A stretch of 64,000 nt of DNA from Patescibacteria group bacterium. Its GTDB lineage: Bacteria > Patescibacteriota > Microgenomatia > UBA8517. The notes beneath the pieces are model-generated. The model had not been told where the DNA came from, searched no databases, and saw only the letters and a program-made list of their open reading frames with translations. The translations under genes and the position numbers were made by a program. Below are positions 1 to 64,000 of this stretch, one piece after another. Location of the stretch: the NCBI GenBank assembly GCA_041742135.1, contig JBGSJG010000001.1, forward strand, positions 67,151 through 131,150, written 5' to 3'. How positions within the stretch are numbered: the first letter of the stretch is position 1; every line of letters starts with the position of its first letter.

Positions 1-1119
1 TTTTTTAGCGCGGACATCTGGACTTCCGACGTTGTATGGCAAATTGTATGGAGAGTTTTCTTTTCGACTTTAGCGCTAAGCTTATTAACTATCTATGCCG
101 CCTCCAAAATGCCGCATGCGTTTGCTTCTCCCATAGATATCATCGCGTCGAAGACAAGATGGCTTCTTTCGCCGTTTGCAATATTAAGCATTACTCTTAG
201 TGTCATTTTGAGCCTATTTTTAATTATTCAGGTAAAATTTTTGGGGGTTAACACCCTAAACGACCTGACGGCTTTTGGAATCCCTACCTTTTCTGAATAC
301 GTACGGCGCGGTTTTTTTGAACTATTATTTGTCACATTTATTGTCTATGGAGTGTCGGGTGCGGGCCTAGTTCTTTATCGAAATAATAAAGCAAGCAAGA
401 TTCATTTGTATACTAATTCTTTGCTAGTGGTTTTAAATATTCTTTTGGCAGCCTCAGCCCAAAGAAGAGTTCAGCTTTACACTCTTGAGCACGGGCTTAC
501 TCACATGCGAATTTACGGGACGATGTTTTTGTGGATTATTGTTTTACTTCTCGTTACGCTCCTTGCAAGGTATATTATCAAAACTCAAAAACTTCATCTT
601 ATTGAACTTGTTGGAGGAAGCCTCATTGTCCTACTCTTTTCTGTGGCCAATACAGATTATATTTTGGCACACATATCTCCACCCACGGTTAACCGCGAAG
701 TGGATTATAACTACTTGGCCCGTCTTTCAGCAGACGAAGCAGCTACTTGGATAGACGTAATCGAAACGGCCCAAAAAGAAACATTGCCACTTTTGTCACG
801 CGAGGCCCTAACAAGCGAGGAAAAAATAAAAATTGTTCGCACTAGCTGGGCCGTAAATAATGTATATTCTTCAATCGGCAGATTATCTTCTAAATATGGC
901 CCAGAAAGTGAGTCTGATCTGTTTTCTGATTACAATTTTTCTCGATATAAAAAATATACGATTTTGGATTACAACATAAGTGAAGCCAAGGCTTATCAAC
1001 TGGTAAAGGAGCGAACTAACTTCTCAGAACTAAAAGAGTCAAGAAAAGCATTCGAAGACGCAGCTATGAGCCCACGCGTTTACGATTCATTGCCTCGGGA
1101 CATTTATCAGTTTAACTAA
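1..1119 (+). CDS. Polytopic membrane protein of unknown function, 5' partial. The frame is open from base 1, so the gene continues upstream of the window.
   Basis: The ORF track gives 109..1119. The same frame has no stop back to position 1. There are several N-terminal hydrophobic helices followed by a soluble C-terminal region. No family was recognised. Confidence 0.45.
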   Translation, partial: FFSADIWTSDVVWQIVWRVFFSTLALSLLTIYAASKMPHAFASPIDIIASKTRWLLSPFAILSITLSVILSLFLIIQVKFLGVNTLNDLTAFGIPTFSEYVRRGFFELLFVTFIVYGVSGAGLVLYRNNKASKIHLYTNSLLVVLNILLAASAQRRVQLYTLEHGLTHMRIYGTMFLWIIVLLLVTLLARYIIKTQKLHLIELVGGSLIVLLFSVANTDYILAHISPPTVNREVDYNYLARLSADEAATWIDVIETAQKETLPLLSREALTSEEKIKIVRTSWAVNNVYSSIGRLSSKYGPESESDLFSDYNFSRYKKYTILDYNISEAKAYQLVKERTNFSELKESRKAFEDAAMSPRVYDSLPRDIYQFN

Positions 1120-1123
1120 ACGC

Positions 1124-1603
1124 TTACCACCTGAAGTGAGAAAATGCTCGGTTGGCTTCTGCGATGCGCTCCATCTCTTCGCGCTTTTTAACAGCTCCGC
1201 CTTCATTTTTAACAGCTTCCATAATTTCAGCTGCGAGTTTTTCAGCAAATGTATGATACTGAGAATTAGACCTTCCTCGTGCAGCTTCAATTAACCAACG
1301 AATCGCCAAACTGTCTTGTCGTGGCCCTCGAACTGGAACAGGTACCTGATAAGCCGCACCACCGACACGGCGGGGGCGAACTTCCATTGATGGGCGAATT
1401 ATTCCTATTGCCTCGTGGAATACTTCTAGTGGCTCGCGACCAAGCTCTTTTTTGATAAGCTCAAAAGCTCCATAAACCTGAGATTGTGTTACAGATTTTT
1501 TGCCATCATACATGGCTCGATTTATAAGTTTTGAGACCAAAATATCTTTATAAACTGGATCTTTTTGAACTTTTCTTTTTCTTGCTGGTCCTCGTCTTGG
1601 CAT
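1124..1603 (-). CDS. rpsG: 30S ribosomal protein S7
   Basis: Translation MPRRGPARKRKVQKDPVYKD...YQVPVPV... is a typical S7. It sits immediately downstream of rpsL. Confidence 0.95.
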   Translation of the reverse strand: MPRRGPARKRKVQKDPVYKDILVSKLINRAMYDGKKSVTQSQVYGAFELIKKELGREPLEVFHEAIGIIRPSMEVRPRRVGGAAYQVPVPVRGPRQDSLAIRWLIEAARGRSNSQYHTFAEKLAAEIMEAVKNEGGAVKKREEMERIAEANRAFSHFRW

Positions 1604-1605
1604 AT

Positions 1606-2052
1606 TTAATTAGCTGCTGCAACTGGCGCTGCGGCTGCTCCTCCTCCTTCTCTTTTGGCTCCATAGCGCGATCTGGAAGTCTTTCTTCCTACCACGCCTT
1701 TAGTATCAAGCTTTCCACGAACAACTTGGTAACGAACTCCTGACAAATCTTTTACGCGCCCGGCACGAACCACAACAACCGAGTGCTCAGCCAAGTCATG
1801 GCCTTCTCCCGGGATATAAGCCGTAATTTCTTGTTTATTTGATAACCTGACACGAGCAACTTTGCGAAGTGCCGAATTAGGTTTTCTAGGAGTCATTGTG
1901 CGCACTGCCAAAACAACTCCGCGCTTAAAAGGAGATGAAATGGTTTTGAATTTTCTGTCTTTTGCACTAAACCAGCGCTTGAGAGCCGCGGCTCGCGCCT
2001 TCTTTTTGACGTCTTTTCTACCTTTTCTAACTAGTTGTGATGCTGTTGGCAT
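1606..2052 (-). CDS. rpsL: 30S ribosomal protein S12
   Basis: Translation [18 protein letters not shown]...[18 protein letters not shown]... is a canonical S12. It lies 3 bp downstream of rpoBC. Confidence 0.95.
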
Positions 2053-2054
2053 AA

Positions 2055-5000
2055 TTATATTCTCAAACTGGCTCGCTCAGCGTCTACTGGGATGAGTCGG
2101 CCGATTATAACATTTTCTTTGAGGCCTAGTAACTTGTCCTTTTTACCCATGAGAGCTGCGTTGGCCAAAATGTCCGTTGTTTGCTCAAAGCTGGCTGCTG
2201 ACAACCAACTGCTGGTATAAAGTGCACGGCGGGTAATACCCAAAACTGTCTGGCGCGCGCTCGCCGGCTCTCCACCCGCGGCAAGTACTGCTTCGTTGTC
2301 TTCTTCAAAAGTTGCCTTCTCAACTTGATCTCCAGGCAAAAGGGAAGAGTCACCCGCTGTTGTGATTTTGACTTCATCGCTCATCTTTCTGACCATGACC
2401 TCAAAATGGCGGTCGTTAATCGAAATTCCCTGTGATTCGTAAACAGTCTGCAGTTCACGGACCAAATATTCCTGAGCGGCTTTGAGTCCTCTGATTTGAA
2501 GGATTTCTTTAATATCCAAAAATCCACTTGCGAGCTGAGTTCCTGCGGGTATTAACTGGCCTTCTTCAACCAAAAGTTTGCTGGTTTTAGGAATCATATA
2601 TTCGCGCTCTTCGGCTGGCTTGGTTTCAGTACCGATAAGCTTTACGTTCCAACCATCTTCCAGCTCTTCAATTGCAATCTTGCCTGCAATATCAGAAAGT
2701 GGCGAGAGTGATTTTGGAATTCTAGCCTCAAAAAGCTCCTCGACACGAGGCAAACCTTGGGTAACGTCAACACCGATAACTCCTCCAGAATGCTTGGTTC
2801 TCATGGTCAACTGAGTGCCTGGCTCGCCGATTGACTGAGCTGCGACAACTCCAACTGGAACTCCAATTTCGACGTCTTTTTTGGTAGACAAATCCCAACC
2901 GTAACACTTGGTACAAACACCATACCTAGACTTACAAGTAAGCGGTGAGAAAATTGAAACTGACTCTATTTCGGGAACTTCCCCAATCGCTTTTGCCATT
3001 TTCTCTGTGATAATTTCGCCTTTTTTGGCCAAAACTTCTTTACCATTTACCACATCAGCCGCGGCATAACGGCCCATCAAACGATCAGAAAATGCCTTAG
3101 CTCGCTCAGCTCGATAGATGACCAAAGATTCCTCTGTCTTACAATCAACCTCGCGAACCAAAACGTCGTGGGAAACGTCAACCAAGCGGCGAGTCAAATA
3201 CCCCGCGTCTGCGGTCTTTAGAGCCGTATCGGTCAAACCCTTACGAGATCCACGTCCGCTGGCGACGTATTCGAATACCGAAAGTCCTTCGCGGAAGTTA
3301 CTCTTAACAGGCAATTCGACAATTTTTCCGAGAGGATCCGTCACAAGTCCTCGCATACCCGCCAACTGCTTGATCTGATCGCGCGATGTACGACCGACTT
3401 TTGCATCAATAACCATTCTGACTGGACCATTTGGATCCACAAGCTCCCAAGTGCTGTCGGCAATTTGCTCTGTTGTCTCAATCCAGATAGCTTGAACCAA
3501 GCGTTTCTTTTCTTCGTTTGTAATTAAGCCCTGAGCAAAATTTGTTTCGATGACCGCTGCGCGCTCGTTGGCGGCTTCGATCATTTTGTTCTTTTCAGGA
3601 TGAACCTGAGCGTCGGAAATACCGAAGGAAAGCCCAGAAAGTGTGCCTCCCACAAATCCAATGTCCTTAATGTCGTCAATAAGCTGGATAACACGGTCAT
3701 GCTCGACTCGGCTGAAAGATTCGTCGACCAAGCCTTTGATAAGCCCTGAGTCCACGTTTTGGTTCACATAAGTGAATCCCTCGGGCAAAATTTCATTAAA
3801 CAAAATGCGGCCGACTGTAGTGTCAATTACTTTGCTGCCAATCCTTACACTTATGGTCTGGCGAATTCTGATCTTGCCAACCTGATAAGCAATAATCGCC
3901 TCGCGAGGTCCATAAAAGACAGTGTTGTGTGCTGGGATCTTATCATCCAAGCTTGTAAAGTAATAAACTCCCAAGGCAATTTCTTTTGATGCAGGAGCGG
4001 TCATTGGAACACCGCTTGCGGGGGATAATAAATTGCGATCAGAAAGCATCAAATCACGGGCTTCTTCGATAGCTTTGGTGGAAAGTGGCAAATGAATAGC
4101 CATTTGATCTCCATCAAAGTCTGCATTGTAGCCCTTACAAACTGCTGGATGGATTCGAATTGCGCTTCCTTCAATCAAAACCGGATAGAAAGCTTGAATA
4201 CCAAGTTTATGTAAAGTAGGTGCACGATTAAGCAAAACCGGGTGATTTTTGGTAATTTCTTCCAAAATATCAAACACCTCCGGCGGTCGCCTCTCGAGCA
4301 TGTTCTTGGCGGACTTCACATTTGGCGCAATACCTCGAGTAATCATTTCGCGAAGCACAAATGGCTTGGCAATTTCAAGCATCATGTCTTTTGGAATACC
4401 ACACTGGTTAAGCTTAAGCTCTGGTCCAACAACGATGACTGAACGTCCGGAATAATCCACGCGCTTACCCAAAAGATTTTGGCGGAATCGGCCTTGTTTA
4501 CCCTTGAGCATGTCTGACAGTGAGCGAAGCGGCTGCCTGCCTCGGCCACGGCGAGTGGCTTTTCTTTGCGATGCGTCAATCAATGAGTCCACTGACTCCT
4601 GAAGCATGCGCTTTTCATTACGCAGAATAATCTCAGGAGCACCAAGATTAATTAAGTGCTTTAGACGATTGTTGCGATTTATTACTCGGCGATACAAATC
4701 ATTCAAATCGCTTGTAGCAAAGCGTCCACCCGAAAGCTGAACCATAGGTCGAAGGTCAGGTGGCAAAACTGGCAATACTTTGATTACCATCCAAGCTGGG
4801 CTGGTTTTGGCAAGGCGCATGCCATCAACAATCTTTAACCTCTTGGTAAGTTTTAGGTACCTTGCTCCTCGACCTTTAATTGTGTCGATTTCAGATCTAA
4901 CTGACTTGGCTTCCTCATCCAAATTAAGCTTCTCCAAGCCTTCCAAAAGTGCTTCGGCGCCCATTTTTACGGTTACGAAGTCGGAAACTCCATAATTTGC

Positions 5001-8000
5001 TAATTGATCATATTCTTCCTCAGTCAAAAAGCCGTGAGGCTTAACGTCTTTGACAATCGAGCTAAGCTTGCCAAAAAGCTCGTCTGTCTTTTCCCCCGTT
5101 GAGCGCTCTTCTTCGTTTAATGCGGTAATGCGCTTTCTGGTATCAAGCTCCACCTCAGACAAAGCCAAAGCTAACTGATCTTTGTCCTTAGTTCTATTTT
5201 TAACTTTCTCTTCCCTCTCTTTAGCATCAGTTAAAGTCAATTCTCTCTTCTCCTTGTAAGACTGCTTAGATTCGATCGATTTATCAGCACGGATCTTTTC
5301 AAGCGTCTTCATAGCATCTTTTCTGCCATCAACATCGACCGACATGACAAAATATCTTGCAAAATACACAACTTGCTCAACAGCACGAGGAGGCAAATCC
5401 AAAAGCAAAGAAATCTTGCTTGGAGCGCCTTTAAAGTACCAAACGTGTGCAACTGGAGCTGCTAAAGAAATGTGCCCCATTCGCTCGCGTCGTACTCGGG
5501 ATTCTGTGACTTCTACTCCACACTTGTCGCAAACTACGCCTTTATAGCGAATTCTCTTGTACTTTCCACAATAACATTCCCAATCCTTGGTAGGCCCGAA
5601 AATACGCTCATCAAAAAGACCGTCTTTTTCTGGCTTGAGAGTTCGATAATTAATCGTTTCAGGCTTTACCACTTCACCGCGTGACCATGCTCGAATGTCC
5701 TCAGGTGAGGCAAGTTTGATCTGAAGCGAAGTTACATCTTCCAAATTGCGAAGCTGCATCAAAGGATCCGTGTGCTTTTTGTTTGCATCCTGTTTCGAAG
5801 CTTGCTCGCCTTCTTGTACTTCTTCGCCTTCAATTACAGTCTCGGCTGCAGCGACACCTTCAATATTGATCGCCAAGCCCAAAGAATTAAGTTCACGAAT
5901 TAATACTTTAAAGCTTTCAGGAACTTTTGCTTCAGGAATAGGTTCGCCTTTCACAATTGCGCCGAATGCCTGAGCACGGCCGACGATATCGTCAGACTTG
6001 ATAGTCAACATTTCCTGAAGAGTATGGGATGCGCGATGAGCTTCAAGTGCCCAAACTTCCATCTCCCCAAGTCTCTGGCCTCCCATTTGGGCTTTTCCAC
6101 CCAAAGGCTGTTGCGTAACGAGAGAATATGGCCCGGTCGAACGAGCGTGAGTTTTATCCTCAATCATGTGCTTAAGCTTGAGGATATATCCAATTCCTAC
6201 AACGGTTTTTTCTTCAAAGGCCTGACCGGTCTTTCCATCATAGAGCTGGACCTTACCGTCACCTGGAAGACCAACGCTCTCGAGTTCTTTTGAAATAATA
6301 TCTTCAGGAATTTCGTCAAAAACTGGAAGCGCACCTTTTTGGCCTTTTTTGCTCAAGGCCCAACCCAAATGTGTTTCCAAAAGTTGTCCCAAATTCATAC
6401 GTGCCAAAACGGAAAGAGGAGAAATTATAAGATCCACCGGAGTACCATCTTCCAAGTAAGGCATGTCTTCAGTTGGCATGATCTTGGCGATAACACCTTT
6501 GTTTCCATGTCGACCTGCGAGTTTGTCTCCAACGCTGACTTTGCGAAGCTGAGCTACTTTAACAACAACGCTCTTCATAACGCCAGGCCCGAGCTCGTCG
6601 CCATGGTCTTTATCAAGTATTGTTACGTCAACTACAATTCCACCTTCACCATGAGGAACTCGAAGTGAAGTATCGCGAACTTCACGGGCTTTCTCTCCAA
6701 ATATTGCGCGAAGAAGTCGCTCTTCTGAGTTAAGCTCAGTTTCCCCTTTTGGAGCGATCTTGCCTACCAAAATATCATTCGGGCCAACTTCGCTTCCTAC
6801 AACCACAATTCCATCTTCGGCCAAGTTTGAAAGTTCCATTTCAGCAACATTAGGAATATCTCGAGTGAGCTCTTCAGGCCCGAGCTTGGTCTCAACCATG
6901 TCTGCTTGGTATTCCTTAATGTGAATTGAAGTCAAAAGATCATCTTTTACCAAGCGGTTAGAAACCAAAATAGCATCTTCAAAGCCGTACCCACCGTAGT
7001 TTGCATAAGCCACAACTAAGTTTTGACCCAAGGCAAGTTCCCCGCCTTCGCAAGCAGGTCCATCAGCCAAAAGATCGCCTTTTTTAACTTCCTGGCCACT
7101 AATAACTCTAGTCTTTTGATTATAAGAAGTGGATTGCGCAGTACGCTTAAACTTACTTAGTGTGTAGGTCGCCTTATCACCTTTTTCCGAAATCTCAACC
7201 AAATCTGTACTTGTTTGCTCAGTCGGCTTGGCGAGTTTAATCTCAATTTTGTCTGCATCTGAATAACTTACTACTCCGTCATAATCGCTTCTTATTACGC
7301 GTCCCATTGCGCCAGCAACCGTGGCCTCCATTCCAGTTCCCACAACTGGAGCACCCGGATTAACCAAAGGAACAGCTTGGCACTGCATGTTGCTACCCAT
7401 GAGTGCACGGTTACCTTCATCGTGTGACAAAAATGGAATCAAAGATGCGGAAGCACCAAAAACTTGTCTTGGTGAAATATCTACATAATCAAGAAGGGTT
7501 GCGCTTCCTTCCAAAAACTCTCCGCGAAGCCTATAAGGTACGCGATCAGCTGTAATAAACCCCTTCGCGTCCACCGGAACATTGCTATGACTGATGTGAG
7601 CCTCTTGATCGTCGTCTGCCGTCATGTAAACAATTTCATCAGTGACACGGACTGATGTTTTACCATTTTTCTCAATCTTCTCGACTTTTTTGTATGGAGT
7701 TTCCAAAAATCCATACTCATTTACTCGGGCATAAAGCGCAAGATATGTAACAAGTCCGATGTTTGGCCCCTCGGGAGATCTGACTGGATCGATTCGGCCG
7801 TACTGAGAAGAATTGATGTCGCGAATTGAAAAACTTGCGCGCTCACGATTAATTCCGCCGGGTCCCAAAACCGAAACACGCCTTAAGTTGTCAATTTCTG
7901 AAAGTGGATTAGTATCGTCAAGAATTGTAGAGAGCTGATTGGATCTAAAAAACTCATTAATAGCAGCAACCAATGGTCTGGCGTTAATCAAACTTTGAGG

Positions 8001-9083
8001 CATTGGCTTGTCATCTGGAGAAATTAAACTCATTTTCTCCTTCACCGAACGCTCAAGCCGGAGTAAACCAACGCGGAAAGCGTGGGTCGCAACTAATTCG
8101 CCAACTCTCCTAAGCCTACGATTAGAAAGATGGTCAATATCGTCAATGTGGCCTTCACCATTTTGAAGACCAATCAAATATTGAAGTGTGGCAACCACAT
8201 CTTCACGAGTCAAAATCCATGTTTCTTTCTGGTTGGCAAGTGTAAGCTTTAAGCGTTTGTTGATTTTGTACCTTCCTACGCGTCCGAGGTCGTATCTTCG
8301 TGCGTCAAAAAACAAACTGGTAAAAAGTGTCTCGGCATTGTCAATAACTGCCGGCTCCCCAGGACGAAGCTTTCTGTAAATCTCCAAAAGTGCCTCTTCA
8401 CGAGTAGCAGTGTTGTCTTTTTCGATCGTTTTGGCAATATACTTGTGGTTTTCATCACGATCGACCCCAGCGAAGACTTCCTCCATCTGCTTCTGGGAAA
8501 CTCCCAAAGCACGAAGGAGTGTTGCGGCGTTTACTTTTCGTCTCTTGTCGATTCTGGCCGAAATTACGTCGGCGCGAGAAATCTCAAATTCAAGCCATGA
8601 ACCATGTAAGGGGCGGACTTCAGCTGTGTGAAGAAGTCTTCCGGAAGAGCGATCCCGGCTCCCAGCAAAATAAATACCAGGAGAGCGCACAATTTGGTTA
8701 ATGACTGCTCGCTCGATGCCGTTTATGACAAATGTTCCAGAAGAAGTCATTTGTGGAATATTTCCAAAAAAGACTTCTTGGTCGACTGATTCTCCTGTGC
8801 GCTTGTTGATTAAAGTTGTATTAATCTTAAATGGTGCAGAAAAAGTTAGACCCTTTTCTAAAGCGAACTTCGGAGAATTTTTAGGAGCTTCTAGGGTATG
8901 TTCCCCTAAAATAAGCTGCCAATTTTTACCTGTAAAATCGTCAATTGGGGTAATTTGGGCAATTTCCTGAGAAATTCCCTCGGTTAAAAACCAATCCCAG
9001 CTGTCTCTTTGAACCAACGCAAGATCAAGTTTGGGGAGATCTTTTTCATCTTTTCCAAAGTTTCTTCGTTGTGCTTTAAGCAT
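2055..9083 (-). CDS. rpoBC: DNA-directed RNA polymerase beta-beta' fusion: a single 2342-aa ORF spanning rpoB and rpoC
   Basis: The N-terminal half carries rpoB motifs (…[21 protein letters not shown]…, …NMQCQAVPL…). A linker …[23 protein letters not shown]… has no stop. The C-terminal half starts with rpoC motifs (…[43 protein letters not shown]…[10 protein letters not shown]…). Confidence 0.9.
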
Positions 9084-9164
9084 GAGGTAATATTTGGCCT
9101 TTTGTACGCAAAAACTCGCCCCGTGAGAAGCGAGACTAGCCTACATTTAGTACGCCTATAGGGC

Positions 9165-9192
9165 AGTATATAAGAAAATAGCAATTTGTCAA
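9165..9192 (-). promoter_or_regulatory. Candidate sigma70-type promoter for rpoBC: -35 TTGACA, a 16-nt spacer and -10 TATACT, read on the minus strand
   Basis: Reverse complement of 9187..9192 is TTGACA and of 9165..9170 is TATACT. This lies in the 116-bp gap upstream of the rpoBC ATG, leaving a leader of about 75 nt. Confidence 0.45.
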
Positions 9193-9199
9193 CAGCTTC

Positions 9200-10123
9200 T
9201 TAACTGCGAGATTTAAGATGGTCAGGCAGGCAACCATTAAGAGCATCACCGGCATCCCGGACTGAAGGCTGTCCATTTTTAGATACTAAATAATAATGGT
9301 CGTTCATCTCTGGCGCATAGCCACCTGCCGTTATGCCTCCAAAAATTTCAAGCTCGCGCATAGCCTCAAGCGCAAAGAGAGAGCCTTTGTGGCTAGTGAC
9401 AACATTCCATATATCGACCCGTCGCGGGACAATGCCTTTGTGTCTAAGATATGTTAAGTTGGCCACAACTGAGGCGAACGTAGCTCCTGCTGGGTCTGGA
9501 ATTATCACGTCTGCTCCGTCAAGTTGCTTCATCTGCCGAGGCTCAAAATATGATATCCCGATACCGATATCTCCTGGCGTTTCTCCCTTGAGTGGTAACC
9601 TTTTTGTTTGAATTAAAACCTGATCTGTGTACGATACTCCAACCATTTCCCCGGCCACAAGTCCGGCTCTTACTAAACCCAAAACACGCGCGTCTTGGGG
9701 CCTAAAGCCAGATCTCTCAGCAATAGATCTGAAAATATGCTGATTATGACGGTAATACTCGCTACATGCTTTTGGATCCCCATAGAAATCCGTCGTAGCA
9801 ATGTCTGAGATACAAGCAACGGCCTCCTTAATAGTGGGATCGACAAACTCAAGAATAGATATACCTTCAGGTGGTGGGTTATTGAGACCCCATTGATCCT
9901 CTTCGCTAACTCTTGTGCTCTTCATTCCTTTGGCCACGAAAGTGCCACCAAAATTAACAACAACATCAAAGTCACGAGGGCCATGGTACGATTCTTCAAC
10001 TCTGTCAGAAACATCTAGCTTCTCACCATTTTGAGAGGTTTCAATTATTACTTTATGTTCACCCAATAAAACCTCTTCTTGATTTATCCCACTCGTATAA
10101 TGGTAGATATCTGGGTTTGCCAT
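9200..10123 (-). CDS. Uracil phosphoribosyltransferase-like protein with an N-terminal extension of about 110 aa
   Basis: The C-terminal half matches UPRTase signatures (…DVIIPDPAGATFASVVANL…, …PEMNDHYYLV…DAGD…). The ORF track start at 10189 overlaps the upstream gene by 56 nt. An internal Met (MANPDIYHY) at 10123 removes the overlap. Confidence 0.55.
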   Translation of the reverse strand: MANPDIYHYTSGINQEEVLLGEHKVIIETSQNGEKLDVSDRVEESYHGPRDFDVVVNFGGTFVAKGMKSTRVSEEDQWGLNNPPPEGISILEFVDPTIKEAVACISDIATTDFYGDPKACSEYYRHNQHIFRSIAERSGFRPQDARVLGLVRAGLVAGEMVGVSYTDQVLIQTKRLPLKGETPGDIGIGISYFEPRQMKQLDGADVIIPDPAGATFASVVANLTYLRHKGIVPRRVDIWNVVTSHKGSLFALEAMRELEIFGGITAGGYAPEMNDHYYLVSKNGQPSVRDAGDALNGCLPDHLKSRS

Positions 10124-10133
10124 GTTGTTAAAT

Positions 10134-11204
10134 TTATCCTTGACAGATCGTAAACGGCGGCCAATGGCCAAGACGGTTCCACCTATCAACTATTTCTCGT
10201 CTCTTTCTTCCGACCTCAGTATTGTCTTCCGGTACCAATCTGGTCCAGTCTTTTACATTTCCTACACCCAATCTGCCGTCTTCTGTACGCATGGCACCTT
10301 TTCCGTCAATGATAGGGAAAAGGCCTCCAACGTACATTTGGCCACCATTTTCAACACTGTTGGGTTTTGTGTTATTGTGGAACGCTTGCATTGCATATCT
10401 TGTCGCCGCCAAACCGATCGCATGGGGAGCTTTAAAGATCACACTATCACCATATCTTTCAGCCCAATTACGCAGTATTTGCATCGTCGCTCTCGCGGTG
10501 CTTCCCGTAGCAAAAGTATCATCAACCAGCAAGACTCTGCCGAATAGACTAGGAATATTACCTAAACGACCACCTATGTAAACCTTACCCTTTGGTGTAA
10601 CTATTCGCTTGGTTTCAATACATGCCCTCATGTATTCGTTAGGTGCTATTCCTGAGTCTTCCATGGCAAGCTCAACGACAGCTTGCGGAAAAAGTCCACC
10701 TCCCAGAGGGAAAACAAAAAGCATATCCCCCCTAGAAAAAATTTCAGGATCAGCTTTTTGTGCATCGCTTATAAATTCACTCGCAACATGCTTTAAGACT
10801 AAAGCCGCGTTCTCTTGATAAAGTGCCCGTTGTTCCGGATCACTACTATTCCCGTCGTTGGCAAGCTGCGTGAGTGTCGATAAACTCTGATTTATCTCTT
10901 GTGCAGCCTGCTCCTGCTCAGGCTTTTCTGCTATCTGAAGCACGGTTCCATGCTCAGTAGTCCTTCGATCGCCAAGACCCATATCCGCCTGACTCCCGAG
11001 CATTGCATCTGCCGAAGGAAAACGAAATCTGCAGTCATAATAACTTTCTTCTCCAACTAGTGGCGGCTCCTTTAAAACAATCCCCATTCTGCCAGGAACA
11101 CTATCAGATTTAACTATCTTATGATCTTTTTTTCTGATTAACCCCGCAATTCTTTCTATCATTTCAAAAAAAGAGCCTTTCGGCTCTATTTCCCTCCTTT
11201 CCAA
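10134..11204 (-). CDS. Type I phosphoribosyltransferase-domain protein with an N-terminal extension of about 170 aa; specificity unknown
   Basis: It carries the PRPP-binding motif VLLVDDTFATGSTA, typical of type I PRTases. The N-terminal region has no recognised family. Confidence 0.5.
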   Translation of the reverse strand: MERREIEPKGSFFEMIERIAGLIRKKDHKIVKSDSVPGRMGIVLKEPPLVGEESYYDCRFRFPSADAMLGSQADMGLGDRRTTEHGTVLQIAEKPEQEQAAQEINQSLSTLTQLANDGNSSDPEQRALYQENAALVLKHVASEFISDAQKADPEIFSRGDMLFVFPLGGGLFPQAVVELAMEDSGIAPNEYMRACIETKRIVTPKGKVYIGGRLGNIPSLFGRVLLVDDTFATGSTARATMQILRNWAERYGDSVIFKAPHAIGLAATRYAMQAFHNNTKPNSVENGGQMYVGGLFPIIDGKGAMRTEDGRLGVGNVKDWTRLVPEDNTEVGRKRREIVDRWNRLGHWPPFTICQG

Positions 11205-11308
11205 TGTTGCTTACGTTTACGCACTAGGAAAAACTTTAAACTTATCCCTGAGGTTCTTCAACGATATTGGTCACTTACTGAAGCCATTGATTGATATATA
11301 ATTATCTT

Positions 11309-12295
11309 TCATCGCAAGTACTTCGCCACATTTTGATTGTGCTCCGAGAGGGTCTTGGCGTAATGAATATTTCCTTCAGAGTCGTGAATATAAAACATAT
11401 AATCCGTTTCTGATGGGTTTATTGCAGCGTTTAGCGAAGTGAGCCCCGGGTTTGCAATCGGCGCAGGCGGAACGCCAGTAATTTGGTAAGTGTTAAACGG
11501 CGAGTCAATTTCCAAATCTGCCCGAAGTGGCGGGACCCACCAGTCACACTCAACTTTTGCCTTACACCTTATTGTCCCCAATGCATACTGGGCGGTCGCA
11601 TCGGCCTGAAGTGGCCAACCCATATCTATTCTATTTAATAAAATCCCAGCCACAACGGGTCGCTCGTCGGCAGTTAACGTCTCCCGCTCTATTATTGAAG
11701 CCAAAACAATGGCCTCATTTATGTCTAGGCCACTCTTTTGATTGTATTTAAACTGCGTATCAAAGTTCGCAGTCAATTTATTAATGACTGTTTGGGCAGA
11801 TGCGTCTTTGGGAAACAAATACGTGTCGGGGAAAAGGCGTCCTTCTAGATCCGTGCTAAGACTTAAAAATTCCTCAGTAAACTCGCTGGCGGCAGAGCCC
11901 GTTAGGCCAAAAGCATCGATAAAACGCGAGCTGTATTGTTCACGCCTTAAGCCTTCGGGGATTGTTACCCAGATTTCTCTGGGGCCCTTTTTAAGTAAGG
12001 ACATAAGATTCTCGATGTCCAAATTTGCGGGAATTTGAAATTCTCCCGGGGGGATATTCCCAGAGATGCCGTTTATTTGAGTGTAAACCTTAAATGCCAG
12101 GGCATTTTTGATTAAGCCCGCTTCGGCCAAGTCAGTGGCAATTTTAGTGGCGCTACTTCCACGAGTAATAATAAAGCGCTTCTCTGTTGGGTCACTTGAA
12201 GGAGCGGCCGTCTGCGACAAATACCAGAAAACGCTAAAAATACTGGTTAAAATAACCAACACTCCAAAAAATACAAATACTAGGTATTTTCGCAT
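11309..12295 (-). CDS. mltG: Endolytic murein transglycosylase MltG (YceG family)
   Basis: An N-terminal TM helix is followed by a YceG-like domain (…FNTYQITGVPPAPIANPG…). Confidence 0.8.
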   Translation of the reverse strand: MRKYLVFVFFGVLVILTSIFSVFWYLSQTAAPSSDPTEKRFIITRGSSATKIATDLAEAGLIKNALAFKVYTQINGISGNIPPGEFQIPANLDIENLMSLLKKGPREIWVTIPEGLRREQYSSRFIDAFGLTGSAASEFTEEFLSLSTDLEGRLFPDTYLFPKDASAQTVINKLTANFDTQFKYNQKSGLDINEAIVLASIIERETLTADERPVVAGILLNRIDMGWPLQADATAQYALGTIRCKAKVECDWWVPPLRADLEIDSPFNTYQITGVPPAPIANPGLTSLNAAINPSETDYMFYIHDSEGNIHYAKTLSEHNQNVAKYLR

Positions 12296-12312
12296 ATGAA
12301 GATTGTAACAGA

Positions 12313-12510
12313 TTATACTTCGCTAATTAGAGCGCGGCGGAAATGGCCTTTGGCGTCTTTAATATAAATGCGGCCACATTTTTTGCAAGTGATTTTCTTG
12401 CCCAACTTATGGCTTTCTTCTTTAGCCCCGATCAGAGGCTGACTACAACCCACACAGCGCCCTTGTGAAAGTAACCAAGCTTGGATAGGTGCTATAACGT
12501 TTTTGATCAT
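12313..12510 (-). CDS. Small zinc-ribbon protein (two CxxC pairs), unknown function
   Basis: Motifs CVGCSQ…CKKCGR. It is 65 aa long and lies between mltG and ruvX. Confidence 0.4.
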   Translation of the reverse strand: MIKNVIAPIQAWLLSQGRCVGCSQPLIGAKEESHKLGKKITCKKCGRIYIKDAKGHFRRALISEV

Positions 12511-12526
12511 GACTGATTATACCAGA

Positions 12527-12916
12527 CTAGGCTACTAAATTATCCAGGTAATTTTGAAGGATTAAAGTAGCTGAGAATGCGTCTTCCATTCTCCTTCTTT
12601 TTATTCGCTTCATGCCAGCTTCGATCGTCATCGCCTGAACATCCTTGGTTGTCAAGGTTTCGTCGGCGTAGACTACCGGCAAGCCAAGCTCTTTCTCGAG
12701 TAGCTCTCCAAATTCTTTTGAGGCCGCGCCTACTTCTCCATCCGAAAGGCCGATAACAATTTTTGAAATGTTATCTGTCAACACGATTCTTCCTATTTCG
12801 CGGGCCAAATCAATCGTCTTTTTGTACCTTATTACCCGAAGCGGAGCAGCCAGAGGACCAGCGGCATAGGCCAAGCCGACTTTACTTAATCCAAAATCAA
12901 TTCCTAGAGTATTCAT
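12527..12916 (-). CDS. ruvX: Putative pre-16S rRNA nuclease / Holliday-junction resolvase-like protein YqgF (RuvX)
   Basis: Translation MNTLGIDFGLSKVGLAYA…IVIGLSDGE…ILQNYLD matches the RuvX/YqgF fold signatures. Confidence 0.8.
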   Translation of the reverse strand: MNTLGIDFGLSKVGLAYAAGPLAAPLRVIRYKKTIDLAREIGRIVLTDNISKIVIGLSDGEVGAASKEFGELLEKELGLPVVYADETLTTKDVQAMTIEAGMKRIKRRRMEDAFSATLILQNYLDNLVA

Positions 12917-13568
12917 TACTGCTTAGTCTACCAGTGGGGTCAAGTCTTGCCCGTACTATGAGTCTTTTAGGGCGCAGCGGATGCCCGGGAGGAGTACAGG
13001 TGATAAGGGTAACATAAGAATCATCGAGGTTCTGAGCTAAGATCTCCAGATCTGTAGGTTTTACCTCAAAGACATCTTCAACCACAAATACGTAGGAAAT
13101 GCCATCGTAGCGGATTTCCAACTGGTCAGATTCTTTAATAGTAGGAAGGGTGGAAAAAATTGACATATAATCTTTGGGGTTAAAAAACTGCGGCAAAATC
13201 GAGTGGCCAAAGATAACAGCATTGCCGCGCTTACCTGGAAGAGCGGTTCCCGGATATTGGATTAGGGATTCACTTAAATCCTCCCCACCAATGGCTACAG
13301 TCGCGTCTTTGATGCCAAGTTTGGGAATAGTCAAATTGTAATAGCGAATTTTTGAGATATCAAAATCTTCAGAGTTTGTCGGAAACCACTGACTTGCCTT
13401 CGTATAGTCAATTTCCACTTCATCCTCTGGAACTGGTGAGAGGTACTCCCGAAATTGCGTTCCGTTGTCCAAAGAATATGTACTTATCGGCAAAACCACA
13501 TAGCCCAAAACCACAAGCCCCAATATAGCGCTAGTAAAACCAATAACTTTGCTGAAGCGTTTTTTCAT
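12897..13568 (-). CDS. Sortase family transpeptidase
   Basis: It has an N-terminal TM anchor, a His in …AVIFGHSI…, the TLxTC motif (TLITCTP) and a downstream Arg (…LIVRAR…). Confidence 0.8.
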   Translation of the reverse strand: MKKRFSKVIGFTSAILGLVVLGYVVLPISTYSLDNGTQFREYLSPVPEDEVEIDYTKASQWFPTNSEDFDISKIRYYNLTIPKLGIKDATVAIGGEDLSESLIQYPGTALPGKRGNAVIFGHSILPQFFNPKDYMSIFSTLPTIKESDQLEIRYDGISYVFVVEDVFEVKPTDLEILAQNLDDSYVTLITCTPPGHPLRPKRLIVRARLDPTGRLSSNEYSRN

Positions 13569-15718
13569 TGTTCGGCTAAAACTTCAATAGTCACATTTTT
13601 TGCAATGGTAGGGATTCTGTTAAGTATCCCGGGCAAAACTGGCTGAAGCGTAACAACTGCCCGTGAGTAGCCAGGGATTTGTGACAAGAAATCTTTAATG
13701 CTATCTGGCCGCTTGCCCAGCACTTCTTTTTTAATCGCATCTGTGTCTACTGAAGGCAGAAGATTGGCGCTTAGTGTGACATCAAACTCCCAAACTCCTG
13801 TATCGATCTCGTCAATTAAATCAAAATTTGCTGTGACCTGCTCACCTCGAAGGGCAAAACCCTCGGGGATTTGGTCTTTCAAAATAGTAAGGGACATTTG
13901 CTCAACTTGTTCTTTTGGTAAAACTAATCCGCGAGCTGACATGCTCATGGTGTAGCTTACACTGCCTGCTTCGTCCCCCGCTTTGCCACTTGATGACTCG
14001 TCAGTAATCTCGTAAGTTACGGACTCTGGAACAAATCGTGCACTTCCCGCCTCAGACGCGAGTCTCTCGCGTGCTTTGTCCTCAAGTTCGCTCTCCAAAT
14101 CTTCTTTTAATCCGCTTATATCAGAAGCTGAAATTGCTGTAATCTCGCGGCTTGATCCTCCGGAGAAGTCACTCTCTGCTACAGCGTCAACGTCGCTTTT
14201 TGGATAATTTCTCACAGAAAAAGTCTCGTCTTTTGCCAAATTGTACTGCCCACCAATATCCGCCGCAGTAGCCGCAACTGAGGCGCTGCCCGGGGTTGTA
14301 GGCGAGGAAGCTTTTGGAACATCAACCGCACTGTCTAGGGTAAATTTTAAATCATTTTGACCAGACAATGTGTCGCCGGCGTCAAAAGACAAGTCCTCCG
14401 CAGTTCCGTTTCTGATTGTCACAGACCCACGAGCAGGATCACCAACCGTTTTGACTCCCGTCGCAGAAGCAGTTTTTTCGGAAGTAACTTCGATTTGAAC
14501 AGACTCGGCAGGAAATTCAAAATTCTCGACATCTGCAGTTTCAATATCTTCAGAAAGTGTAATCACCTCAGAATCCTGCAAATTTTTTGGTGAAATGTGA
14601 ATCGTAATAGTAGCGCGTGGCAAATATATCCAAGCTGCTATAAGACCACCGAGTATCAAAACCAAGGCAACTGGAAGCAGTACTTTGAGTTTCTTGAGAT
14701 TAAGCCTTCTCTTTGCAAACGTAGGTGTCTCGGGAACGTGCGGCAGCTTTGGAGCTGCTGGCTTTTTTAACTTTTTAAAAATCCCCATAACTGGTGCGAG
14801 CGCCGTAAGCGGAGAAAAAGTGGGTTTTTTCTTCACCACGAGGGGATCTGGCAAATTCTCGGTATCACCCATGGTTGCCAGTGGTTCGCTGTGAACTTCC
14901 GAGATGTCGGCATCGACCACAAAACCTAAATCTTCAGGCGACAAATCTTCGGTGTGTTCAAAATTACTTTCTTCTGAATCGTCCCCTTCAACGCCTGTAA
15001 TTTCAGACAGCTCTGAAGCTCCAGCAATTGAAACTGCTTCAGCTTTTTCGCTAGAAGTTACAATGTCCACCTGGGGGGTGTGTAAAATCTTTAAGCTCTC
15101 AGACAAATCTTTCCAGTCTGTTTTGATAAGTTCCTGCTTAACTTCTTCAAGGCTAACTTCTTGACCATCATACAAAAGCCAGCGAGTAGGAATAGCTTCG
15201 CTTGATGGGAAGCGACTAAGGCCTTCTACAACGTCCTCGGTCAAAGAAACACTCCTGCCCACGCTCACCGTACCCACAATATTGCCGAGCCGAACTAAAG
15301 TTAAATCCAAGCTCCCCACCCCCACTCCAACGATTACTCCAGAAAGTGGGCTACCCTCACGAATTTTAACCCCATGAGCTATCGCTTCTGGCAAAACTAC
15401 AAACCCAGTTGGGGTCAGGGAAAGTTTTTGAGAAACCAACCTTATTTTTTCCAAATGGGCTTTTTTAATTTTGCCGTCTTCGACCCATGAGGCCGGGACA
15501 CCGTAAACGGTTTTGGAAGGCTCTTGGGCATTTTCTGGAAGCTCTGACACGACTTCGCTTAGCGCAGCATCAACCTTTTCAATCAAATCCTCATCTGTTT
15601 CCCATGTATTTGGAGTGCTTGTAGATAAAATTGCGACTTTGTCAGCCCGTACAGTCCATAAGGCAGCCTGAACCAACTCTTGTTCGATTACAATAGACCA
15701 GAAGTATTCTTCTTTCAT
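13565..15718 (-). CDS. Bitopic membrane protein. The N-terminal cytoplasmic domain, about 330 aa, resembles an FtsA/PilM actin fold. It has a single TM helix and a long acidic Ser/Thr-rich extracytoplasmic region.
   Basis: Segments …GVIVGVGVGSLDLTLVRLGNIVGTVSVGRSV… resemble the DxGGGTT region of FtsA/PilM. The TM helix is LKVLLPVALVLILGGLIAAWIYL. The assignment is tentative. Confidence 0.45.
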   Translation of the reverse strand: MKEEYFWSIVIEQELVQAALWTVRADKVAILSTSTPNTWETDEDLIEKVDAALSEVVSELPENAQEPSKTVYGVPASWVEDGKIKKAHLEKIRLVSQKLSLTPTGFVVLPEAIAHGVKIREGSPLSGVIVGVGVGSLDLTLVRLGNIVGTVSVGRSVSLTEDVVEGLSRFPSSEAIPTRWLLYDGQEVSLEEVKQELIKTDWKDLSESLKILHTPQVDIVTSSEKAEAVSIAGASELSEITGVEGDDSEESNFEHTEDLSPEDLGFVVDADISEVHSEPLATMGDTENLPDPLVVKKKPTFSPLTALAPVMGIFKKLKKPAAPKLPHVPETPTFAKRRLNLKKLKVLLPVALVLILGGLIAAWIYLPRATITIHISPKNLQDSEVITLSEDIETADVENFEFPAESVQIEVTSEKTASATGVKTVGDPARGSVTIRNGTAEDLSFDAGDTLSGQNDLKFTLDSAVDVPKASSPTTPGSASVAATAADIGGQYNLAKDETFSVRNYPKSDVDAVAESDFSGGSSREITAISASDISGLKEDLESELEDKARERLASEAGSARFVPESVTYEITDESSSGKAGDEAGSVSYTMSMSARGLVLPKEQVEQMSLTILKDQIPEGFALRGEQVTANFDLIDEIDTGVWEFDVTLSANLLPSVDTDAIKKEVLGKRPDSIKDFLSQIPGYSRAVVTLQPVLPGILNRIPTIAKNVTIEVLAEQ

Positions 15719-15731
15719 GGGCAGAGTTTAC

Positions 15732-17459
15732 TCACTCAATAATTGCGTAGATTCGTCTGACGCCAGCGGCGACAGACTCCTCCTTAGTAATCTTAACACG
15801 TCCGTGAATCTCAGACAGCTTTGCCACATGCGGCCCTCCACAAAACTCGACACTGAAGGGTAAATCGATTGAGCCTATAAAATACACGCTCACATTGTCA
15901 GGGTATTTTTTAGCAAATTCCATCTGGGCACCAAGCTTTTCGGCATCACTTTTGGGCATGATTTTTTTTGTAACCTCCAAATCCTCTGCAATTTTTTCAT
16001 TAACCAGCGCTTCCACTTTGCCAACTTCATCTTCGGTCAATTTTCGACTGAAATTAAAATCCATCCTCATGCGCTCGGCGTTAATGTTGCTTCCCTTTTG
16101 AGAGATTTTTGGGTCCACTGTTTTTTGAAGCGCAGCCAACACCAAATGATGGACAGTGTGAAGCCGGGTAACTTCAATGGAGTGATCAGCCAAACCACCC
16201 TTAAAAACTCCGGCCGAGCTTGTGCGTGACTTTTCTTGATGCTTCCCAAAGGCTTTTTTAAATTCATCAACATTTATTTTATGGCCGCGCTCCAGAGCCA
16301 ACTCCAAAGTGATTTCCAGAGGAAAGCCATAAGTCTGATACAAATCAAAAGCAATCTTGCCATCAACGTTCTCAAGCTTCTCGAATTCTTTAAGGCCTTG
16401 ATCCAAAGTTTTAATAAATTTCCCAACTTCCTCAATTATTACTTCACTATCGGTGAGTGCCATAAAATCATCCTTAGATACCTCACTCTTGAGGCTTTTA
16501 AGCTTAACGACAGCTCGCCTGATTAGCCTTCGCATTACGTAACTTTGAAGTTTATTGCCGGGAATCACGCCAGCATTCGAAAGCGCGTTAGCCGCTCGAA
16601 TATGATCTGCAATAATTCGCATAGCAGATTCCTCGCCCTCATATTTTTTGCTTGTCAGGTCCTCGATTTTTCCAATCAAACTGGCAAAAATGTCAATTTT
16701 AAAAATATCTGGGTCATTATTGGTTACTGCCACAAGCCTCTCGAGGCCTCCTCCAAAGTCCACGTTTTTTTGAGGCAATTCTGTAAGCTTCCCGTTTTTT
16801 TTGATGTATTGGATAAAGACTGAGTTGCCGATTTCCAAAAATCGCCCGCAATCGCAGTTTGGGTGGCAATGCTCGCCAAATCTTGGGTCGTGTTTCACAG
16901 AATCAAATTCAAAAAAGATCTCGGAATCTGGCCCACCAATTTCTCCCTCAGGCATGTTTTCCGGCACACCCGAGCGGCTCCACCAGTTTTTATCCACCCC
17001 ATACTCAAGAATGTGATCCGTGGGCACTCCGAGAGATTTCCAAATTTCATAAGATTCTTCGTCGCGAGGAACCGACTCATCGCCCTCAAAAATTGATACA
17101 TAAAGTTTTTCTTTTGGAAGGCCAAGCTCCTGAGTTAAAAACTCCCAGACCCAAGGCAGCTGCTCAGCTTTGAAATAATCCCCCAAGGACCAGTTCCCTA
17201 GCATTTCAAAAAAGGTGGTGTGGCGATTGTCGCCAACATCTTCGATATCACCAACCCGAATTGCAGGCTGGGAATCAGTAAGCCTTTTACCTTCTGGATG
17301 AACTTCACCCATAAGATAAGGCACCAAAGGCTGCATACCTGAACTCGTAAAAAGTGTGGTTGGGTCGTTTTCTAAAACCAAGGGAGCTGGTGGAATAATC
17401 TTGTGCCCACGCTTTTCAAAAAACTTTAGATATTTATCTCGAACTTCATCTGTGTTCAT
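15732..17459 (-). CDS. alaS: Alanine--tRNA ligase, a short form of 575 aa lacking the C-terminal C-Ala domain
   Basis: The N-terminus …YLKFFEKRGHKIIPPAPLVLENDPTTLFTSSGMQP… is the class II AlaRS catalytic core. The editing-domain HxxxH is present (…LHTVHHLVLAALQ…). Confidence 0.9.
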   Translation of the reverse strand: MNTDEVRDKYLKFFEKRGHKIIPPAPLVLENDPTTLFTSSGMQPLVPYLMGEVHPEGKRLTDSQPAIRVGDIEDVGDNRHTTFFEMLGNWSLGDYFKAEQLPWVWEFLTQELGLPKEKLYVSIFEGDESVPRDEESYEIWKSLGVPTDHILEYGVDKNWWSRSGVPENMPEGEIGGPDSEIFFEFDSVKHDPRFGEHCHPNCDCGRFLEIGNSVFIQYIKKNGKLTELPQKNVDFGGGLERLVAVTNNDPDIFKIDIFASLIGKIEDLTSKKYEGEESAMRIIADHIRAANALSNAGVIPGNKLQSYVMRRLIRRAVVKLKSLKSEVSKDDFMALTDSEVIIEEVGKFIKTLDQGLKEFEKLENVDGKIAFDLYQTYGFPLEITLELALERGHKINVDEFKKAFGKHQEKSRTSSAGVFKGGLADHSIEVTRLHTVHHLVLAALQKTVDPKISQKGSNINAERMRMDFNFSRKLTEDEVGKVEALVNEKIAEDLEVTKKIMPKSDAEKLGAQMEFAKKYPDNVSVYFIGSIDLPFSVEFCGGPHVAKLSEIHGRVKITKEESVAAGVRRIYAIIE

Positions 17460-17480
17460 GTAGGCTGATTATAACCTAAC

Positions 17481-17810
17481 TTGTGCTGTATCGCACGAAA
17501 TTTGACAAGAGAAAAACTAAGACTACAATACGGGCATATGGATGAAAGGTGTGAAGGTTGCCAGCACTACAGAGAAGCACTTGAACAGCTTGCCGCAAAG
17601 GAGAAAGAAAATGGAATTGCTACGCCTGCAATAGATGAAACCCTATTCCAATGCATCCCTACGTGGCCGGATGGCAAAATTGTCGCCGGAGTTATTCTTA
17701 CCCGTGGGTACAAAGAAAATCGCTTGGCCAACCCAAAGAACGTCAGCGTATTAGGGACGGTTGCTATTGGTACCCCACCAGTCAATTGCCCCCACACAAA
17801 TCCTTCATGA
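17481..17810 (+). CDS. Small Cys-containing hypothetical protein; the start is uncertain and could be the internal Met at about 17540
   Basis: The ORF lies in an otherwise gene-poor ~900-bp region. Its composition looks coding. No homology was recognised. Confidence 0.25.
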   Translation: MCCIARNLTREKLRLQYGHMDERCEGCQHYREALEQLAAKEKENGIATPAIDETLFQCIPTWPDGKIVAGVILTRGYKENRLANPKNVSVLGTVAIGTPPVNCPHTNPS

Positions 17811-18134
17811 CAAGCTTGATTCTTAGCGTAAACGTATTAAAATTGGTTTTATGAAAGATCGAGAAAAAGGCGATTTCGGACCAATCAATGGTATCTCCAT
17901 GGACAGGTATTCTGATCTCTGGCACGACACACAGAACCGATTATCACCAGCCGCGGTTGACAAATTAGACTTGCCCGAAGAAATTCCAGAAGATAAACTG
18001 CCAATGTACGAATCTCTATCCAACGCTACTCCTTGAATTAAAAAAATTAAACGAAAAGACACTTTCTTCCTCACAATTAGCTTCCCGGTAATATAAATTA
18101 CTTACAGATAATTTTATGACTATATAATTGGCCC

Positions 18135-18389
18135 ATGAGAGGCGAGAGAAGAAGTTATCCATTTGATGCATGTGCCAGATGTCCACGAGCACAAGCAGCT
18201 GTAAGAAGTTTGCGTGAAACCTTAGATACAAGGCAGCTTCCTGAACTCCAGGTTGATTGTGAAATAATATGTGCGACCACAGCGAGCGCTACTGCTAAAT
18301 GTTTAGGTGGCGAGCTTGGAGGCGATGTTGTCGCGCGAAGTACGGGTACTCCGAAAAGAGAGTGTCCTCAAGTTACAGGGTCGCTTTAA
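18135..18389 (+). CDS. Small Cys-containing hypothetical protein
   Basis: It is 84 aa with six Cys. It converges on the 18386..18634 gene. The call is weak. Confidence 0.2.
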   Translation: MRGERRSYPFDACARCPRAQAAVRSLRETLDTRQLPELQVDCEIICATTASATAKCLGGELGGDVVARSTGTPKRECPQVTGSL

Positions 18390-18634
18390 TTTGCAGAATT
18401 TTCTCCGTGGGTTTGCATCCCCTTTTTCTTTCTAAATAATTCCAAAACGCTTGTAAGCTTATCCGGTCTGATCAAGCCTCCTCCAATAATTGAATCTTCC
18501 AAAATTGAATTGATGCGCCTCATCATGCGGCGCAGATCCCGAATTACCATAAAAATCTGAGTCCCTATTACGATCAAAAGTATTGTTAATGCAATGACAA
18601 CAACCGTAAGTAGTGTTTGTACGTTTTCCATCAC
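18386..18634 (-). CDS. Small single-pass membrane protein translationally coupled to rodZ
   Basis: The hydrophobic helix is LLTVVVIALTILLIVIGTQIFMVI. It overlaps the 3' end of the rodZ-like gene by 4 nt. Confidence 0.4.
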   Translation of the reverse strand: MMENVQTLLTVVVIALTILLIVIGTQIFMVIRDLRRMMRRINSILEDSIIGGGLIRPDKLTSVLELFRKKKGMQTHGENSAN

Positions 18635-19260
18635 TGGGTAAATTGTGGATTAATATTACGTGTTTGGCGTGTTACTTTTCCAGCCCTAGAAGTTGCCGTA
18701 ACTTCAATCTTTTTTGAATCTAAGTTTATTTCTATAGTTGTACTAAAAGCTCCGTCTTCAGCCACTAAGGCTGGTTGTGAATTAACCACGACCGAGGTAT
18801 TTGGATCAGTTTTGCCTGAAACACGTACCTGGTCTTGCGTAATTAGGGCCGCTTCTGCCGGTGTGTCGATATTCAAACTTGGAGGACGAGTAAAAGCAAG
18901 ATATTGAGAAATCAAATATGCCGCGATCGCAATTACTACTAGTGCGGCCCCGGCAAAAAATACCAATTGAGGACTTAAGCGAAATTCACGAGGAATATCG
19001 GGCTTTGGAAGAACAGAAACGTTTTGAGGCGGATAGTCGCGACGAAGAAGTGCCGAGGCTTGGTCACGATCAGCACCTACTGCATCAGCTATGTTTTTAA
19101 CAAAACCAGAAACAACAGTAAACTCAGGTAGGCGAGCCCACTTCTCCTTTTCAATCGCTTCCAAAAACTCATGCCGGATTTTTGTTTCAGCAGAAACATC
19201 TTTAATGGTCAGGTTTTTAATTTTCCTTGCAGATCGCAAGTATGTCCCGATAGTTTTCAT
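18631..19260 (-). CDS. rodZ: RodZ-like cytoskeleton protein: N-terminal XRE-type helix-turn-helix, a TM helix and an extracytoplasmic C-terminal domain
   Basis: The helix-turn-helix is …LRSARKIKNLTIKDVSAETKIRHEFLEAIE… and the TM helix is VFFAGAALVVIAIAAYLI. The ORF track start at 19314 overlaps ftsK. The internal Met (MKTIGTY) at 19260 avoids the overlap. Confidence 0.55.
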   Translation of the reverse strand: MKTIGTYLRSARKIKNLTIKDVSAETKIRHEFLEAIEKEKWARLPEFTVVSGFVKNIADAVGADRDQASALLRRDYPPQNVSVLPKPDIPREFRLSPQLVFFAGAALVVIAIAAYLISQYLAFTRPPSLNIDTPAEAALITQDQVRVSGKTDPNTSVVVNSQPALVAEDGAFSTTIEINLDSKKIEVTATSRAGKVTRQTRNINPQFTQ

Positions 19261-19264
19261 GAGT

Positions 19265-21406
19265 TTAATTTTGGTTTTCCTCGGGAGAATCGGGTGGCGC
19301 TGCTCCAAATACATCAGCTGAGTTTTGGACTAAAACATCACGAGGCTTACTGCCATCAGCAGCGCTTACTACTCCTGCTGCCTCCAGCTGGTCCAAAATA
19401 CGAGCCGCGCGAGCATAACCGATCGAAAGCCTCCTCTGAAGAAGCGAGGCAGAAGCACGGTCATACTGGCAAACCACTTCGACTGCGCTTTTGAACAAAT
19501 CATCTGCATCGCCCTCTACTCCTGCCACTGCATTTCTGCCTTGTTTCTCCATAGTCGTAACTTCTTCGGTGTACTGGGGCATCACACCTTGTTGTTTTAT
19601 AAAATCAATCAAGGCCTTTGTGTCCGAATCTGTCACAAAAGCTCCTTGAATTCTCTTGGCGCGAGCCTGATCTGGCGCCAAATAAAGCATGTCACCTTTA
19701 CCCAAAAGCTTCTCGGCTCCCTGGCCATCCAAAATAACTCGGGAATCTACTTGAGAGCTTACTGCAAAGGCAATTCGACACGGAATGTTTGCCTTGATAA
19801 GGCCTGTGATGACATCAACTGAAGGCCGTTGTGTGGCCAAAACCATGTGAATTCCTGTAGCTCGGCTCATCTGGGCGATACGAGTAATAGCCTCCTCCAC
19901 CTCGACTGGGGCTGCAAGCATGACATCGGCCAGCTCATCAACCACAAAGATTATGTAAGGCAGAGCCTGAAAGCCTGACATTTGGTTATAGCCATCGATG
20001 TTTCGTACTCCAGCTTGGGCAAAAAGCTTGTAACGGCGATCCATTTCAGAAATTGTCCATCGAAGAGCAGAAATCACTTTATCAGGCTCTACAATCACGG
20101 GACTTAGTAAATGTGGGATGTCGTTATAGCCGGTGAGCTCGACGCGCTTAGGATCTACCAGAATAAACTTAACTTCCGAAGGCGAAGCGCGGAAAAGTAG
20201 CGATGCCATGAATACGTTTAGACAAATACTTTTGCCCGAACCTGTCTGGCCCGCGATCAAGACGTGAGGCATACGAGCAATGTCCGCGATTACCGGCTTA
20301 CCGGCCACGTCAAAACCCAAGGCAACTGCGAGTTTGGAAGGGTGGTTTTGCATCTCTTCAGATACAATCATTTTCTTGATTGGCACAAATTCAGGTGAAC
20401 GGTTGGGCAGTTCAATGCCCACCAAAGAGCGGCCCGGGATTGGAGCCTCGATACGAATTGTTCCTGTGGGAGCTGCCAAGGCCAAGGCCAAATCGCGCTC
20501 AAGCGCAGTGATTTTACTAAGCTTGGTGCCAAGAGCAACTTCTAGGGCATATTGGGTGACTGCCGGTCCTTGGTTTACTTCCACAACACGCGCTGTGATA
20601 CCAAAGCTCTCAAGTGTCTCTTCAATAGTGTGGGCATTATCGCGAATGTCTCCACGGTCCGCATGCCCAGCATCACGCGCGGTCAAAATATTGGCTGAAG
20701 GGTATTTCCAAGATTGATCGGCGCCAGGCATGTTACTTACAAGTTGTGCCGTCAGGGCTTCCTTTGGAGCTTCGGCTACTGGCCTTGCTCGCAGGTCACG
20801 CTTGGGCTCACCACTCGCGTCACCTCCAGTAACTTTAAGCTCCTTTTTGCCGGTAAAACTCCCAGGCCTTGCTTTCACTCCTTCGTCTCCCACCAATATC
20901 TTCCTAATTTGTCGCAAGGCTGCCGCGAGAAATTCTAAAACTTTATCAAATGAAGTGTTAAAGAGAACCACAAGCCCAACAACAGCTGCAGCAAGCAGTA
21001 AGATAAAAGCACCCACTGGTGTCACGAGAGCCACCACTCCTAGCCAAGCTTGGCGGCCAAAATAACCAGCACGAGTTAGAGCTGAAATGGAAACGAAAAA
21101 TAAAATTGTGCCTATCAAAACATTTGGCTGGCCCAAGGGGGTCTTAAGTTTACTCATAAGAAATCCCAAAGAAATAAGAATGAAAGGAAGGAGAATCGAG
21201 CTCCAGCCAAGATAATTTACCAAAGTATCATTGACGCCCACTAAAGCACTGCCTTGGCGGGAGAAAGAAACAAGAATAAGCCCAGCCAAAGCAAAAACTC
21301 CGATTTGAATAATTGAAAAAATTACTTCAGACTTAATGTTTAAAGCCGGTCCTTTTTTGTGCCTGCCACCTCGAGGCACAACCTTACTTTTTTTCTTCTT
21401 GGCCAT
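19265..21406 (-). CDS. ftsK: DNA translocase FtsK/SpoIIIE
   Basis: It has N-terminal TM helices, the Walker A motif GQTGSGKS and a C-terminal winged-helix gamma domain. Confidence 0.9.
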   Translation of the reverse strand: MAKKKKSKVVPRGGRHKKGPALNIKSEVIFSIIQIGVFALAGLILVSFSRQGSALVGVNDTLVNYLGWSSILLPFILISLGFLMSKLKTPLGQPNVLIGTILFFVSISALTRAGYFGRQAWLGVVALVTPVGAFILLLAAAVVGLVVLFNTSFDKVLEFLAAALRQIRKILVGDEGVKARPGSFTGKKELKVTGGDASGEPKRDLRARPVAEAPKEALTAQLVSNMPGADQSWKYPSANILTARDAGHADRGDIRDNAHTIEETLESFGITARVVEVNQGPAVTQYALEVALGTKLSKITALERDLALALAAPTGTIRIEAPIPGRSLVGIELPNRSPEFVPIKKMIVSEEMQNHPSKLAVALGFDVAGKPVIADIARMPHVLIAGQTGSGKSICLNVFMASLLFRASPSEVKFILVDPKRVELTGYNDIPHLLSPVIVEPDKVISALRWTISEMDRRYKLFAQAGVRNIDGYNQMSGFQALPYIIFVVDELADVMLAAPVEVEEAITRIAQMSRATGIHMVLATQRPSVDVITGLIKANIPCRIAFAVSSQVDSRVILDGQGAEKLLGKGDMLYLAPDQARAKRIQGAFVTDSDTKALIDFIKQQGVMPQYTEEVTTMEKQGRNAVAGVEGDADDLFKSAVEVVCQYDRASASLLQRRLSIGYARAARILDQLEAAGVVSAADGSKPRDVLVQNSADVFGAAPPDSPEENQN

Positions 21407-21455
21407 GTGAGTTCATTATATATACATGAAGCCACAAGGTAAACAAAGGGGAAGA

Positions 21456-22175
21456 TTAATCTGTAAATTCAAAGGTGGAGAGGATTTGATTAACTGAGTC
21501 GATAGATGCAGATTTATTAACCATAATCTCAAGTCCTCCAGAAATATAAGGAACATGGTAAATATCAAATTTCACTTGGGATGAAACGGAGGTATATTTG
21601 GTTGCTTCTTTCTGGCCAACTGATGCACTGCTACTTTTCCAATCTGAAGTTGGAGTTGGAGCAATCAACAGATTAAAATGCTGTATATCAATCACCCGAT
21701 CCACGTACTCTAAGTTACCAAGTGCATAAATCAAAATATTGTTGGTTTGTGAGTATACGGCTCCGCCCGCATCTGCATCATAACCTTGGATAACGAAATC
21801 AAGAGGGTAGCTAAAACTATAGTTATATGCCGTATTTGAATAACTCTTCCAATCGCTCATGCCGACTTCCTCTGAGGGTTCAAGACTTACTGATGATTCT
21901 TCCACCACAGCTTTTGCAGTTGGTGAAGGCTCTGTGATTTGCGGTTCGGTTTTGCTGGTCACTACAAGAACCAAAGCTACAATAATTAGCAGTAGGATTG
22001 CCACAATTCCCACAAGAACCATTGCAATCGTGTTTTTAGATTTTGGAGGTTCTGGGGTTGGTGGGACTATGGGTACTTCAGGAATTACTGGCTCGGCTAC
22101 TGGCAATTGTCCGGTTGGGGTAACTGGAACTACTGCTGGTGTAGTTTCTGGAGTTGGGTTTTGATCTGGGTTCAT
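21456..22175 (-). CDS. N-anchored bitopic protein, paralogue 1 of a tandem family. It has a Pro-rich cytoplasmic N-terminal tail, a TM helix, an extracytoplasmic domain and a conserved C-terminal ILSTFEFTD.
   Basis: Translation MNPDQNPTPETTPAVVPVTPTGQLPV…KSKNTIAMVLVGIVAILLLIIVALVLVV…SVNQILSTFEFTD. Confidence 0.7.
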   Translation of the reverse strand: MNPDQNPTPETTPAVVPVTPTGQLPVAEPVIPEVPIVPPTPEPPKSKNTIAMVLVGIVAILLLIIVALVLVVTSKTEPQITEPSPTAKAVVEESSVSLEPSEEVGMSDWKSYSNTAYNYSFSYPLDFVIQGYDADAGGAVYSQTNNILIYALGNLEYVDRVIDIQHFNLLIAPTPTSDWKSSSASVGQKEATKYTSVSSQVKFDIYHVPYISGGLEIMVNKSASIDSVNQILSTFEFTD

Positions 22176-22178
22176 GGT

Positions 22179-23231
22179 TTAATCAGTAAATTCAAAAGTG
22201 GAAAGAATTTGTGACGCAACTGAGTTACTGTTTGGTTCAGAATAATTAATAAAATAAAATACTGTCTTGTCACTATTTGCAAAAAATAGCACCGTTGTGC
22301 CCCCGTTGGTTATTGTCTGTGCATTAACTCCGTCAATTAAAGTTACCGACTCCACTGAATCGCCATTCTTAAATAAAGTGCTGTTAAACTCGCTCCACTC
22401 TTCGAATGTTGGCTTGTCTGGAATTTCCGAACCAACCACAGAGATCGCGATATAAGAATTTGGCTCAGCCGGGTCAGAAAAAACAAATATAGCACTTGTA
22501 TCCGTTTCAGCTTCTTCTCGGGTCACGCTCCAAGTGTCTGGGTGGTTTACCTCAAAACCGTAATCCGAATTTGAAAAAGCCAACCAATTGGATGGGGGTT
22601 CAAAGTTTTGTAAATTTTGTTGGACATCTTCGCCATTTTCAATCTCCGCTTCCGATTGTCTGTTGTCGACCAACTTATTGTCGCTGTCGTATGTGCTTAC
22701 AATCTTTTGCTTTAGATTTTCGACGTCGATATCAAAAGAAGGAGAGATGGCTTTTCCGTGTATGTCCTTTGCGTCTATTTCCCAAGCATCCCCTTCGCTC
22801 CCCGTGACAACTAAGTACTGATTATTATCTTTTTTATCCACCACCACCCCTACCCAATCCTGCTTCGTTTGCTCCGCACTGCCGGGGCCCACAAACAAAA
22901 CTACATCTCCAACCTTAGGTTGCCCAAAACGGTACGACAGTTTTTCGATCCACACCTGAGAGCTATCGGTAAGTAAAAGATTACTATCCTTTGCACTTAT
23001 GCGATATGGAGAAAGGACAAAGACATACAAAGTCATTCCCAAAGCAAGCAAAACCAAAACTGCACCAATAATCATGAATATTTTTCTTTTAGATTTTGGC
23101 TTTTCGGGAGTTGGGGAAATTTCAGGTTGAATTTCAGTCGTCGGAACGGCAACTGGTAATTGTCCGCCGGTTGGACTAACAGGAGCTACTGCTGGTGTAG
23201 TCTCTGGAGTTGGGTTTTGATCTTGGTTCAT
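22179..23231 (-). CDS. N-anchored bitopic protein, paralogue 2 (ILSTFEFTD family)
   Basis: It has the same MNQDQNPTPETTPAV… Pro-rich tail plus TM architecture and ends …SVASQILSTFEFTD. It is 3 bp from the neighbouring paralogue. Confidence 0.7.
   Translation of the reverse strand: MNQDQNPTPETTPAVAPVSPTGGQLPVAVPTTEIQPEISPTPEKPKSKRKIFMIIGAVLVLLALGMTLYVFVLSPYRISAKDSNLLLTDSSQVWIEKLSYRFGQPKVGDVVLFVGPGSAEQTKQDWVGVVVDKKDNNQYLVVTGSEGDAWEIDAKDIHGKAISPSFDIDVENLKQKIVSTYDSDNKLVDNRQSEAEIENGEDVQQNLQNFEPPSNWLAFSNSDYGFEVNHPDTWSVTREEAETDTSAIFVFSDPAEPNSYIAISVVGSEIPDKPTFEEWSEFNSTLFKNGDSVESVTLIDGVNAQTITNGGTTVLFFANSDKTVFYFINYSEPNSNSVASQILSTFEFTD
23066..23138. repeat. Exact 73-bp repeat, second copy at 24322..24394. 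It encodes the identical …EIQPEISPTPEKPKSKRKIFMIIGA… segment of paralogues 2 and 3.
   Basis: Base-by-base comparison in the window gives identical 73-mers. Flanking sequence diverges. Confidence 0.8.
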
Positions 23232-23234
23232 GGT

Positions 23235-24482
23235 TTAGTCAGTAAATTCAAAGGTGGAAAGGATTTGGTTTAGAAAATCATTGCTTTCCCCACCTGAAGT
23301 CTTAGTTAGCAAAAAGATCTGACTTCCTCCTCCTGGAATCACGACGTATGTCATTCCATTACTGCCTGAGTCGTCAGCGTTTACAACCAACGCATTTACC
23401 CCGTCAACACCAATCTCTTCGTAAGTAAGCTCGTATGTGCTCAAATCAAATTTCTCGGCTAACCATTCTCTGCGAGAACCACCTGAATAATCATCGTATA
23501 AAGTGATAGTAAAGCCAGCTCCACAGTAAGGCCCGCTACAATTTAAAAACGATGCTTTACTGCCTTTCTGTGTCGCTTCATCGTTTAACTGATAATAATC
23601 AGGGTACTTTACAGAAAAACCAGCCCCGTTGTCTTCGTATTTCAACCAGTCTTCGGTAATCTCAAATTTCGGCGCAGGCACAGGTGAGCTAGCCGCAGAA
23701 GCATTGGAGAATTCAAAAGTGGAGAGGATTTGATCAAATATTTCCATGTCTCTGTTTTTAATTTCTTCTACTTCTTGTGAACTTTTTCCTCCAACACCCC
23801 AAGAAATTATATATTTGGTATCCCCAACAACGGTCCATACCTCTTTTGAATAATTATTTGAAGGTTGATTTTCAATTGTGCGTTCATAAACCAAAGCGTC
23901 TTGCCCATCTAACTTTTGAACCGAAATCGAAGAATAAGCAAAATCTGGAAAATCTTTACCAGTCTGCTCTAATGCTTGACGTTTCTCCTCGAGTGACTTT
24001 CCTTCTGTATAATCTAAATCCTGAATATCAAACGCAATTACAGACCCCCTACCATCTTCCTGTTGATTTTCAGGAAAAGAATTTATTTGATAATAGGATT
24101 TACTAACACCTCTGCCGTACGACCAAACATGCCAATTCTTGGGAATAGACACAGTAAACAAGCCACCACCATTGTAAGTATTCCAATCACCCGTCTCGTC
24201 CTCCATGGTGGCCTCAGGGGTGTTCGTTGGCTCAACCACCCTCTGGTCTTCGGCCGGTTTTTGAATGACTGAAAATGTAAATATCCCCACCGCGCCTAAA
24301 ATCAGCAAAGTTAAGATCGCTCCAATAATCATGAATATTTTTCTTTTAGATTTTGGCTTTTCGGGAGTTGGGGAAATTTCAGGTTGAATTTCAGAGGTCG
24401 GAACTGCAACTGGTAATTGGCCTGTTGGAGTAACTGGAGCTACAGGTGGAACTTGCGAGACTGGGGCTTCTTCTGGATTCAT
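23235..24482 (-). CDS. N-anchored bitopic protein, paralogue 3 (ILSTFEFTD family), with an internally duplicated extracytoplasmic module
   Basis: It has two copies of the terminal motif (…EIFDQILSTFEFSNASAAS… and C-terminal …FLNQILSTFEFTD). The N-terminal tail and TM are nearly identical to paralogue 2. Confidence 0.7.
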   Translation of the reverse strand: MNPEEAPVSQVPPVAPVTPTGQLPVAVPTSEIQPEISPTPEKPKSKRKIFMIIGAILTLLILGAVGIFTFSVIQKPAEDQRVVEPTNTPEATMEDETGDWNTYNGGGLFTVSIPKNWHVWSYGRGVSKSYYQINSFPENQQEDGRGSVIAFDIQDLDYTEGKSLEEKRQALEQTGKDFPDFAYSSISVQKLDGQDALVYERTIENQPSNNYSKEVWTVVGDTKYIISWGVGGKSSQEVEEIKNRDMEIFDQILSTFEFSNASAASSPVPAPKFEITEDWLKYEDNGAGFSVKYPDYYQLNDEATQKGSKASFLNCSGPYCGAGFTITLYDDYSGGSRREWLAEKFDLSTYELTYEEIGVDGVNALVVNADDSGSNGMTYVVIPGGGSQIFLLTKTSGGESNDFLNQILSTFEFTD

Positions 24483-24494
24483 ATTGCCAGTGTC

Positions 24495-26147
24495 TCACAC
24501 TTCAATAACTACCGGCAAGATCATCGGTCTGCGGCCAATCTCATCAAAGAAGAAATGCTCTAGAGTGTCGACCACAATTTCTTTGAGCCTATGGGTATTT
24601 ATTCCTTGCCTATTCGCCTGCTCCATTACTCGGTCAACCCCTTTTTGGAGTACTGCTTTACTGTCTTTTTCAAAAACAAATCCGCGAGTGATAAGCTCGG
24701 GGTTTCCCGCGATTTTATTCGCGGCTTTATCAAATTGAATCAAGGCCACTACAAAGCCCTCTTGAGACAATATTTTTCGATCGCGAAGGACGATGTTGCC
24801 CACGTCTCCCACCCCAAGCCCGTCAACCAACACGTCACGAACAGGAATTCTCTTGCCTCTTTTGGCATTTCCATTTTCATAAATTATGGAATCCCCCGGC
24901 ATAAGCTCAAAGATAGAATTTGCAGGATTACCCAAGCCTTGAGCCAACAAGCTATAAGCACGCATGTGCCGTACTGTCCCTCCGATTGGAATAAAATACT
25001 TGGGCTTTATAAGTCCAAACAAGAATCTTATATCTTCCTGCGATCCGTGGCCTGAAACATGCAAATCTTCCTGAAGATCGTAATAATGAACATCCACGTT
25101 AAGTTCCAAGAGACGATCCACAATATAATCTACTTTCACTTTTGACCCAGGTGGTGCTGGGTCTGCCGAGAAAACAACGCTGTCCCCAGCCTCGATTTTA
25201 AGAAAACTATGAGATTCTTCAGCTACCCGGTGCAGCGCACTTCCCGCCTGGCCATAACAGCCGGAAATTATGTATAAGATTTTGTTTCTAGGTGCACGAG
25301 CGGCCGCATGCGCATTCATTTCAATGTTAGATCCATAGTTCAAATAGCCAAGCCTTCGGGCAATCTCAGCTTTAGCCTCCATCGAGCGACCGATAAAAGC
25401 CACTTTGCGGCCATTTTTCTCGGCTGCTCGGATCGCCTGTTGCATACGGCTAATGTTGCTTGAAATAGTCGTGAAGTACACACGGCCTGTAGCCTTTGAG
25501 ACCACCTGCTCAATGCGTTCCTCTAAAACACTTTCACTTTCAGTGTGCCCCGGGTTTGTGGAACCCAAAGCATCTGAGGCTAAGCCTAAAACGCCTTTAC
25601 TGGCCAGTGAAACCGCTTTAGCCACGTCAAAAGGCTTGCGATCCACAGAGCTCCAGTCAAATTTGTAATCTGGTACATGCATAAGGACTCCCTGTGGAGT
25701 TTCAATTGCAAGCCCAACAGCGTCGGGGACAGAGTGCGAAACACGGAAGATGTTTATATTAAAAACCCCAAGCTTTGTGGCAATTGCCCGATCAGGGTCC
25801 ATGACGTTAACGCGTACACCTTTTACACCATAATCGGCCAATTTATCTTCAATGAATGCAGCCGTGAGGCGTGTTGCGAAAATTGGAGCTTGGACTTCTT
25901 TGAGCAAAAATGGAAGCGCGCCCAGATGATCTTCGTGGCCGTGAGTAATTACAATTCCTCGAAGCTTGTTTTTGTTTTTAAGAATGTAGTCAAAATCGGG
26001 AATAACCAAGTCAACTCCGAGCATTTCGGGGTCGGGAAAACCCACTCCACAGTCCACTACAACCATGTCGTTGCCATATTCGTAGACGTAAAGATTTTCG
26101 GTTGCACCAGTTGTGCCCGAAAGGGCGATGAATTTTAGTTCAGCCAT
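24495..26147 (-). CDS. rnj: Ribonuclease J (metallo-beta-lactamase / beta-CASP)
   Basis: It has the HxHxDH motif (…ITHGHEDHLGALP…) and beta-CASP and C-terminal domains. Length is 550 aa. Confidence 0.9.
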   Translation of the reverse strand: MAELKFIALSGTTGATENLYVYEYGNDMVVVDCGVGFPDPEMLGVDLVIPDFDYILKNKNKLRGIVITHGHEDHLGALPFLLKEVQAPIFATRLTAAFIEDKLADYGVKGVRVNVMDPDRAIATKLGVFNINIFRVSHSVPDAVGLAIETPQGVLMHVPDYKFDWSSVDRKPFDVAKAVSLASKGVLGLASDALGSTNPGHTESESVLEERIEQVVSKATGRVYFTTISSNISRMQQAIRAAEKNGRKVAFIGRSMEAKAEIARRLGYLNYGSNIEMNAHAAARAPRNKILYIISGCYGQAGSALHRVAEESHSFLKIEAGDSVVFSADPAPPGSKVKVDYIVDRLLELNVDVHYYDLQEDLHVSGHGSQEDIRFLFGLIKPKYFIPIGGTVRHMRAYSLLAQGLGNPANSIFELMPGDSIIYENGNAKRGKRIPVRDVLVDGLGVGDVGNIVLRDRKILSQEGFVVALIQFDKAANKIAGNPELITRGFVFEKDSKAVLQKGVDRVMEQANRQGINTHRLKEIVVDTLEHFFFDEIGRRPMILPVVIEV

Positions 26148-26177
26148 AGGGTGATTATACCAGAAGTCGGCTGAAGA

Positions 26178-26813
26178 CTACGCTGCCAGAAGTTCAAATA
26201 CTTCAGAAACCTCCTCGAGTGAATTCAATTGGGATTCTAAACTCGCAATTTTCATTTGCACCTGTTCCACTTTTTCATCTTTGCCAGAATCACCATCTTG
26301 CGTTTGAAGCTCGGCTAGCGCTGCTTTTGCTTCGGCCAACTTTGCTTCAAGCTCAGCCTTAAGCCTTTGCTGCTCTTCTTTTTGCCTTTTAACTTCCTCG
26401 GCTCGCCTAGCCTGAAATTCCTGCTTTTCTCTTTGATAGACGGTTACTAAACCATCATCTGCATAAAACCTGTTCACATCATCTGGAGTTAACCAAGCCT
26501 CGGCTTGATCAGTCCCATTCATTGCTACAGCCAATAAATGCTCGTATCTTTGAGTATTTGTCCAGTCCTCTCTGTTGGTCCCCGAGACATCTTTGGGATC
26601 CTGTGTTTTCAATTCCAAAACGTCTGCTGGTTTCTCTAAATTAAGTTCAACAATGGCTCTTGCAGCCACCCCCTGAAGAAGCGCATCCACCCCTTTTTCA
26701 TAATCATGAAAGCCGAGTTCGGGTCGTTTAAGACCCACTCCGCGAAGATCCTCTTTGCCCAAATTAGGGACAAGCGAGTCAATATCGTTAGGTGTTTGCT
26801 CATTCATGCTCAT
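26178..26813 (-). CDS. Hypothetical protein with a C-terminal coiled coil
   Basis: The tail is charged and helical (…RRAEEVKRQKEEQQRLKAELEAKLAEAKAALAELQ…). No family was recognised. Confidence 0.45.
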   Translation of the reverse strand: MSMNEQTPNDIDSLVPNLGKEDLRGVGLKRPELGFHDYEKGVDALLQGVAARAIVELNLEKPADVLELKTQDPKDVSGTNREDWTNTQRYEHLLAVAMNGTDQAEAWLTPDDVNRFYADDGLVTVYQREKQEFQARRAEEVKRQKEEQQRLKAELEAKLAEAKAALAELQTQDGDSGKDEKVEQVQMKIASLESQLNSLEEVSEVFELLAA

Positions 26814-26822
26814 AATATACCT

Positions 26823-27875
26823 CTAAACATATTCAGAAGCAATAAATTCTTTGACGTTGCCTTCATTTATCACAAACTTTGTTCCTTTTCCCTCTACCAT
26901 TTGTTTGGCAACTTTTCGCACCAAGCCATAAATTGTCCTCTGAAGTGTACGAATTCCAGCATCAAAACCCAAAGGACGAACGAGCTTTGACCAGACTGCG
27001 TCTTCCACAACCACAGCATCCTGTGGAATATTTGCCTCTTTTAGCGCATGAGGCAGAATGTATTTTTTCCCGATGATCGTCTTTTCCTCGTCGTTGTATG
27101 AAGGCATGTTAATAGGCTCAAGCCTATCCATGACGGCTGTAGCTATGCCTTGAGTATTGTTTGCTGTAGCTATAAAAATAGCCTCAGATAGATCGAACGG
27201 ATAATCCAAATAGTGATCCACGAACGCTTTGTTTTGCTCGGGATCGAGTAGCTCCACCAAAACTCCCATAATGGAAGCGCGGCCTTCGTCTGTTACACGG
27301 TCAATTTCATCCAAAAGAATTACCGGGTTTCGGCTTTGAGCGCTACGCAAGGCTTTAATAACTTTTCCGGGCTCTGCCTCAGGATGCATACGGGACTGGC
27401 CACGCAGATCCAATGGGTCCCCCATGCCTCCAAAAGGAATACGAGCAAACTGCCTGCCCATAGCCTCAGCAATTGAAACTGCCATGGTAGTTTTTCCAGT
27501 TCCCACGAGGCCCACAAAACACATAATGGGCGCTCGAGCCATGCCCTCTTTGTTATTTTTATTAAGCTGCATCACAGCCATGTATTCCAAAATTCGGTCT
27601 TTAAGACCTGTTAAACCGTAATGGTTTTTTTCAAACACTTCGCGTGCACGACCCAAGTCCAAAATATCATCCGTGCGTTTGTTCCAAGGAAGGCTTACCA
27701 CCCATTCAATATATTTATTGACGCGGTCCACCTCAGGCAAAAAAGATTGAGAACCAGTAAGAAGTGCAAGCTGGTCAATACGGATTTTAATGTTCTCGTG
27801 AAGATCGGCAGGAATCTGCCCACTTGAGAGTTTCTTTTCCAAATCCACCAAAAGATCTTTGGGGTTATTATCCAT
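26823..27875 (-). CDS. Lon-family AAA+ ATPase module with no Lon N-domain and no S16 peptidase domain
   Basis: It matches the Lon ATPase core (…LPWNKRTDD…HYGLTGLKDRILEYMAV…, Walker A GLVGTGKTT, Walker B VILLDEID, sensor …ATANN…, …LLDPEQN…). The ORF ends where the protease domain would begin. Confidence 0.75.
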   Translation of the reverse strand: MDNNPKDLLVDLEKKLSSGQIPADLHENIKIRIDQLALLTGSQSFLPEVDRVNKYIEWVVSLPWNKRTDDILDLGRAREVFEKNHYGLTGLKDRILEYMAVMQLNKNNKEGMARAPIMCFVGLVGTGKTTMAVSIAEAMGRQFARIPFGGMGDPLDLRGQSRMHPEAEPGKVIKALRSAQSRNPVILLDEIDRVTDEGRASIMGVLVELLDPEQNKAFVDHYLDYPFDLSEAIFIATANNTQGIATAVMDRLEPINMPSYNDEEKTIIGKKYILPHALKEANIPQDAVVVEDAVWSKLVRPLGFDAGIRTLQRTIYGLVRKVAKQMVEGKGTKFVINEGNVKEFIASEYV

Positions 27876-27911
27876 AAATCAGTTTAACACGAAAAGAAAA
27901 ATTATCGGAGC

Positions 27912-30269
27912 TTACCTACTGAAGCGCTTTTTGTCACTTGATCCAGACACTAATCTGGAAGTCGGGAAATGAGGCCCAGAGGAACCGCGGTCACGTCGGT
28001 CTCCGCTTCGATCGTCTCGCCTACCCGTTCGGCTTCGCTCAGGGTTATAACCACCACGATCACTGCCACTTCTAAATCCACCTCGGCTGCCGCCCATTCG
28101 ACTACGCTCAGGGCTATAGCCTCCACGATCTCCACCACCCATTCGGCTTCGCTCAGGGTTATAACCTTCGCGAGGTTCGCGTGGTTTTTCCTTCGAAGCA
28201 TCCAAGATCATAGACAAATTGAGTCTGCCCATCTTGTCAATCTCTTTTACTCGAACGGTTACAGTGTCGCCTTCTTTTGCAATATCTGCTGGGTCTTTAA
28301 CAAATTCCTCAGCCATGTCTGAAACGTGGACCAAGCCCTCTTTACCCGGAAGAATTTCCACAAATACTCCAAAAGGCTGCATTCTTTTAACTAACCCTTC
28401 ATAAATTTCTCCGGGGATTACTTCTTTTACCATGCCGCTAACCCACTCAACTGCTTTGTCGACACTCTCTTCACTGGTTCCAGAAATGCTTACTGTTCCG
28501 TCATCCTCCACATCAACTGTGGCTCCTGTATCGGCCATAATCTTTTTGATCATCTTGCCCCCGGGGCCAATGATTTCGCCAATTTTCTCAACTGGGATTT
28601 TAACGGCTTTGATCTTTGGTGCATAAGTTGAAACATTAGTACGAGAAGCTTTAATAGTCTCAAGCATCGAAGCCAAAATAAACGCTCTTCCCTCTTTTGC
28701 CTGAGTAAGAGCCTCCGCCAACATCTCGGGTGTTAAATTTAGAGTTTTTACATCGAGCTGAAGTGCTGTAATTCCTTTTGATGTTCCGGCAACTTTAAAG
28801 TCCATGTCACCATTAAAGTCTTCAATTCCCATGATGTCGGACAAAATTGCATATTTTTTAGCAGATTCGACAACGAGCCCCATGGCAATTCCAGAAACTG
28901 GAGCTTTGATTGGTACTCCTGAGTCCATCAAAGCAAGTGTTGAGCCACAAGTGGAAGCCATAGAAGTTGAGCCATTTGAGCTCATAATTTCGCTGACCAA
29001 ACGAATGGCATAAGGAAATTCTTCAGCAGAAGGCAATACCGGCATCAAAGCGCGCTCTGCCAAGGCACCATGACCAATTTCGCGGCGGCTTGGAAAACCA
29101 ACTCTTCCAGCTTCACCAACAGAAAACGGCGGCATGATGTAGTGATGCATGTAGCGCTTTTCCTCTTCACCTTCAGCGGTTTCAATTAATTGACCCATGG
29201 AAGGAGTTCCCAAAGTGGCGACGGTCAAAGCCTGGGTAGATCCTCTTTGGAAAATTGCAGACCCGTGAGTTCGTGGCAAAACGCCAACACGGCTTGAAAG
29301 CGGACGGATTTCGGTGTGCTTCCTACCATCTGGTCGCTTACCAGCCAAAATCATTTCGCGAATGCGATCGTGAATAAGTCCATCAATAATGCCAAAAACC
29401 ATGGCCTTTTCTGTTTCTTCAACTTCGCCTTTAACTTCCTCAATTAAATCATCCAAAACGCTGTTCTTGCCTTCTTTAGTAGCCAAAGCAGCAACAACCT
29501 CGTCGATTTTCTTCTCAGAAAGTTTTGTTACTTTTTTCACAAGCTCGGCGTCTTCCGGAAGCTTTGGAGCTTCTTGTTTGTCAACTCCCCATTCGCTGGC
29601 AAATTCATTGATAAATTTAAGAACCGCCTTAGACTCTTTTTGAGCGAAATTAATTCCGCCAATTATTTCCTCTTCAGTAGCTTCATTTGCCCCCGCTTCG
29701 ATCATAACTACTGCGTCAGATGTTGAAGAAACTACCAATTCCATATTGGAAAATGAACTTTCTGTGTCTGTTGGATTAACGAAGTATGCTCCGTCTTTCA
29801 TGCCAACTCTCAAAGTAGCTACAGGTCCTTCCCAAGGAAGTCCTGAAGCGGCAACTGCAGCAGAAACTGCCAAAGGTGCGACGTCCACAGGCGAATTAAC
29901 CATATCAACGGACAAAAGCGTAATAATTATCTGAACTTCTTTTTTATAAGACTTCGGAAACAGAGGGCGAATGGAGCGATCAATCAAGCGGCCAGTTAAA
30001 ATTTCTTCATCTGTGGGGCGGCCTTCACGCTTAACCCATCGGCTGCCTTTAATGCGGCCTCCAGCGTAAAGTCTTTCTTGGTACTCAATTGAGAGAGGGA
30101 AATAATCCAATTCTTGTTTTAACGGAGCCGCAACTACTGTCGCCAAAACAACAGTTTCGCCGTAAGTGGCCAGTACCGCTGCATCTGCTTGGCCAGCAAG
30201 CTCTCCAATGGCTAGGGTTAAGTCGCGTCCACCGAGGCTTAATGTTTTTTCTACTTTTTTATTTACCAA
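27912..30269 (-). CDS. pnp: Polyribonucleotide nucleotidyltransferase (PNPase) with a C-terminal Arg/Gly-rich repeat extension
   Basis: It has two RNase PH-like domains, KH and S1 (…GRDLTLAIGELAGQADAAVLATYGETVV…). The tail …GGYNPERSRMGGGDRGGYSPERSRMGGSRGG…GGYNPERSRTG… is encoded by visible DNA repeats at about 27970–28200. Confidence 0.95.
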   Translation of the reverse strand: MVNKKVEKTLSLGGRDLTLAIGELAGQADAAVLATYGETVVLATVVAAPLKQELDYFPLSIEYQERLYAGGRIKGSRWVKREGRPTDEEILTGRLIDRSIRPLFPKSYKKEVQIIITLLSVDMVNSPVDVAPLAVSAAVAASGLPWEGPVATLRVGMKDGAYFVNPTDTESSFSNMELVVSSTSDAVVMIEAGANEATEEEIIGGINFAQKESKAVLKFINEFASEWGVDKQEAPKLPEDAELVKKVTKLSEKKIDEVVAALATKEGKNSVLDDLIEEVKGEVEETEKAMVFGIIDGLIHDRIREMILAGKRPDGRKHTEIRPLSSRVGVLPRTHGSAIFQRGSTQALTVATLGTPSMGQLIETAEGEEEKRYMHHYIMPPFSVGEAGRVGFPSRREIGHGALAERALMPVLPSAEEFPYAIRLVSEIMSSNGSTSMASTCGSTLALMDSGVPIKAPVSGIAMGLVVESAKKYAILSDIMGIEDFNGDMDFKVAGTSKGITALQLDVKTLNLTPEMLAEALTQAKEGRAFILASMLETIKASRTNVSTYAPKIKAVKIPVEKIGEIIGPGGKMIKKIMADTGATVDVEDDGTVSISGTSEESVDKAVEWVSGMVKEVIPGEIYEGLVKRMQPFGVFVEILPGKEGLVHVSDMAEEFVKDPADIAKEGDTVTVRVKEIDKMGRLNLSMILDASKEKPREPREGYNPERSRMGGGDRGGYSPERSRMGGSRGGFRSGSDRGGYNPERSRTGRRDDRSGDRRDRGSSGPHFPTSRLVSGSSDKKRFSR

Positions 30270-30270
30270 T

Positions 30271-30537
30271 TTATTTTAATTCTAATTTCTTTTTGAGGTC
30301 GCTGTAACGCGAAGCATCTCTTTTTTCCAAATATGTTAATAGTCTTCGTCTTTTAGCTACCATGCTCAAAAGACCACGTCTTGAGTGTACATCTTTGCCA
30401 TGAGCTTTCAAATGCTCAGTTAATTTTGTTATCTGAAAAGAAAGAAGTGCTATTTGAACTTCTGGAGAACCTGTGTCTCCCTTTTCGCGAGCAAAATCTG
30501 AAATAATCTTTTTCTTGTCGTCAGGATGTAGTGCCAT
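30271..30537 (-). CDS. rpsO: 30S ribosomal protein S15
   Basis: Translation [33 protein letters not shown]…[20 protein letters not shown]…. Confidence 0.95.
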
Positions 30538-30624
30538 ATGTCATCAAAAACAAAGTAGTCTATTTCAAGTACAACTGTGTTTCGATCTAGGGAATAATAT
30601 CACAGCTTCGCCCAAAGTGCAAAA

Positions 30625-31578
30625 TTAACTTACAGAAGTCCCTTTGTAGATCTTTGGATTTTTGAGCCAAGAGGTGGGTGGGTTGACCACTTCACCTTGT
30701 GGCACCTCGGAAGTCTCTTCTTCGGGATTTTGATCATCAAGCTTGGCGGCGCCTTTAACGGCACGTAGTGGCATAGGCATGGGAAGTGGCCCTGCCGGCA
30801 TTGGCTGGCCTGGCATCATAGGCATCCCGGGCATCATTTGTATACCTGCTGGCCTAAATTCTTCCTTTTTGGTGTATTTTCCACCCAAGGCCATCAGCTC
30901 GCCAGACAATTTAAAGGTGTTCGCGCCAACTTCTTTACTGTTAAAATTATTACTGCCTTCGTGAATACCGGACAAGAGATTTGAAGCAATATCTGCATTT
31001 ATGCTGCCTTCAAAAGCTTTTAAGTAATCTCCAATTACTTCACTAATTGAAGAAGCTGGTCTTGAAAGGGAAATTATATTACGACCTGCGGGTGCGTTCA
31101 TATCATTTATTCCAATATGAACAAGCTTGGCTTGAGCCAGCTCATCAGTCAAAAGTGGAGGGAAGCTCTCGGGACGATCTCCGCCAATTAAAATTACTGT
31201 ATCTGCGGAAACCCCTGAGTAACTGGCGTGTACCTGGTCCTTTTTGGGAGGCTCCATCTGGCTTTTGGGGATAACCGTAAGCTTAAACTGCTCATTTTCT
31301 ACGTCATAGTTGACGCGCTCAATGTTTTCGGCTGGATAATCCAAAAAGCTTAGTACCAAGTTTTTACTACCAATTTCGTCGCTTATGCGGTCTACTCCTA
31401 CCAAACGATTAAACAAAACTCTCATTTGAGTAGGGCAACTTATTACGGCATCTTTTTTAGATTCAAGCGCCAAATAAAGCGAAAGACCGGCTGCGACTTG
31501 GTCGAAATTTGGCTCCTTTGGAAGGAGTATCAAAAGAGAATTTGAGGCCTCGATAACTGATTTAAATGATTGTTCCAT
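30625..31578 (-). CDS. DHH/DHHA1-family (NrnA-like) protein with degenerate catalytic motifs and a Met/Pro-rich C-terminal tail
   Basis: It occupies the NrnA position of the nusA-infB…rpsO-pnp operon. The fold motifs are recognisable (…SGIHEGSNNF… like GIxxDT, …GGKYT… like GGGH). The metal-binding residues are replaced (PKEPNFDQ instead of HxxPDGD). The tail is …MMPGMPMMPGQPMPAGPLPMPMPL…. Confidence 0.5.
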   Translation of the reverse strand: MEQSFKSVIEASNSLLILLPKEPNFDQVAAGLSLYLALESKKDAVISCPTQMRVLFNRLVGVDRISDEIGSKNLVLSFLDYPAENIERVNYDVENEQFKLTVIPKSQMEPPKKDQVHASYSGVSADTVILIGGDRPESFPPLLTDELAQAKLVHIGINDMNAPAGRNIISLSRPASSISEVIGDYLKAFEGSINADIASNLLSGIHEGSNNFNSKEVGANTFKLSGELMALGGKYTKKEEFRPAGIQMMPGMPMMPGQPMPAGPLPMPMPLRAVKGAAKLDDQNPEEETSEVPQGEVVNPPTSWLKNPKIYKGTSVS

Positions 31579-31612
31579 AGATCCTTCGGCTGTGCTCAGG
31601 ATGACATTGCTG

Positions 31613-32992
31613 TCACTTAATTGCGTGAATTATATCACCTTTTTCAAAAGCCACCAGAGGAGACATAATAACACCGCATTCTTCCCCTGCTTTTGCCTCA
31701 GATAGCTCGTTTTTGCCACGCCTCATCGATACAACTTTGGCACGGCCCAATTCACGCTCACCTCGCATAAGCATAAGCTTGTCGGTTTTATTAATTCGAC
31801 CTTCCAAAATCTTGCATCCCGCGACCAATGTCTTATTAAAGGGAAATGTAGCCAATATTTCGGCCTTGCCTAAAATCACAGCCTGGCCAGCTTTCACTTT
31901 GTCTAAAGCGTACTGCATAAGCTCGTAAATGATTTTAAATTCAGAAATCTCGACGTCTTCAGTTTCGGCGAGTTTTCTAACCTGGGCCGGAACCTTCGCT
32001 TCAAATGTCAGGATAATTGCTCCGGATGTTTTAGCAAAAAAGACGTCTGACTCGGTTACCTCACCAATGGCCGAGGTTAAAACGACTATTTCTTTGCCCA
32101 AGGAAGCGAGTATCGCCTCGAGTGCCCCTGACGTTGCTGCCTTGAGCACCACTCCAAGCTGATCGTGGCCAACTTTCTGAGATTTTTTTGTGGACTGGCC
32201 TTGCGGCTTGGGATCACTTCCCGATATTAACTTTGCACCCACAGGTGGAGTCTCTGTAAAGCCCAAAATAGCTACAGGTTCACCTGGAGTTGCCTCACGA
32301 ACGTTTTCGCCACTCGTGCCAAAAAGCCCTTTAACACGGGTCGATGCAGTCTCGGCGGACACATCACTTGATACTTTTAGTGTCCCGTTTTTAATAACGA
32401 CAGACACCATCACTCCCCGTTTATCTTTGTTTGTTTCAATCACATAGGCCTCCAAAGGAGCATCAGCATCGCCGGCTACTCCATTTACTTCGGCCATTAA
32501 AGTGATAAGTTCCAAAAGTTCCTTAATTCCACGGCCTTCTTTTGCAGCTACTTCAACAGATGAAACAGCGCCTCCTCGGCCTTCAAAAAATATCTCTTCG
32601 GCCTCAAGCTGCCCGCGTGCGCGCTCAACATTGGCTGAGGGTAAATCAACTTTCGTAAAAACCACAATCATGGGGATTTTATTTTCTTTGATGTAGCCCA
32701 AGGCTTCTTTCGTTTGAGGCATCAGTCCGTCATCAGCTGCAACCACGAGTAAAACTATGTCGGCAACGCGCGCGCCACGAGCTCGCATCGACGAAAATGC
32801 CGCGTGCCCCGGAGTATCAACAAAAGTGATTGTGCCGCTATCGGTCACAACTTTAGAGGCGCCAATTCCTTGAGTAATACCGCCGGCTTCACGAGAAGCA
32901 ACGTTGGATTTTCGAATCGCGTCTAGAAGTGTAGTTTTGCCGTGATCAACATGGCCCAAAACTGTAACTATTGGTGGTCGTTTGTCGCTCAT
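31613..32992 (-). CDS. infB: Translation initiation factor IF-2, a short form that starts at the G domain
   Basis: Motifs [20 protein letters not shown] and TKVD. Length is 459 aa with no N-terminal extension. Confidence 0.9.
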
Positions 32993-33016
32993 AAATAAAA
33001 TTAATGATTGTCACGT

Positions 33017-34105
33017 TCATTCTTCAGCAACTGCGTCGGCAGCTTCTTCAGGCTTATCTTCAGATTTTTCTTCAGGTTTTTGGGACCCTTCGGCTTCCTC
33101 AGCTTCAATTCTAAAACCAGTGATTCTTCCGGCAAGTTTGATGTTCTGTCCGTCTCGGCCAATAACCAAAGAAAGCTGGTCGGCTGGAACTTTAACTACT
33201 GCTGTTAAATTTTTCTTATCAAGTGTGAGCTCGGTAATTTCAACAGGGGCAAAAGTTGCCTTTATAAGCTCGCTGGCATCCTCCGACCAAGGAATAATAT
33301 CTACTCGCTCTCCTCCAAGCTCAGTTGTAACTGCTTGAACTCGAACGCCTTTTTGGCCGACACAGCTTCCAACTGGGTCAACTCCAGGCTGGGTAGAAGA
33401 AACTGCAATTTTGGTGCGAATTCCGGGATCGCGAGCAATCGCTTTGATCTCAACTGATCCGGAAGAAATCTCCGGAACTTCTCGAGCAAAGATTTTTTTG
33501 ACAAACTCTGGGTCAGCTCGAGAAAGAATTATTTGTTTTTCGCGTGGGCCGTCTTCAATGGCTTTAAGTAAAAACGACAGGCGCTGAGCCAAATTCAAGT
33601 GTTCTGTCGGAACTCGCTCTTCGGCGGGCATGAGGCCTTCTGTTTTGCCCAAATCAACTCGAACGTTTGGCCCATCAAATCGTAGTACTGTGCCGGAAAC
33701 TAATGAGCCTACGCGGCCACCAAATTCCCCGAATACTACTCCCTTCTCTGCTTCTCGGATTTTTTGATGAATTACTTGCTTGGCAGTTTGTGCTGCGATT
33801 CTTCCAAACCCTGGAGGTGTAACATCCACTCGCTCGTCCAGCTTGGCTGGCTCAAGTTCTGTGCCGTCTTCGTCAACTTTTGCTCCGGGCCAAGCAAAAA
33901 TCTTGGCTTCGCCTGTAACATTGTCGATTTCTGCGTCGTAATCATTTGTATCAACTTCAACTCCCTGTTCGCGAGCATCTCTTTTGTATGCCGCAACATA
34001 GGCTTGTTTAATTGTTTCGAGGATTACTTCGGCATCAAGACCACGCTCCTGAGCGATTGCTTTGAGTGCCTGACTAAATTCTGTTCTTGGTCCTTGGTTT
34101 GCCAT
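33017..34105 (-). CDS. nusA: Transcription termination/antitermination factor NusA
   Basis: It has the N-terminal domain, S1 and KH (…MANQGPRTEF…AKIFAWPGAK…). The likely true start is the ATG at 34105 (MANQ), not the TTG-type start at 34144. The C-terminal tail is acidic. Confidence 0.9.
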   Translation of the reverse strand: MANQGPRTEFSQALKAIAQERGLDAEVILETIKQAYVAAYKRDAREQGVEVDTNDYDAEIDNVTGEAKIFAWPGAKVDEDGTELEPAKLDERVDVTPPGFGRIAAQTAKQVIHQKIREAEKGVVFGEFGGRVGSLVSGTVLRFDGPNVRVDLGKTEGLMPAEERVPTEHLNLAQRLSFLLKAIEDGPREKQIILSRADPEFVKKIFAREVPEISSGSVEIKAIARDPGIRTKIAVSSTQPGVDPVGSCVGQKGVRVQAVTTELGGERVDIIPWSEDASELIKATFAPVEITELTLDKKNLTAVVKVPADQLSLVIGRDGQNIKLAGRITGFRIEAEEAEGSQKPEEKSEDKPEEAADAVAEE

Positions 34106-34112
34106 GTTTTTT

Positions 34113-34138
34113 ACAAAAAAAGGTGGGTCAAGCCCACC
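34113..34138 (-). terminator. Rho-independent terminator-like hairpin between the upstream hypothetical gene and the nusA start
   Basis: On the minus strand GGTGGG-cttga-CCCACC is followed by TTTTTTT. The plus strand reads aaaaaaaGGTGGGtcaagCCCACC. Confidence 0.5.
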
Positions 34139-34202
34139 TATCAAGTAACTAATCTAGGGTATTTTAAGCTAATTGGGGTAGATAAGTCAAACTCAAAAGA
34201 AT

Positions 34203-34844
34203 TTAATCGGGGAGATTTTTTGCAACAACTGGTGCAACGCGTGCCTTTACTGTCCGGTTGTTACTATTACTGGCATCAATATCAGTTTCAACTTGGTAAT
34301 ATTCTTGGTTCAATCCGTCTCTCACGCGGACCACCGTCGAGTGGGTCTTTGCCGCGTAGTTTTTTTGGCCGCCCGCATCGTCAAGTGTAGGCAGCGACAG
34401 CATTGAAGAAATCGAATCGGGATCCATACGACCTGGGATCGGCGCTTTGATTTTATCCTCTTTGTTGGGTGCTTGAGACCAGACAAGTTCCTTCTCCTTT
34501 GGATCATAGACCAAAAGATCGACCGCAACTCCAGGCGTCTCGCTTGTTTTAACATAAGGCAAAACACCATACGATACGCCGCTGGCCTCCACAGTAAACG
34601 GCAAGTCAACTTCTTGCCCATCATGTGGTGACTTTGGCTGAAACAAAAAGGTTCGGTCCGTGTCGATTCCCCCAACCGACCCTCGCCTTGTTTGCGTTTT
34701 TTGGTCCAAATCAAGATAAACAGCAGGGCGAGCATCGACATAGGATTCGGATTTTAAAACTCCAAGTTGCGCAGGTACTGGACGTGACGTATCAAGGGAG
34801 AAGTTTGGGCGAGCAGGTGGTGTAATATCAAAGTCTTCTGGCAT
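34203..34844 (-). CDS. Hypothetical protein with charged, atypical composition
   Basis: The ORF is 213 aa with no recognised motifs. A terminator-like hairpin lies downstream. Confidence 0.45.
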   Translation of the reverse strand: MPEDFDITPPARPNFSLDTSRPVPAQLGVLKSESYVDARPAVYLDLDQKTQTRRGSVGGIDTDRTFLFQPKSPHDGQEVDLPFTVEASGVSYGVLPYVKTSETPGVAVDLLVYDPKEKELVWSQAPNKEDKIKAPIPGRMDPDSISSMLSLPTLDDAGGQKNYAAKTHSTVVRVRDGLNQEYYQVETDIDASNSNNRTVKARVAPVVAKNLPD

Positions 34845-34894
34845 AGCACCATTTTATGTTTAACGCAGTTGATAGTCAAACCTGATAGAATCAA

Positions 34895-35536
34895 TTGATG
34901 GCAGATACAGAAGAAGGCGCGGCCGCAGGCCCTTACATTGCTCCAGAGCGCAGAGCCGCTCCGGGGGTGATTTTAGTCGAGCCTCTCGTCATGAATGGCA
35001 CTTATTGCCTAGATTTAACTCCTAATAATAATCCCGAATTTTACGGTTTAGCAAAAAAAATGAGCGAGGATGCTGGCGCGAAAGCTGATCTTGCCCAAAC
35101 CGTGGCTTCAATAAACAAGTATTCTCCGCCCGGCGTACCTGCCGAAGAATATAAAAAGAAAGTCGACCCACTTCAGAAAGGTGCGATTGTTCCAATCGAC
35201 ACATTTTTCGAAGGCGACAGCAGCGTGCCCGCTTACTGTTACGAGAGGACTTTACTCACTCAGCTAGTATTAGCCCAAAAGGGGCACCAAACAATGAGAG
35301 TTAACCTCCGAAACACCCCTTCCGAAAACGCCCCTGGCTTAAATCACATGCTTCTAAAGGTCGTGGATGGACCATATATTGACACCAACGACATATCCAT
35401 TCGCGATGGCCAGAGAAATATTAGTGCCAGCATTGTCGGCCAAGAAGAGGAGCTAAGGAAAAAGTACGGTAGTTATGGGGAAATATCCATTACGCAAACG
35501 GGCGACCCAAACGTTTTTAGCCCTGTAAAACGTTGA
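34895..35536 (+). CDS. Hypothetical protein with a possible transglutaminase-like / papain-fold Cys-His-Asp core
   Basis: Segments …AYCYERTLLTQLVLAQKGHQTMRVNL…NHMLLKVVDGPYIDTND… resemble the Cys-helix, His and Asp arrangement of TGc-type cysteine peptidases. The assignment is tentative. Confidence 0.45.
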   Translation: MMADTEEGAAAGPYIAPERRAAPGVILVEPLVMNGTYCLDLTPNNNPEFYGLAKKMSEDAGAKADLAQTVASINKYSPPGVPAEEYKKKVDPLQKGAIVPIDTFFEGDSSVPAYCYERTLLTQLVLAQKGHQTMRVNLRNTPSENAPGLNHMLLKVVDGPYIDTNDISIRDGQRNISASIVGQEEELRKKYGSYGEISITQTGDPNVFSPVKR

Positions 35537-35543
35537 AAAATTG

Positions 35544-36437
35544 TTACTGAGACTCTGCCTTGTCTAACTTCTCAGCCCAATAAGAATAGGCTGCCGCCCG
35601 TAACCGCACAGGACCCTCGCCACTACCTCTACCTAGCATATATGCAACTGTCTCCCCAACAGTGCGTGCTTCTGGAATTGGCAATCCATGTTTTGTGATT
35701 ATTCTGTCTGAAGAATCTCCAATTTTTGGCCCAATGAAATATCTATCTCTCATCTCAAACACTGCCTCTTGAACCTGTTGCTCTGTAACAGAGTCTCCCG
35801 CAATCTCCCGCCATGAGCCATACTTAACCGGCGTGAGCACGTCCATAGGGCTTGAAGCATTGTTTTGATAAAATTTCTCCAAATTTCGACCAACATCACT
35901 AGTGTTGGCATCTGCTAGCAAACCAGCTTCCTGGGACCTTACAATCCTCGCCGCCGATACTGGCTGGGTAGAGATAGATATCCTCATTCTCTTTTCTTCC
36001 GGAATGTCAGTTATCATTGCCCCTAGCTTTGCGACAGGAAAGCTCATTTGAACTCTCATTTCAGACACAATTGCGTCAGTTTTTATCACACTTCTGGGGT
36101 TAGTACCGAGAGTGGAACCCAGAACCAAACCGCTCTCTAAAACAGGTTGGCCGAAATACTCCTGATTTGTTGGAGCATATAAATCAGCTTGGGGGGCGCG
36201 AATTTTGTCATCCGCTTTCCCTGTAACAAGAAGGTGCACTGCCGTGTTATCTTCAAAACGAAGCTCGAGAACGTTAGGCGCTTCTATCAGATTTAAATCA
36301 ACCAGTTTGCCTTGTTCATTGATTGCTTCAATTGGACCAATAGCTTTGGCCTTTTGGCGAAGTTCGCCTGGATCCGAGACTTGGCCACCAGACACATTAC
36401 GGCCTTCAAGTATTTGGTGAGCTGGTTCTTCTGGCAT
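35544..36437 (-). CDS. Hypothetical protein
   Basis: The ORF is 297 aa and lies between dnaJ-like and the TGc-like gene. No family was recognised. Confidence 0.45.
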   Translation of the reverse strand: MPEEPAHQILEGRNVSGGQVSDPGELRQKAKAIGPIEAINEQGKLVDLNLIEAPNVLELRFEDNTAVHLLVTGKADDKIRAPQADLYAPTNQEYFGQPVLESGLVLGSTLGTNPRSVIKTDAIVSEMRVQMSFPVAKLGAMITDIPEEKRMRISISTQPVSAARIVRSQEAGLLADANTSDVGRNLEKFYQNNASSPMDVLTPVKYGSWREIAGDSVTEQQVQEAVFEMRDRYFIGPKIGDSSDRIITKHGLPIPEARTVGETVAYMLGRGSGEGPVRLRAAAYSYWAEKLDKAESQ

Positions 36438-36444
36438 GTGTTTA

Positions 36445-37320
36445 CTATAACCCTTCTTTTCTCAATTCTTCTATTAACTTCTTCTGATCCCGATTAAGCT
36501 TGGCTGGAGTGCTTACTGCAATGCGAACGTATTCATCCCCACGCCCCGCGCCTCGCAGGTGTTTGACTCCGCGTTCACGAAGCCTCATCATACTGCCGGC
36601 TTGGGTTCCCGGCCTAATTTTAATCTTCACCTCATCGTCCACAGTCGGAACGTCTATTTCGCCTCCAAGTACAGCCATTGAGTAGGGAATTTCCACTTTT
36701 ACATAAATATCTGCCCCATCTCGCTCGAAAATATTATGAGGGCGAACATTTACAGACAGTACAAAATCTTCAAACTGAATGCGTGTCCCATCGTCAACAC
36801 CCGCTGGGATTTTGATCGTTCGTTTTTTATTATTTATGGATACTTGCTTTTCTGACCCGTGAACCGCATCCATAAAATCTACGTCGATACCGTATCTGGG
36901 GATCTGGCGAGCTTGGCGAAAACCACCTCCGCCGCCAAAGAATTGTTCAAAAATTTCGAAGGGGTCTCCAAAATCAAATCCCGCAGCCCCTGGCCCACCA
37001 CTGGAATATGAGTAAGTAAACGGCCGCTGGCCTCCACCGAAAGGGTTCCCTCCTGCAAATGGGTTGGCTCCAGCTCCTCCACCGGGCGCAAAAGCTTGAT
37101 GGCCAAATTGGTCATACGCCTGGCGTTTGCCAGAATCAGAGAGAACTTGGTAAGCTTCGTTTATTTCTTTGAAGCGCTTTTCGGCCGCTTCTTTGTTGTC
37201 TTTGTGCTTGTCCGGGTGCCACTCGACAGCTTGTTTTCTGTAAGCTTTTTTAATGTCTTCTGCCGAAGCGGTCTTATTGACCCCTAAAATATCGTAATAA
37301 TCTGCTTTTGCGGCTGCCAT
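36445..37320 (-). CDS. dnaJ: DnaJ-family co-chaperone without the Cys-rich zinc-finger domain (type II / CbpA-like)
   Basis: It has a J domain with HPD (…[14 protein letters not shown]…), a Gly-rich linker and C-terminal substrate-binding domains. No CxxCxGxG repeats are present. Confidence 0.8.
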
Positions 37321-37362
37321 GTGAGCAATATTGTATCAGGTGAAGGAAAAATTGTTAATCAG

Positions 37363-37584
37363 TTATCTCTTTAGAGTGCTAATATTAGCTTGAATATATA
37401 CATCCAAAGCATCAGCAACAAGACCTGCACGGGAGGCTTCGCCACTCGTTTCCCTCGAATGTCGTTCAAGACGATGTTTCGCACTTCTTAGCTCTCCCAC
37501 AGAAAACACGGACACATCTTGGGCGTCACCGCCATTTCCGAATTTTATCAGGGACGCATATAAGTCGTTTACTCTTTCCGTCAT
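37363..37584 (-). CDS. Small hypothetical protein
   Basis: A 73-aa ORF between dnaJ-like and the next hypothetical gene. Confidence 0.3.
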   Translation of the reverse strand: MTERVNDLYASLIKFGNGGDAQDVSVFSVGELRSAKHRLERHSRETSGEASRAGLVADALDVYIQANISTLKR

Positions 37585-37644
37585 AGTTGTGGGATTTTAT
37601 ATCCTTATGGGGATTTTATCAAGCAGTTGTATTTGCCGACTGCA

Positions 37645-38310
37645 TTAATTACGAGAAAATTTTTCAGCTAATCGTGCCGCTACACCCTTTTGTCGCCTTC
37701 CGCCTTCTCTCTGGTTATCAAATTTTCTGGCCTCAGCGAAATTCGGGCTTCCGGTCTTGCCGTCATCCCTTCGCCATGCGGCGTACTCGCCCAGAAATGC
37801 ACCCAAGTCCTCTCCTGGATGTTCCCGAATCTCCAATTTTCTAAATTTAGGGTCCCTAGCTTCACTGAGATTTCCAGGGAACTGCTTACCGACTTTTACA
37901 TAATCACCCAATACTTCAAAAAAGGTCGGGGCTTCTGCGCCTTTGCCAACTTTTCTATCCCAAACATCTTCATAGTCTGCGGCCAAGCTCCGAACCCTTT
38001 GCTCCCTTTCAGGCCGAGAGAGCCCTGGCTTATACTCATTTTTCGGATCAGTCAAAGATGCAAGCGTGCCCATTTTCCCCAAGAACTCCCTTTGGCGGCT
38101 CTCCAATGAACGTTGCTCCGAGACTGTCATATCTGTCTCACCCAACCCCTCGTAATAGTCGGCCATTTTACGATCTAGTTCACCAAGTTTTTCGGGATCT
38201 TCGTGAACCTGGCCATGAGACGTATCGATAAGATCGTTTATCCGTCTTTCGGCCACTAAAACCTTGAAGGAATCTGCGTTTATTTCAGGAAAGCTATTGC
38301 CTTCTGGCAT
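37645..38310 (-). CDS. Hypothetical, highly charged protein
   Basis: A 221-aa ORF immediately upstream of dnaK. No family was recognised. Confidence 0.45.
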   Translation of the reverse strand: MPEGNSFPEINADSFKVLVAERRINDLIDTSHGQVHEDPEKLGELDRKMADYYEGLGETDMTVSEQRSLESRQREFLGKMGTLASLTDPKNEYKPGLSRPEREQRVRSLAADYEDVWDRKVGKGAEAPTFFEVLGDYVKVGKQFPGNLSEARDPKFRKLEIREHPGEDLGAFLGEYAAWRRDDGKTGSPNFAEARKFDNQREGGRRQKGVAARLAEKFSRN

Positions 38311-38315
38311 AATAT

Positions 38316-40244
38316 TTATTCTACAACTTCGCCTTCTTCAACCCCTTCGGCTGGCTCAGGGCCTTTGGCTTTCCCATCGGCTTTTGGCTCTTCATTCTTA
38401 TCTTCCCCTTCGACTCCCTCAGGTCGCTCAGGGCTTTCAGTCTTCTGTGCTGCTTTATACATTGCTTCTCCCACTTTCTGCAGCTCTTCTGAAAGTTCTT
38501 TTGTAGCCGCTTCGATTTTCTCGCGGTCTTCACCGTCTTTAACTTCTTTCACCGCTTTTATTTTCTCTTCAACTTTTTCAACGATATCTTTAGGAGCTTT
38601 GTCTCCAGCATCTTTTATGGCTTTTTCAGCGGCATTAACAATCGACTCGGCCGTGTTTTTGGCATCAATTAGGGCTTTTTTCTTTTCATCTTCTACTTTA
38701 TTCTTCTCGGCCTCTTCCTTCATCTTCTCTACTTCTTCGTCGGTTAAGCCAACTGCACCGGTAATAGTAATGTCTTGGGTCTTACTTGTAGCCTTATCTT
38801 TGGCTGTAACTTTGAGTAAGCCATTCGAATCCATGTCAAAAGTTACTTCAATTTGAGGAACCCCTCTTGGGGCCGGAGGAATACCGTCAAGAGTAAATGT
38901 TCCAAGTTGTTTATTGTCGCGGCTCATCGGTCGCTCGCCTTGGGTAATTACAATTTGCACCTGAGTTTGATTATCTCCAGCTGTTGAAAACACTTCGGTT
39001 TTGCTGGCTGGAATGGTTGTATTTCGTGGAATCATTGGGGTTGCAACCTGGCCCATGGTCTCAATAGCCAAAGTCAAAGGAGTTACATCGAGTAGTAAAA
39101 TGTCTTTTACTTCCCCGCCCAAAACTCCACCTTGAATAGCAGCTCCGATGGCAACAACTTCATCAGGATTAACTGACTTGTTGGGCTCTTTGCCAAAAAA
39201 TGCCTTTACAGTTTCGACAACTTTTGGCATGCGGGTCATGCCTCCTACCAAGATTATTTCATCAATATCTTTCGGCTCGACCTTTGCGTCTTTAAGAGCA
39301 GCCTTTACAGGCTCCATGGTTGCGTCGATGAGGTCGCCCACCAAACTTTCAAGCTTGGCTCGGGTGAGTTTCATCGTCAAATGCATCGGCTGGCTGTCTT
39401 TTTGAGTTATATAAGGCTGGTTAATTTCAACCTCAGAAGCGGCCGAAAGCTCAATCTTGGCTTTTTCAGCTGCATCACGCACGCGCTGGAGCGCCTGATT
39501 GTCTTGCCTTAGATCCACCCCATTGTCCTTTTTGAATTCCTCAGCAATGTAGTCAACAATCTTTTCATCAAAGTCGTCCCCTCCCAAGTGAGTGTCACCG
39601 TTTGTGGATTTAACTTCAAATACCCCATCCCCAAGTTCCAAAATGGAAATATCAAAAGTTCCGCCGCCCAAATCATAAACTGCGATTTTTTCGGCCTTTT
39701 TCTTGTCCAAACCGTAAGCCAAAGCTGCGGCGGTTGGTTCGTTAATAATTCTCTCAACTTTAAGCCCAGCAATTTCTCCAGCCTGTTTTGTGGCTTGCCT
39801 CTGGGCGTCGTCAAAATAAGCGGGGACTGTAATGACAGCCGACTCCACTTTTTCGCCAAGGTAGGCTTCAGCGTCTTTTTTAAGCTTTGCCAAAACTTTT
39901 GAAGAAATTTCCTGTGGAGTATATTTCTTGCCTTCCACTTCCACCTCAGCCATGTCGGCCTTGCCAGAAACGACGTCATAGCCCACCATCTTTTTGGTGC
40001 GAGTTACTTCCGAGTCACTTGCGCGGCGACCCATGAGGCGCTTTACCGAGTAAATTGAATTTTTAGGATTTAGAATCATTTGCCTCTTGGCAACATCTCC
40101 GACGAGATTTTTAACGGGCTCAACTACTGAAGGCGTAATGTTGCGACCTGTATCCGCCGCTGGAATAACTTTGGGGGATCCCCCCTCCATCACAGCGACT
40201 ACTGAATTTGTTGTTCCTAAATCTATACCAATTATTTTTGACAT
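38316..40244 (-). CDS. dnaK: Molecular chaperone DnaK (Hsp70)
   Basis: Translation [18 protein letters not shown]…DLGGGTFD…[11 protein letters not shown]…. Confidence 0.95.
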
Positions 40245-40545
40245 AATTTTAAACTAGCACTAATATACTGCGAGTGCCAAACAGTTGTCAAGAGTTATTT
40301 TCTTCAATGGCATTATAGCCACCCCAAGTACCTTGATCGTCATTTTCTCCAGCAAGCCTCGCCCAGCCTTTAATTCCTGCCAGCATGTCATCGTTATTCC
40401 CAGGTGGGACACGATGGTCGTCACGGTTAGGATTGTTTCTTCTTCTTTTCTCAATCTCAGTCTGTTTTCGCGCCTCCGTTGCAATAGCTTTGCCAGCACT
40501 TTTGCTAACACTTTCTATAGCGTCAACTTCTTTGCCATAAAAACC

Positions 40546-40797
40546 TTAAAGAATCTCTCTTCCCTGTTCATATTCTGGCCAAGCTTGGTATCTCCACCTT
40601 TCAGGCACAAGAACTGTAGGTGTGCCAAATGGACTTTCTACGATTGCTATATTGGGAGCGACCAGTTCCCAGACAAATCTTTCAGCTGCTACCTTCATTG
40701 AATCATCAATAACTCTACGGCTTCTCTTAGTAGCTGCCTCGACAGCATCCACAACATCTTGTGGTGTAATGTTTAGTCCATGTTCAAATTCAGTCAT
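40546..40797 (-). CDS. Small hypothetical protein inserted between grpE and dnaK
   Basis: The ORF is 83 aa. It overlaps the grpE stop by 8 nt, which suggests co-transcription. Confidence 0.4.
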   Translation of the reverse strand: MTEFEHGLNITPQDVVDAVEAATKRSRRVIDDSMKVAAERFVWELVAPNIAIVESPFGTPTVLVPERWRYQAWPEYEQGREIL

Positions 40798-41248
40798 TTG
40801 CTACCTTTCTAACCACAACCTTTGCAGGCCGCACAATTTGCTCTCCCTGCTTCCAGCCTACCAAACTTACCTTCTCTATAGTATTATCCAAATCCTGCCC
40901 GGCTGTTTCAAGCACTTCGATCGCCTCCATGGTTAATTCATTAAAAATTTCATCTGATTTTGGCTCGATTTTCTCAAAGCCATCATCATATAAGACCTGC
41001 TCAAATTCTTTTATGACAATCGAAAGCCCACCATCTTTGAGGTGCTCTTGGGCCCCGTAAAGCATGTCTAAAATTGGCAAAAGCCTTTTGATAACCCTCT
41101 GGCTGGATATGAAATAAAGCTCCGAAGTCATCTTCTCAGTTCGCTTTTGCAAATTGTCATAATCAGCCAATGCACGAACCAATTGGCTTTTAAGAAGCTC
41201 GACTTCTGGATTAACTTGCGTGGGTTTGGATGCTTTGGTCTTAGGCAT
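40790..41248 (-). CDS. grpE: Nucleotide exchange factor GrpE
   Basis: Translation …LLKSQLVRALADYDNLQKRTEK…IEKVSLVGWKQGEQIVRPAKVVV… has the GrpE architecture. Length is 152 aa. Confidence 0.85.
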   Translation of the reverse strand: MPKTKASKPTQVNPEVELLKSQLVRALADYDNLQKRTEKMTSELYFISSQRVIKRLLPILDMLYGAQEHLKDGGLSIVIKEFEQVLYDDGFEKIEPKSDEIFNELTMEAIEVLETAGQDLDNTIEKVSLVGWKQGEQIVRPAKVVVRKVAND

Positions 41249-41972
41249 TGGTTAATTGGCGAATAAGATCCCCATAATAACGAACTGTAGGGATAACTCT
41301 AGGATAATTCAAACCAAAAGGACCTACAACCCCGATTGCACCTTCTTGGTTGCCAATTCGAAAACGGCTTGCAACCATACCAATAGGCTCAAAGAAGTCC
41401 CAACCCAATTCCTCGCCAAACAAAACCTCAATCGGAGAAGCTCCGGTGAGCCTGCCAAACAGAAGCTCGCGCAGGCTTCGCTCGCCATCAAGAACGCCAA
41501 ACAAGCTTTGGCAAACCTGGAAGTTATAAAATTCCGGGCTGTTAAACAAATTAGCATGCCCCGCAACCCAATGATCGCCGTTATCTAAGGCCGAGACGGC
41601 CAAATACTGAGTTTGATCGGCCAAAGAATCAGTGGCGTCACGCATAAAACGGTCGATGTTGTCACGACTGTCCCACACTTCCTCTTTTGCATGAACTTCA
41701 TCGGTCACGCTAAGCCTTTTTTCATCCATAAGCTGGTTAATATAAAACTTCATAGCTTTAGGAGTTGGCACACGGCCTGCAGAAGTGTGAGGCTGTTTTA
41801 GGTACCCCTTAATAGTCAACAGCGCCATTTCGTTTCTAATAGTTGCAGGAGAAACACCAAGGCTATATTTGTTTTCCAGAGAAACCGAGCCCACAGGCTC
41901 AGCTGTCGTGATATATTCATCAATAATGGCCTTGAGTAAATGAGTCTGTCGAGACGACAAAGTATCTTCCAT
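41241..41972 (-). CDS. hrcA: Heat-inducible transcription repressor HrcA, a short form of 243 aa
   Basis: The N-terminal winged helix-turn-helix is …RQTHLLKAIIDEYITTAEPVGSVSLENKYSLGVSPATIRNEMALL…. It is positioned upstream of grpE-dnaK. Confidence 0.8.
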   Translation of the reverse strand: MEDTLSSRQTHLLKAIIDEYITTAEPVGSVSLENKYSLGVSPATIRNEMALLTIKGYLKQPHTSAGRVPTPKAMKFYINQLMDEKRLSVTDEVHAKEEVWDSRDNIDRFMRDATDSLADQTQYLAVSALDNGDHWVAGHANLFNSPEFYNFQVCQSLFGVLDGERSLRELLFGRLTGASPIEVLFGEELGWDFFEPIGMVASRFRIGNQEGAIGVVGPFGLNYPRVIPTVRYYGDLIRQLTNA

Positions 41973-42005
41973 TTAGCAGAATGCTAACACGAGTGATAAG
42001 AAGTG

Positions 42006-42884
42006 TCAATCAATTTTAAGAGTAGCCCCGAGACGTGAATAAACGTTTTGGGTTACCACAGGCAAATTTACACTCGTCACACCCGTAACCACTGCATGTA
42101 CGCTTGCGTAGGCTTCGTATTCATCATAAGTTTTTCCCAAAAATGAATATGTAGCTGCCATACCAACTCCATTACAGAAAGCCTCCTGATACGGTCCGAG
42201 CTCACCATTCGGGAATAACGCCAAACGGTTCGGATCTGTATTAAATTGCCCCTGACAAATTTCTGTAAAAACTGAATTAACTAATAGAACCGAGGCCTGC
42301 TCGCGGGGACTTACGGCCGAAAAGCCGTACTCACGGGCATAAGTATCGCGGCCCCCGTCTTGCTGGAAACGCCGCAATGCCTCGCCTAATATTCCACCAA
42401 AATCGATAACTGTGCGGTGCGCGCTTTCGGGCATTATCCATGTAGTCGCATTATTATTCCAGTCGTATCTTCGTGCGTCCGGCATGTGATCAAGAACTAA
42501 AATTTCTTGCCCATTGGGCTCGGGATCGGTTCTTATCCAGCTTTGCCACCCTTGATTTTCCGGAAGACCGGTGGAGGCGTTTCTGGCTTCTTCCAAAAAC
42601 TCAAAGTACTCAGGACTCACGTTGATTTCTGGTAGGCGCGTATCTGATGGCCTTAGAATTTCTACCGCGGCTCCGTTAGGGTGAGTAAATATAGTCTCGC
42701 GAGTCGTGCCTTGAGTTAGAAATTCCCAATCCTGATAAGGTTTTAGCTCTTGGTCCTCTGCGTCGACTGTCGGGCTTCCCGCTGGAGGGGTATTTTCTAT
42801 TGAAGGACTACAAGACGTAGGCAAACCGACTGCAAAACTTAGCGCAACAGCCGTTGCATATCTGCGAAGTCGATCCTTGTTCAT
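42006..42884 (-). CDS. Secreted protein or lipoprotein of unknown function
   Basis: It has an N-terminal signal sequence with a lipobox-like …AVGLPTSCS…. The overall composition is atypical. Confidence 0.5.
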   Translation of the reverse strand: MNKDRLRRYATAVALSFAVGLPTSCSPSIENTPPAGSPTVDAEDQELKPYQDWEFLTQGTTRETIFTHPNGAAVEILRPSDTRLPEINVSPEYFEFLEEARNASTGLPENQGWQSWIRTDPEPNGQEILVLDHMPDARRYDWNNNATTWIMPESAHRTVIDFGGILGEALRRFQQDGGRDTYAREYGFSAVSPREQASVLLVNSVFTEICQGQFNTDPNRLALFPNGELGPYQEAFCNGVGMAATYSFLGKTYDEYEAYASVHAVVTGVTSVNLPVVTQNVYSRLGATLKID

Positions 42885-44172
42885 GGGAGATATTATACTC
42901 TCTTTCTAAATATCGTTTCAAATCAGCGCTGGCCTTTACTGAAAGCTCTTCTAGCGGGCTATTGTAACCATCTTCAACTGCTCTCCAATGCAAAAGATGA
43001 AAGTCAGTCCCTCTCTCGTCGTCTTCACGGATCCACTCATCCTCTGTGTCATACTCATAAGCAAAGGAATCGTCTGGGTGATAACCTGCGACTCTATCCA
43101 GCAGGTCTCTTGTGACACCCAAGTCCGAGAGTTGATCGTCGCCAATCTGATCTGCCCACTGCCTGATAAATCTTTCGCCCGTCGTCGAAACTAAAGGCCG
43201 AAGTTCCTTATGCTCATTCCCCAAATTCCGATATCCTTCATACCCATCAGTCCTTTCTATTTCTTCAGTAAGAGCTTTTAAGTGTGCCAGTTGCCTTATT
43301 TCCAACGCGAAATCGCGACATGATTCTCGAAATGCTCGCCCTGCCTCTGTGTCTTCCATGTCGCTGCGATCACCCCGAAGGCGCTCAAATTCTCCTAGGC
43401 CCATTTCGGAAAGATTTAAGCCATGCACTCTACCACGCCGATCTTCTTCTGCTCGACGAAGCGAAACACTTCTTTCTACAAACTCTGGCTCGCTTTTCCG
43501 TGTTACCTGCACTACCGTCTTCCTGATTTGTTTTTCAACATCCTCATCACTTATACCAGTTAGATCAGTCATGAAATTGTTCAACCTTTTGACCTCACTA
43601 GGATCTGCTTTTAGTAGAGATTTTGGAGAGATGTACCTCAGATCAAACTCCCTTCCTTCCTGAGGGTCTAATTTGCACCCCTCATCCTTGAGACGATGGA
43701 CAGTATTTTGAAAAGCCTCACGGTCGGTGTACGTTGCCATATAATTGCTAGATTTATCCTTGTACTCACCTCTGAGAAAACTAGCCATAGACTGAGCGGC
43801 ATTAACAATTCTTTGTCTTCCAACTTTTTGCATTAAAGCCTTTACAGCCTTAGGACCTTCAAGATGAGCTTCGACAAATCTAAGGTAGTTGGCGCCACCT
43901 CCTAATCTACTTTTTCTTTCTGCTTCATCTGCCTCAATCTCTACCACATCAACACCCAATCGCGGAGATTCACCATGAAGAATTAGTTGAGCTTCTATAA
44001 AACCTTCAGCTTGTACATGACGATTATCATTAGATCCTAGGCAGTCCATTATCTCACTAGCCTTTGCCTGACGCCCTTGCCTCTCAGTTCTCACAATATT
44101 CCCAAGATTATCATTCGCAAGACGATACTCAGCCAATTCCTGCTCAGTTGTCATGGGTGAATCCTCAGTCAT
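42808..44172 (-). CDS. Hypothetical highly charged protein with a C-terminal Cys cluster (CNGCCAKFC)
   Basis: The ORF is 454 aa. Its 3' end overlaps the start of 42006..42884 by 77 nt in a different frame. No family was recognised. Confidence 0.45.
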   Translation of the reverse strand: MTEDSPMTTEQELAEYRLANDNLGNIVRTERQGRQAKASEIMDCLGSNDNRHVQAEGFIEAQLILHGESPRLGVDVVEIEADEAERKSRLGGGANYLRFVEAHLEGPKAVKALMQKVGRQRIVNAAQSMASFLRGEYKDKSSNYMATYTDREAFQNTVHRLKDEGCKLDPQEGREFDLRYISPKSLLKADPSEVKRLNNFMTDLTGISDEDVEKQIRKTVVQVTRKSEPEFVERSVSLRRAEEDRRGRVHGLNLSEMGLGEFERLRGDRSDMEDTEAGRAFRESCRDFALEIRQLAHLKALTEEIERTDGYEGYRNLGNEHKELRPLVSTTGERFIRQWADQIGDDQLSDLGVTRDLLDRVAGYHPDDSFAYEYDTEDEWIREDDERGTDFHLLHWRAVEDGYNSPLEELSVKASADLKRYLEREYNISHEQGSTSQICNGCCAKFCSRFAYVL

Positions 44173-44319
44173 AAATTAATTATAAATTGGCAAGGTTTAC
44201 TTAGCAAATTATTTTGCCCTATCAAGATCTAGTACTAGTCGGCGTGAATGACGGAGGCAAACCAATCATCACACTCTTGGAGGAAAATTCACCGCAGGAT
44301 GATATTTTAGAGGTACTTT

Positions 44320-46005
44320 CTAAACCCCAGTCTGAGTAATTGCCTCTTCCTCTTTTCTGGGTATCCCAAAACCTTTTTTCTTGACCAGTGCAATAAAGTC
44401 ATTTAGCTCCGCAGAGCGAAGGAGAAAACTTACTAGTAAATACGTAAGGCCTCCGATGACTGCCGTCACGCCAGTTAAAAACATAAGATTAAATGTATAG
44501 CGAGTGTCTATCACAAAATGCTCAAAGTTTAGCCCTTGAATATTGCCCACAAAAGACAGCTCCTTTACCCACACTGAGCGGTCAAAAAATCTAATTATCA
44601 CAAACATCACACTTCCTGAAACAAACGAAGCTATGAAAGATTTGATTATGGGAACAATCGCAAAGAGAGTTCCACCGTTTAGCTCACGACTTAAGATGTA
44701 ATACATAGTGACTGCTTGGAAAATAATTCCGATGGTATATGCCGCCGCCAGTGACCAAGTGGGAAGATTCAGAAAAACGATAAAAATTACGCTCAGAATA
44801 GTACTTATAACAACACCCACTATGGACATTTTGACTGGTGTTGTGGTGTTGTGGCGTGCATAAAAAGCTCGAGACAAAAGAGCGGCAGCTGATTGAAAAG
44901 GAATACTCACGGCAAAAACCGATAAAACCAAACCCGTCTGAACAGTCGCTTCCCAGTCAAAGCGATCAGTTCCAAACAAAAGTCTCACAATGGGAATTCG
45001 AAGAACGATAAGAGTCGCTGCGACGGGAGTGACCAAAAAACTGATCTGATACAGGGTTTTTAGAAATGCTTTTTTAAACGCGTGGCGATCTTCGTCGATA
45101 TTTGAAAGCGTCGGTAAAGCCGCCTTGGCCAGAGAAACTCCAAACAGCGTTACCGGCATAATTCGGACTGCATCAGCCAAACTGTAATAAGTAAGGGCTG
45201 CAGAAGCAATCAAAGACGTAAAAAACAAGTCAGTAACACGGGTGATTTGTAAAAACCCAAGCTCGAGAACTCTCGGAGCTGCAAGTCGTGCGATTTTTTT
45301 AACTTCATCGGTCAGCTTTAGCGACCACATGAACCTAAAGCCAAGCCTCCGGGCTGTTGGAAACTGGACAGCAAAGTGTAAAAACGCCCCAAACACAGCG
45401 CCCAAGGCCGGCGCCATAAGGCCCAGATCATCCGCAAAGATTATCGTAAACACAATAATCCCGACGTTGTAGAAAATTGGCGCCATTGCTGAGACAAAAA
45501 AGTGCCTCAAAGATTCCAAGATGCCAGTTAAGACATAACTTACGATGAAAAAGCCCTGAGCAATTAAAAGTACGCGAGCCAAAGAAGCAATTGTCTGATG
45601 CTCGGCATCTGTATATCCCGGAGCAAAAATTGAGTATATCGGAGCGGCAAAGACGGCAAAAACGCAAGCAAAAACAATAAATCCCACAAGTGCAAGGTTT
45701 ATTATCCGCGCAGCCGTCTCGAAAGCAATATGCTTATCCTTTGCGTGAACCTTTGTAAAAACAGGAATAAAAGCCGAGGAAAAAATACCAAAAGCCAAAA
45801 GCTGAAACACCAAGTCGGGAAGCCTGAAGGATGCAAAGAAAAGCGAAAGTTCTTCCGGATCAAAAAAGTGCAAAAACAAGCGCTGGCGGACCAAACCCAA
45901 AACAGAGCTAAACATAACCATCGCCATAATCACAAAGGCTGCAGCCAAAATTGAATTTTGGGGACCGTTTAGAAAGTTTTTACCAGAGAGTAACAAGCGC
46001 TTCAT
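44320..46005 (-). CDS. murJ: Lipid II flippase MurJ (MviN)
   Basis: It is polytopic, about 14 TM helices over 561 aa, with the MurJ-like N-terminus …LGLVRQRLFLHFFDPEELSLFFASFRLPDLVFQLLAFGIFSSAFIPVF…. Confidence 0.8.
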   Translation of the reverse strand: MKRLLLSGKNFLNGPQNSILAAAFVIMAMVMFSSVLGLVRQRLFLHFFDPEELSLFFASFRLPDLVFQLLAFGIFSSAFIPVFTKVHAKDKHIAFETAARIINLALVGFIVFACVFAVFAAPIYSIFAPGYTDAEHQTIASLARVLLIAQGFFIVSYVLTGILESLRHFFVSAMAPIFYNVGIIVFTIIFADDLGLMAPALGAVFGAFLHFAVQFPTARRLGFRFMWSLKLTDEVKKIARLAAPRVLELGFLQITRVTDLFFTSLIASAALTYYSLADAVRIMPVTLFGVSLAKAALPTLSNIDEDRHAFKKAFLKTLYQISFLVTPVAATLIVLRIPIVRLLFGTDRFDWEATVQTGLVLSVFAVSIPFQSAAALLSRAFYARHNTTTPVKMSIVGVVISTILSVIFIVFLNLPTWSLAAAYTIGIIFQAVTMYYILSRELNGGTLFAIVPIIKSFIASFVSGSVMFVIIRFFDRSVWVKELSFVGNIQGLNFEHFVIDTRYTFNLMFLTGVTAVIGGLTYLLVSFLLRSAELNDFIALVKKKGFGIPRKEEEAITQTGV

Positions 46006-46008
46006 TGT

Positions 46009-46037
46009 TTGATATTTTAACTCACTTCAAGTATACT
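46009..46037 (+). promoter_or_regulatory. Candidate sigma70-type promoter for rpsT: TTGATA, a 17-nt spacer and TATACT
   Basis: -35 is at 46009..46014 and -10 at 46032..46037. It lies in the divergent gap between murJ and rpsT, with the ATG at 46055. Confidence 0.4.
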
Positions 46038-46054
46038 CGTAAGAAGCTAAATTT

Positions 46055-46282
46055 ATGCCAGTAACAAAAACAGCCAAAAGAGCACTTAGAGGATCGCGCC
46101 GAAAGGAAGCCAAAAACTCGATGATTAAAAAGAGTTTAGAGATAGCGCTTCGCATGGCCCGAAGAACCAAAAAAGAAGCAGACGTCAAAAAAGCAGTTTC
46201 TTTGGCTGATATGGCATCTAAAAAAGACGTAATCCACAAGAACCGAGCCTCGCGAATTAAAAGCTCCCTCTCCAAAATCTAG
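46055..46282 (+). CDS. rpsT: 30S ribosomal protein S20
   Basis: Translation MPVTKTAKRALRGSRRKEAKNSMIKKS…NRASRIKSSLSKI has an S20-like basic helical profile. Confidence 0.8.
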   Translation: MPVTKTAKRALRGSRRKEAKNSMIKKSLEIALRMARRTKKEADVKKAVSLADMASKKDVIHKNRASRIKSSLSKI

Positions 46283-46320
46283 CTTCCACCACCCTCTCAT
46301 CTTTGCTATAGTGAATTAAC

Positions 46321-46869
46321 ATGGCGCGTGCGAAAGCCAGTATTAATTTGTTGCCTAGAGAAGATTTCGAAAGAACTATTCTTGGCCGCATCATGAAGTG
46401 GGCCTTAACCTCATTTCGTTTCATTGTAATTGCCGTCGAGTTTGTGGTGATTGCAGGTTTTATGCTCCGTTTTTGGCTCGATGTTCAAATCAGCGACTTG
46501 GACGATGAGATTAACCAAAAAGCCGCCCTTGTGTCTTCACGTTCAAGTTTTGAACAAGAATTCCGAAGCACCCAAGACAAACTTGCCGTACACAAACAAT
46601 TGACCGACAAAGCAAACCAACCAAGCGTTTACTTTGAAGAGGTGTCTCGCAATCTTCCTAGTGACACACAGCTTATTTCTTTTGCAAAAAGTGCTGATTC
46701 GCTGGAGATTATTGGTGCAACTTTAAACGAAGCTTCGATCACGGGATTTGTCAAAAATCTTGAGACCAATCCTCGTTTTACTTCCGTAAACTTGTCCTCA
46801 ATATCTACTCGCGACGACAGCCCTTTAGTTGAGTTTGTACTAAAAATATCGACAATAAATACAATTTAA
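46321..46869 (+). CDS. pilN: Type IV pilus assembly protein PilN
   Basis: It has the N-terminal INLLP motif followed by a TM helix (…KASINLLPREDFERT…FIVIAVEFVVIAGF…). Confidence 0.65.
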   Translation: MARAKASINLLPREDFERTILGRIMKWALTSFRFIVIAVEFVVIAGFMLRFWLDVQISDLDDEINQKAALVSSRSSFEQEFRSTQDKLAVHKQLTDKANQPSVYFEEVSRNLPSDTQLISFAKSADSLEIIGATLNEASITGFVKNLETNPRFTSVNLSSISTRDDSPLVEFVLKISTINTI

Positions 46870-46870
46870 T

Positions 46871-47551
46871 ATGGCAAATCGTTGGCAAGAAAATTATCAG
46901 CTTTATAAAAGATATCTGCGAAGCTTGGCTGCAATGTACCAAAAGCGCCAAGATGTACATCTGTTTGTCGAACTTTTACTTTCACTGTCGGTGATTGCCA
47001 TTTTTGGAGCATTTGCAATCAAGCCTACTTTAGTAACAATTTCCGACCTAAACAACCAAATTGCAGGAAAGAAAGAAACGGTTGCCCAGCTTGACGCCAA
47101 GATCCAAGCTCTCTCGGAAGCCCAAAACGTGTACCAGGAAAATTTGAGCGCAATTTTGCTTCTTAATAGTTCAGTCCCTCAAAATCCTGAGCCAGAAAAA
47201 TTTATTAGACAGGTCGAAGGCTTGGCCAAGCGCAATTCCGTATTAATTTCCAGTCTTGATACCTCAAATTTGAAATTAACCTCGCATGAAATACTCACAG
47301 AAGAAGTGGACCAGTCACCCAGCGCCGAGGGTGCAGCTGTCGATTATTTTCCTGCCGCCGCCGCAAGTTTTGAGCTTGAAACAAATTTCAACGGCGTTTA
47401 CGATCAATTAATCGCCTTTTTGCGTGAATTCGAAAATCTTCGAAGGCCGATGTATATCGACACTATAACTTTTCGTTCTTCCTCTGAAGAGCTAAGCCGC
47501 GAAATTGCTTTATCTATCATGGGCAGGCTGTCTTATCTACCAAATGAGTAA
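46871..47551 (+). CDS. PilO-like type IV pilus assembly protein
   Basis: It has a short cytoplasmic N-terminus, a TM helix, a coiled coil (…QIAGKKETVAQLDAKIQALSEAQ…) and a C-terminal domain. It is translationally coupled to pilN with a 1-nt gap. Confidence 0.5.
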   Translation: MANRWQENYQLYKRYLRSLAAMYQKRQDVHLFVELLLSLSVIAIFGAFAIKPTLVTISDLNNQIAGKKETVAQLDAKIQALSEAQNVYQENLSAILLLNSSVPQNPEPEKFIRQVEGLAKRNSVLISSLDTSNLKLTSHEILTEEVDQSPSAEGAAVDYFPAAAASFELETNFNGVYDQLIAFLREFENLRRPMYIDTITFRSSSEELSREIALSIMGRLSYLPNE

Positions 47552-47918
47552 AAGAGAAAAAACACCACCAGTTGTAATTTTTGCAATTTTGTCAGTGATT
47601 ACTGTTTTTGTTTGGGTAGGTTTTGAAACCTACAGAGCATTCACCAAAGACCCAACACCAACTGTGCCTTTAGAAGTAACCCGCGCTTTAGACCCAACTC
47701 TTGATGAAGAGCAACTGGCAGATGTGGTCAGACGGATCAATCTGACAGAAGACGAAATCGGAGACACCACACTAGTGCAACCAGAAACTCCAGAACCAAC
47801 TGAAACGCCAGCACTAACCCAGACAGAAGAACCAGTTGAAACAACTGAGACCGCACTTGAATCAGGTGGTGATGAACAAGCTATACTGGAAGAACTAGAT
47901 CAACTATTGGAAGAATAA
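47544..47918 (+). CDS. Small N-anchored protein with an acidic Thr/Glu-rich C-terminus
   Basis: The start is taken at the internal ATG (MSKREK). The TM helix is VVIFAILSVITVFVWVGF. The tail is …TETPALTQTEEPVETTETALESGGDEQ…. Confidence 0.45.
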   Translation: MSKREKTPPVVIFAILSVITVFVWVGFETYRAFTKDPTPTVPLEVTRALDPTLDEEQLADVVRRINLTEDEIGDTTLVQPETPEPTETPALTQTEEPVETTETALESGGDEQAILEELDQLLEE

Positions 47919-47919
47919 C

Positions 47920-49344
47920 ATGCAAAACAAATTGAAAATTCCGTCACTTCTTGGGGTGTTTGTCTTAGTTCTTGGACTTGCCGTGGGAGTTGCCCTCATA
48001 GGCCAAAGACAGATATTTCGCCTTGGAGCATCCGCAGACTCAGCTCCACAGGATGTCAGGATTTCCAATGTTACCGACTCTTCTTTTACGGTTTCTTGGT
48101 ACAGTACTAAACCAACTGTTGGATATATCAGTTGGGGTAGCACAACAGCTTTAGGGCAAAGCTCTGAGGTGTCTGGCCTTGATACTAAAACCGTTCACTC
48201 TGTCACTGTAGACGAACTTTCGGCGAGTACAAATTACTACTTTGTAATCAACTCCGGCGGTGTTGAGTTTGATAATAATGGCATAGCCTGGTCGGTTGCC
48301 ACAGGGCCTACTTTGTCTGTAAACGCGACAGCGCTTTTGGCATCAGGAACAATTCGTGCAGCAGACGGCTCCCCGGCAAGCGACGTGTTGGTCTATATAA
48401 ACGGGGGCGGATTAGCTCAAGTTTCTGGCGTAACCTCACAAAATGGTACCTGGACAATACCGCTGTCATCTGCCCGAAGCAGAACACTTTCTGCGTATGC
48501 AAACTTAACAGCCAACGACATCCTTGACGTGTACGTACAAGCAGGAGGTTTAGGAGTAGCTACCGCGCAAGTTCTGGTCTCTCAAACAAATCCTACTCCC
48601 GAAATAGTTTTAGGGCAGTCGTACGATTTTAGAAATGACCAGACAATAGACTCAGGAGGCTTACCAGAAGCAGATTTATCTTTGCCTGAAAACGAAGAAG
48701 AATTGGGGCCCGGTGGGCTTGATCTTTCAAGCCAAGAGACCGGGTCTTCATCGGAACGTCCTGTAACTATCGAAAGCATTGATGAGGCAGAAGAAATTGT
48801 TTATACCGACACACCAGAGTTTTTTGGCGAAGGCCCCGCTGGGTCTGTCATCACGATTACTGTTGAGTCGGATCCTGTTACTGATGAGGTGAGGGTCACT
48901 AACGGAGGTGAGTGGAGTTGGAGCCCACCCACTTCACTTCCAGATGGCGAACACACTATAACCATAAGCTGGATTGATGCTTCTGGATTTTTAAGAAAAA
49001 TTACTCGTTCGTTTGTTGTTGCAGCAGCAGAGGATGAACCCGGGTTTGAATCCACTCCGTCTGGGGCTACGTCTACCCCCAAGCCAACAGCGTCACCGAC
49101 GCCCACGCCCACAGCTACACCAAAAGCAACTAAGTCACCCACGCCCTCCCCAACACCGACTGCAACGATTAAGCCAACTGTAACCCCGAGCGCCACTCCC
49201 GCCCCGACACGCATAAGCATTCCTTCAACAGAATCTGGAGTGCCAGAAGCAGGTGTCGCAACCCCCACTCTTCTTTTGGCATTTGTTGGACTAGCTCTAT
49301 TTATCTCTGGTATATTTATTAGTAGAAAATCATTTAACTCATGA
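47920..49344 (+). CDS. Cell-surface protein with an N-terminal signal or anchor, an FN3-like domain, a Pro/Thr-rich stalk, a C-terminal VPEAG motif, a hydrophobic helix and an RK tail (sortase-substrate-like)
   Basis: The FN3-like domain is …VRISNVTDSSFTVSWYS…. The stalk is …PTPTPTATPKATKSPTPSPTPTATIKPTVTPSATPAPT…. The C-terminus is …SGVPEAGVATPTLLLAFVGLALFISGIFISRKSFNS. Confidence 0.6.
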   Translation: MQNKLKIPSLLGVFVLVLGLAVGVALIGQRQIFRLGASADSAPQDVRISNVTDSSFTVSWYSTKPTVGYISWGSTTALGQSSEVSGLDTKTVHSVTVDELSASTNYYFVINSGGVEFDNNGIAWSVATGPTLSVNATALLASGTIRAADGSPASDVLVYINGGGLAQVSGVTSQNGTWTIPLSSARSRTLSAYANLTANDILDVYVQAGGLGVATAQVLVSQTNPTPEIVLGQSYDFRNDQTIDSGGLPEADLSLPENEEELGPGGLDLSSQETGSSSERPVTIESIDEAEEIVYTDTPEFFGEGPAGSVITITVESDPVTDEVRVTNGGEWSWSPPTSLPDGEHTITISWIDASGFLRKITRSFVVAAAEDEPGFESTPSGATSTPKPTASPTPTPTATPKATKSPTPSPTPTATIKPTVTPSATPAPTRISIPSTESGVPEAGVATPTLLLAFVGLALFISGIFISRKSFNS

Positions 49345-50171
49345 ACCCACCTGCTCAAAATTTTGATCCGCCTGTAGCTTTCCCTCAAGTTGAGTCTTTT
49401 CCAAATCCTGACATGGGGACACTGCCACCAGCCCCTACAGCCGTAACTCCAACAGATGTACCTCCAACCATCATTACTTCAACAGCTGATTCAGGGTCTC
49501 CCAAAAAGAAATTTCCTAAACAGATCGCAGCAGTACTGGGCATAGTTGTGTTGCTACTTGGTGTTGTTGCTGGAGTCGTCTTAGTCCGCAGTCAACAATT
49601 AAATAATGCTTCTGCTTGGGAGTGCTCACTGTATACTTTTGGTTTGGGCCAAGACGGCTCAGTCACGGTTCAAAATGGTTCAAGTACCAATCAACCTCAG
49701 CAAGAAGCTCAAGTCTATATAAACGACATATTAATCGAGAGATTCACAGTTCCCGCTCTTAACGCTGGAGCAGGAACAACACTGGGAAGCGTTAGTGTAC
49801 CGCAAGACGAGCCTTATACTTGGAAAATTCAAGGAACACTTGATTGCCAAAACGTTGGAAGCGTAGGTGGAAACTCTGACTCGGCAATTTGTTTAAATGT
49901 TGTGGCCTACGACACACAGTGGAACGTATTAAGCGCATCTGAGCTTTCAGAACTTAACGAAGGTGATACAGTGAGATTTGCAGTTTCCGGCACTGCTACA
50001 ACGGGAACCATCGACAGTGCTAGGTTTAGAATTAATAGCGGCACCCCAGTTGAAACAACAGAAAAAAAGCCGGGTAGCGAAGAGTTTTTTGTGGAGTACG
50101 AAATTCCTGCAAGCACCCAAAGCTTTAGCATTAGTGCCCAGTTGCATCACAATACGGCTGGTTGGTTTTAA
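49341..50171 (+). CDS. N-anchored bitopic protein with a Pro-rich cytoplasmic tail and a C-terminal GWF domain
   Basis: Translation MNPPAQNFDPPVAFPQ…KKKFPKQIAAVLGIVVLLLGVVAGVVLV… The C-terminal ~95 aa (…VVAYDTQWNVLSASELSEL…LHHNTAGWF) are paralogous to the C-terminus of 51127..52299. Confidence 0.6.
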   Translation: MNPPAQNFDPPVAFPQVESFPNPDMGTLPPAPTAVTPTDVPPTIITSTADSGSPKKKFPKQIAAVLGIVVLLLGVVAGVVLVRSQQLNNASAWECSLYTFGLGQDGSVTVQNGSSTNQPQQEAQVYINDILIERFTVPALNAGAGTTLGSVSVPQDEPYTWKIQGTLDCQNVGSVGGNSDSAICLNVVAYDTQWNVLSASELSELNEGDTVRFAVSGTATTGTIDSARFRINSGTPVETTEKKPGSEEFFVEYEIPASTQSFSISAQLHHNTAGWF

Positions 50172-50176
50172 GACAT

Positions 50177-51124
50177 ATGAACAATACTTTTTTACATAAA
50201 AATTTAACAACCATAATAGTCGTTGCTGCCACTGTCCTTCTAGGTGGGGTTGCGGTATTTACCGGGCTTAGGCTTTTTCAGCTTAGAAACGAGCCAGTAG
50301 CTCCAAATGCTCCCCAAAGCGAGCCTCAAGCGGCAAACGAAGGCGTCATTTTGACCATTCCTTTGGAAACTGTAAAAAGAGGCCCCGGACAGCATCTCTT
50401 GGCAACTCAAGATGTATCCCAGTATAGCGGCCTTGTTTGCGAAGTGACTGCAACTGCCCAAAACCAAGGAAGCGTACACCCAGACAACGACTTGGTAGTA
50501 GCATCGGGGGGCGGTAGCGTTGTTGTTCCGGATGTAGAAAGAGAGGCAGGCGGTGTCTTTTCAGCAAGTGGAACTCTGACTTTGGGAAGCACTGTTACCG
50601 TAACTCTTGAAATGGGTCCCGATGAGGTTTTTTCAGCAGGAATTGACGTCTCACTTGATTGTATAGTCCCCACACCAACCCCGACACCGCAAATTGTTAC
50701 GCAGTCCTGTACTGATTTAGCTTTTGCGCTTTCTACTCCAACCTCCACGGCTGCAGCGACGCCTACTGCAACCCCAACGAGCACGCCTACAGCTACACCA
50801 ACTGCCACATCAACTCCAAACATGACACCTGAGTATCCTTGCAACAGTAAATGTACACTGGATAGCCAGTGTCAAAAGACAGACTCAAACTATGTTTGCC
50901 ATGACGAAGCAGGGCAAACAACTTGCAGGCACCGCGCATACACAAGCCAAGAAAACTGTCAGCCGCCAACAAGTACACCAACAAGTACCGCAACCACAAC
51001 TGCACGCGCCACTGCAACAGCAACACCCGCTGCCTTGCCACAAGCAGGAGTTGGAACTCCAACAATTGTGGGTATTGGTGCAGGCATATTGTTACTACTG
51101 GGTGCTTTAGCTCTCGCTCTCTAA
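50177..51124 (+). CDS. Surface protein with an N-terminal anchor or signal, a Cys-rich module, a Thr/Pro/Ala-rich stalk and a C-terminal LPQAG motif plus hydrophobic helix
   Basis: The ATG is at 50177; the ORF track starts at a TTG at 50162. The N-terminus is …GGVAVFTGLRLFQLRNEPVAPNAPQSEPQ…. The Cys-rich module is …TPNMTPEYPCNSKCTLDSQCQKTDSNYVCHDEAGQTTCRHR…. The C-terminus is …AALPQAGVGTPTIVGIGAGILLLLGALALAL. Confidence 0.6.
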   Translation: MNNTFLHKNLTTIIVVAATVLLGGVAVFTGLRLFQLRNEPVAPNAPQSEPQAANEGVILTIPLETVKRGPGQHLLATQDVSQYSGLVCEVTATAQNQGSVHPDNDLVVASGGGSVVVPDVEREAGGVFSASGTLTLGSTVTVTLEMGPDEVFSAGIDVSLDCIVPTPTPTPQIVTQSCTDLAFALSTPTSTAAATPTATPTSTPTATPTATSTPNMTPEYPCNSKCTLDSQCQKTDSNYVCHDEAGQTTCRHRAYTSQENCQPPTSTPTSTATTTARATATATPAALPQAGVGTPTIVGIGAGILLLLGALALAL

Positions 51125-51126
51125 AT

Positions 51127-52299
51127 ATGTTCGATCAAGGACCGCAAGCTTCTCAAACACAAACTATCACTACGGCTCCTCAGGGTGGGAATAAAAAAAG
51201 GTGGATTATACCCGTTATTGTTCTTGCAATAACGCTGCTTGGAGTGGGAGCTGGGGTGTTTCTGACGCAACAAGGAAAAGACATTGTCCCAAGTGGCGCC
51301 ACAGGTATATGCCAACACGACGAGTGTAGCCCCAATGACGCCCCCACCTGTCAAACAAATGGTGCTGGCAATACTGGCTATCAGTGCACATGCACAGCTA
51401 TACTTCAGCCGGATCTGAGGGATTGTATCTACGGAGTTTATGTGTGGAGCTGTGGAAATTACAATCCGAGTGCTTGCCAACCAGCCTCTGCCACAAACCC
51501 ACCCGGGCAGGAATGTTCTCCTGGGCAAGTGGACACGGGCAGCTGTGGAGGCTCTTGTGCCAGTAACCAAAGACCCATAAAGGTTTGCCAAAGCAATGGC
51601 ACATGGGGCCTGACGCAATGTACCAGCGATTCAAGTTGTACTACTCAAGCCACCAATCCGCCAGGGGCTACTAATCCTCCAGCTGGAGGATGTACTGGTG
51701 GAGGAAACACACCGATGACTTGTACTGGCCCTGGAACTTTTGAAGTTCAAACCTGTAATTGTCCCAACAATTCTGGTACTAGCTACCCCGGATGTATTTG
51801 TAATGACAACTGCAGTACCCAAAACGTAACCCTAGCTTCCGGGCAATCTCAAACATTTAATGTTTCGGCCCCCGTTTGTGGAGCCGCACAAGTTGACGTT
51901 AATAACTACGGAGGAGCATGTGCGGGATCCGGCGCAGTATGTACCGCACCACCAGATGCCACAACAAGCTCTTCAGCGTCACCGACAGCTACACCTACAG
52001 ACCAAATTTCAGCCCGCTGTATAAACATAATGGCATACGACACAAACTGGAGCGCTCTTTCGGCTGAGGAACTTTCTGAAATTGGCCCCGGCGACACCAT
52101 CAGATTTGTGGTTGCTGGCAACACATCAAGTGGATCGTTTACCAAGGCAAGGTTTACTATAAATGGAGTCCTTCGCCAAGAGGTGTCTCAAAAGCGGCCA
52201 GGGACAGAAGAGTTTTATGATGAATACACAATTCCGGCAGACGCAACCGGACTTACCGTTGATGCTCAAATTTATCACACTGTTTTGGGTTGGTTTTAA
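51127..52299 (+). CDS. Cys-rich surface protein with an N-terminal anchor and a C-terminal GWF domain
   Basis: The start is taken at the ATG at 51127 (MFDQGPQ…), directly after the stop of the upstream gene. It has more than 30 Cys in repeated CxxC/CxC contexts. The C-terminus …MAYDTNWSALSAEELSEI…IYHTVLGWF is paralogous to 49341..50171. Confidence 0.55.
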   Translation: MFDQGPQASQTQTITTAPQGGNKKRWIIPVIVLAITLLGVGAGVFLTQQGKDIVPSGATGICQHDECSPNDAPTCQTNGAGNTGYQCTCTAILQPDLRDCIYGVYVWSCGNYNPSACQPASATNPPGQECSPGQVDTGSCGGSCASNQRPIKVCQSNGTWGLTQCTSDSSCTTQATNPPGATNPPAGGCTGGGNTPMTCTGPGTFEVQTCNCPNNSGTSYPGCICNDNCSTQNVTLASGQSQTFNVSAPVCGAAQVDVNNYGGACAGSGAVCTAPPDATTSSSASPTATPTDQISARCINIMAYDTNWSALSAEELSEIGPGDTIRFVVAGNTSSGSFTKARFTINGVLRQEVSQKRPGTEEFYDEYTIPADATGLTVDAQIYHTVLGWF

Positions 52300-52304
52300 T
52301 TAAT

Positions 52305-53534
52305 ATGAATCTTAAAAAAGACTGGATAAAAATCGTTTTGATATTAGCCACCATCGTCTTGGGTGGAGTCGCTATGTTCATTGCTCTCAGGCTTTACAAC
52401 CAAAGAGATCAAGCAGTTGCACCCAATGCTCCACAAAGTAATCCAGCAGCCCAGGAAACAGGTGCGTGCCAAACTTGGACTTTAACTTTCGCCTCCCCCA
52501 CGAGTTCCGCCACGTCTAGCTCAACAGCATCTTCCACAGCCAGTTCAACTCCTACCCCGTCCCCGATTGATTGTGTAGAGGGAGAATTTACCGAGACCTT
52601 TGCCAGCTCAAACCTGAATCAATACAACACAGGAGGATCAGGCTCAGCGAGTGTCAGTTCGGGGCAGCTCAACATGACTGTGCAGGTACGCGACGACAAC
52701 ACGGGGAGCTGGGATCCAAGATACTATATCGAGGCAGAAAGACCTATAAGTGGAGCTTTTGACACATCACTTATCGTCAAGAGTCTTTCCGGGCCTAATG
52801 ACTATCAAGGATCGGTACGACTCAACATAGACGATACCGGAGAAACAGGTGCCGCTCCTACGCAAGCTGTAGTCATTGCTGTCGAGAAGGGCCAAGGCAC
52901 TGCACGAGACGTTGAATTTCATACAAACACGAGTTACGCAGCTGGTAATTTTGTACGCAGAAGCATTCCTGCCACAGGCGATGTCACTTTGAAAATCGAA
53001 AGAACCACAAGCGGAGCGGTAATTGGCTATTATGATGTTGGGGCAGGATTTGTAAAACTAGGCGAATATACGGGCATTACCAAACCAATGTACGTACGCC
53101 CCGCTCTCAGATCAGACGACGTTCACAATCGAAACACCCAAGCAACCGCTCAGGTTACAGGCAGCATCGACAACTGGCTTGTAAGCTGTATAACACCCAC
53201 AACAACCGCAACGAGCACTGCGACCTCTACTGCTACTTCTACTTCAACCTCAACATCTACACCAAACATGACGCCTGAATATCCTTGCAATAGTGCTTGC
53301 ACAAGCAACAGCCAATGCCAAAAAACTGATTCCAAATATATCTGCTATAGCCAGACGGGCAGTTGCCGACACTCGGACTACCCAGCGCAATCCAATTGTC
53401 TGCCCCCTGGAGTTACAGGAACACCAAACCCAACACTGCCTCCTGTTCCCCAGTCTGGCGTGAACTTGCCAACTGTTCTTGGAATTGGGCTTGGAGCTCT
53501 TCTAATCCTTGGGGCTTTGGGACTGCTGCTTTAA
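52305..53534 (+). CDS. Surface protein paralogous to 50177..51124, with an N-terminal anchor, a Ser/Thr-rich linker, a beta-rich domain, a Cys-rich module and a C-terminal VPQSG motif plus hydrophobic helix
   Basis: The N-terminus is …GGVAMFIALRLYNQRDQAVAPNAPQSNPAAQ…. The Cys-rich module is …TPNMTPEYPCNSACTSNSQCQKTDSKYICYS…. The C-terminus is …LPPVPQSGVNLPTVLGIGLGALLILGALGLLL. The ATG is at 52305; the ORF track starts at a TTG at 52290. Confidence 0.6.
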   Translation: MNLKKDWIKIVLILATIVLGGVAMFIALRLYNQRDQAVAPNAPQSNPAAQETGACQTWTLTFASPTSSATSSSTASSTASSTPTPSPIDCVEGEFTETFASSNLNQYNTGGSGSASVSSGQLNMTVQVRDDNTGSWDPRYYIEAERPISGAFDTSLIVKSLSGPNDYQGSVRLNIDDTGETGAAPTQAVVIAVEKGQGTARDVEFHTNTSYAAGNFVRRSIPATGDVTLKIERTTSGAVIGYYDVGAGFVKLGEYTGITKPMYVRPALRSDDVHNRNTQATAQVTGSIDNWLVSCITPTTTATSTATSTATSTSTSTSTPNMTPEYPCNSACTSNSQCQKTDSKYICYSQTGSCRHSDYPAQSNCLPPGVTGTPNPTLPPVPQSGVNLPTVLGIGLGALLILGALGLLL

Positions 53535-53535
53535 G

Positions 53536-55971
53536 TTATCTCCACGAGGAAATCCAATAATAACTTTTATCCCACCACTCGGGAACAAAAATCGCGCTCC
53601 AGTGTGGATAAAAATAAACAAATGCCAAAAATATTACCAGCGATGGAAGAAGAAGCCACTTTATTCTTTTTAAGAGACTCGCCAAAATGATTGCCATGAA
53701 GGGCACGGAAGGCAAATAGTGATACAAAAACATAATTCTGGGGCTAATCGCCCAAGGGGTAAAAAGAACCAAGTAGGAAAACACCAAGACTAAATAAACC
53801 ACCAATCGTTTTTTAATGGCCACAAATAGCGAAAGCACGACCGACAGCCCTCCTAGCCAGAAGAAAAATGGATTGCCGTGTGCATAGATGTTAGCGACAA
53901 TTCCATCTTTGTAATTTTGATAAAGGTACACGGGGCGCAGTGTCAAAGGCCAGCTCCACCAGGCTGATGTATAAGGGTGAGTGGCGTTTAGGCCCGAGTG
54001 ATACCACCACATTTGTTTTTGCATTCCCCAAAACGTTTCAAGGTTATGCCCAAAGGTGAACATCGGCAAGTAACTTGCCAAGTAAATCACCGGAGGAATA
54101 AGCAAATACCAAAGCAAACTGAGCTTGATTTTGGGTCTTAGTAAAACAAACGACAGCGCAAAGACAGGCAACATCCACATCGTGCTCCACTTAGTTGCAG
54201 CCGCGAAACCTAAAAATATTGCGCTTATCAAATCGCGCTTTGCCAAAAAGTAATAATAAGAAATCAAGGCAAAAGCGACAAAATAAACATCCGCAGTGCC
54301 AATGCGCGACATGGTTAAAACAAGCCCATCAAGAGCGATAAACAAAGCGGCAAAAATAGCAATGTCGCGGCTAGCAAATAATTTTTTGGCAATTTTATAA
54401 ACCATCAAAACTATTGCGACTCCCAATAGTGCCCCTGGAAGCCTCCACGCAAACGAATGTACACCCAGAACGCCCATACTTGCCGCCATAATTTCTTTCG
54501 CCAACGGCGGATGTGTCCACTCGTATGCAAAGCCCTCGGGGTGAGCACTACTCCAGTGCCAAGGCTTTGGGTCTCCCACAAGCATCTGGCGCGCCGTAAA
54601 CGCATGATAAATCTCATCAAAATAATCCTGTGGGGGAAAATCCAGGCGGACCAAGCGAATAACTAGTGAAAAAAGCAAAATTCCAAAGAGCAATCGCTTT
54701 TCCCATTTAGAGTTTATTCTGTCATCTATTTCTTCTCTCTTAAGACTTTTAAAAAAATTTCTAATGCTTGCAAGTAAAAACTTTGAAGAGGGAACTAGAG
54801 TTTGGCGAATCAGATAAACAAACAAAACAAGATTGATCGCGATTACGATTTTAACAATTATGTCGGGCAGAACTTCTGCAAAATCGTCGGTTATCCACTT
54901 GTAGGAATAAAACATATTCAAAACATAAGTTATCGAAAGCCCGATATAAACGATCCATAAATTCGGCGTTATTGCCGCGGCGATGGCAAGCGGAGCCAAA
55001 GCCGGAAGCATGTGCCTCTCGTGCATACTGGTGAAAAACAAAAAATTAGTTAAAAGAAGGATTGCCAAAGCGTGATAGGGTTTAGCGGTGGTAAGTTTAT
55101 TTTTGAAAACCGCAATTAAACTCACAAAACCCAAGGCTAGAACTCCAAAATTCTTAGCGCTTACAATTCCAGGCAAATCCTTCTGCCAAAAGCCACTTAG
55201 GCCCCAAAAGTTAAATGCGTTGACGCTCGTGTAAGGGTATTGCCCGAGTGTTGCCTCAAATCGGCTGTAAATGAAAGACAAGAGATTAGTAGAACCCGAA
55301 AAAGGATAAAACAACAAAATGATTGTTAGTGCAAAAACGCTTCCGAAGCCAACCATACGGGTAAACTTCCACTTCTTGTAAATCATAAGAGCCACAAGTA
55401 CCGGCAACATCATTAAAGCTTGGGGTTTCACCAGCACTCCCCAACCCAAAATTGCCGCCGAGAGTGGCCACACATTAAATGACAAAATTGCCAGTAGCGT
55501 ACTTAGGCTTGTCAACACATCAACTTGTCCCCAAAAAGTAGAATTGGCCAACACAGCCGGGTTAAGTAAGTATGCGGCTGAAGCCAAAATTGCAGTTTTC
55601 GGACGTGATTTTAAAACGTGATAAATAACGTAACCAACCCCAAGGTCAGCCAGTATCGCGGGCAGCTTAAACAAGACTACAGTATCCAGAAGGTTCGTTT
55701 CTTGGATTCTGGCCAATAATGCCAACACATAAATATATCCGGGGAGGTAATCACTCCAAGCCGCGTAAAACTGGCCAAAGCCAAGACTTGCCGCACGCTC
55801 GGCCCACGCAATAAACGTATTTTGATCAAGACTCAGGGTTCCGAAAGAGGCCAAGCTAAAACGTACTACAAAGCTTCCTAAAAGTAGAAGTACAATGGGG
55901 GACATGAGAAAGTTTTTGATCATTCTTTTTTTATCAACACTTTTTATATATTTCATAAGCTCTCCGGGCAC
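53536..55971 (-). CDS. Large polytopic GT-C-type glycosyltransferase-like membrane protein (PMT/ArnT-like), possibly two tandem modules
   Basis: It is 811 aa with more than 20 predicted TM helices. The second half has a DE-containing first-loop motif (…RLDFPPQDYFDEIYHAFTARQM…) typical of GT39/GT83 families. The first half has a similar topology (…LDQNTFIAWAERAASLGFGQFY…). Confidence 0.6.
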   Translation of the reverse strand: MPGELMKYIKSVDKKRMIKNFLMSPIVLLLLGSFVVRFSLASFGTLSLDQNTFIAWAERAASLGFGQFYAAWSDYLPGYIYVLALLARIQETNLLDTVVLFKLPAILADLGVGYVIYHVLKSRPKTAILASAAYLLNPAVLANSTFWGQVDVLTSLSTLLAILSFNVWPLSAAILGWGVLVKPQALMMLPVLVALMIYKKWKFTRMVGFGSVFALTIILLFYPFSGSTNLLSFIYSRFEATLGQYPYTSVNAFNFWGLSGFWQKDLPGIVSAKNFGVLALGFVSLIAVFKNKLTTAKPYHALAILLLTNFLFFTSMHERHMLPALAPLAIAAAITPNLWIVYIGLSITYVLNMFYSYKWITDDFAEVLPDIIVKIVIAINLVLFVYLIRQTLVPSSKFLLASIRNFFKSLKREEIDDRINSKWEKRLLFGILLFSLVIRLVRLDFPPQDYFDEIYHAFTARQMLVGDPKPWHWSSAHPEGFAYEWTHPPLAKEIMAASMGVLGVHSFAWRLPGALLGVAIVLMVYKIAKKLFASRDIAIFAALFIALDGLVLTMSRIGTADVYFVAFALISYYYFLAKRDLISAIFLGFAAATKWSTMWMLPVFALSFVLLRPKIKLSLLWYLLIPPVIYLASYLPMFTFGHNLETFWGMQKQMWWYHSGLNATHPYTSAWWSWPLTLRPVYLYQNYKDGIVANIYAHGNPFFFWLGGLSVVLSLFVAIKKRLVVYLVLVFSYLVLFTPWAISPRIMFLYHYLPSVPFMAIILASLLKRIKWLLLPSLVIFLAFVYFYPHWSAIFVPEWWDKSYYWISSWR

Positions 55972-57034
55972 AACCCCGTATGACTATTTTACCCGACTTG
56001 CTGATGCAATGCTTCATGGGCGAATCCACCTAACAACTAGCTCTCCATGGCTAAACGAATTGATCCCAATCAGTGGCTTGTATTATGTTGCTTACCCGCC
56101 AATGCCGGCGTTTCTTTCATTGCCATTTGTGGCAATCTTTAAAAGCCTTTGGCAGCAGCAGTTTCTGGCTCACATCCTTGGAGCAGGCATTGTATGCGTA
56201 AATGCTGCTCTGGCATTTAGCATTCGCAAAAACAGAACTATCGCTCTTTGGGTAGGTCTTTTGGCTGGCTTTGGAACAGTCATTTGGTTTTTAAGCTCGG
56301 TTGGGTCTTCTTGGTATCTGGGCCAGCTTTCGGCAGCATTTTTTCTTTCGTTGGCACTTTACGAGTCGTTCGCCAAAAAACGTCCAATTCTTGTGGGCTT
56401 GTTACTTGGTGCGGCATATTTATCTCGTATCCATACGATTTTGTCGGTTGTATTTTTTATACATCTTTTTCGGGCAGAATTTAAAAAGATTTTTCTGTTT
56501 CTTTTGGGCATACTTCCTGCACTCGCCATAAACGCACTTTATAATTTTGCTCGCTTTGGAGTTTTGTGGGACAAAGGTTATGTCCTTATTCCCGGAGTTC
56601 TTGAGGAGCCTTGGTACAAACTTGGAATAATTCATCCAAGTTATATTGTTCGGCATTTAAAAGTAATCTTCTTGTCTCTTCCAGTTTTTCAAGAAAAGTT
56701 CCCCTTCATTCTTCCCTCTTGGGGAGGGCTTGCTATCTGGGTTACGTCCCCTGCTTTGTTTGTGGCTATATTGGCGCCTTTTAATAAACCTGTTATAAAA
56801 ATGGCCGTACTTTCCGGAGGATTAATCGCAGCCCCAATACTTATGCACGGAACTACTGGTTTCGCTCAATTTGGCTATAGATTCTTAGTTGATCTCATTC
56901 CCTTCATTTTTTTACTTATCATGCATGCCCTGCCGGAAAAGCTTAAATGGTGGCACTGGGCACTTTTATTTTTTAGTATTCTAGTTAATGCGTGGGGAGT
57001 GATCGTGATTAACAAACTCGGTTTAGCAGGATAG
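55895..57034 (+). CDS. Polytopic membrane protein, a possible second GT-C-like glycosyltransferase, transcribed divergently from 53536..55971
   Basis: It is 379 aa with about 11 TM helices (…GLYYVAYPPMPAFLSLPFVAIF…). The annotated 5' ends of the two divergent genes overlap by 77 nt, so the true starts are probably internal. Confidence 0.5.
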   Translation: MGDMRKFLIILFLSTLFIYFISSPGTTPYDYFTRLADAMLHGRIHLTTSSPWLNELIPISGLYYVAYPPMPAFLSLPFVAIFKSLWQQQFLAHILGAGIVCVNAALAFSIRKNRTIALWVGLLAGFGTVIWFLSSVGSSWYLGQLSAAFFLSLALYESFAKKRPILVGLLLGAAYLSRIHTILSVVFFIHLFRAEFKKIFLFLLGILPALAINALYNFARFGVLWDKGYVLIPGVLEEPWYKLGIIHPSYIVRHLKVIFLSLPVFQEKFPFILPSWGGLAIWVTSPALFVAILAPFNKPVIKMAVLSGGLIAAPILMHGTTGFAQFGYRFLVDLIPFIFLLIMHALPEKLKWWHWALLFFSILVNAWGVIVINKLGLAG

Positions 57035-57037
57035 CAA

Positions 57038-58105
57038 TTGCTAAGGCGCACCTTCTGTCCTAAAATACTTTCCACGATGGCCAGTAACGCTGAACGTCCA
57101 GTGTGCGAGTATGGAGATGTAATCATTCGCGATTTTAAGCTTGAGGGCATGGTCGCGGCAGATCACAAGAGGGTCAATGTTATTATGCCAAGCGATTCCT
57201 CCGGAGTCGTTCATGCGGAGTCTATTACAAAAATAGTACGAGACCACCTAGATTACAGGGAGAACTCATCGGCAAGAATAGACCAAGCTAGACACGAAGC
57301 TAGGCTGAGGCCAGAAATAGGCCGTGAGTACTTAGAAATGTGTGCTGCGACAGAAGCATACTGGAGCAGCCCAGAACCTGCTCCTGTTCTTTTACTCCCT
57401 TGCATCGCTTTAAGTGCGGATACGGTAGGCTTGACGGAAATCGAATCTGACACTGAAGGGGTACTTGCCGACTTGGCTGGCCAAAGGCGTAACGTCTTGA
57501 TGGCAATGCTGATGGTTCGCAGTGTGACCGCTCAAACAGGCGCACTTTTAGGAGGAGACTTCGCGGCAGACGTGCCATTAACAGACCTGGAAGAACAGCA
57601 TACGGCCTTAGGTGAAGCAATCGAAAGTGCTATTCGCGACTTAAAGAACAGTATCCCAAACCGGCAGGCGTTAGACGTGGTGACAAGCGAAATAAACGCA
57701 TCCGTAGCCGGAGCAAAATTTATACACGGTATATCTCCGTTTGACACCACTCAAATAATTGAACTGGGGCAGGGAAATCTAAATTTGGCACGGCCTACGC
57801 CAAGCGACATTTCGCTCGCAGCCAGCATTGATAGATTGGCTATCCCCTCAAATACTAACCTGCGCTCTTTGGTTATACTGACTGCATCTGAAGCTGCACT
57901 CCAGCTTGCATATAATATCGATAGTACCCCACCTCCAAACATCGCCAAAATTTCTTCTGCAGTTAAAGCCATTAACGTCCTTCTGCCAGCGAACCCAGAA
58001 TCTTCGAACACAAAGGAGATCTTAGAAGCAATGCCGGGTCAGTTTCCTATGGTTGAGCGGTTTGCTTCCACTTGTTTTTCCAAAAAAAGAGGCCTTTTTG
58101 GATAG
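57038..58105 (+). CDS. Hypothetical Ala-rich protein of atypical composition
   Basis: The ORF is 355 aa with no recognised motifs. It looks visibly more GC-rich than its neighbours by eye. Confidence 0.4.
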   Translation: MLRRTFCPKILSTMASNAERPVCEYGDVIIRDFKLEGMVAADHKRVNVIMPSDSSGVVHAESITKIVRDHLDYRENSSARIDQARHEARLRPEIGREYLEMCAATEAYWSSPEPAPVLLLPCIALSADTVGLTEIESDTEGVLADLAGQRRNVLMAMLMVRSVTAQTGALLGGDFAADVPLTDLEEQHTALGEAIESAIRDLKNSIPNRQALDVVTSEINASVAGAKFIHGISPFDTTQIIELGQGNLNLARPTPSDISLAASIDRLAIPSNTNLRSLVILTASEAALQLAYNIDSTPPPNIAKISSAVKAINVLLPANPESSNTKEILEAMPGQFPMVERFASTCFSKKRGLFG

Positions 58106-58134
58106 TCTTCATCTTGACTTGAATATAGTATATA

Positions 58135-58602
58135 ATGACTAAAGTGGACAATCAGAATCCTCAAAATAACCCTCCTCAGGGCGAAACGCCCAAGCCCACT
58201 GGCCCTAAAATTTTAATAGTCGAAGACGACACAACTCTTTCAAAGATGTATGCAATGAAGTTTCAAAGTGAAGGCTTTGAAGTACTAATCGCCAACGACG
58301 GGGCTCGCGGATTGGCACTTGCCGCAGAGGCCAACCCTGCTCTTATACTTCTGGACATGATGCTTCCAAAATACTCGGGCATTGAATTTTTAGAGCAACT
58401 GCAACAGCATTCTCAGCCCATAAAGATTCCGATTATTGCTTTGTCTAATTTAACTGAAAAGCAAGAAGCGGATCGTGCGCTTCAGCTTGGAGTCAAAGAA
58501 TATTTAGCTAAAGCAATGAATACTCCGGAGGATGTGGTGAAAAAAGTAAAGCAGTATCTAGGTATGGCTCAGTCTCCTACTACCCCTTCTACCCAAGCGT
58601 GA
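58135..58602 (+). CDS. Stand-alone response-regulator receiver (REC, CheY-like) domain protein
   Basis: Motifs …KILIVEDDTTLSKMY…ALILLDMMLPKYSG…YLAKAM… cover the acidic pocket, the phospho-acceptor Asp and the conserved Lys. Length is 155 aa with no output domain. Confidence 0.75.
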   Translation: MTKVDNQNPQNNPPQGETPKPTGPKILIVEDDTTLSKMYAMKFQSEGFEVLIANDGARGLALAAEANPALILLDMMLPKYSGIEFLEQLQQHSQPIKIPIIALSNLTEKQEADRALQLGVKEYLAKAMNTPEDVVKKVKQYLGMAQSPTTPSTQA

Positions 58603-59633
58603 ACTTCTTCCCAGTTGCCACTTCTGGGGACAAATACATAAAGGCCTTTGTAATCCGTTGAGTAAGGAGGATTAAAAAGAAGTTCTTCAGGAATTACTTG
58701 GGAAACCATGTTTCCACGCGCATCAACCAACATACGAACCACCTGTGAAAGCTCTTGGTCAGACAAATCAGTTTCCGTAATCTCTTTAAATGTTTTCCAA
58801 AGAGTAAGTAGCTTTGTTGGCGAGAGCAAAACTTGAGGCGTCACAACAGTGTCTTTGATAGCTACGATTATTTTTTGCTGTCGGGCCGCACGAGCCAAGT
58901 CGTTGCCTTCAGTCGGATCCGTAGAATGCCGAGACCTGGCAAACTTTAAAGCGGTTTGCCCGTCCATTAGCTGTACTCCCGCATCAAAAGCCACAGTTTC
59001 GTATCGACACAAAAATTCAGGATCTCCCCCGCAATCGTCGTCCTCGCGGCCGACAATTGGAAAGCGCGCATCAACAAATGCTCGCTCTACATTAACTTTC
59101 ACCCCTCCCAAAACGTCAACCACTTTTACAAAGCCTTCAAAATTAATTCCTAACGCGTAGTGAATTGGAAGTCCGGTAACTTCTTCGACTACAGATTTTG
59201 CTAAAATTATTCCCCCGCCTGACGCCTTTTTGTTTCCAATTAAATATGCGCCATTTATCTTGTCGTCCAAATTAACGACCCAAATGTCGCGCGGAATAGA
59301 TATTAAAGAAACTTTGCCGTCTTGTCGGTTTATCGAAGCTACGATCATCGTGTCCGTAACAAACGGATTTTTTTCTCCATCCCCTGCAATTCCCAAAAGA
59401 AGAATATTGGTTTTGTTGTCTGTTTGTTCCACCAAACCAGCTTGTGGCAATAAAAATACCCGAGCCATGGATAAATAGTTCCCAAGTGCTGTTGGAGCCA
59501 AAATGCTTTTAAGTAAAACAAACATGCCCCATAGAACCAATATCACACTAGCAAGTAGTGTTAAACGCACAAACCATAAGTGGCGCGACAAGAGTCGTCT
59601 TTTTATTTTCCCCAAGGTACCTCGTAGCTTCAT
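58569..59633 (-). CDS. LytR-CpsA-Psr (LCP) family cell-envelope phosphotransferase
   Basis: It has an N-terminal TM helix followed by the LCP core (…NILLLGIAGDGEKNPFVTDTMIVASINRQDGKVSLISIPRDIWV…). Confidence 0.8.
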   Translation of the reverse strand: MKLRGTLGKIKRRLLSRHLWFVRLTLLASVILVLWGMFVLLKSILAPTALGNYLSMARVFLLPQAGLVEQTDNKTNILLLGIAGDGEKNPFVTDTMIVASINRQDGKVSLISIPRDIWVVNLDDKINGAYLIGNKKASGGGIILAKSVVEEVTGLPIHYALGINFEGFVKVVDVLGGVKVNVERAFVDARFPIVGREDDDCGGDPEFLCRYETVAFDAGVQLMDGQTALKFARSRHSTDPTEGNDLARAARQQKIIVAIKDTVVTPQVLLSPTKLLTLWKTFKEITETDLSDQELSQVVRMLVDARGNMVSQVIPEELLFNPPYSTDYKGLYVFVPRSGNWEEVHAWVEGVVGD

Positions 59634-59650
59634 GCTAGAATATTATACCA

Positions 59651-61495
59651 ATGAATTCGCTCTCTGACCTAAATCCCGACCAACTTCGCGCGGTAACCAG
59701 TACCGCAAGTAAGCTTCTTGTCTTGGCCGGAGCTGGATCTGGTAAAACACGAGTCTTAACCCATCGGGCCGCGTGGTTTATCGGTGAGCAAAAAATTCGT
59801 TCTTCAAATATTTTGCTTCTCACTTTTACAAATAAAGCAGCTAATGAAATGAAAGAGCGGATTTTTGAGCTTTTAGGGGATGTGCCTTCATATTCCGGAA
59901 CGTTCCACAGCTTTTGTGTAAAACTACTTCGAATTGATGGTGAAAAGATAGGGATCTCAAAAGACTTCGTAATTTATGATGAAGAAGACCGCAAAGACGT
60001 TGTTCGCGATATTTTGGTGGACAAAAACCTTTCTACCGATACTCACAATCCGGCCGCATTGGCTGCGGCCATTAGCGATCTTAAAAACAACATGATTTCA
60101 GCCGTTGAGTACGGGGGAATGGCACAAGGAGAGAGCCAGGAGAAAATATTCTCCATCTACACAGCTTATGAAAAATACCTAAAAGACGCCAGTGCTTTAG
60201 ATTTTGATGATCTTTTGACTCGCGCAGTTGATTTACTTTCAAGCGATGCTCCGACACTCGCAAGCTGGCAAGCTCGCATTACGCATACTTTGGTAGACGA
60301 ATGGCAAGACACCAACAAAGTGCAATATACGCTGGCAAAACTTCTAACCGGTAAAGACGGAAGCTTGACTGCTGTAGGGGATGCTTCCCAGTCAATTTAT
60401 TCTTGGCGAGGAGCTGACTATCGAAATATTAACTATCTTAAAAGAGACTATCCAGACATTGAAGTAATTAACCTTGAGCAAAATTATCGCTCAACGGCAA
60501 CAATACTCGACGCCGCAAACGCAATAATCCAAAAAAATACGTCTCACCCAATCCTTTCATTGTGGACCGATAACCCCAAAGGTGAGCGGATCAAGCTCTA
60601 CAAGGCGGTAGATGGAACCGAAGAAGCAAAATATGTGGTTTCGAAAATTTCTGAGCTTGTACGTACTGGCTACAGTTTTTCTGACATTGCGATTTTGTAT
60701 AGAACCAATGCCCAATCGCGCGTTCTTGAAGAGGCCATGCTTCACGGAGGGTTTCCCTATGTTCTAATCGGCGGCACCAGATTTTACGATAGAACTGAGG
60801 TTAAAGACATAATTGCTTATCTTAGGCTAATCGCCAACCCCCGCGACAGCGTTTCCACAAAACGCGCCTTAAAAATTGGCAAAAAAAGATATGAACAATT
60901 TATGGAGCTCAAAGATGAAATTGGTAATTTTAACGACAAAACAACTATTTCTCTGCTCGACGCGGTTTTACAAAAGACAAACTACACCAAAAAATACGAG
61001 CGAGAAACAGAGGAAAATTTAGCAAAATTGGAAAACATCAAAGAGCTTCGCTCGGTCGCAACAGAATTTCCCAATCTGACAGAATTTCTGGAGCAAGTTG
61101 CTCTTGTGGAAGCTGAGCAGCAAGCAATTGGCACACTTAACTACGCCAAAGCCGATCCATCAGCCAAAATTACACTAATGACACTTCATGCGGCCAAAGG
61201 CTTGGAGTTCCCGGTTGTGTTTATTGTAGGCATGGAAGAGGGGCTTTTCCCCCACTCGCGGTCTTTGTGGGACAGTGAACAACTTGAAGAAGAACGCAGA
61301 CTTGCCTATGTGGGCGTCACTCGAGCTAAAGATCTGTTGTACCTAACTTACGCAGATAGGCGTTTATATTTTGGGCAAAGAAGCGCCAATCCGCCATCAA
61401 GATTTTTAATAGACATACCGGAGGCGATCTTGGATTCATCAGAAAAATTGTCCCAACCCAAACGCGAATATGTATTCGATGATGTAAATTGGTAA
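59651..61495 (+). CDS. UvrD/PcrA-family superfamily-1 DNA helicase, a short form
   Basis: Walker A is …LVLAGAGSGKTRVLTHR… and motif II is …TLVDEWQDTN…. A later motif is …YRSTATILDAAN…. Length is 614 aa. Confidence 0.85.
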   Translation: MNSLSDLNPDQLRAVTSTASKLLVLAGAGSGKTRVLTHRAAWFIGEQKIRSSNILLLTFTNKAANEMKERIFELLGDVPSYSGTFHSFCVKLLRIDGEKIGISKDFVIYDEEDRKDVVRDILVDKNLSTDTHNPAALAAAISDLKNNMISAVEYGGMAQGESQEKIFSIYTAYEKYLKDASALDFDDLLTRAVDLLSSDAPTLASWQARITHTLVDEWQDTNKVQYTLAKLLTGKDGSLTAVGDASQSIYSWRGADYRNINYLKRDYPDIEVINLEQNYRSTATILDAANAIIQKNTSHPILSLWTDNPKGERIKLYKAVDGTEEAKYVVSKISELVRTGYSFSDIAILYRTNAQSRVLEEAMLHGGFPYVLIGGTRFYDRTEVKDIIAYLRLIANPRDSVSTKRALKIGKKRYEQFMELKDEIGNFNDKTTISLLDAVLQKTNYTKKYERETEENLAKLENIKELRSVATEFPNLTEFLEQVALVEAEQQAIGTLNYAKADPSAKITLMTLHAAKGLEFPVVFIVGMEEGLFPHSRSLWDSEQLEEERRLAYVGVTRAKDLLYLTYADRRLYFGQRSANPPSRFLIDIPEAILDSSEKLSQPKREYVFDDVNW

Positions 61496-61496
61496 T

Positions 61497-62414
61497 ATGA
61501 CTACTCATCCACTCCAAAGCCAACCTTGGGCAGACTTCAGACGAGCTTGGGGTAATGAAGTTGTTAAAACTGATTTTGGGTATCTCACACTCCACCTCAT
61601 TCCCCTTCTGAATAAAAAAATTGGCATGTTCATTAAGGGACCAATCCCCACTAAAGCAATGCTTAACGAACTTAAACAAATTGCTCGTGAGCACAATTTA
61701 ATTTTCATAAAACTTGAACCCAATGTTAGAAAATCAGAAAAGCTAGTTTCTTTAATGAACGAAAACGGGGCCGTGCCAGGCAAAACTTTATTTACACCAA
61801 CCACTTTTTGGATTGATTTAACAAAGTCCGAAGAGGAACTACTTAAAAGCTTTCATCAAAAGACTCGTTACAATATTAAGTATGCTCAAAAAAAGGGCGT
61901 GGAAGTAGTGGAGGACAACTCCGATAAAGCTTTCAGCAGCTACATCAAGCTGATGCGCGAAACCGTGCAACGACAGGGCTTTTATGCACATTCTGCTCGC
62001 TACCACAGGCTTATGTGGGAACACCTAAGAAAAACCGATGTTGCCCACTTGTTGATTGCAAAAAAAGGTAAAAAAATTCTTACCTCTTGGATACTTTTTA
62101 AATCCAATGACGCACTTTATTACCCGTATGGTGCAAGTAGCAATAAAAATCAAAACCTTCAGGCCAACTCTCTTATGATGTGGGAAGCCATAAAATTTGG
62201 CAAAAAGCACGGGCTTAAATACTTTGATTTATGGGGGAGAGAAGAAGGTAAGGGATTCACTAAATTTAAAGAGGGCTTTAACCCAGAAGTTGTAGAATTT
62301 TTGGGTACTTGGGATTTGGTTACCTCACCACTATACTGGCCTTATCGTGTTGCAGAAGCTTTAAGATGGCGACTATTGAAACTCAAAGCAAGGTTTTCAA
62401 AACCAACATTTTAG
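61497..62414 (+). CDS. FemAB-family aminoacyl-tRNA-dependent peptidoglycan peptidyltransferase-like protein
   Basis: The length and composition are consistent with a FemABX-like GNAT-type fold (…FWIDLTKSEEELLKSFHQKTRYNIKYAQKKGVEV…YYPYGASS…). The start is 1 nt after the uvrD-like stop. Confidence 0.6.
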   Translation: MTTHPLQSQPWADFRRAWGNEVVKTDFGYLTLHLIPLLNKKIGMFIKGPIPTKAMLNELKQIAREHNLIFIKLEPNVRKSEKLVSLMNENGAVPGKTLFTPTTFWIDLTKSEEELLKSFHQKTRYNIKYAQKKGVEVVEDNSDKAFSSYIKLMRETVQRQGFYAHSARYHRLMWEHLRKTDVAHLLIAKKGKKILTSWILFKSNDALYYPYGASSNKNQNLQANSLMMWEAIKFGKKHGLKYFDLWGREEGKGFTKFKEGFNPEVVEFLGTWDLVTSPLYWPYRVAEALRWRLLKLKARFSKPTF

Positions 62415-63238
62415 CTACTCGGTGAAAACCTGAAGCTTTCATCAAACCTAAATACCACCATCTTTAAAGTGTCGGTTTCATTGGGCTGATTCGCCCAGTA
62501 CCACCGAAGTACGAATTCTGGATCCCGCGCCATCAACTTGTCACTACCAAATTTGCAGACATACGGAGCCTGCGATGTATCGACATTTTGGAAGCTTTCG
62601 TGATAAACCCCAGTGTGAATTACACTGCCGTCTTGGTCGATAAGAGCAAGGAGATCACCCTCCCGAACTTCGGCGAGAGGAGTAAAGCTATCGTCATTGT
62701 AATTTCCTGTGTCAAACACTGGTACTCCAAACATGTCCAGAAAGCTCCTCATTTCTGGGTTATCCACCCAAATGTTAGACTCTGCGCCCAGTTCACCAAT
62801 ACCTGTAACCTGCTCCAAAGCAAAAGAATGACAATTGAAGTTTGGGTTTAAATCATCGTTTATGACAATTTCAAACTCTGTAGGCTGATAACCAGAATCC
62901 AAGATCGGCAAATCTTTCCGAATTATTGGTATGTCCAGATTTCGCTCTTCTCCGGAAACTAGTCGAGTCTCAAGCCGAAGAAAATTTTCTTCTAGAGAAT
63001 ACTCGCATTCAGAATAGGGTGGTGGATGTATTTCTTGCTGAGCTGTTTTAGCATTGTCTATCGACTGTGCCAAATTTACTGCTGCATCGCCAACTGGGCC
63101 TGCAGTCACTAGGGCTCCAACAGCTGAAACAGCACCTCTTAAAAAATCTCTTCTCGACATTGCAGCATTAGGTTTACTTATGTCTGGATTATCTTCAGCC
63201 ATACAATCAATTATACTTGCACTATGGACATTCGCCAA
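62411..63238 (-). CDS. Secreted protein with a twin-arginine (Tat) signal peptide and a conserved Cys/His pair, a possible cysteine peptidase or amidase
   Basis: The Tat signal is …MSRRDFLRGAVSAVGALVTAGPVG…. The probable true start is the Met at 63160. Candidate catalytic residues are …NFNCHSFALEQ… and …VIHTGVYHE…. Confidence 0.5.
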   Translation of the reverse strand: MANVHSASIIDCMAEDNPDISKPNAAMSRRDFLRGAVSAVGALVTAGPVGDAAVNLAQSIDNAKTAQQEIHPPPYSECEYSLEENFLRLETRLVSGEERNLDIPIIRKDLPILDSGYQPTEFEIVINDDLNPNFNCHSFALEQVTGIGELGAESNIWVDNPEMRSFLDMFGVPVFDTGNYNDDSFTPLAEVREGDLLALIDQDGSVIHTGVYHESFQNVDTSQAPYVCKFGSDKLMARDPEFVLRWYWANQPNETDTLKMVVFRFDESFRFSPSS

Positions 63239-63268
63239 AGCCGTGAATATGCTAGCAAAGAAATAATT

Positions 63269-63784
63269 TTAACCCACAAAATAAAAAGTAATGGTCCAAA
63301 TCGAAGCAAATACCGTGTACCACAATTCGCCTATGCCGATACGTTTTGTTCTAATAAAATAACCGAGTCCGAAAATTCCAGCCAACAAGAGTAAAAACAA
63401 AATCCAACCTCCATATGTGACGCTGGTAGCATGGAAGAACAAAGCGAGCCATGTCAAAAGGACATAAAGATGCACCAATACGTTGTGTATTTTTGGGTGA
63501 TTTATTAAAGTGAATATCAAAATCAACATCGAAAATATATTTCCAATAATAAAAATAAACAAAACTGACTGGTTGATAAAACTGACATTAAAAGTAAAGT
63601 GGATAATTTGGAACAAAGGAAAGGATATTACTCCAACAAAATAAAGCCGCCTATAGCTGGGGTAATTTATTAATTTACTATACCCGAACTTATTTAAATC
63701 AATTTTAGCTATAATTGTAGGTATTACCAGAAAAGCCCATACGCACAAAACAGAAATGAAGCCCGACAAAATTATTATACTCAC
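63269..63784 (-). CDS. Polytopic membrane protein, hypothetical
   Basis: It is 171 aa with 5–6 hydrophobic helices. No family was recognised. Confidence 0.4.
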   Translation of the reverse strand: MSIIILSGFISVLCVWAFLVIPTIIAKIDLNKFGYSKLINYPSYRRLYFVGVISFPLFQIIHFTFNVSFINQSVLFIFIIGNIFSMLILIFTLINHPKIHNVLVHLYVLLTWLALFFHATSVTYGGWILFLLLLAGIFGLGYFIRTKRIGIGELWYTVFASIWTITFYFVG

Positions 63785-64000
63785 ACTAAATTTTAAAACA
63801 TATGAGAGACCTAAGACAGACTGAAAAATACGCTAACTATCTAAAAAGAATTGGCTGGATTGTCGAGGAACATCACGGCGTTTTTTATTTCATCAAAAAG
63901 GTTTTCTTCTTCTCTATCATTAAAATCCAAAGGCCAATAAAAATCGATTTAGAATTTATTAGAAAAATGGCCAAAAAATATCGCGCGTTTCAGATTTTTA

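Follow-up and report, generated by a model that had tools for sequence, protein, structure and literature searches.

Candidate sortase-type sorting signals in surface proteins of a pilN-pilO operon from a Woesebacteria-like bacterium

Introduction

Whether the variant pentapeptides that end three neighbouring surface proteins are signals for a sortase is the question raised by this locus, which belongs to an uncultured Woesebacteria-like (Microgenomates/Patescibacteria) bacterium. A sortase family is reported to be near-ubiquitous in the Microgenomates, with no substrates described (PMC6744442), and the proteins considered here, P1, P3 and P5, are candidate clients of this near-universal enzyme that can be put to the test. 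Their tails, absent from curated family libraries, are read here with moderate confidence as a version of the sortase cell-wall sorting signal peculiar to this lineage.

The operon and its surroundings

Within the window (the whole 64,000-nucleotide stretch analysed), P1–P5 lie head to tail as the distal genes of a pilN-pilO operon, an arrangement kept in six genomes and overlooked in the original prediction.

44320..46005, - strand: MurJ lipid II flippase, divergent from pilN, position conserved (PF03023, E=8e-69)
46321..46869, + strand: PilN, type IV pilus alignment protein, first operon gene (PF05137, E=1.2e-13)
46871..47551, + strand: PilO-like bitopic protein with weak PilO/GspM matches; the L086 orthologue is recorded with PF04350
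47505..47918, + strand: small bitopic protein with an acidic tail (span from the ORF list; the ATG near 47547 is probably the true start)
47920..49344, + strand: P1, with signal peptide or anchor, fn3, CarboxypepD_reg-like and Big_13 Ig-like domains (Pfam), Thr/Pro stalk, VPEAG, helix and ISRKSFNS tail
49341..50171, + strand: P2, with N-terminal anchor, CARDB-like module and a C-terminal domain of ~95 aa ending GWF; paralogous to P4
50177..51124, + strand: P3, with conserved N-terminal anchor (..GGVAVFTGLRLFQLR..VAPNAPQS..), jelly-roll domain, Thr/Pro linkers, six-Cys module and LPQAG tail
51127..52299, + strand: P4, Cys-rich, with N-terminal anchor and a C-terminal domain paralogous to that of P2
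52305..53534, + strand: P5, with N-terminal anchor and six-Cys module as in P3, another passenger domain and VPQSG tail
53536..55971, - strand: PMT/GT39-type protein O-mannosyltransferase, convergent with P5 (PF16192, PF13231, PF02366; NF058602, E=3e-17)
55895-57034: uncharacterised, conserved multi-pass membrane protein adjoining the operon
58569..59633, - strand: LytR-CpsA-Psr (LCP) family protein, conserved near the operon (PF03816, E=7e-31)
61497..62414, + strand: FemAB-family peptidyltransferase of peptidoglycan cross-bridge synthesis (PF02388, E=3e-26)

PilN, which has an INLLP motif at its N-terminus, holds an identical operon position at loci L002, L003, L086 and L088, and orthologues of the small bitopic protein (71–127 aa) occupy the same position at five other loci. 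The PMT gene, whose product may glycosylate the Thr/Pro/Ser stalks, adjoins the operon at all six loci, and FemAB genes, whose products generally make the usual sortase nucleophile, are found at L003, L085 and L086 too. These surroundings (MurJ, PMT, LCP, FemAB) are envelope-building, and are counted in favour of the sortase-signal reading.

The original prediction of five paralogous proteins stands for the pairs P2–P4 and P3–P5, but BLASTP found P1 significantly similar to none of the others. The C-terminal domain common to P2 and P4 spans 96 aa (49% identity, E=4e-32; BLASTP), and neither protein has a C-terminal signal. The shared N-terminal anchor segment of P3 and P5 (BLASTP E=2e-14) and their common six-Cys module and tail (BLASTP E=5e-21) were recovered as predicted, as were the Thr/Pro/Ser-rich stalks of P1, P3 and P5, the motifs VPEAG, LPQAG and VPQSG with a hydrophobic helix at their respective ends, and a basic tail in P1 only of the three.

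The AF2 model of P1 comprises three beta-sandwich domains (pLDDT >90), a disordered stalk and motif, and a helix at 448–473, with Foldseek matching tandem Fn3/Ig adhesin stalks. In P3, residues 57–165 are modelled at pLDDT >90 with weak Foldseek matches to jelly-rolls, and the invariant residues of this domain include N96, S99, H101, G147, D149 and F152. In both models the motif lies within a disordered linker directly before the terminal helix. Between their constant ends, proteins of the P3/P5 slot differ greatly in passenger domain.

Conservation of the C-terminal tails

The tails fall into two subtypes, an uncharged form of 29 residues (P3, P5) and a basic-ended form (P1, whose sequence ends ...SGVPEAGVATPTLLLAFVGLALFISGIFISRKSFNS).

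49240..49341, + strand: C-terminal signal of P1, aa 441–474, running from VPEAG through VATPT and the helix to the basic tail
51035..51121, + strand: 29-residue tail of P3, LPQAGVGTPTIVGIGAGILLLLGALALAL-COOH (family profile A1; exhaustive search)
53445..53531, + strand: 29-residue tail of P5, VPQSGVNLPTVLGIGLGALLILGALGLLL-COOH (37.8 bits against the tail profile)

The P3/P5 consensus is LPx[AS]G-x3-PT, followed by a G-x-G-x-G helix and an uncharged LAL-COOH end. Across 34 homologues L1, P2 and G5 are invariant, P9/T10 reach 91%, and position 4 is A, S or V, never T. A profile search of 1.84e9 protein representatives returned 240 clusters at E<=1e-3; in 140 of the 143 matches examined, xPxxG stands exactly 29 residues from the C-terminus, with position 4 being A in 81 of these tails, S in 50, V in 6, T in 2 and P in 1. 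Position 1 may be L, I, V or M, and the helix is itself conserved in sequence (G13, G15, G17, G23/A24, A28, L29). The VPQSG tail also terminates the L003 orthologue of P5.

A short motif with compositionally biased flanks could in principle turn up by chance or through low complexity in proteins rich in Thr, Pro and Ala. Among window ORFs of at least 100 aa, however, only P1, P3 and P5 carry xPxxG before a C-terminal helix; given a frequency of 1e-4 per residue for [LIVM]Px[AS]G, its presence in three of six ORFs with such a helix has P~2e-8. In the window, L002 and L003 together, 9 of 14 occurrences of the motif precede a C-terminal helix; at 80 other loci, whose 924 ORFs contain 34 occurrences, none does. 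With the fixed C-terminal position in the database matches and retention of the feature across six syntenic loci, an artefactual origin has a negligible chance of being correct and was rejected.

No Pfam or NCBIfam model captures the 29-residue tail. The only matches of the tails in these libraries are to LPXTG-type sortase anchor models (TIGR01167, PF00746), the P1 tail in isolation scoring 16.2 bits against a TIGR01167 cut-off of 15.9 and additionally giving a weaker match to the NPXTG-anchor model NF033846; PEP-CTERM and GlyGly-CTERM models from the same libraries gave no match.

The passenger domains connect the tail to canonical signals. The P3 jelly-roll is followed by LPFTG, a helix and an RR(x)E tail in P0009, P0011, P0015, P0017, P0024 and P0027, and LPQAG and LPFTG occupy the same column in the alignment of this family. 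Similarly, P0047 combines LPKTG and a KKFKLI tail with a Cys-rich module that has counterparts elsewhere in the family, for example in P0012. In a few P1 orthologues the 29-residue tail replaces the basic tail. These anchor swaps favour the sortase-substrate reading.

Against that reading stand the conserved helix sequence, which is atypical for sortase signals and more like the substrates of intramembrane sorting enzymes, and the uncharged ends of P3 and P5, which do not fit a classical tripartite signal. P1 has 120 full-length orthologues (40–74% identity), and some P1 orthologues also count against it: ~14% lack the Pro at motif position 2 (LLDAG, ILDSG, VTDSG and others), including P0391, which is on one contig with a sortase.

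Alternatively, the C-terminal helices would be permanent, uncleaved membrane anchors, with xPx[AS]G-x3-PT as a membrane-proximal structural element. The glycine-rich helix would pack on the protein's own N-terminal anchor or on PilN/PilO, giving P3 and P5 a membrane attachment at either end. The conserved helix positions G13, G15, G17 and G23/A24 are consistent with this, as is the N-terminal anchor (..AGVAVFTAIRLYQLR..VAPNAP..), which 75 of the 112 full-length proteins with the 29-residue tail also possess. By inspection, VAPNAPxSxPxA lies ~20 residues beyond the N-terminal helix with Pro at -3, making signal-peptidase cleavage unlikely; moreover, the Pro-less P1 orthologues retain helix and basic tail, and the sortase never adjoins the cluster. 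Conversely, a helix ending in the carboxylate, with nothing charged on the cytoplasmic side, serves poorly as a stop-transfer anchor; the fixed 29-residue spacing and an L-P-x-x-G that never varies, exposed in a disordered linker, point towards recognition by an enzyme; and the P3 passenger bears genuine LPFTG signals elsewhere. We regard permanent anchoring as unlikely, while giving it appreciable weight.

The 29-residue tail might instead be read by another enzyme, an intramembrane or membrane-surface protease or transpeptidase comparable to exosortase, rhombosortase or GPI transamidase, its likeness to LPXTG being convergent. GPI-attachment signals consist of a small residue, a short spacer and a terminal hydrophobic stretch, a layout that the tail resembles, and conservation of the whole tail including its helix, its fixed length, uncharged end and avoidance of Thr at position 4 are unlike classical sortase signals. 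The multi-pass membrane protein at 55895-57034 adjoins the operon; it has no conserved Cys, however, and sits beside the PMT glycosyltransferase, so it appears glycosyltransferase-like. The exosortase, archaeosortase and rhombosortase families have no match in the window, CTERM models do not match the tails, and a sortase is present with no other visible client, making a different enzyme a rather improbable explanation.

The sortase and its genomic distribution

The candidate processing enzyme was found where originally reported, preceded by an overlapping gene.

12897..13568, - strand: sortase with N-terminal anchor (PF04203, E=7e-23)
13565..15718, - strand: 717-aa bitopic membrane protein, its end overlapping the sortase start codon; directly upstream of the sortase in 80/80 loci

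Family searches gave no assignment for the 717-aa protein. The sortase has its catalytic residues in place (FGHS His121, TLITC Cys190, VRA Arg205), and all 27 clade members compared have the same His-Cys-Arg triad. By sequence comparison the enzyme belongs to a Woesebacteria-wide clade with 2546 relatives. It was found in 415 species genomes, the best 80 of the 415 all being Woesebacteria, Microgenomates or Patescibacteria.

The sortase scores below every NCBIfam class cut-off (A–F), and its closest NCBIfam and PDB relatives (nearest PDB relative E=1e-9) are class C pilus sortases, the class C score being far under cut-off (50 bits against 160). This relationship, and the Ig/Fn3 domain string of P1, would suit a model in which P1, P3 and P5 are subunits of a sortase-polymerised fibre (a Gram-positive-type pilus) rather than wall-anchored monomers. 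The class C score itself, the lack of a sortase gene in or beside the operon at the examined operon loci, the absence of matches to the pilin-motif families searched, and P3-slot passengers that are variable and unrelated to known pilins make this very improbable.

Sortase and operon share a contig in the window, where 35 kb separate the enzyme from the cluster, on CAZOUV010000002.1 (L050/L085) and on DJCV01000003.1 (L083/L086); further pairs were matched by equal contig size (81,495; 104,391; 207,676; 70,667). The presence of an intact, lineage-wide sortase on operon contigs supports the sortase-substrate reading. In its favour, too, the 1.44 Mb surrounding 80 sortases (924 ORFs) contain neither LPxTG nor any xPxxG with a C-terminal helix, and thus no canonical LPXTG client. 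Against it, no candidate substrate occurs within 10 kb of the sortase in 80/80 genomes. As the enzyme is unlinked to its candidate substrates, shared contigs may reflect conserved gene order and not function.

Proposed processing

The proposal that P1, P3 and P5 are sortase substrates is upheld in part: the conserved C-terminal tail, the LPFTG swap and the intact sortase speak for it, but the enzyme is never adjacent, P3 and P5 are uncharged, the helix is conserved and the P1 motif is partly degenerate. Cleavage and its site, the acceptor, glycosylation of the stalks and any connection with pilus function are inferred as follows. The three proteins would be exported by Sec via their N-terminal anchor or signal, the precursor being retained in the membrane by its C-terminal helix. 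The flexible Thr/Pro stalk would bring [LIVM]Px[AS]G within reach of the membrane-bound housekeeping sortase, whose Cys190 would cut between Ala/Ser at position 4 and Gly at position 5; transfer to the lipid II cross-bridge amine would then fix the protein to peptidoglycan. The adjacent PMT enzyme probably O-mannosylates the stalks. As products of distal genes in a conserved pilN-pilO operon, P1, P3 and P5 therefore probably act with the type IV pilus machinery at the cell wall.

Relation to known sorting systems

In common with LPXTG proteins and S. aureus SrtA, L, P and G hold the same places in the pentapeptide, a hydrophobic helix follows, the candidate clients are exported, stalked surface proteins and the sortase is genetically unlinked to them. 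Thr at position 4 is used by all six described sortase classes, and the classical sorting signal is tripartite with a positively charged tail (PMC8225981); sortase A of S. aureus does have two natural substrates with LPxAG (PMC3436756), giving a precedent for Ala. Here, however, Ala/Ser is the rule and Thr almost absent, P3 and P5 end uncharged, helix and post-Gly x3-PT are conserved in a tail of constant length (29 residues), position 1 is L/I/V/M and the sortase falls under all class cut-offs. Class E sortases of the Actinobacteria likewise combine a lineage-wide housekeeping enzyme with clients of systematically altered pentapeptide, LAXTG (PMC8225981), but there position 2 is altered (Ala for Pro) rather than position 4, the charged tail is retained, and the window sortase reaches only 39 bits against a class E cut-off of 160.

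The PEP-CTERM/exosortase, PGF-CTERM/archaeosortase and GlyGly-CTERM/rhombosortase systems also use a short motif and helix as a conserved C-terminal domain on many unrelated passengers, but their tails end basic and require a polytopic membrane enzyme; none of these enzyme families or tail models matches here. In Actinomyces oris, SrtA anchors GspA, a glycosylated surface protein with a canonical signal, in a pathway that also includes an LCP enzyme. A housekeeping sortase, predicted glycoproteins rich in Thr/Pro as candidate clients and a nearby LCP gene recall that system, which differs in the canonical signal of GspA, whereas the present case has an adjacent PMT-type O-mannosyltransferase. 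YSIRK-type signal peptides pair with LPXTG anchors in Gram-positive cocci; although the conserved block described here is unrelated in sequence and sits after the hydrophobic helix, it resembles them in being an N-terminal export segment that is conserved and occurs jointly with a C-terminal anchoring signal.

The surface proteins and their C-terminal ends

The five surface-protein genes at 47920–53534, here P1–P5, form the distal part of an operon of eight closely packed plus-strand genes (46321–53534). Spacing or overlap is at most 5 nt except at the third gene, where the listed TTG start gives a longer overlap and the probable true start lies ~40 nt downstream.

Genes of the pilN–pilO operon
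Gene 1, +, PilN (PF05137, E=1.2e-13)
Gene 2, +, PilO-like protein
Gene 3, +, small bitopic acidic protein
Gene 4, 47920–49344, +, P1, 474 aa: N-terminal helix, fn3, CarboxypepD_reg-like, Big_13, Thr/Pro stalk, C-terminus ...SGVPEAGVATPTLLLAFVGLALFISGIFISRKSFNS
Gene 5, 49341–50171, +, P2: N-terminal anchor only, C-terminus GWF
Gene 6, 50177–51124, +, P3: C-terminus ...LPQAGVGTPTIVGIGAGILLLLGALALAL
Gene 7, 51127–52299, +, P4: N-terminal anchor only, C-terminus GWF
Gene 8, 52305–53534, +, P5: C-terminus ...VPQSGVNLPTVLGIGLGALLILGALGLLL

As originally predicted, VPEAG (P1), LPQAG (P3) and VPQSG (P5) each precede a C-terminal helix, and a basic tail is present in P1 alone of the three (..SRKSFNS, against LAL in P3 and LLL in P5). 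The five-way paralogy that had also been proposed is not borne out by BLASTP, which finds two pairs only, P2 with P4 and P3 with P5, and leaves P1 unrelated to the other four. P3 and P5 do share the expected N-terminal anchor (E=2e-14) and a six-Cys module plus tail (E=5e-21), and P2 and P4 have a 96-aa C-terminal domain in common (E=4e-32). This ~95-aa domain (P2 49881–50168; P4 52009–52296), ending ..H...GWF and without family assignment, is conserved at each of the six operon loci described below, in the protein that occupies the P2 slot.

At full length, the five proteins gave generic Ig/fn3/CARDB matches in Pfam and NCBIfam, and no anchor model. Fold searches returned generic Fn3/Ig adhesin stalks for P1 and weak jelly-roll matches (E~1e-3) for the P3 passenger, with no ligand assigned to either. 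In the AF2 models of P1 and P3, the motif lies in a disordered stalk directly before the terminal helix (residues 448–473 and 295–314, respectively). P1, P3 and P5 all carry an N-terminal hydrophobic helix; an ASA-type site follows in P1, and by inspection cleavage of the P3/P5 anchor is doubtful. A prepilin-type leader was considered for P3 and P5 and rejected, there being no G/FTLIE-type site by inspection.

The tail observation is real and statistically robust. Among all window ORFs of at least 100 aa, a hydropathy scan found xPxxG with a C-terminal helix in P1, P3 and P5 only. ORFs of the lineage contain [LIVM]Px[AS]G roughly once in every 10,000 residues, giving P~2e-8 for a motif directly before the helix in three of six C-terminal-helix ORFs. 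In the window and two syntenic loci, 9 of 14 occurrences precede a C-terminal helix, against 0 of 34 in 924 ORFs from 80 other loci. Chance, as an explanation, can be given practically no credence.

Conservation of the operon

A common arrangement was found in six independent loci, the window and L002, L003, L085, L086 and L088. The order is MurJ (−, at times followed by ribosomal protein S20), PilN, PilO, the small acidic protein, P1, a protein of P2 type with GWF at its end, one or two proteins that carry the P3/P5 tail of 29 residues, and a PMT-type protein O-mannosyltransferase (−). P1 is well kept over its full length (40–74% identity), and the P3 slot keeps two ends only, with the homologues P0012 and P0044 aligning to P3 over 11–16% of its length. 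Constant ends around a varied middle are what one would expect of a surface protein that is exposed and evolves fast.

As P1–P5 lie in one operon with pilN and pilO, they are presumably transcribed together with these pilus alignment genes, and a role at the level of the wall, in connection with the pilus, is suggested. An INLLP motif is present in the window PilN, no type IV pilus genes besides pilN and pilO occur in the window, and a promoter and terminator scan of the operon gave counts no higher than shuffled expectation. The proteins might alternatively be fibre subunits, that is, sortase-assembled pilins, but no sortase lies within the six operon loci and no pilin family is matched, and we regard this as very improbable.

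The operon is surrounded by envelope genes, namely MurJ, the O-mannosyltransferase, an LCP protein and a FemAB cross-bridge enzyme; LCP, UvrD and FemAB lie close to it in the window, and some of the other five loci have them nearby too. The 29-residue tail also occurs outside the operon, at locus L087, adjoining PGA_cap and Wzy_C genes.

Further genes of the envelope-related neighbourhood
22179–23231, −, signal peptidase I homologue, long (350 aa)
53536–55971, −, PMT/GT39-type protein O-mannosyltransferase
55895–57034, +, multi-pass membrane protein (~320–380 aa) ending FGYR[YF]xVD..PF..
58135–58602, +, stand-alone response regulator
61497–62414, +, FemAB-family gene

The O-mannosyltransferase and the multi-pass protein are kept beside the operon in all loci, and together with the Thr/Pro/Ser stalks they point to surface glycoproteins. 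A DUF2298 protein is additionally present in L085 and L088. The multi-pass protein was considered as an exosortase-like enzyme, which is unlikely because it has no Pfam or NCBIfam match and, in a five-way alignment, no conserved Cys.

The 29-residue tail

Homologues of P3 form two groups, ~34 that share its two ends only and others that share its passenger domain. The ~34 proteins, of Patescibacteria type, have in common with P3 the N-terminal end ..L[AG]GVAVFTAIRLYQLR..VAPNAPxSxPxA.., and their tails align without gaps: LPx[AS]G and three further residues lead to PT, which is followed by a glycine-rich helix and a terminal LAL. Counted from the Leu, the tail is 29 residues long in every case. 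A HMMER profile of the last 32 residues, searched against 1.84 billion representative proteins, recovered 240 clusters at E≤1e-3. xPxxG stood at exactly 29 residues from the end in 140 of the 143 sequences fetched, with the following composition.

Composition of the tail in 140 sequences
Position 1: L 132, I 4, V 2, M 2
Position 4: A 81, S 50, V 6, T 2, P 1
Ending: LAL 96, LAI 16, LAF 15

This tail is covered by no model of Pfam-A or NCBIfam (June 2026). The helix itself is conserved (G13, G15, G17, G23/A24, A28, L29); sortase signals rarely show this, and it is typical where a substrate is recognised within the membrane. Processing by an enzyme other than a sortase appears improbable. An exosortase/archaeosortase or rhombosortase system was also considered and rejected, with no CTERM tail model (PEP-CTERM, GlyGly-CTERM or similar) matching the tails at E≤10 and no EpsH- or rhomboid-family enzyme among the window proteins scanned.

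An N-terminal RLYQLR-type anchor accompanies the tail in 75 of 112 full-length members. The N-terminal cassette (50177–50340 and 52305–52470; also P0169–P0311 among the homologues) consists of a hydrophobic helix, RLYQLR and xxVAPNAPxSxPxA. By inspection, each candidate AxA-like site has a Pro at −3, and the N-terminal anchor of the tail proteins may therefore stay uncleaved. A permanent membrane anchor with two ends would leave the C-terminal helix in place as well; we think this unlikely. Between the ends, the middle parts vary from jelly-roll, CARDB-like, vWA and Cys-rich modules to a linker alone.

The six-Cys mini-domain of P3 (aa ~221–272, 50830–50990; C-x3-C-x5-C-x8-C-x8-C-x10-C) recurs in P5 (53270–53420). 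Homologues have one to three copies, always between Thr/Pro linkers and directly before the tail. In the AF2 model of P3 it comprises a short helix (aa 229–232) and then a β-hairpin (aa 239–252), with pLDDT 75–86.

The signal of P1 was followed in 120 orthologues, which were picked via their passenger domains, so that their tails can be compared without bias. Of these, 89 have [LIVMT]Px[AS]G. Position 4 reads S in 44, A in 43, V in one and T in one, and 83 of 89 orthologues have a basic end. The proline is absent in ~17 of the 120 (LLDAG, ILDSG, VTDSG and others), one of which, P0391, shares a contig with a sortase; some other orthologues have Pro at position 4. The most constant element is [AS]G-x-L-T-P-T with the helix and basic end.

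Relation to the classical LPXTG signal

The classical signal is tripartite and has a positively charged tail, and Thr at position 4 is used by all six described sortase classes (PMC8225981). Measured against these classes, P3 and P5 lack both the charged tail and Thr4, and P1 lacks Thr4 only, none of VPEAG, LPQAG and VPQSG having Thr there. A membrane-spanning hydrophobic stretch does follow the motif directly at the C-terminus, by hydropathy scan and AF2. Scanned by themselves at E≤10, the tails matched sortase-anchor models exclusively. Against TIGR01167 (LPXTG anchor, cut-off 15.9 bits), the P1 tail alone passes, at 16.2 bits, P3 reaches 12.1 and P5 has no match, so that the curated cut-off is not reached by the three overall. 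NF033846 (NPXTG anchor) gave a weaker match to the P1 tail, and PF00746 (cut-off 20 bits) scored 10 bits with that of P3. Because it lacks Thr4 and the charged tail and falls short of the model cut-off, the 29-residue tail cannot be filed in the classical LPXTG anchor family.

The 29-residue tail most plausibly works like that family all the same. The second group of P3 homologues combines the ~110-aa passenger domain, a β sandwich in AF2 (pLDDT >90, weak jelly-roll matches), with LPFTG or LPSTG, a helix and an RR-type tail, the textbook signal, and LPQAG and LPFTG fall in the same MAFFT columns. In protein P0047, a Cys-rich module like those of other family members is combined with LPKTG and KKFKLI, and a few P1 orthologues have the 29-residue tail in place of the basic one. 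LPxAG is also carried by two Staphylococcus aureus sortase A substrates (PMC3436756).

The sortase and its surroundings

12897–13568, −, sortase (PF04203, E=7e-23)
13565–15718, −, 717-aa bitopic protein

The predicted sortase gene is confirmed and shares the genome with P1–P5. Its product has an N-terminal anchor, FGHS (His121), TLITC (Cys190) and VRA (Arg205), and thus the domain, His-Cys-Arg triad and TLxTC motif of PF04203; the three catalytic motifs are invariant in 27 members of the clade. None of the NCBIfam sortase class cut-offs (A–F) is reached, the scores being 50 bits for class C (cut-off 160), 39 for E (160), 34 for D (165) and 28 for F (166), and solved sortases are only distantly related (E=1e-9). 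Its 2546 relatives include several named Woesebacteria. The gene occurs in 415 species genomes, the best 80 of which are all Woesebacteria, Microgenomates or Patescibacteria. According to Meheust et al. 2019 (PMC6744442), who name no substrates, over half of CPR genomes contain a sortase family that is near-ubiquitous in Microgenomates. Our literature search found no paper naming substrates or a recognition motif of the Microgenomates sortase, and for Patescibacteria/CPR sortase substrates or sorting signals it returned general mentions of sortase or “sortase motifs” only.

Sortase and operon lie on one contig in the window (35 kb apart) and in other genomes (CAZOUV010000002.1, ~29 kb; DJCV01000003.1, ~32 kb). 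Four further pairs are connected through contigs of equal length. The 1.44 Mb around 80 sortase genes contain no ORF with LPxTG or any xPxxG plus C-terminal helix, and a dedicated sortase–substrate cluster was rejected, no client adjoining the sortase in these 80 loci. As no client ever adjoins the sortase, the common contigs could reflect conserved gene order alone.

The fixed neighbours of the sortase are AlaRS, the 717-aa bitopic protein, RuvX and YceG/MltG. The 717-aa protein is without family assignment and overlaps the sortase start codon. In each of 80 genomes (L005–L084), a protein of its type is encoded directly upstream of the sortase, within a conserved alaS-x-srt-ruvX-yceG block, and it may be an obligate sortase partner. 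Many MAG records titled “uncultured Gammaproteobacteria bacterium” (L010, L011, L013 and L015, among others) have this Woesebacteria-type block, and L050/L085, titled likewise, has the pilN operon besides. Such records are evidently mislabelled Patescibacteria.

A probable lineage-specific sorting signal

On balance, we favour the reading that the tails are a variant of the sortase sorting signal specific to this lineage and recognised by the sortase clade found across Woesebacteria, and consider it more likely than not. The variant signal would have two subtypes, with and without a basic end. The variant is without description in curated libraries or the searched literature.

A more far-reaching version, which we put forward tentatively as the less likely one, gives the Woesebacteria/Microgenomates a sorting system of their own. 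The 29-residue C-terminal domain and the matched N-terminal anchor would frame highly variable passengers encoded in the pilN–pilO operon. A sortase particular to the lineage, in constant company with the 717-aa membrane partner, would recognise the tail and cut it after Ala/Ser. The tail would consist of LPx[AS]G-x3-PT, a glycine-zipper helix and an LAL-COOH end without charge, and in place of ordinary lipid II the acceptor might be a lipid, a component of an S-layer or a part of the pilus machinery. Such a system would be the bacterial counterpart of GPI-type anchoring and would be tied to type IV pili and contact with the host.

The locus supplies candidate sortase clients with [LIVM]Px[AS]G as their precise motif, a profile recovering ~240 protein clusters, and a genomic home in the distal half of the pilN–pilO operon, between MurJ and the protein O-mannosyltransferase. 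If the variant-signal reading is true, it would show how ultra-small, host-dependent bacteria fix variable surface proteins to the wall beside the pilus machinery. It would also add a natural sortase specificity, with Ala/Ser at the cleavage position and no charged tail, to the six described classes. That specificity could serve sortase-based protein ligation, and annotation pipelines could label proteins now called hypothetical.

An RNA polymerase fusion

Elsewhere in the window, a single 2342-aa ORF (2055–9083, −) encodes fused RNA polymerase β and β′ subunits. To our knowledge, RpoB–RpoC fusions are known in a few lineages only; here the Rpb2 domains span aa 69–1074 and the Rpb1 domains aa 1115–2258.

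Follow-up and report, generated by a model that had tools for sequence, protein, structure and literature searches.

MtPMT (Rv1002c) of Mycobacterium tuberculosis, a bacterial PMT of family GT39, prefers Pro-rich Ser/Thr sites, and its residues D176 and R441-x2-Y444 are essential (PMC12331936). The GT39 enzyme of Caldicellulosiruptor bescii (Cbes_1864) is encoded beside its Pro/Thr-linker substrates (PMC6151902). In mycobacteria, PMT initiates and PimE, a GT87 enzyme, extends O-mannose on secreted proteins (PMC12757957). The streptococcal Pgf and GtrB/PgtC2 systems target Ser/Thr-rich disordered regions of surface proteins; the pgf cluster of S. mutans encodes enzymes including PgfM1 and the polyprenyl-phosphate sugar synthase PgfS, as well as sortase-anchored Ser/Thr-rich adhesin substrates (PMC12041528). 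Glycosylation of a sortase substrate by an LCP (LytR-CpsA-Psr) enzyme, a precedent invoked in the initial annotation of the locus studied here, is real and is known from Actinomyces oris (LcpA-GspA, PMC6381275). We found no biochemical or glycoproteomic data on protein O-glycosylation in any CPR bacterium in the literature.

Studied locus and comparison set

The window is a 64-kb stretch of DNA that was analyzed as a whole. The initial annotation drew on the actinobacterial PMT setting; the host is a CPR/Woesebacteria-like bacterium with 45% GC and not an actinobacterium. Loci from 80 related species genomes were used for comparison, and the denominators given below vary by gene. The following features are considered:

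12897..13568 (−), sortase gene (PF04203 at 7e-23)
46321-47551, PilN (PF05137) and PilO-like gene
47920..53534 (+), five membrane-anchored or secreted surface proteins, candidate acceptors of glycosylation
53536-55971 (−), 811-aa membrane protein ORF, two GT-C modules fused
53536..54711 (−), its C-terminal module (aa ~421-811), predicted PMT/GT39-type GT-C glycosyltransferase (Pfam, profile alignment, motifs)
54712..55971 (−), its N-terminal module (aa 1-420), predicted ALG6/PIG-M/PimE-like compact GT-C (AF2, Foldseek, family profile)
55895..57034 (+), 379-aa polytopic membrane protein, divergently transcribed, GT-C fold by AF2/Foldseek
57038..58602 (+), two intervening genes, a 355-aa ORF and a response-regulator receiver
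58569..59633 (−), LCP family enzyme gene (PF03816 at 7e-31; TIGR00350 at 93 bits, threshold 62.3)

Two-module membrane protein

The 811-aa ORF and the last surface-protein gene, whose stop is at 53534, meet tail to tail 1 bp apart; the polytopic protein thus adjoins the surface-protein cluster, as had been described. Profiles of its two halves align with each other with HHalign probability 96.6% (E 7e-10), and the model of the N-terminal half matches only GT-C folds (see below), so that the suggested tandem of two GT-C folds was borne out. The tandem is a conserved fusion. Its ~800-aa architecture recurs in more than 100 protein clusters (45–73% identity) and is encoded by one ORF in 73 of the 80 species loci (CPR), which rules out an assembly artefact. 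The same architecture is found outside Woesebacteria in relatives of up to 1271 aa, one cluster being named Clostridiales. In three loci (L078, L080 and L081) the two halves are separate adjacent genes. By the Rosetta-stone logic, fusion in most loci and separate adjacent genes elsewhere argue for a joint function of the halves. The two N-termini are basic, the inter-module linker 'KFLLASIRNFFKSLKREEIDDRINSKWEKR' is Lys/Arg-rich, and three helices lie between this linker and the external HERH motif; these features are consistent with a predicted topology in which both active sites face outward.

Residues 432–811 match the Pfam models PMT (41 bits, threshold 22.7), PMT_2 (47.8 bits, threshold 26.1) and PMT_4TMC (57.7 bits, threshold 32.4), all shared with bacterial PMTs, and, as in bacterial PMTs, the MIR domain is absent. 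The PMT/ArnT-like DE loop motif noticed earlier is YFD452-E453IYH (window positions 54613–54618), which a profile search places on FDEVHF of yeast Pmt1. Among solved structures, the family profile matches yeast Pmt1 (6p25_A, 7e-14), 9i5k (7.5e-15) and Pmt4 (3.5e-7), with the DE motif aligned. D561 and R745-x2-F748 (the latter at 53728–53739) are at least 90% conserved and match D176 and R441-x2-Y444 of MtPMT. Hence the catalytic Asp-Glu of the first external loop, the second Asp and R-x2-F/Y are shared with bacterial PMTs (PMC12331936). By profile and motif, this half is a genuine GT39/PMT-type module, catalytic Asp-Glu loop included. We regard it as a divergent member of the Pmt family, given its low score of 62.8 bits on the NCBIfam Pmt equivalog (threshold 800); it further differs from bacterial PMTs in being fused behind a second GT-C module and in its CPR host. 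Profile classification of the membrane proteins, proposed earlier, succeeded for this half; the N-terminal half itself passes no Pfam model, and the 379-aa protein is without a family model.

The sequence of the N-terminal half (aa ~6-420) has no Pfam match of its own. Its AF2 model (pLDDT 92, pTM 0.90) yielded at Foldseek E<0.1 only structures of the GT-C fold, that is, glycosyltransferases and the PIG-U subunit. The matches include ALG6 (2.8e-5, TM 0.66), PimE (1.7e-4), GPI-mannosyltransferase I (GPI-MT-I, 1.8e-4), PIG-U and ALG3, those to ALG6, PimE, GPI-MT-I and ALG3 spanning E from 3e-5 to 6e-4. By sequence, the broad family profile matches ALG6 (3.2e-11) and GPI-MT-I (1e-9). Thus the compact GT-C fold is shared with PimE (GT87), ALG6 (GT57) and GPI-MT-I (GT50) at TM-scores of 0.56–0.66, but the half passes no Pfam model of these families; some relatives exceed the PIG-U, GT87 or Alg6_Alg8 thresholds marginally. 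Further shared features are an invariant Asp where the first external helix begins, a conserved Lys at about residue 180 and a His-containing motif at about residue 320. The Asp is D49 (55825–55827), located after TM1 at the start of the helix and aligned with an ALG6 Asp, and the Lys is K182 (at least 90% conserved). In the motif H317-E-R-H320 (55012–55023) R319 is invariant and H317 and E318 are at least 90% conserved; 'TRxHER' aligns with 'FQVHEK' of ALG6. D58, K195 and H321/H322 of PimE occupy similar positions, a correspondence by position only (PMC12041525). Both the profile and the model indicate that the N-terminal half is a homologue of lipid-phosphate-sugar transferases acting on glycan acceptors.

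The 379-aa protein

The second, divergently transcribed polytopic protein reported next to the 811-aa gene is present. It has no match in Pfam or NCBIfam and no PDB sequence match, and its family has no model in Pfam or NCBIfam. Its AF2 model (pLDDT 94) retrieved GT-C-fold structures only among the top 17 Foldseek matches: ALG12 (1.6e-4) and also PimE, ALG9, STT3, AftD and PMT, with the highest query TM-score for ArnT (0.57). We therefore rejected a transporter identity. The protein also aligns with the PMT half (HHalign 96.2%, E 2.5e-9). In its first external loop the canonical Asp/Glu is not kept: the 'DE' of PMT aligns with T33-R34, D30 is Asn in 22% of homologues, and E55 (56057–56059) is the sole conserved acidic residue of this loop. 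Hence, of the earlier claim that both membrane proteins are GT-C enzymes, the fold holds for both and the conserved Asp/Glu loop for the 811-aa protein only.

Some homologues carry the JGI name 'ArnT-like'. Unlike ArnT of the lipid A aminoarabinose pathway (ArnT/ArnC, GT83), which its model resembles, the 379-aa protein has no sequence match to the ArnT or PMT_2 models, is shorter (379 vs about 550 aa) and lacks the periplasmic domain; moreover, its host is a CPR bacterium, monoderm and devoid of lipid A. The family is found in 57 of 68 loci, and the rearranged loci L080, L081 and L083 still have it; no other genomic partner of the fusion gene is as persistent.

Surface proteins and neighboring genes

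Pro/Thr(Ser)-rich (PT-rich) tracts are present in four of the five surface proteins, and three end in [LV]P[EQ][AS]G (VPEAG, LPQAG and VPQSG) with a hydrophobic segment after it. Domains of the fn3 and Big_13 types are found in the first protein. The fusion gene thus adjoins proteins with Pro/Thr-rich tracts, as does the C. bescii GT39 gene (PMC6151902). In the window, no PT-rich ORF lies outside this cluster. Across the loci of the 80 related species, 124 of the 128 ORFs that are PT-rich are located 2–7 kb after the start of the fusion gene, which places nearly all of them immediately 3' of it, and the LPx[AS]G signal with a hydrophobic C-terminus is carried by 77 of the 128, compared with 23 of 1496 other ORFs. 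The adjacency of GT-C genes to Ser/Thr/Pro-rich proteins, pointed out initially, is kept in the Woesebacteria-like loci among the 80, which have the same 20-kb gene order; these proteins carry sortase-like C-terminal signals. This adjacency is confounded by lineage-wide collinearity, which also preserves UvrD, HrcA and FemAB; since UvrD and HrcA are equally conserved in the block, adjacency alone does not demonstrate function.

The LCP gene is genuine by both of its models; it follows the 379-aa gene at a distance of 1.5 kb, and the start of the 811-aa ORF is 3.7 kb away, in agreement with the initial annotation. It is present in 60 of 65 loci (UvrD, a housekeeping helicase, in 63 of 64; FemAB in 56 of 58) and absent from L080, L081 and the Firmicute loci L086 and L087. 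As with LcpA-GspA of A. oris, an LCP gene and sortase-type substrates share a genome region, but here their one tie is inherited gene order. A part for LCP in the glycosylation system was suggested by its proximity, which is no better kept than that of UvrD or FemAB, and its coupling to surface-protein glycosylation is unsupported. The sortase, near-ubiquitous in Microgenomates (PMC6744442), is likely to process the LPx[AS]G signals; its gene is unlinked, ~35 kb from the glycosyltransferase cluster. Overall, the three genes described initially are present at the coordinates given there, and the initial interpretation is supported in part.

In L080 and L081, where the gene order is broken, surface-protein or PT-rich neighbors are absent as well. 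The operon of L081 has the order 379-family, N-half, PMT, GT2, and its GT2 protein can be aligned over the full length to two polyprenyl-phosphate sugar synthases, PgfS (280 bits) and ArnC (176 bits); L080 also carries a GT2 gene aligning full-length with PgfS, and with ArnC. The Firmicute homologues in L086 and L087 have no surface-protein or PT-rich neighbors either. No polyprenyl-phosphate sugar synthase, flippase, epimerase or GT2 gene was found in the 64-kb window.

Proposed function and alternatives

Most likely, the locus encodes a lipid-linked-sugar system that would coat the stalks of surface proteins with short glycans, which makes it a plausible variant of a pathway already known. 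The 811-aa enzyme would use polyprenyl-phosphate-sugar donors and act on the outer face of the membrane. We propose that its PMT/GT39 module is the initiating protein O-glycosyltransferase, which takes the first sugar from a lipid-phosphate-sugar donor and attaches it to Ser/Thr residues of extracytoplasmic tracts that are Pro-rich and unstructured, and that the ALG6/PimE-like module is a glycan-extending transferase adding a further sugar to the glycan so begun. The order of action that we infer repeats the division of labor between mycobacterial PMT and PimE, which are separate enzymes there and would be one fused protein here. The sugar may be other than mannose. The 379-aa protein would be a third component that either extends the glycan as another transferase or, without being catalytic, acts as a lipid-binding partner. 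The most probable substrates are the five adjacent membrane-anchored proteins with their four Pro/Thr-rich stalks and three LPx[AS]G-type anchors, although the enzyme probably acts on others as well. The logic would be that of Pgf and GtrB/PgtC2, where GT-A lipid-sugar synthesis is followed by GT-C transfer outside the cell; here, PMT-type and ALG6-like GT-C enzymes take the place of YfhO-type ones. We give this explanation as a whole, a two-module O-glycosyltransferase of Pro/Thr-rich stalks with the 379-aa protein as third component, somewhat better than an even chance, and the same applies to its corollary that LCP and sortase are general cell-envelope enzymes outside the glycosylation machine.

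The GT-C enzymes could instead serve the synthesis or decoration of a glycopolymer of the cell wall, either teichoic-acid-like or a secondary wall polysaccharide, that LCP ligates to peptidoglycan, with the surface proteins as bystanders. Such an acceptor is possible because related loci carry YfhO and PMT_2 GT-C genes, which are teichoic-acid decorators in other bacteria. In relatives the slot between the 379-aa and LCP genes often holds one of them, and about six consecutive GT-C genes adjoin LCP in L083; LCP itself is frequent, and cell-envelope genes (MurJ, LCP, FemAB) abound nearby. In Bacillus and Listeria, teichoic acids are substrates of YfhO homologues, but in streptococci YfhO-family enzymes glycosylate proteins too (PMC12041528). 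Moreover, PMT, PMT_4TMC and DE / R-x2-F together form the signature of GT39 enzymes that act on proteins, LCP proximity is no exception in the conserved block, and no LCP gene is found near the Firmicute fused homologues or the split operons. We consider this reading rather unlikely.

General, genome-wide protein O-glycosylation, with the neighbors reflecting inherited gene order and not substrate preference, overlaps with our favored explanation in mechanism and differs only in dedication to the neighbors. It would agree with the collinearity of the whole ~20-kb block in Woesebacteria-like loci, the location of the Firmicute fused homologues among unrelated housekeeping genes and the retention of enzyme genes only in L080 and L081. 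It is nevertheless quite unlikely, given that L083 (36% identity, otherwise rearranged) still carries anchored PT-rich ORFs immediately 3' of the fusion gene, a 1346-aa PT-rich ORF adjoins it in L077, and all four PT-rich ORFs of the entire window are confined to the glycosyltransferase-adjacent cluster (47920-53534). TfpW of Pseudomonas is a GT-C pilin arabinosyltransferase, and by analogy the GT-C proteins might glycosylate type IV pilus components. PilN and the PilO-like gene are kept 6–8 kb from the fusion gene (53 of 59 and 56 of 60 loci, respectively), and type IV pili are a CPR hallmark (PMC6744442). However, genes for pilin, PilB and PilC are absent both between and beside the glycosyltransferase genes, and PilN and PilO are lost from rearranged loci that retain the glycosyltransferase set, which makes this role highly improbable compared with stalk glycosylation.

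Some gene starts differ between annotations: the NCBI call for the 811-aa ORF has 806 aa with ATG at 55956, the homologue alignment suggests that the start may be M17, at 55923, and the fourth surface-protein gene probably starts at 51127. The two genes between the 379-aa and LCP genes are probably outside the glycosylation system; the 355-aa ORF has a homologue in none of the related loci, and a stand-alone response-regulator receiver occurs at about the same position in 10 loci.

Genomic region and host

The genes surrounding the two candidate membrane glycosyltransferases are arranged as follows (window positions).

44320–46005 (−): MurJ
46321–46869 (+): PilN
46871–47551 (+): PilO-like gene
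between the PilO-like gene and the surface-protein genes: 137-aa ORF
47920–53534 (+): five surface-protein genes
53536–55971 (−): 811-aa ORF, tail to tail with the last surface-protein gene
55895–57034 (+): 379-aa ORF, divergent from the 811-aa ORF
57038–58105 (+): 355-aa ORF without homologues
between the 355-aa ORF and the LCP gene: stand-alone response-regulator receiver
58569–59633 (−): LCP gene
beyond the LCP gene: UvrD/PcrA helicase gene, then a FemAB-family gene

The GC content of the window is about 45%. The rest of it is occupied by housekeeping genes (S7, S12, AlaRS, FtsK, RNase J, PNPase, IF-2, NusA, DnaK/DnaJ/GrpE and HrcA). The host is a CPR bacterium and not an actinobacterium, since homologues of both the 811-aa and the 379-aa proteins come almost exclusively from Woesebacteria, Microgenomates and Patescibacteria assemblies.

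The C-terminal half of the 811-aa protein

Residues 432–811 score above the thresholds of three Pfam models of the PMT group: PMT (PF02366; 41.0 bits, gathering threshold 22.7), PMT_4TMC (PF16192; 57.7 bits, gathering threshold 32.4) and PMT_2 (47.8 bits, threshold 26.1). A profile built from 65 homologues matches fungal structures, namely 9i5k (7.5e-15), Pmt1 (6p25_A, 6.9e-14) and Pmt4 (3.5e-7). In the profile search the segment 'yfDEvyha' is aligned to 'vvFDEVHFG' of Pmt1, and the DE falls on FDEVHF in both 6p25_A and 9i5k_A. By this alignment D452-E453, situated in the first extracytoplasmic loop and conserved in at least 90% of the 65 homologues, corresponds to the catalytic residues D77-E78 in yeast Pmt1 and to D74 in MtPMT. 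This bears out the PMT-type DE loop noticed at the outset. D561 and R745-I-M-F748 are also at least 90% conserved and are aligned to 'LLD' and 'RQMF' of Pmt1, the latter fitting the external-loop-5 motif R-x2-Y/F. D74, D176 and R441-x2-Y444 are essential in MtPMT (PMC12331936), and it is to these M. tuberculosis residues that D452-E453, D561 and R745-x2-F748 correspond. A MIR domain is absent, as in other bacterial PMTs.

The databases already name the entire protein 'glycosyltransferase family 39 protein'. The NCBIfam Pmt equivalog NF058602 is not reached (62.8 bits, threshold 800). Judging by sequence, the C-half is a divergent member of GT39 and no orthologue of a characterised Pmt enzyme.

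The N-terminal half of the 811-aa protein

Residues 6–420 have no Pfam match in this sequence even at E ≤ 10. The profile of the N-half is nevertheless aligned to the PMT half over 309 columns (HHalign probability 96.6%, E 7e-10). The AlphaFold2 model built from 65 sequences (pLDDT 92.2, pTM 0.90) has the GT-C fold, with the conserved TM1–7 module and two external-loop helices. The nine best Foldseek matches in PDB are ALG6, PIG-U, PimE, GPI-mannosyltransferase I and ALG3 structures (E from 3e-5 to 9e-4, TM-score 0.55–0.66).

Foldseek matches of the N-half model in PDB (structure, E-value, query TM-score)
Yeast ALG6, 2.8e-5, 0.66
PIG-U, 5.5e-5, 0.59
PimE, 1.7e-4, 0.56
GPI-mannosyltransferase I, 1.8e-4, 0.63
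ALG3, 5.9e-4, 0.55

An exhaustive phmmer search over 1.84 billion representatives yielded 3178 relatives of the N-half, 1698 of them at E ≤ 1e-10. They include both stand-alone proteins of about 400 aa and fusions of 770–1270 aa, and in the long ones PMT, PMT_2 and PMT_4TMC again follow the N-module. Among the clusters of relatives, one bears the name 'glycosyltransferase family 39 protein [Clostridiales bacterium]' and one the name 'Gpi18-like mannosyltransferase'. Some relatives marginally exceed the Pfam thresholds for PIG-U (43.7 bits), GT87 (27–31 bits) or Alg6_Alg8 (25.8 bits). At the sequence level, the profile of the N-half and 58 stand-alone relatives matches 356 positions of ALG6 (3.2e-11) and also GPI-mannosyltransferase I (1e-9). 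No single specific family model (Pfam Alg6_Alg8, GT87, PIG-U, Mannosyl_trans4) is reached by the sequence studied here; the N-half is a superfamily member (GT57/GT87/GT50 group) that is not assignable to any one CAZy family.

In the N-half family D49, W56, Y75, P77 and R319 (ORF numbering) are invariant, and K182, H317 and E318 are at least 90% conserved. D49 retains its invariance both among close homologues (65) and among distant ones (59); in the model it is placed directly past TM1, where the first external helix begins. It is aligned to the Asp of 'LYGDFEAQ' in ALG6, which would be D69 given an 18-residue tag offset, and 'TRxHER' is aligned to 'FQVHEK' of ALG6. The Asp position is the catalytic base common to PimE, ALG6, ArnT and PglB, and K195 and H321/H322 of PimE bind the donor phosphate (PMC12041525). 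The spacing of D49, K182 and H317–H320 is similar to that of the PimE residues, which is suggestive at the level of sequence. A 'GT-C_B' label considered for the N-half was dropped, since PimE, ALG6, ArnT and PglB all belong to GT-C_A (PMC12041525).

The possibility that the 811-aa protein is a tandem of two GT-C folds is borne out, by the model and HHalign for the N-half and by Pfam PMT for the C-half. Mis-assembly of two genes was rejected as an explanation, as a single ORF is present in 73 of the 80 species-representative related loci. The N-terminus of the protein is basic, and three helices after the external HERH motif there is a Lys/Arg-rich inter-module linker, from which one more helix leads into the DE loop. 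Given these features, both active sites would face outward.

The 379-aa protein

Neither alone nor as a 69-sequence profile does the 379-aa protein have a sequence match in Pfam, NCBIfam or PDB; the PDB matches of the family were rejected as noise (BAK at E > 2). None of its best 120 homologues carries a precomputed Pfam domain. The AF2 model (pLDDT 94, pTM 0.93) has GT-C folds in all of its best 17 Foldseek matches, including ALG12 (1.6e-4), a GPI-transamidase subunit, PimE, ArnT (TM-score 0.57), ALG9, STT3, AftD, PMT and AftB. The family is also aligned to the PMT half of the 811-aa protein (HHalign 96.2%, E 2.5e-9). The predicted structure assigns the GT-C fold to the 379-aa protein, which is not a transporter. 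For the membrane proteins, transporter structures were found only at probability ≤0.1 and TM-score <0.2, and this candidate function was rejected.

The initial annotation took this second polytopic protein for another PMT/ArnT-like enzyme. The fold agrees with that. In the alignment the 'DE' of PMT falls on T33-R34. At position D30, 54 of the 69 homologues have Asp and 15 have Asn. The sole conserved acidic residue of the first loop is E55, invariant in the 69 close homologues; in three distant homologues this position holds Asp or Glu. The modelled protein may be catalytic or may have a PIG-U-like accessory role. The family adds a branch to the GT-C superfamily for which CAZy, Pfam and NCBIfam offer no model.

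In the public annotation the gene product is 310 aa long (P0121), which drops the conserved TM1 and the first loop. The divergent 5'-ends of the 811-aa and 379-aa ORFs (55895–55971) overlap by 20–60 bp depending on the choice of starts; in relatives such as locus L004 a 52-bp gap is found at this place.

Conservation of the neighbourhood

The genomic context was studied using four look-ups and local tblastn of the 80 species-representative loci. Woesebacteria-like loci share a collinear block: HrcA, MurJ, PilN, PilO, a small ORF, the fn3/Big_13 protein, further surface proteins, the fusion gene (coding for the 811-aa protein), the 379-aa family, optionally YfhO, PMT_2 or a response regulator, then LCP, UvrD and FemAB. 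Among the loci with a long enough flank, the 379-aa family is present in 57 of 68, LCP in 60 of 65, UvrD in 63 of 64, FemAB in 56 of 58, and the fn3/Big_13 protein in 58 of 62. With housekeeping genes retained to the same degree as LCP, a neighbouring position within the lineage is weak evidence of function. The 355-, 292- and 454-aa ORFs (57038–58105(+); 42006–44172(−)) have no Pfam match and no tblastn match in the 80 related loci. They are lineage-specific insertions into the otherwise collinear block, at two places: the interval from HrcA to MurJ and that from the 379-aa gene to LCP.

More distant loci are rearranged. In L080 (Curtissbacteria) and L081 the halves of the fusion protein are encoded by separate, slightly overlapping genes (402/446 and 406/445 aa). 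Ahead of them comes a gene of the 379-aa family (in L080 also a YfhO gene), and after them a GT2 gene that is aligned over its full length with PgfS (276–280 bits) and ArnC (175 bits), both polyprenyl-phosphate sugar synthases. Neither locus contains surface proteins or LCP. In L083, LCP is followed by a set of roughly six GT-C genes, one of them the fusion, and then by anchored PT-rich (Pro/Thr-rich) ORFs. The fused Firmicute homologues L086 and L087 stand alone among unrelated genes. Overall, a pair of adjacent split genes occurs in three distant CPR loci (L078, L080, L081), and a gene for the N-half only, in L082, a Parcubacteria-group contig; these four loci are useful for dating the fusion event. 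The rearranged and Firmicute loci single out the two halves and the 379-aa family as the conserved functional core, and LCP and the surface-protein genes as partners that are not obligatory. The rearranged loci also imply a lipid-phosphate-sugar donor.

Surface proteins and sorting signals

The PT-rich ORFs of the window are confined to one place, beside the fusion gene. In the 80 loci 124 of 128 such ORFs lie 2–7 kb past the fusion-gene start, directly 3'. LPx[AS]G followed by a hydrophobic C-terminus is found in 77 of these 128 ORFs versus 23 of 1496 other ORFs. Here the C-terminal motifs are VPEAG, LPQAG and VPQSG (C-termini at 49200–49344, 51020–51124 and 53430–53534), with Ala or Ser in place of the Thr of LPXTG. 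The order within the signal is LPx[AS]G, then xx-PT, then a hydrophobic helix; a basic tail is missing from most of these proteins, and in the cluster studied here only the first one has it. The surface proteins do not match the NCBIfam LPXTG models, and the LPx[AS]G variant is possibly a sortase signal specific to the lineage. The window also contains a sortase gene (12897–15718(−) region), directly downstream of a 717-aa ORF; the latter has only a weak Baseplate_J-like match.

Two further surface proteins, 49341–50171 and 51127–52299(+), are paralogues sharing a C-terminal domain that ends with '...HH..LGWF' and has no anchor. Their Pro-rich N-termini stand ahead of a membrane helix, the first paralogue has a weak CARDB match, and the domain is kept in most related loci. 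PilN, the PilO-like gene, the 137-aa ORF and the fn3/Big_13 protein (46321–49344, +) form a unit in about 90% of related loci. PilM, PilB, PilC and pilin genes are not found near it. The fn3/Big_13 protein may be a part of the pilus apparatus and not an independent adhesin.

Possible pathway and alternatives

The folds, the motifs, the relation between fused and split genes, and the neighbourhoods are observed features of these loci. We infer the acceptor, the sugar and the order of action in the pathway outlined here. A GT2 enzyme encoded outside the window would load a sugar onto polyprenyl phosphate, and the lipid-linked sugar would then be flipped outward. The acceptors would be Ser/Thr residues within Pro-rich tracts of exported proteins. 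The PMT module would pass the sugar to them, the ALG6/PimE-like module would attach the next one, and the 379-aa protein would attach another or assist. We consider this two-module O-glycosylation mechanism (PMT plus extender) somewhat probable. Precedents are known for its components. PMT and PimE operate in mycobacteria (PMC12757957), and MtPMT prefers Pro-rich sites (PMC12331936). In C. bescii a GT39 gene lies beside the genes of its Pro/Thr-linker substrates, and its deletion abolishes glycosylation (PMC6151902). In the pgf cluster of S. mutans the genes for the PgfS synthase and for GT-C transferases stand together with those for their substrates, Ser/Thr-rich adhesins anchored by sortase (PMC12041528).

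In a more specific version, three GT-C modules of Woesebacteria (the PMT initiator fused to the ALG6/PimE-like extender, plus the 379-aa family) would work outside the cytoplasm as a dedicated 'assembly line', and the lineage-specific LPx[AS]G-anchored proteins would receive a defined oligosaccharide on their Pro/Thr stalks. We propose it tentatively, as a possibility on the doubtful side. If it is true, these ultra-small episymbionts display a glycoprotein coat, and the fusion would count as direct evidence, at the genomic level, for ALG6/GT87-like enzymes as the general extenders of O-glycans in bacteria.

The LCP-family gene near the cluster is genuine (PF03816, 107.8 bits, threshold 24.6; TIGR00350, 93.2 bits, threshold 62.3), and an N-terminal hydrophobic segment is evident in its product. 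The initial annotation cited LCP enzymes that glycosylate sortase substrates, and the LcpA–GspA precedent is real (PMC6381275). Nothing ties LCP to the surface proteins here. LCP as an integral component of the system was rejected as indistinguishable from inherited gene order in the 80 loci. Alternatively, the GT-C enzymes may decorate a wall glycopolymer subsequently attached by LCP; we regard this as unlikely. The enzymes could also form a general glycosylation system whose position is merely inherited. This differs from the two-module O-glycosylation pathway solely in dedication to the neighbours, and we find it slightly less plausible still. Glycosylation of a pilus, for which PilN and PilO of the block could be invoked, is highly improbable.

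Neither the enzyme families nor the logic of the pathway is new. Protein O-glycosylation by GT-C enzymes using lipid-linked sugars has been established experimentally in Actinobacteria, one thermophilic Firmicute and streptococci. Nothing relevant came from searches of the literature on such O-glycosylation in CPR/Patescibacteria, on GT39 or GT-C enzymes there, or on 'Gpi18-like' proteins. Four features appear to be undescribed in the literature searched: the ALG6/PimE-like nature of the N-half, which makes the protein a natural initiator–extender fusion; the split operon with a PgfS-type synthase; the 379-aa GT-C family without a model; and the setting beside LPx[AS]G-anchored PT-rich proteins in CPR. 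Surfaces of CPR/Patescibacteria mediate attachment to host cells. The fusion together with the split operon containing a PgfS/ArnC-type synthase is a genomic 'Rosetta stone', predicting that the enzymes act together, and as a compact single-polypeptide system the fusion is open to heterologous testing. What this offers in practice is a concrete prediction that can be tested, namely that particular PT stalks carry glycans; it offers no new principle.

RNA polymerase gene

A search of the literature for rpoB–rpoC fusions in CPR found nothing relevant. Fused beta-beta' RNA polymerase genes occur in Helicobacter and Wolbachia. In the window, 2055–9083(−) is one ORF of 2342 aa containing all RpoB domains (aa 69–1074) and then all RpoC domains (aa 1115–2258); it is a fused beta-beta' RNA polymerase gene.
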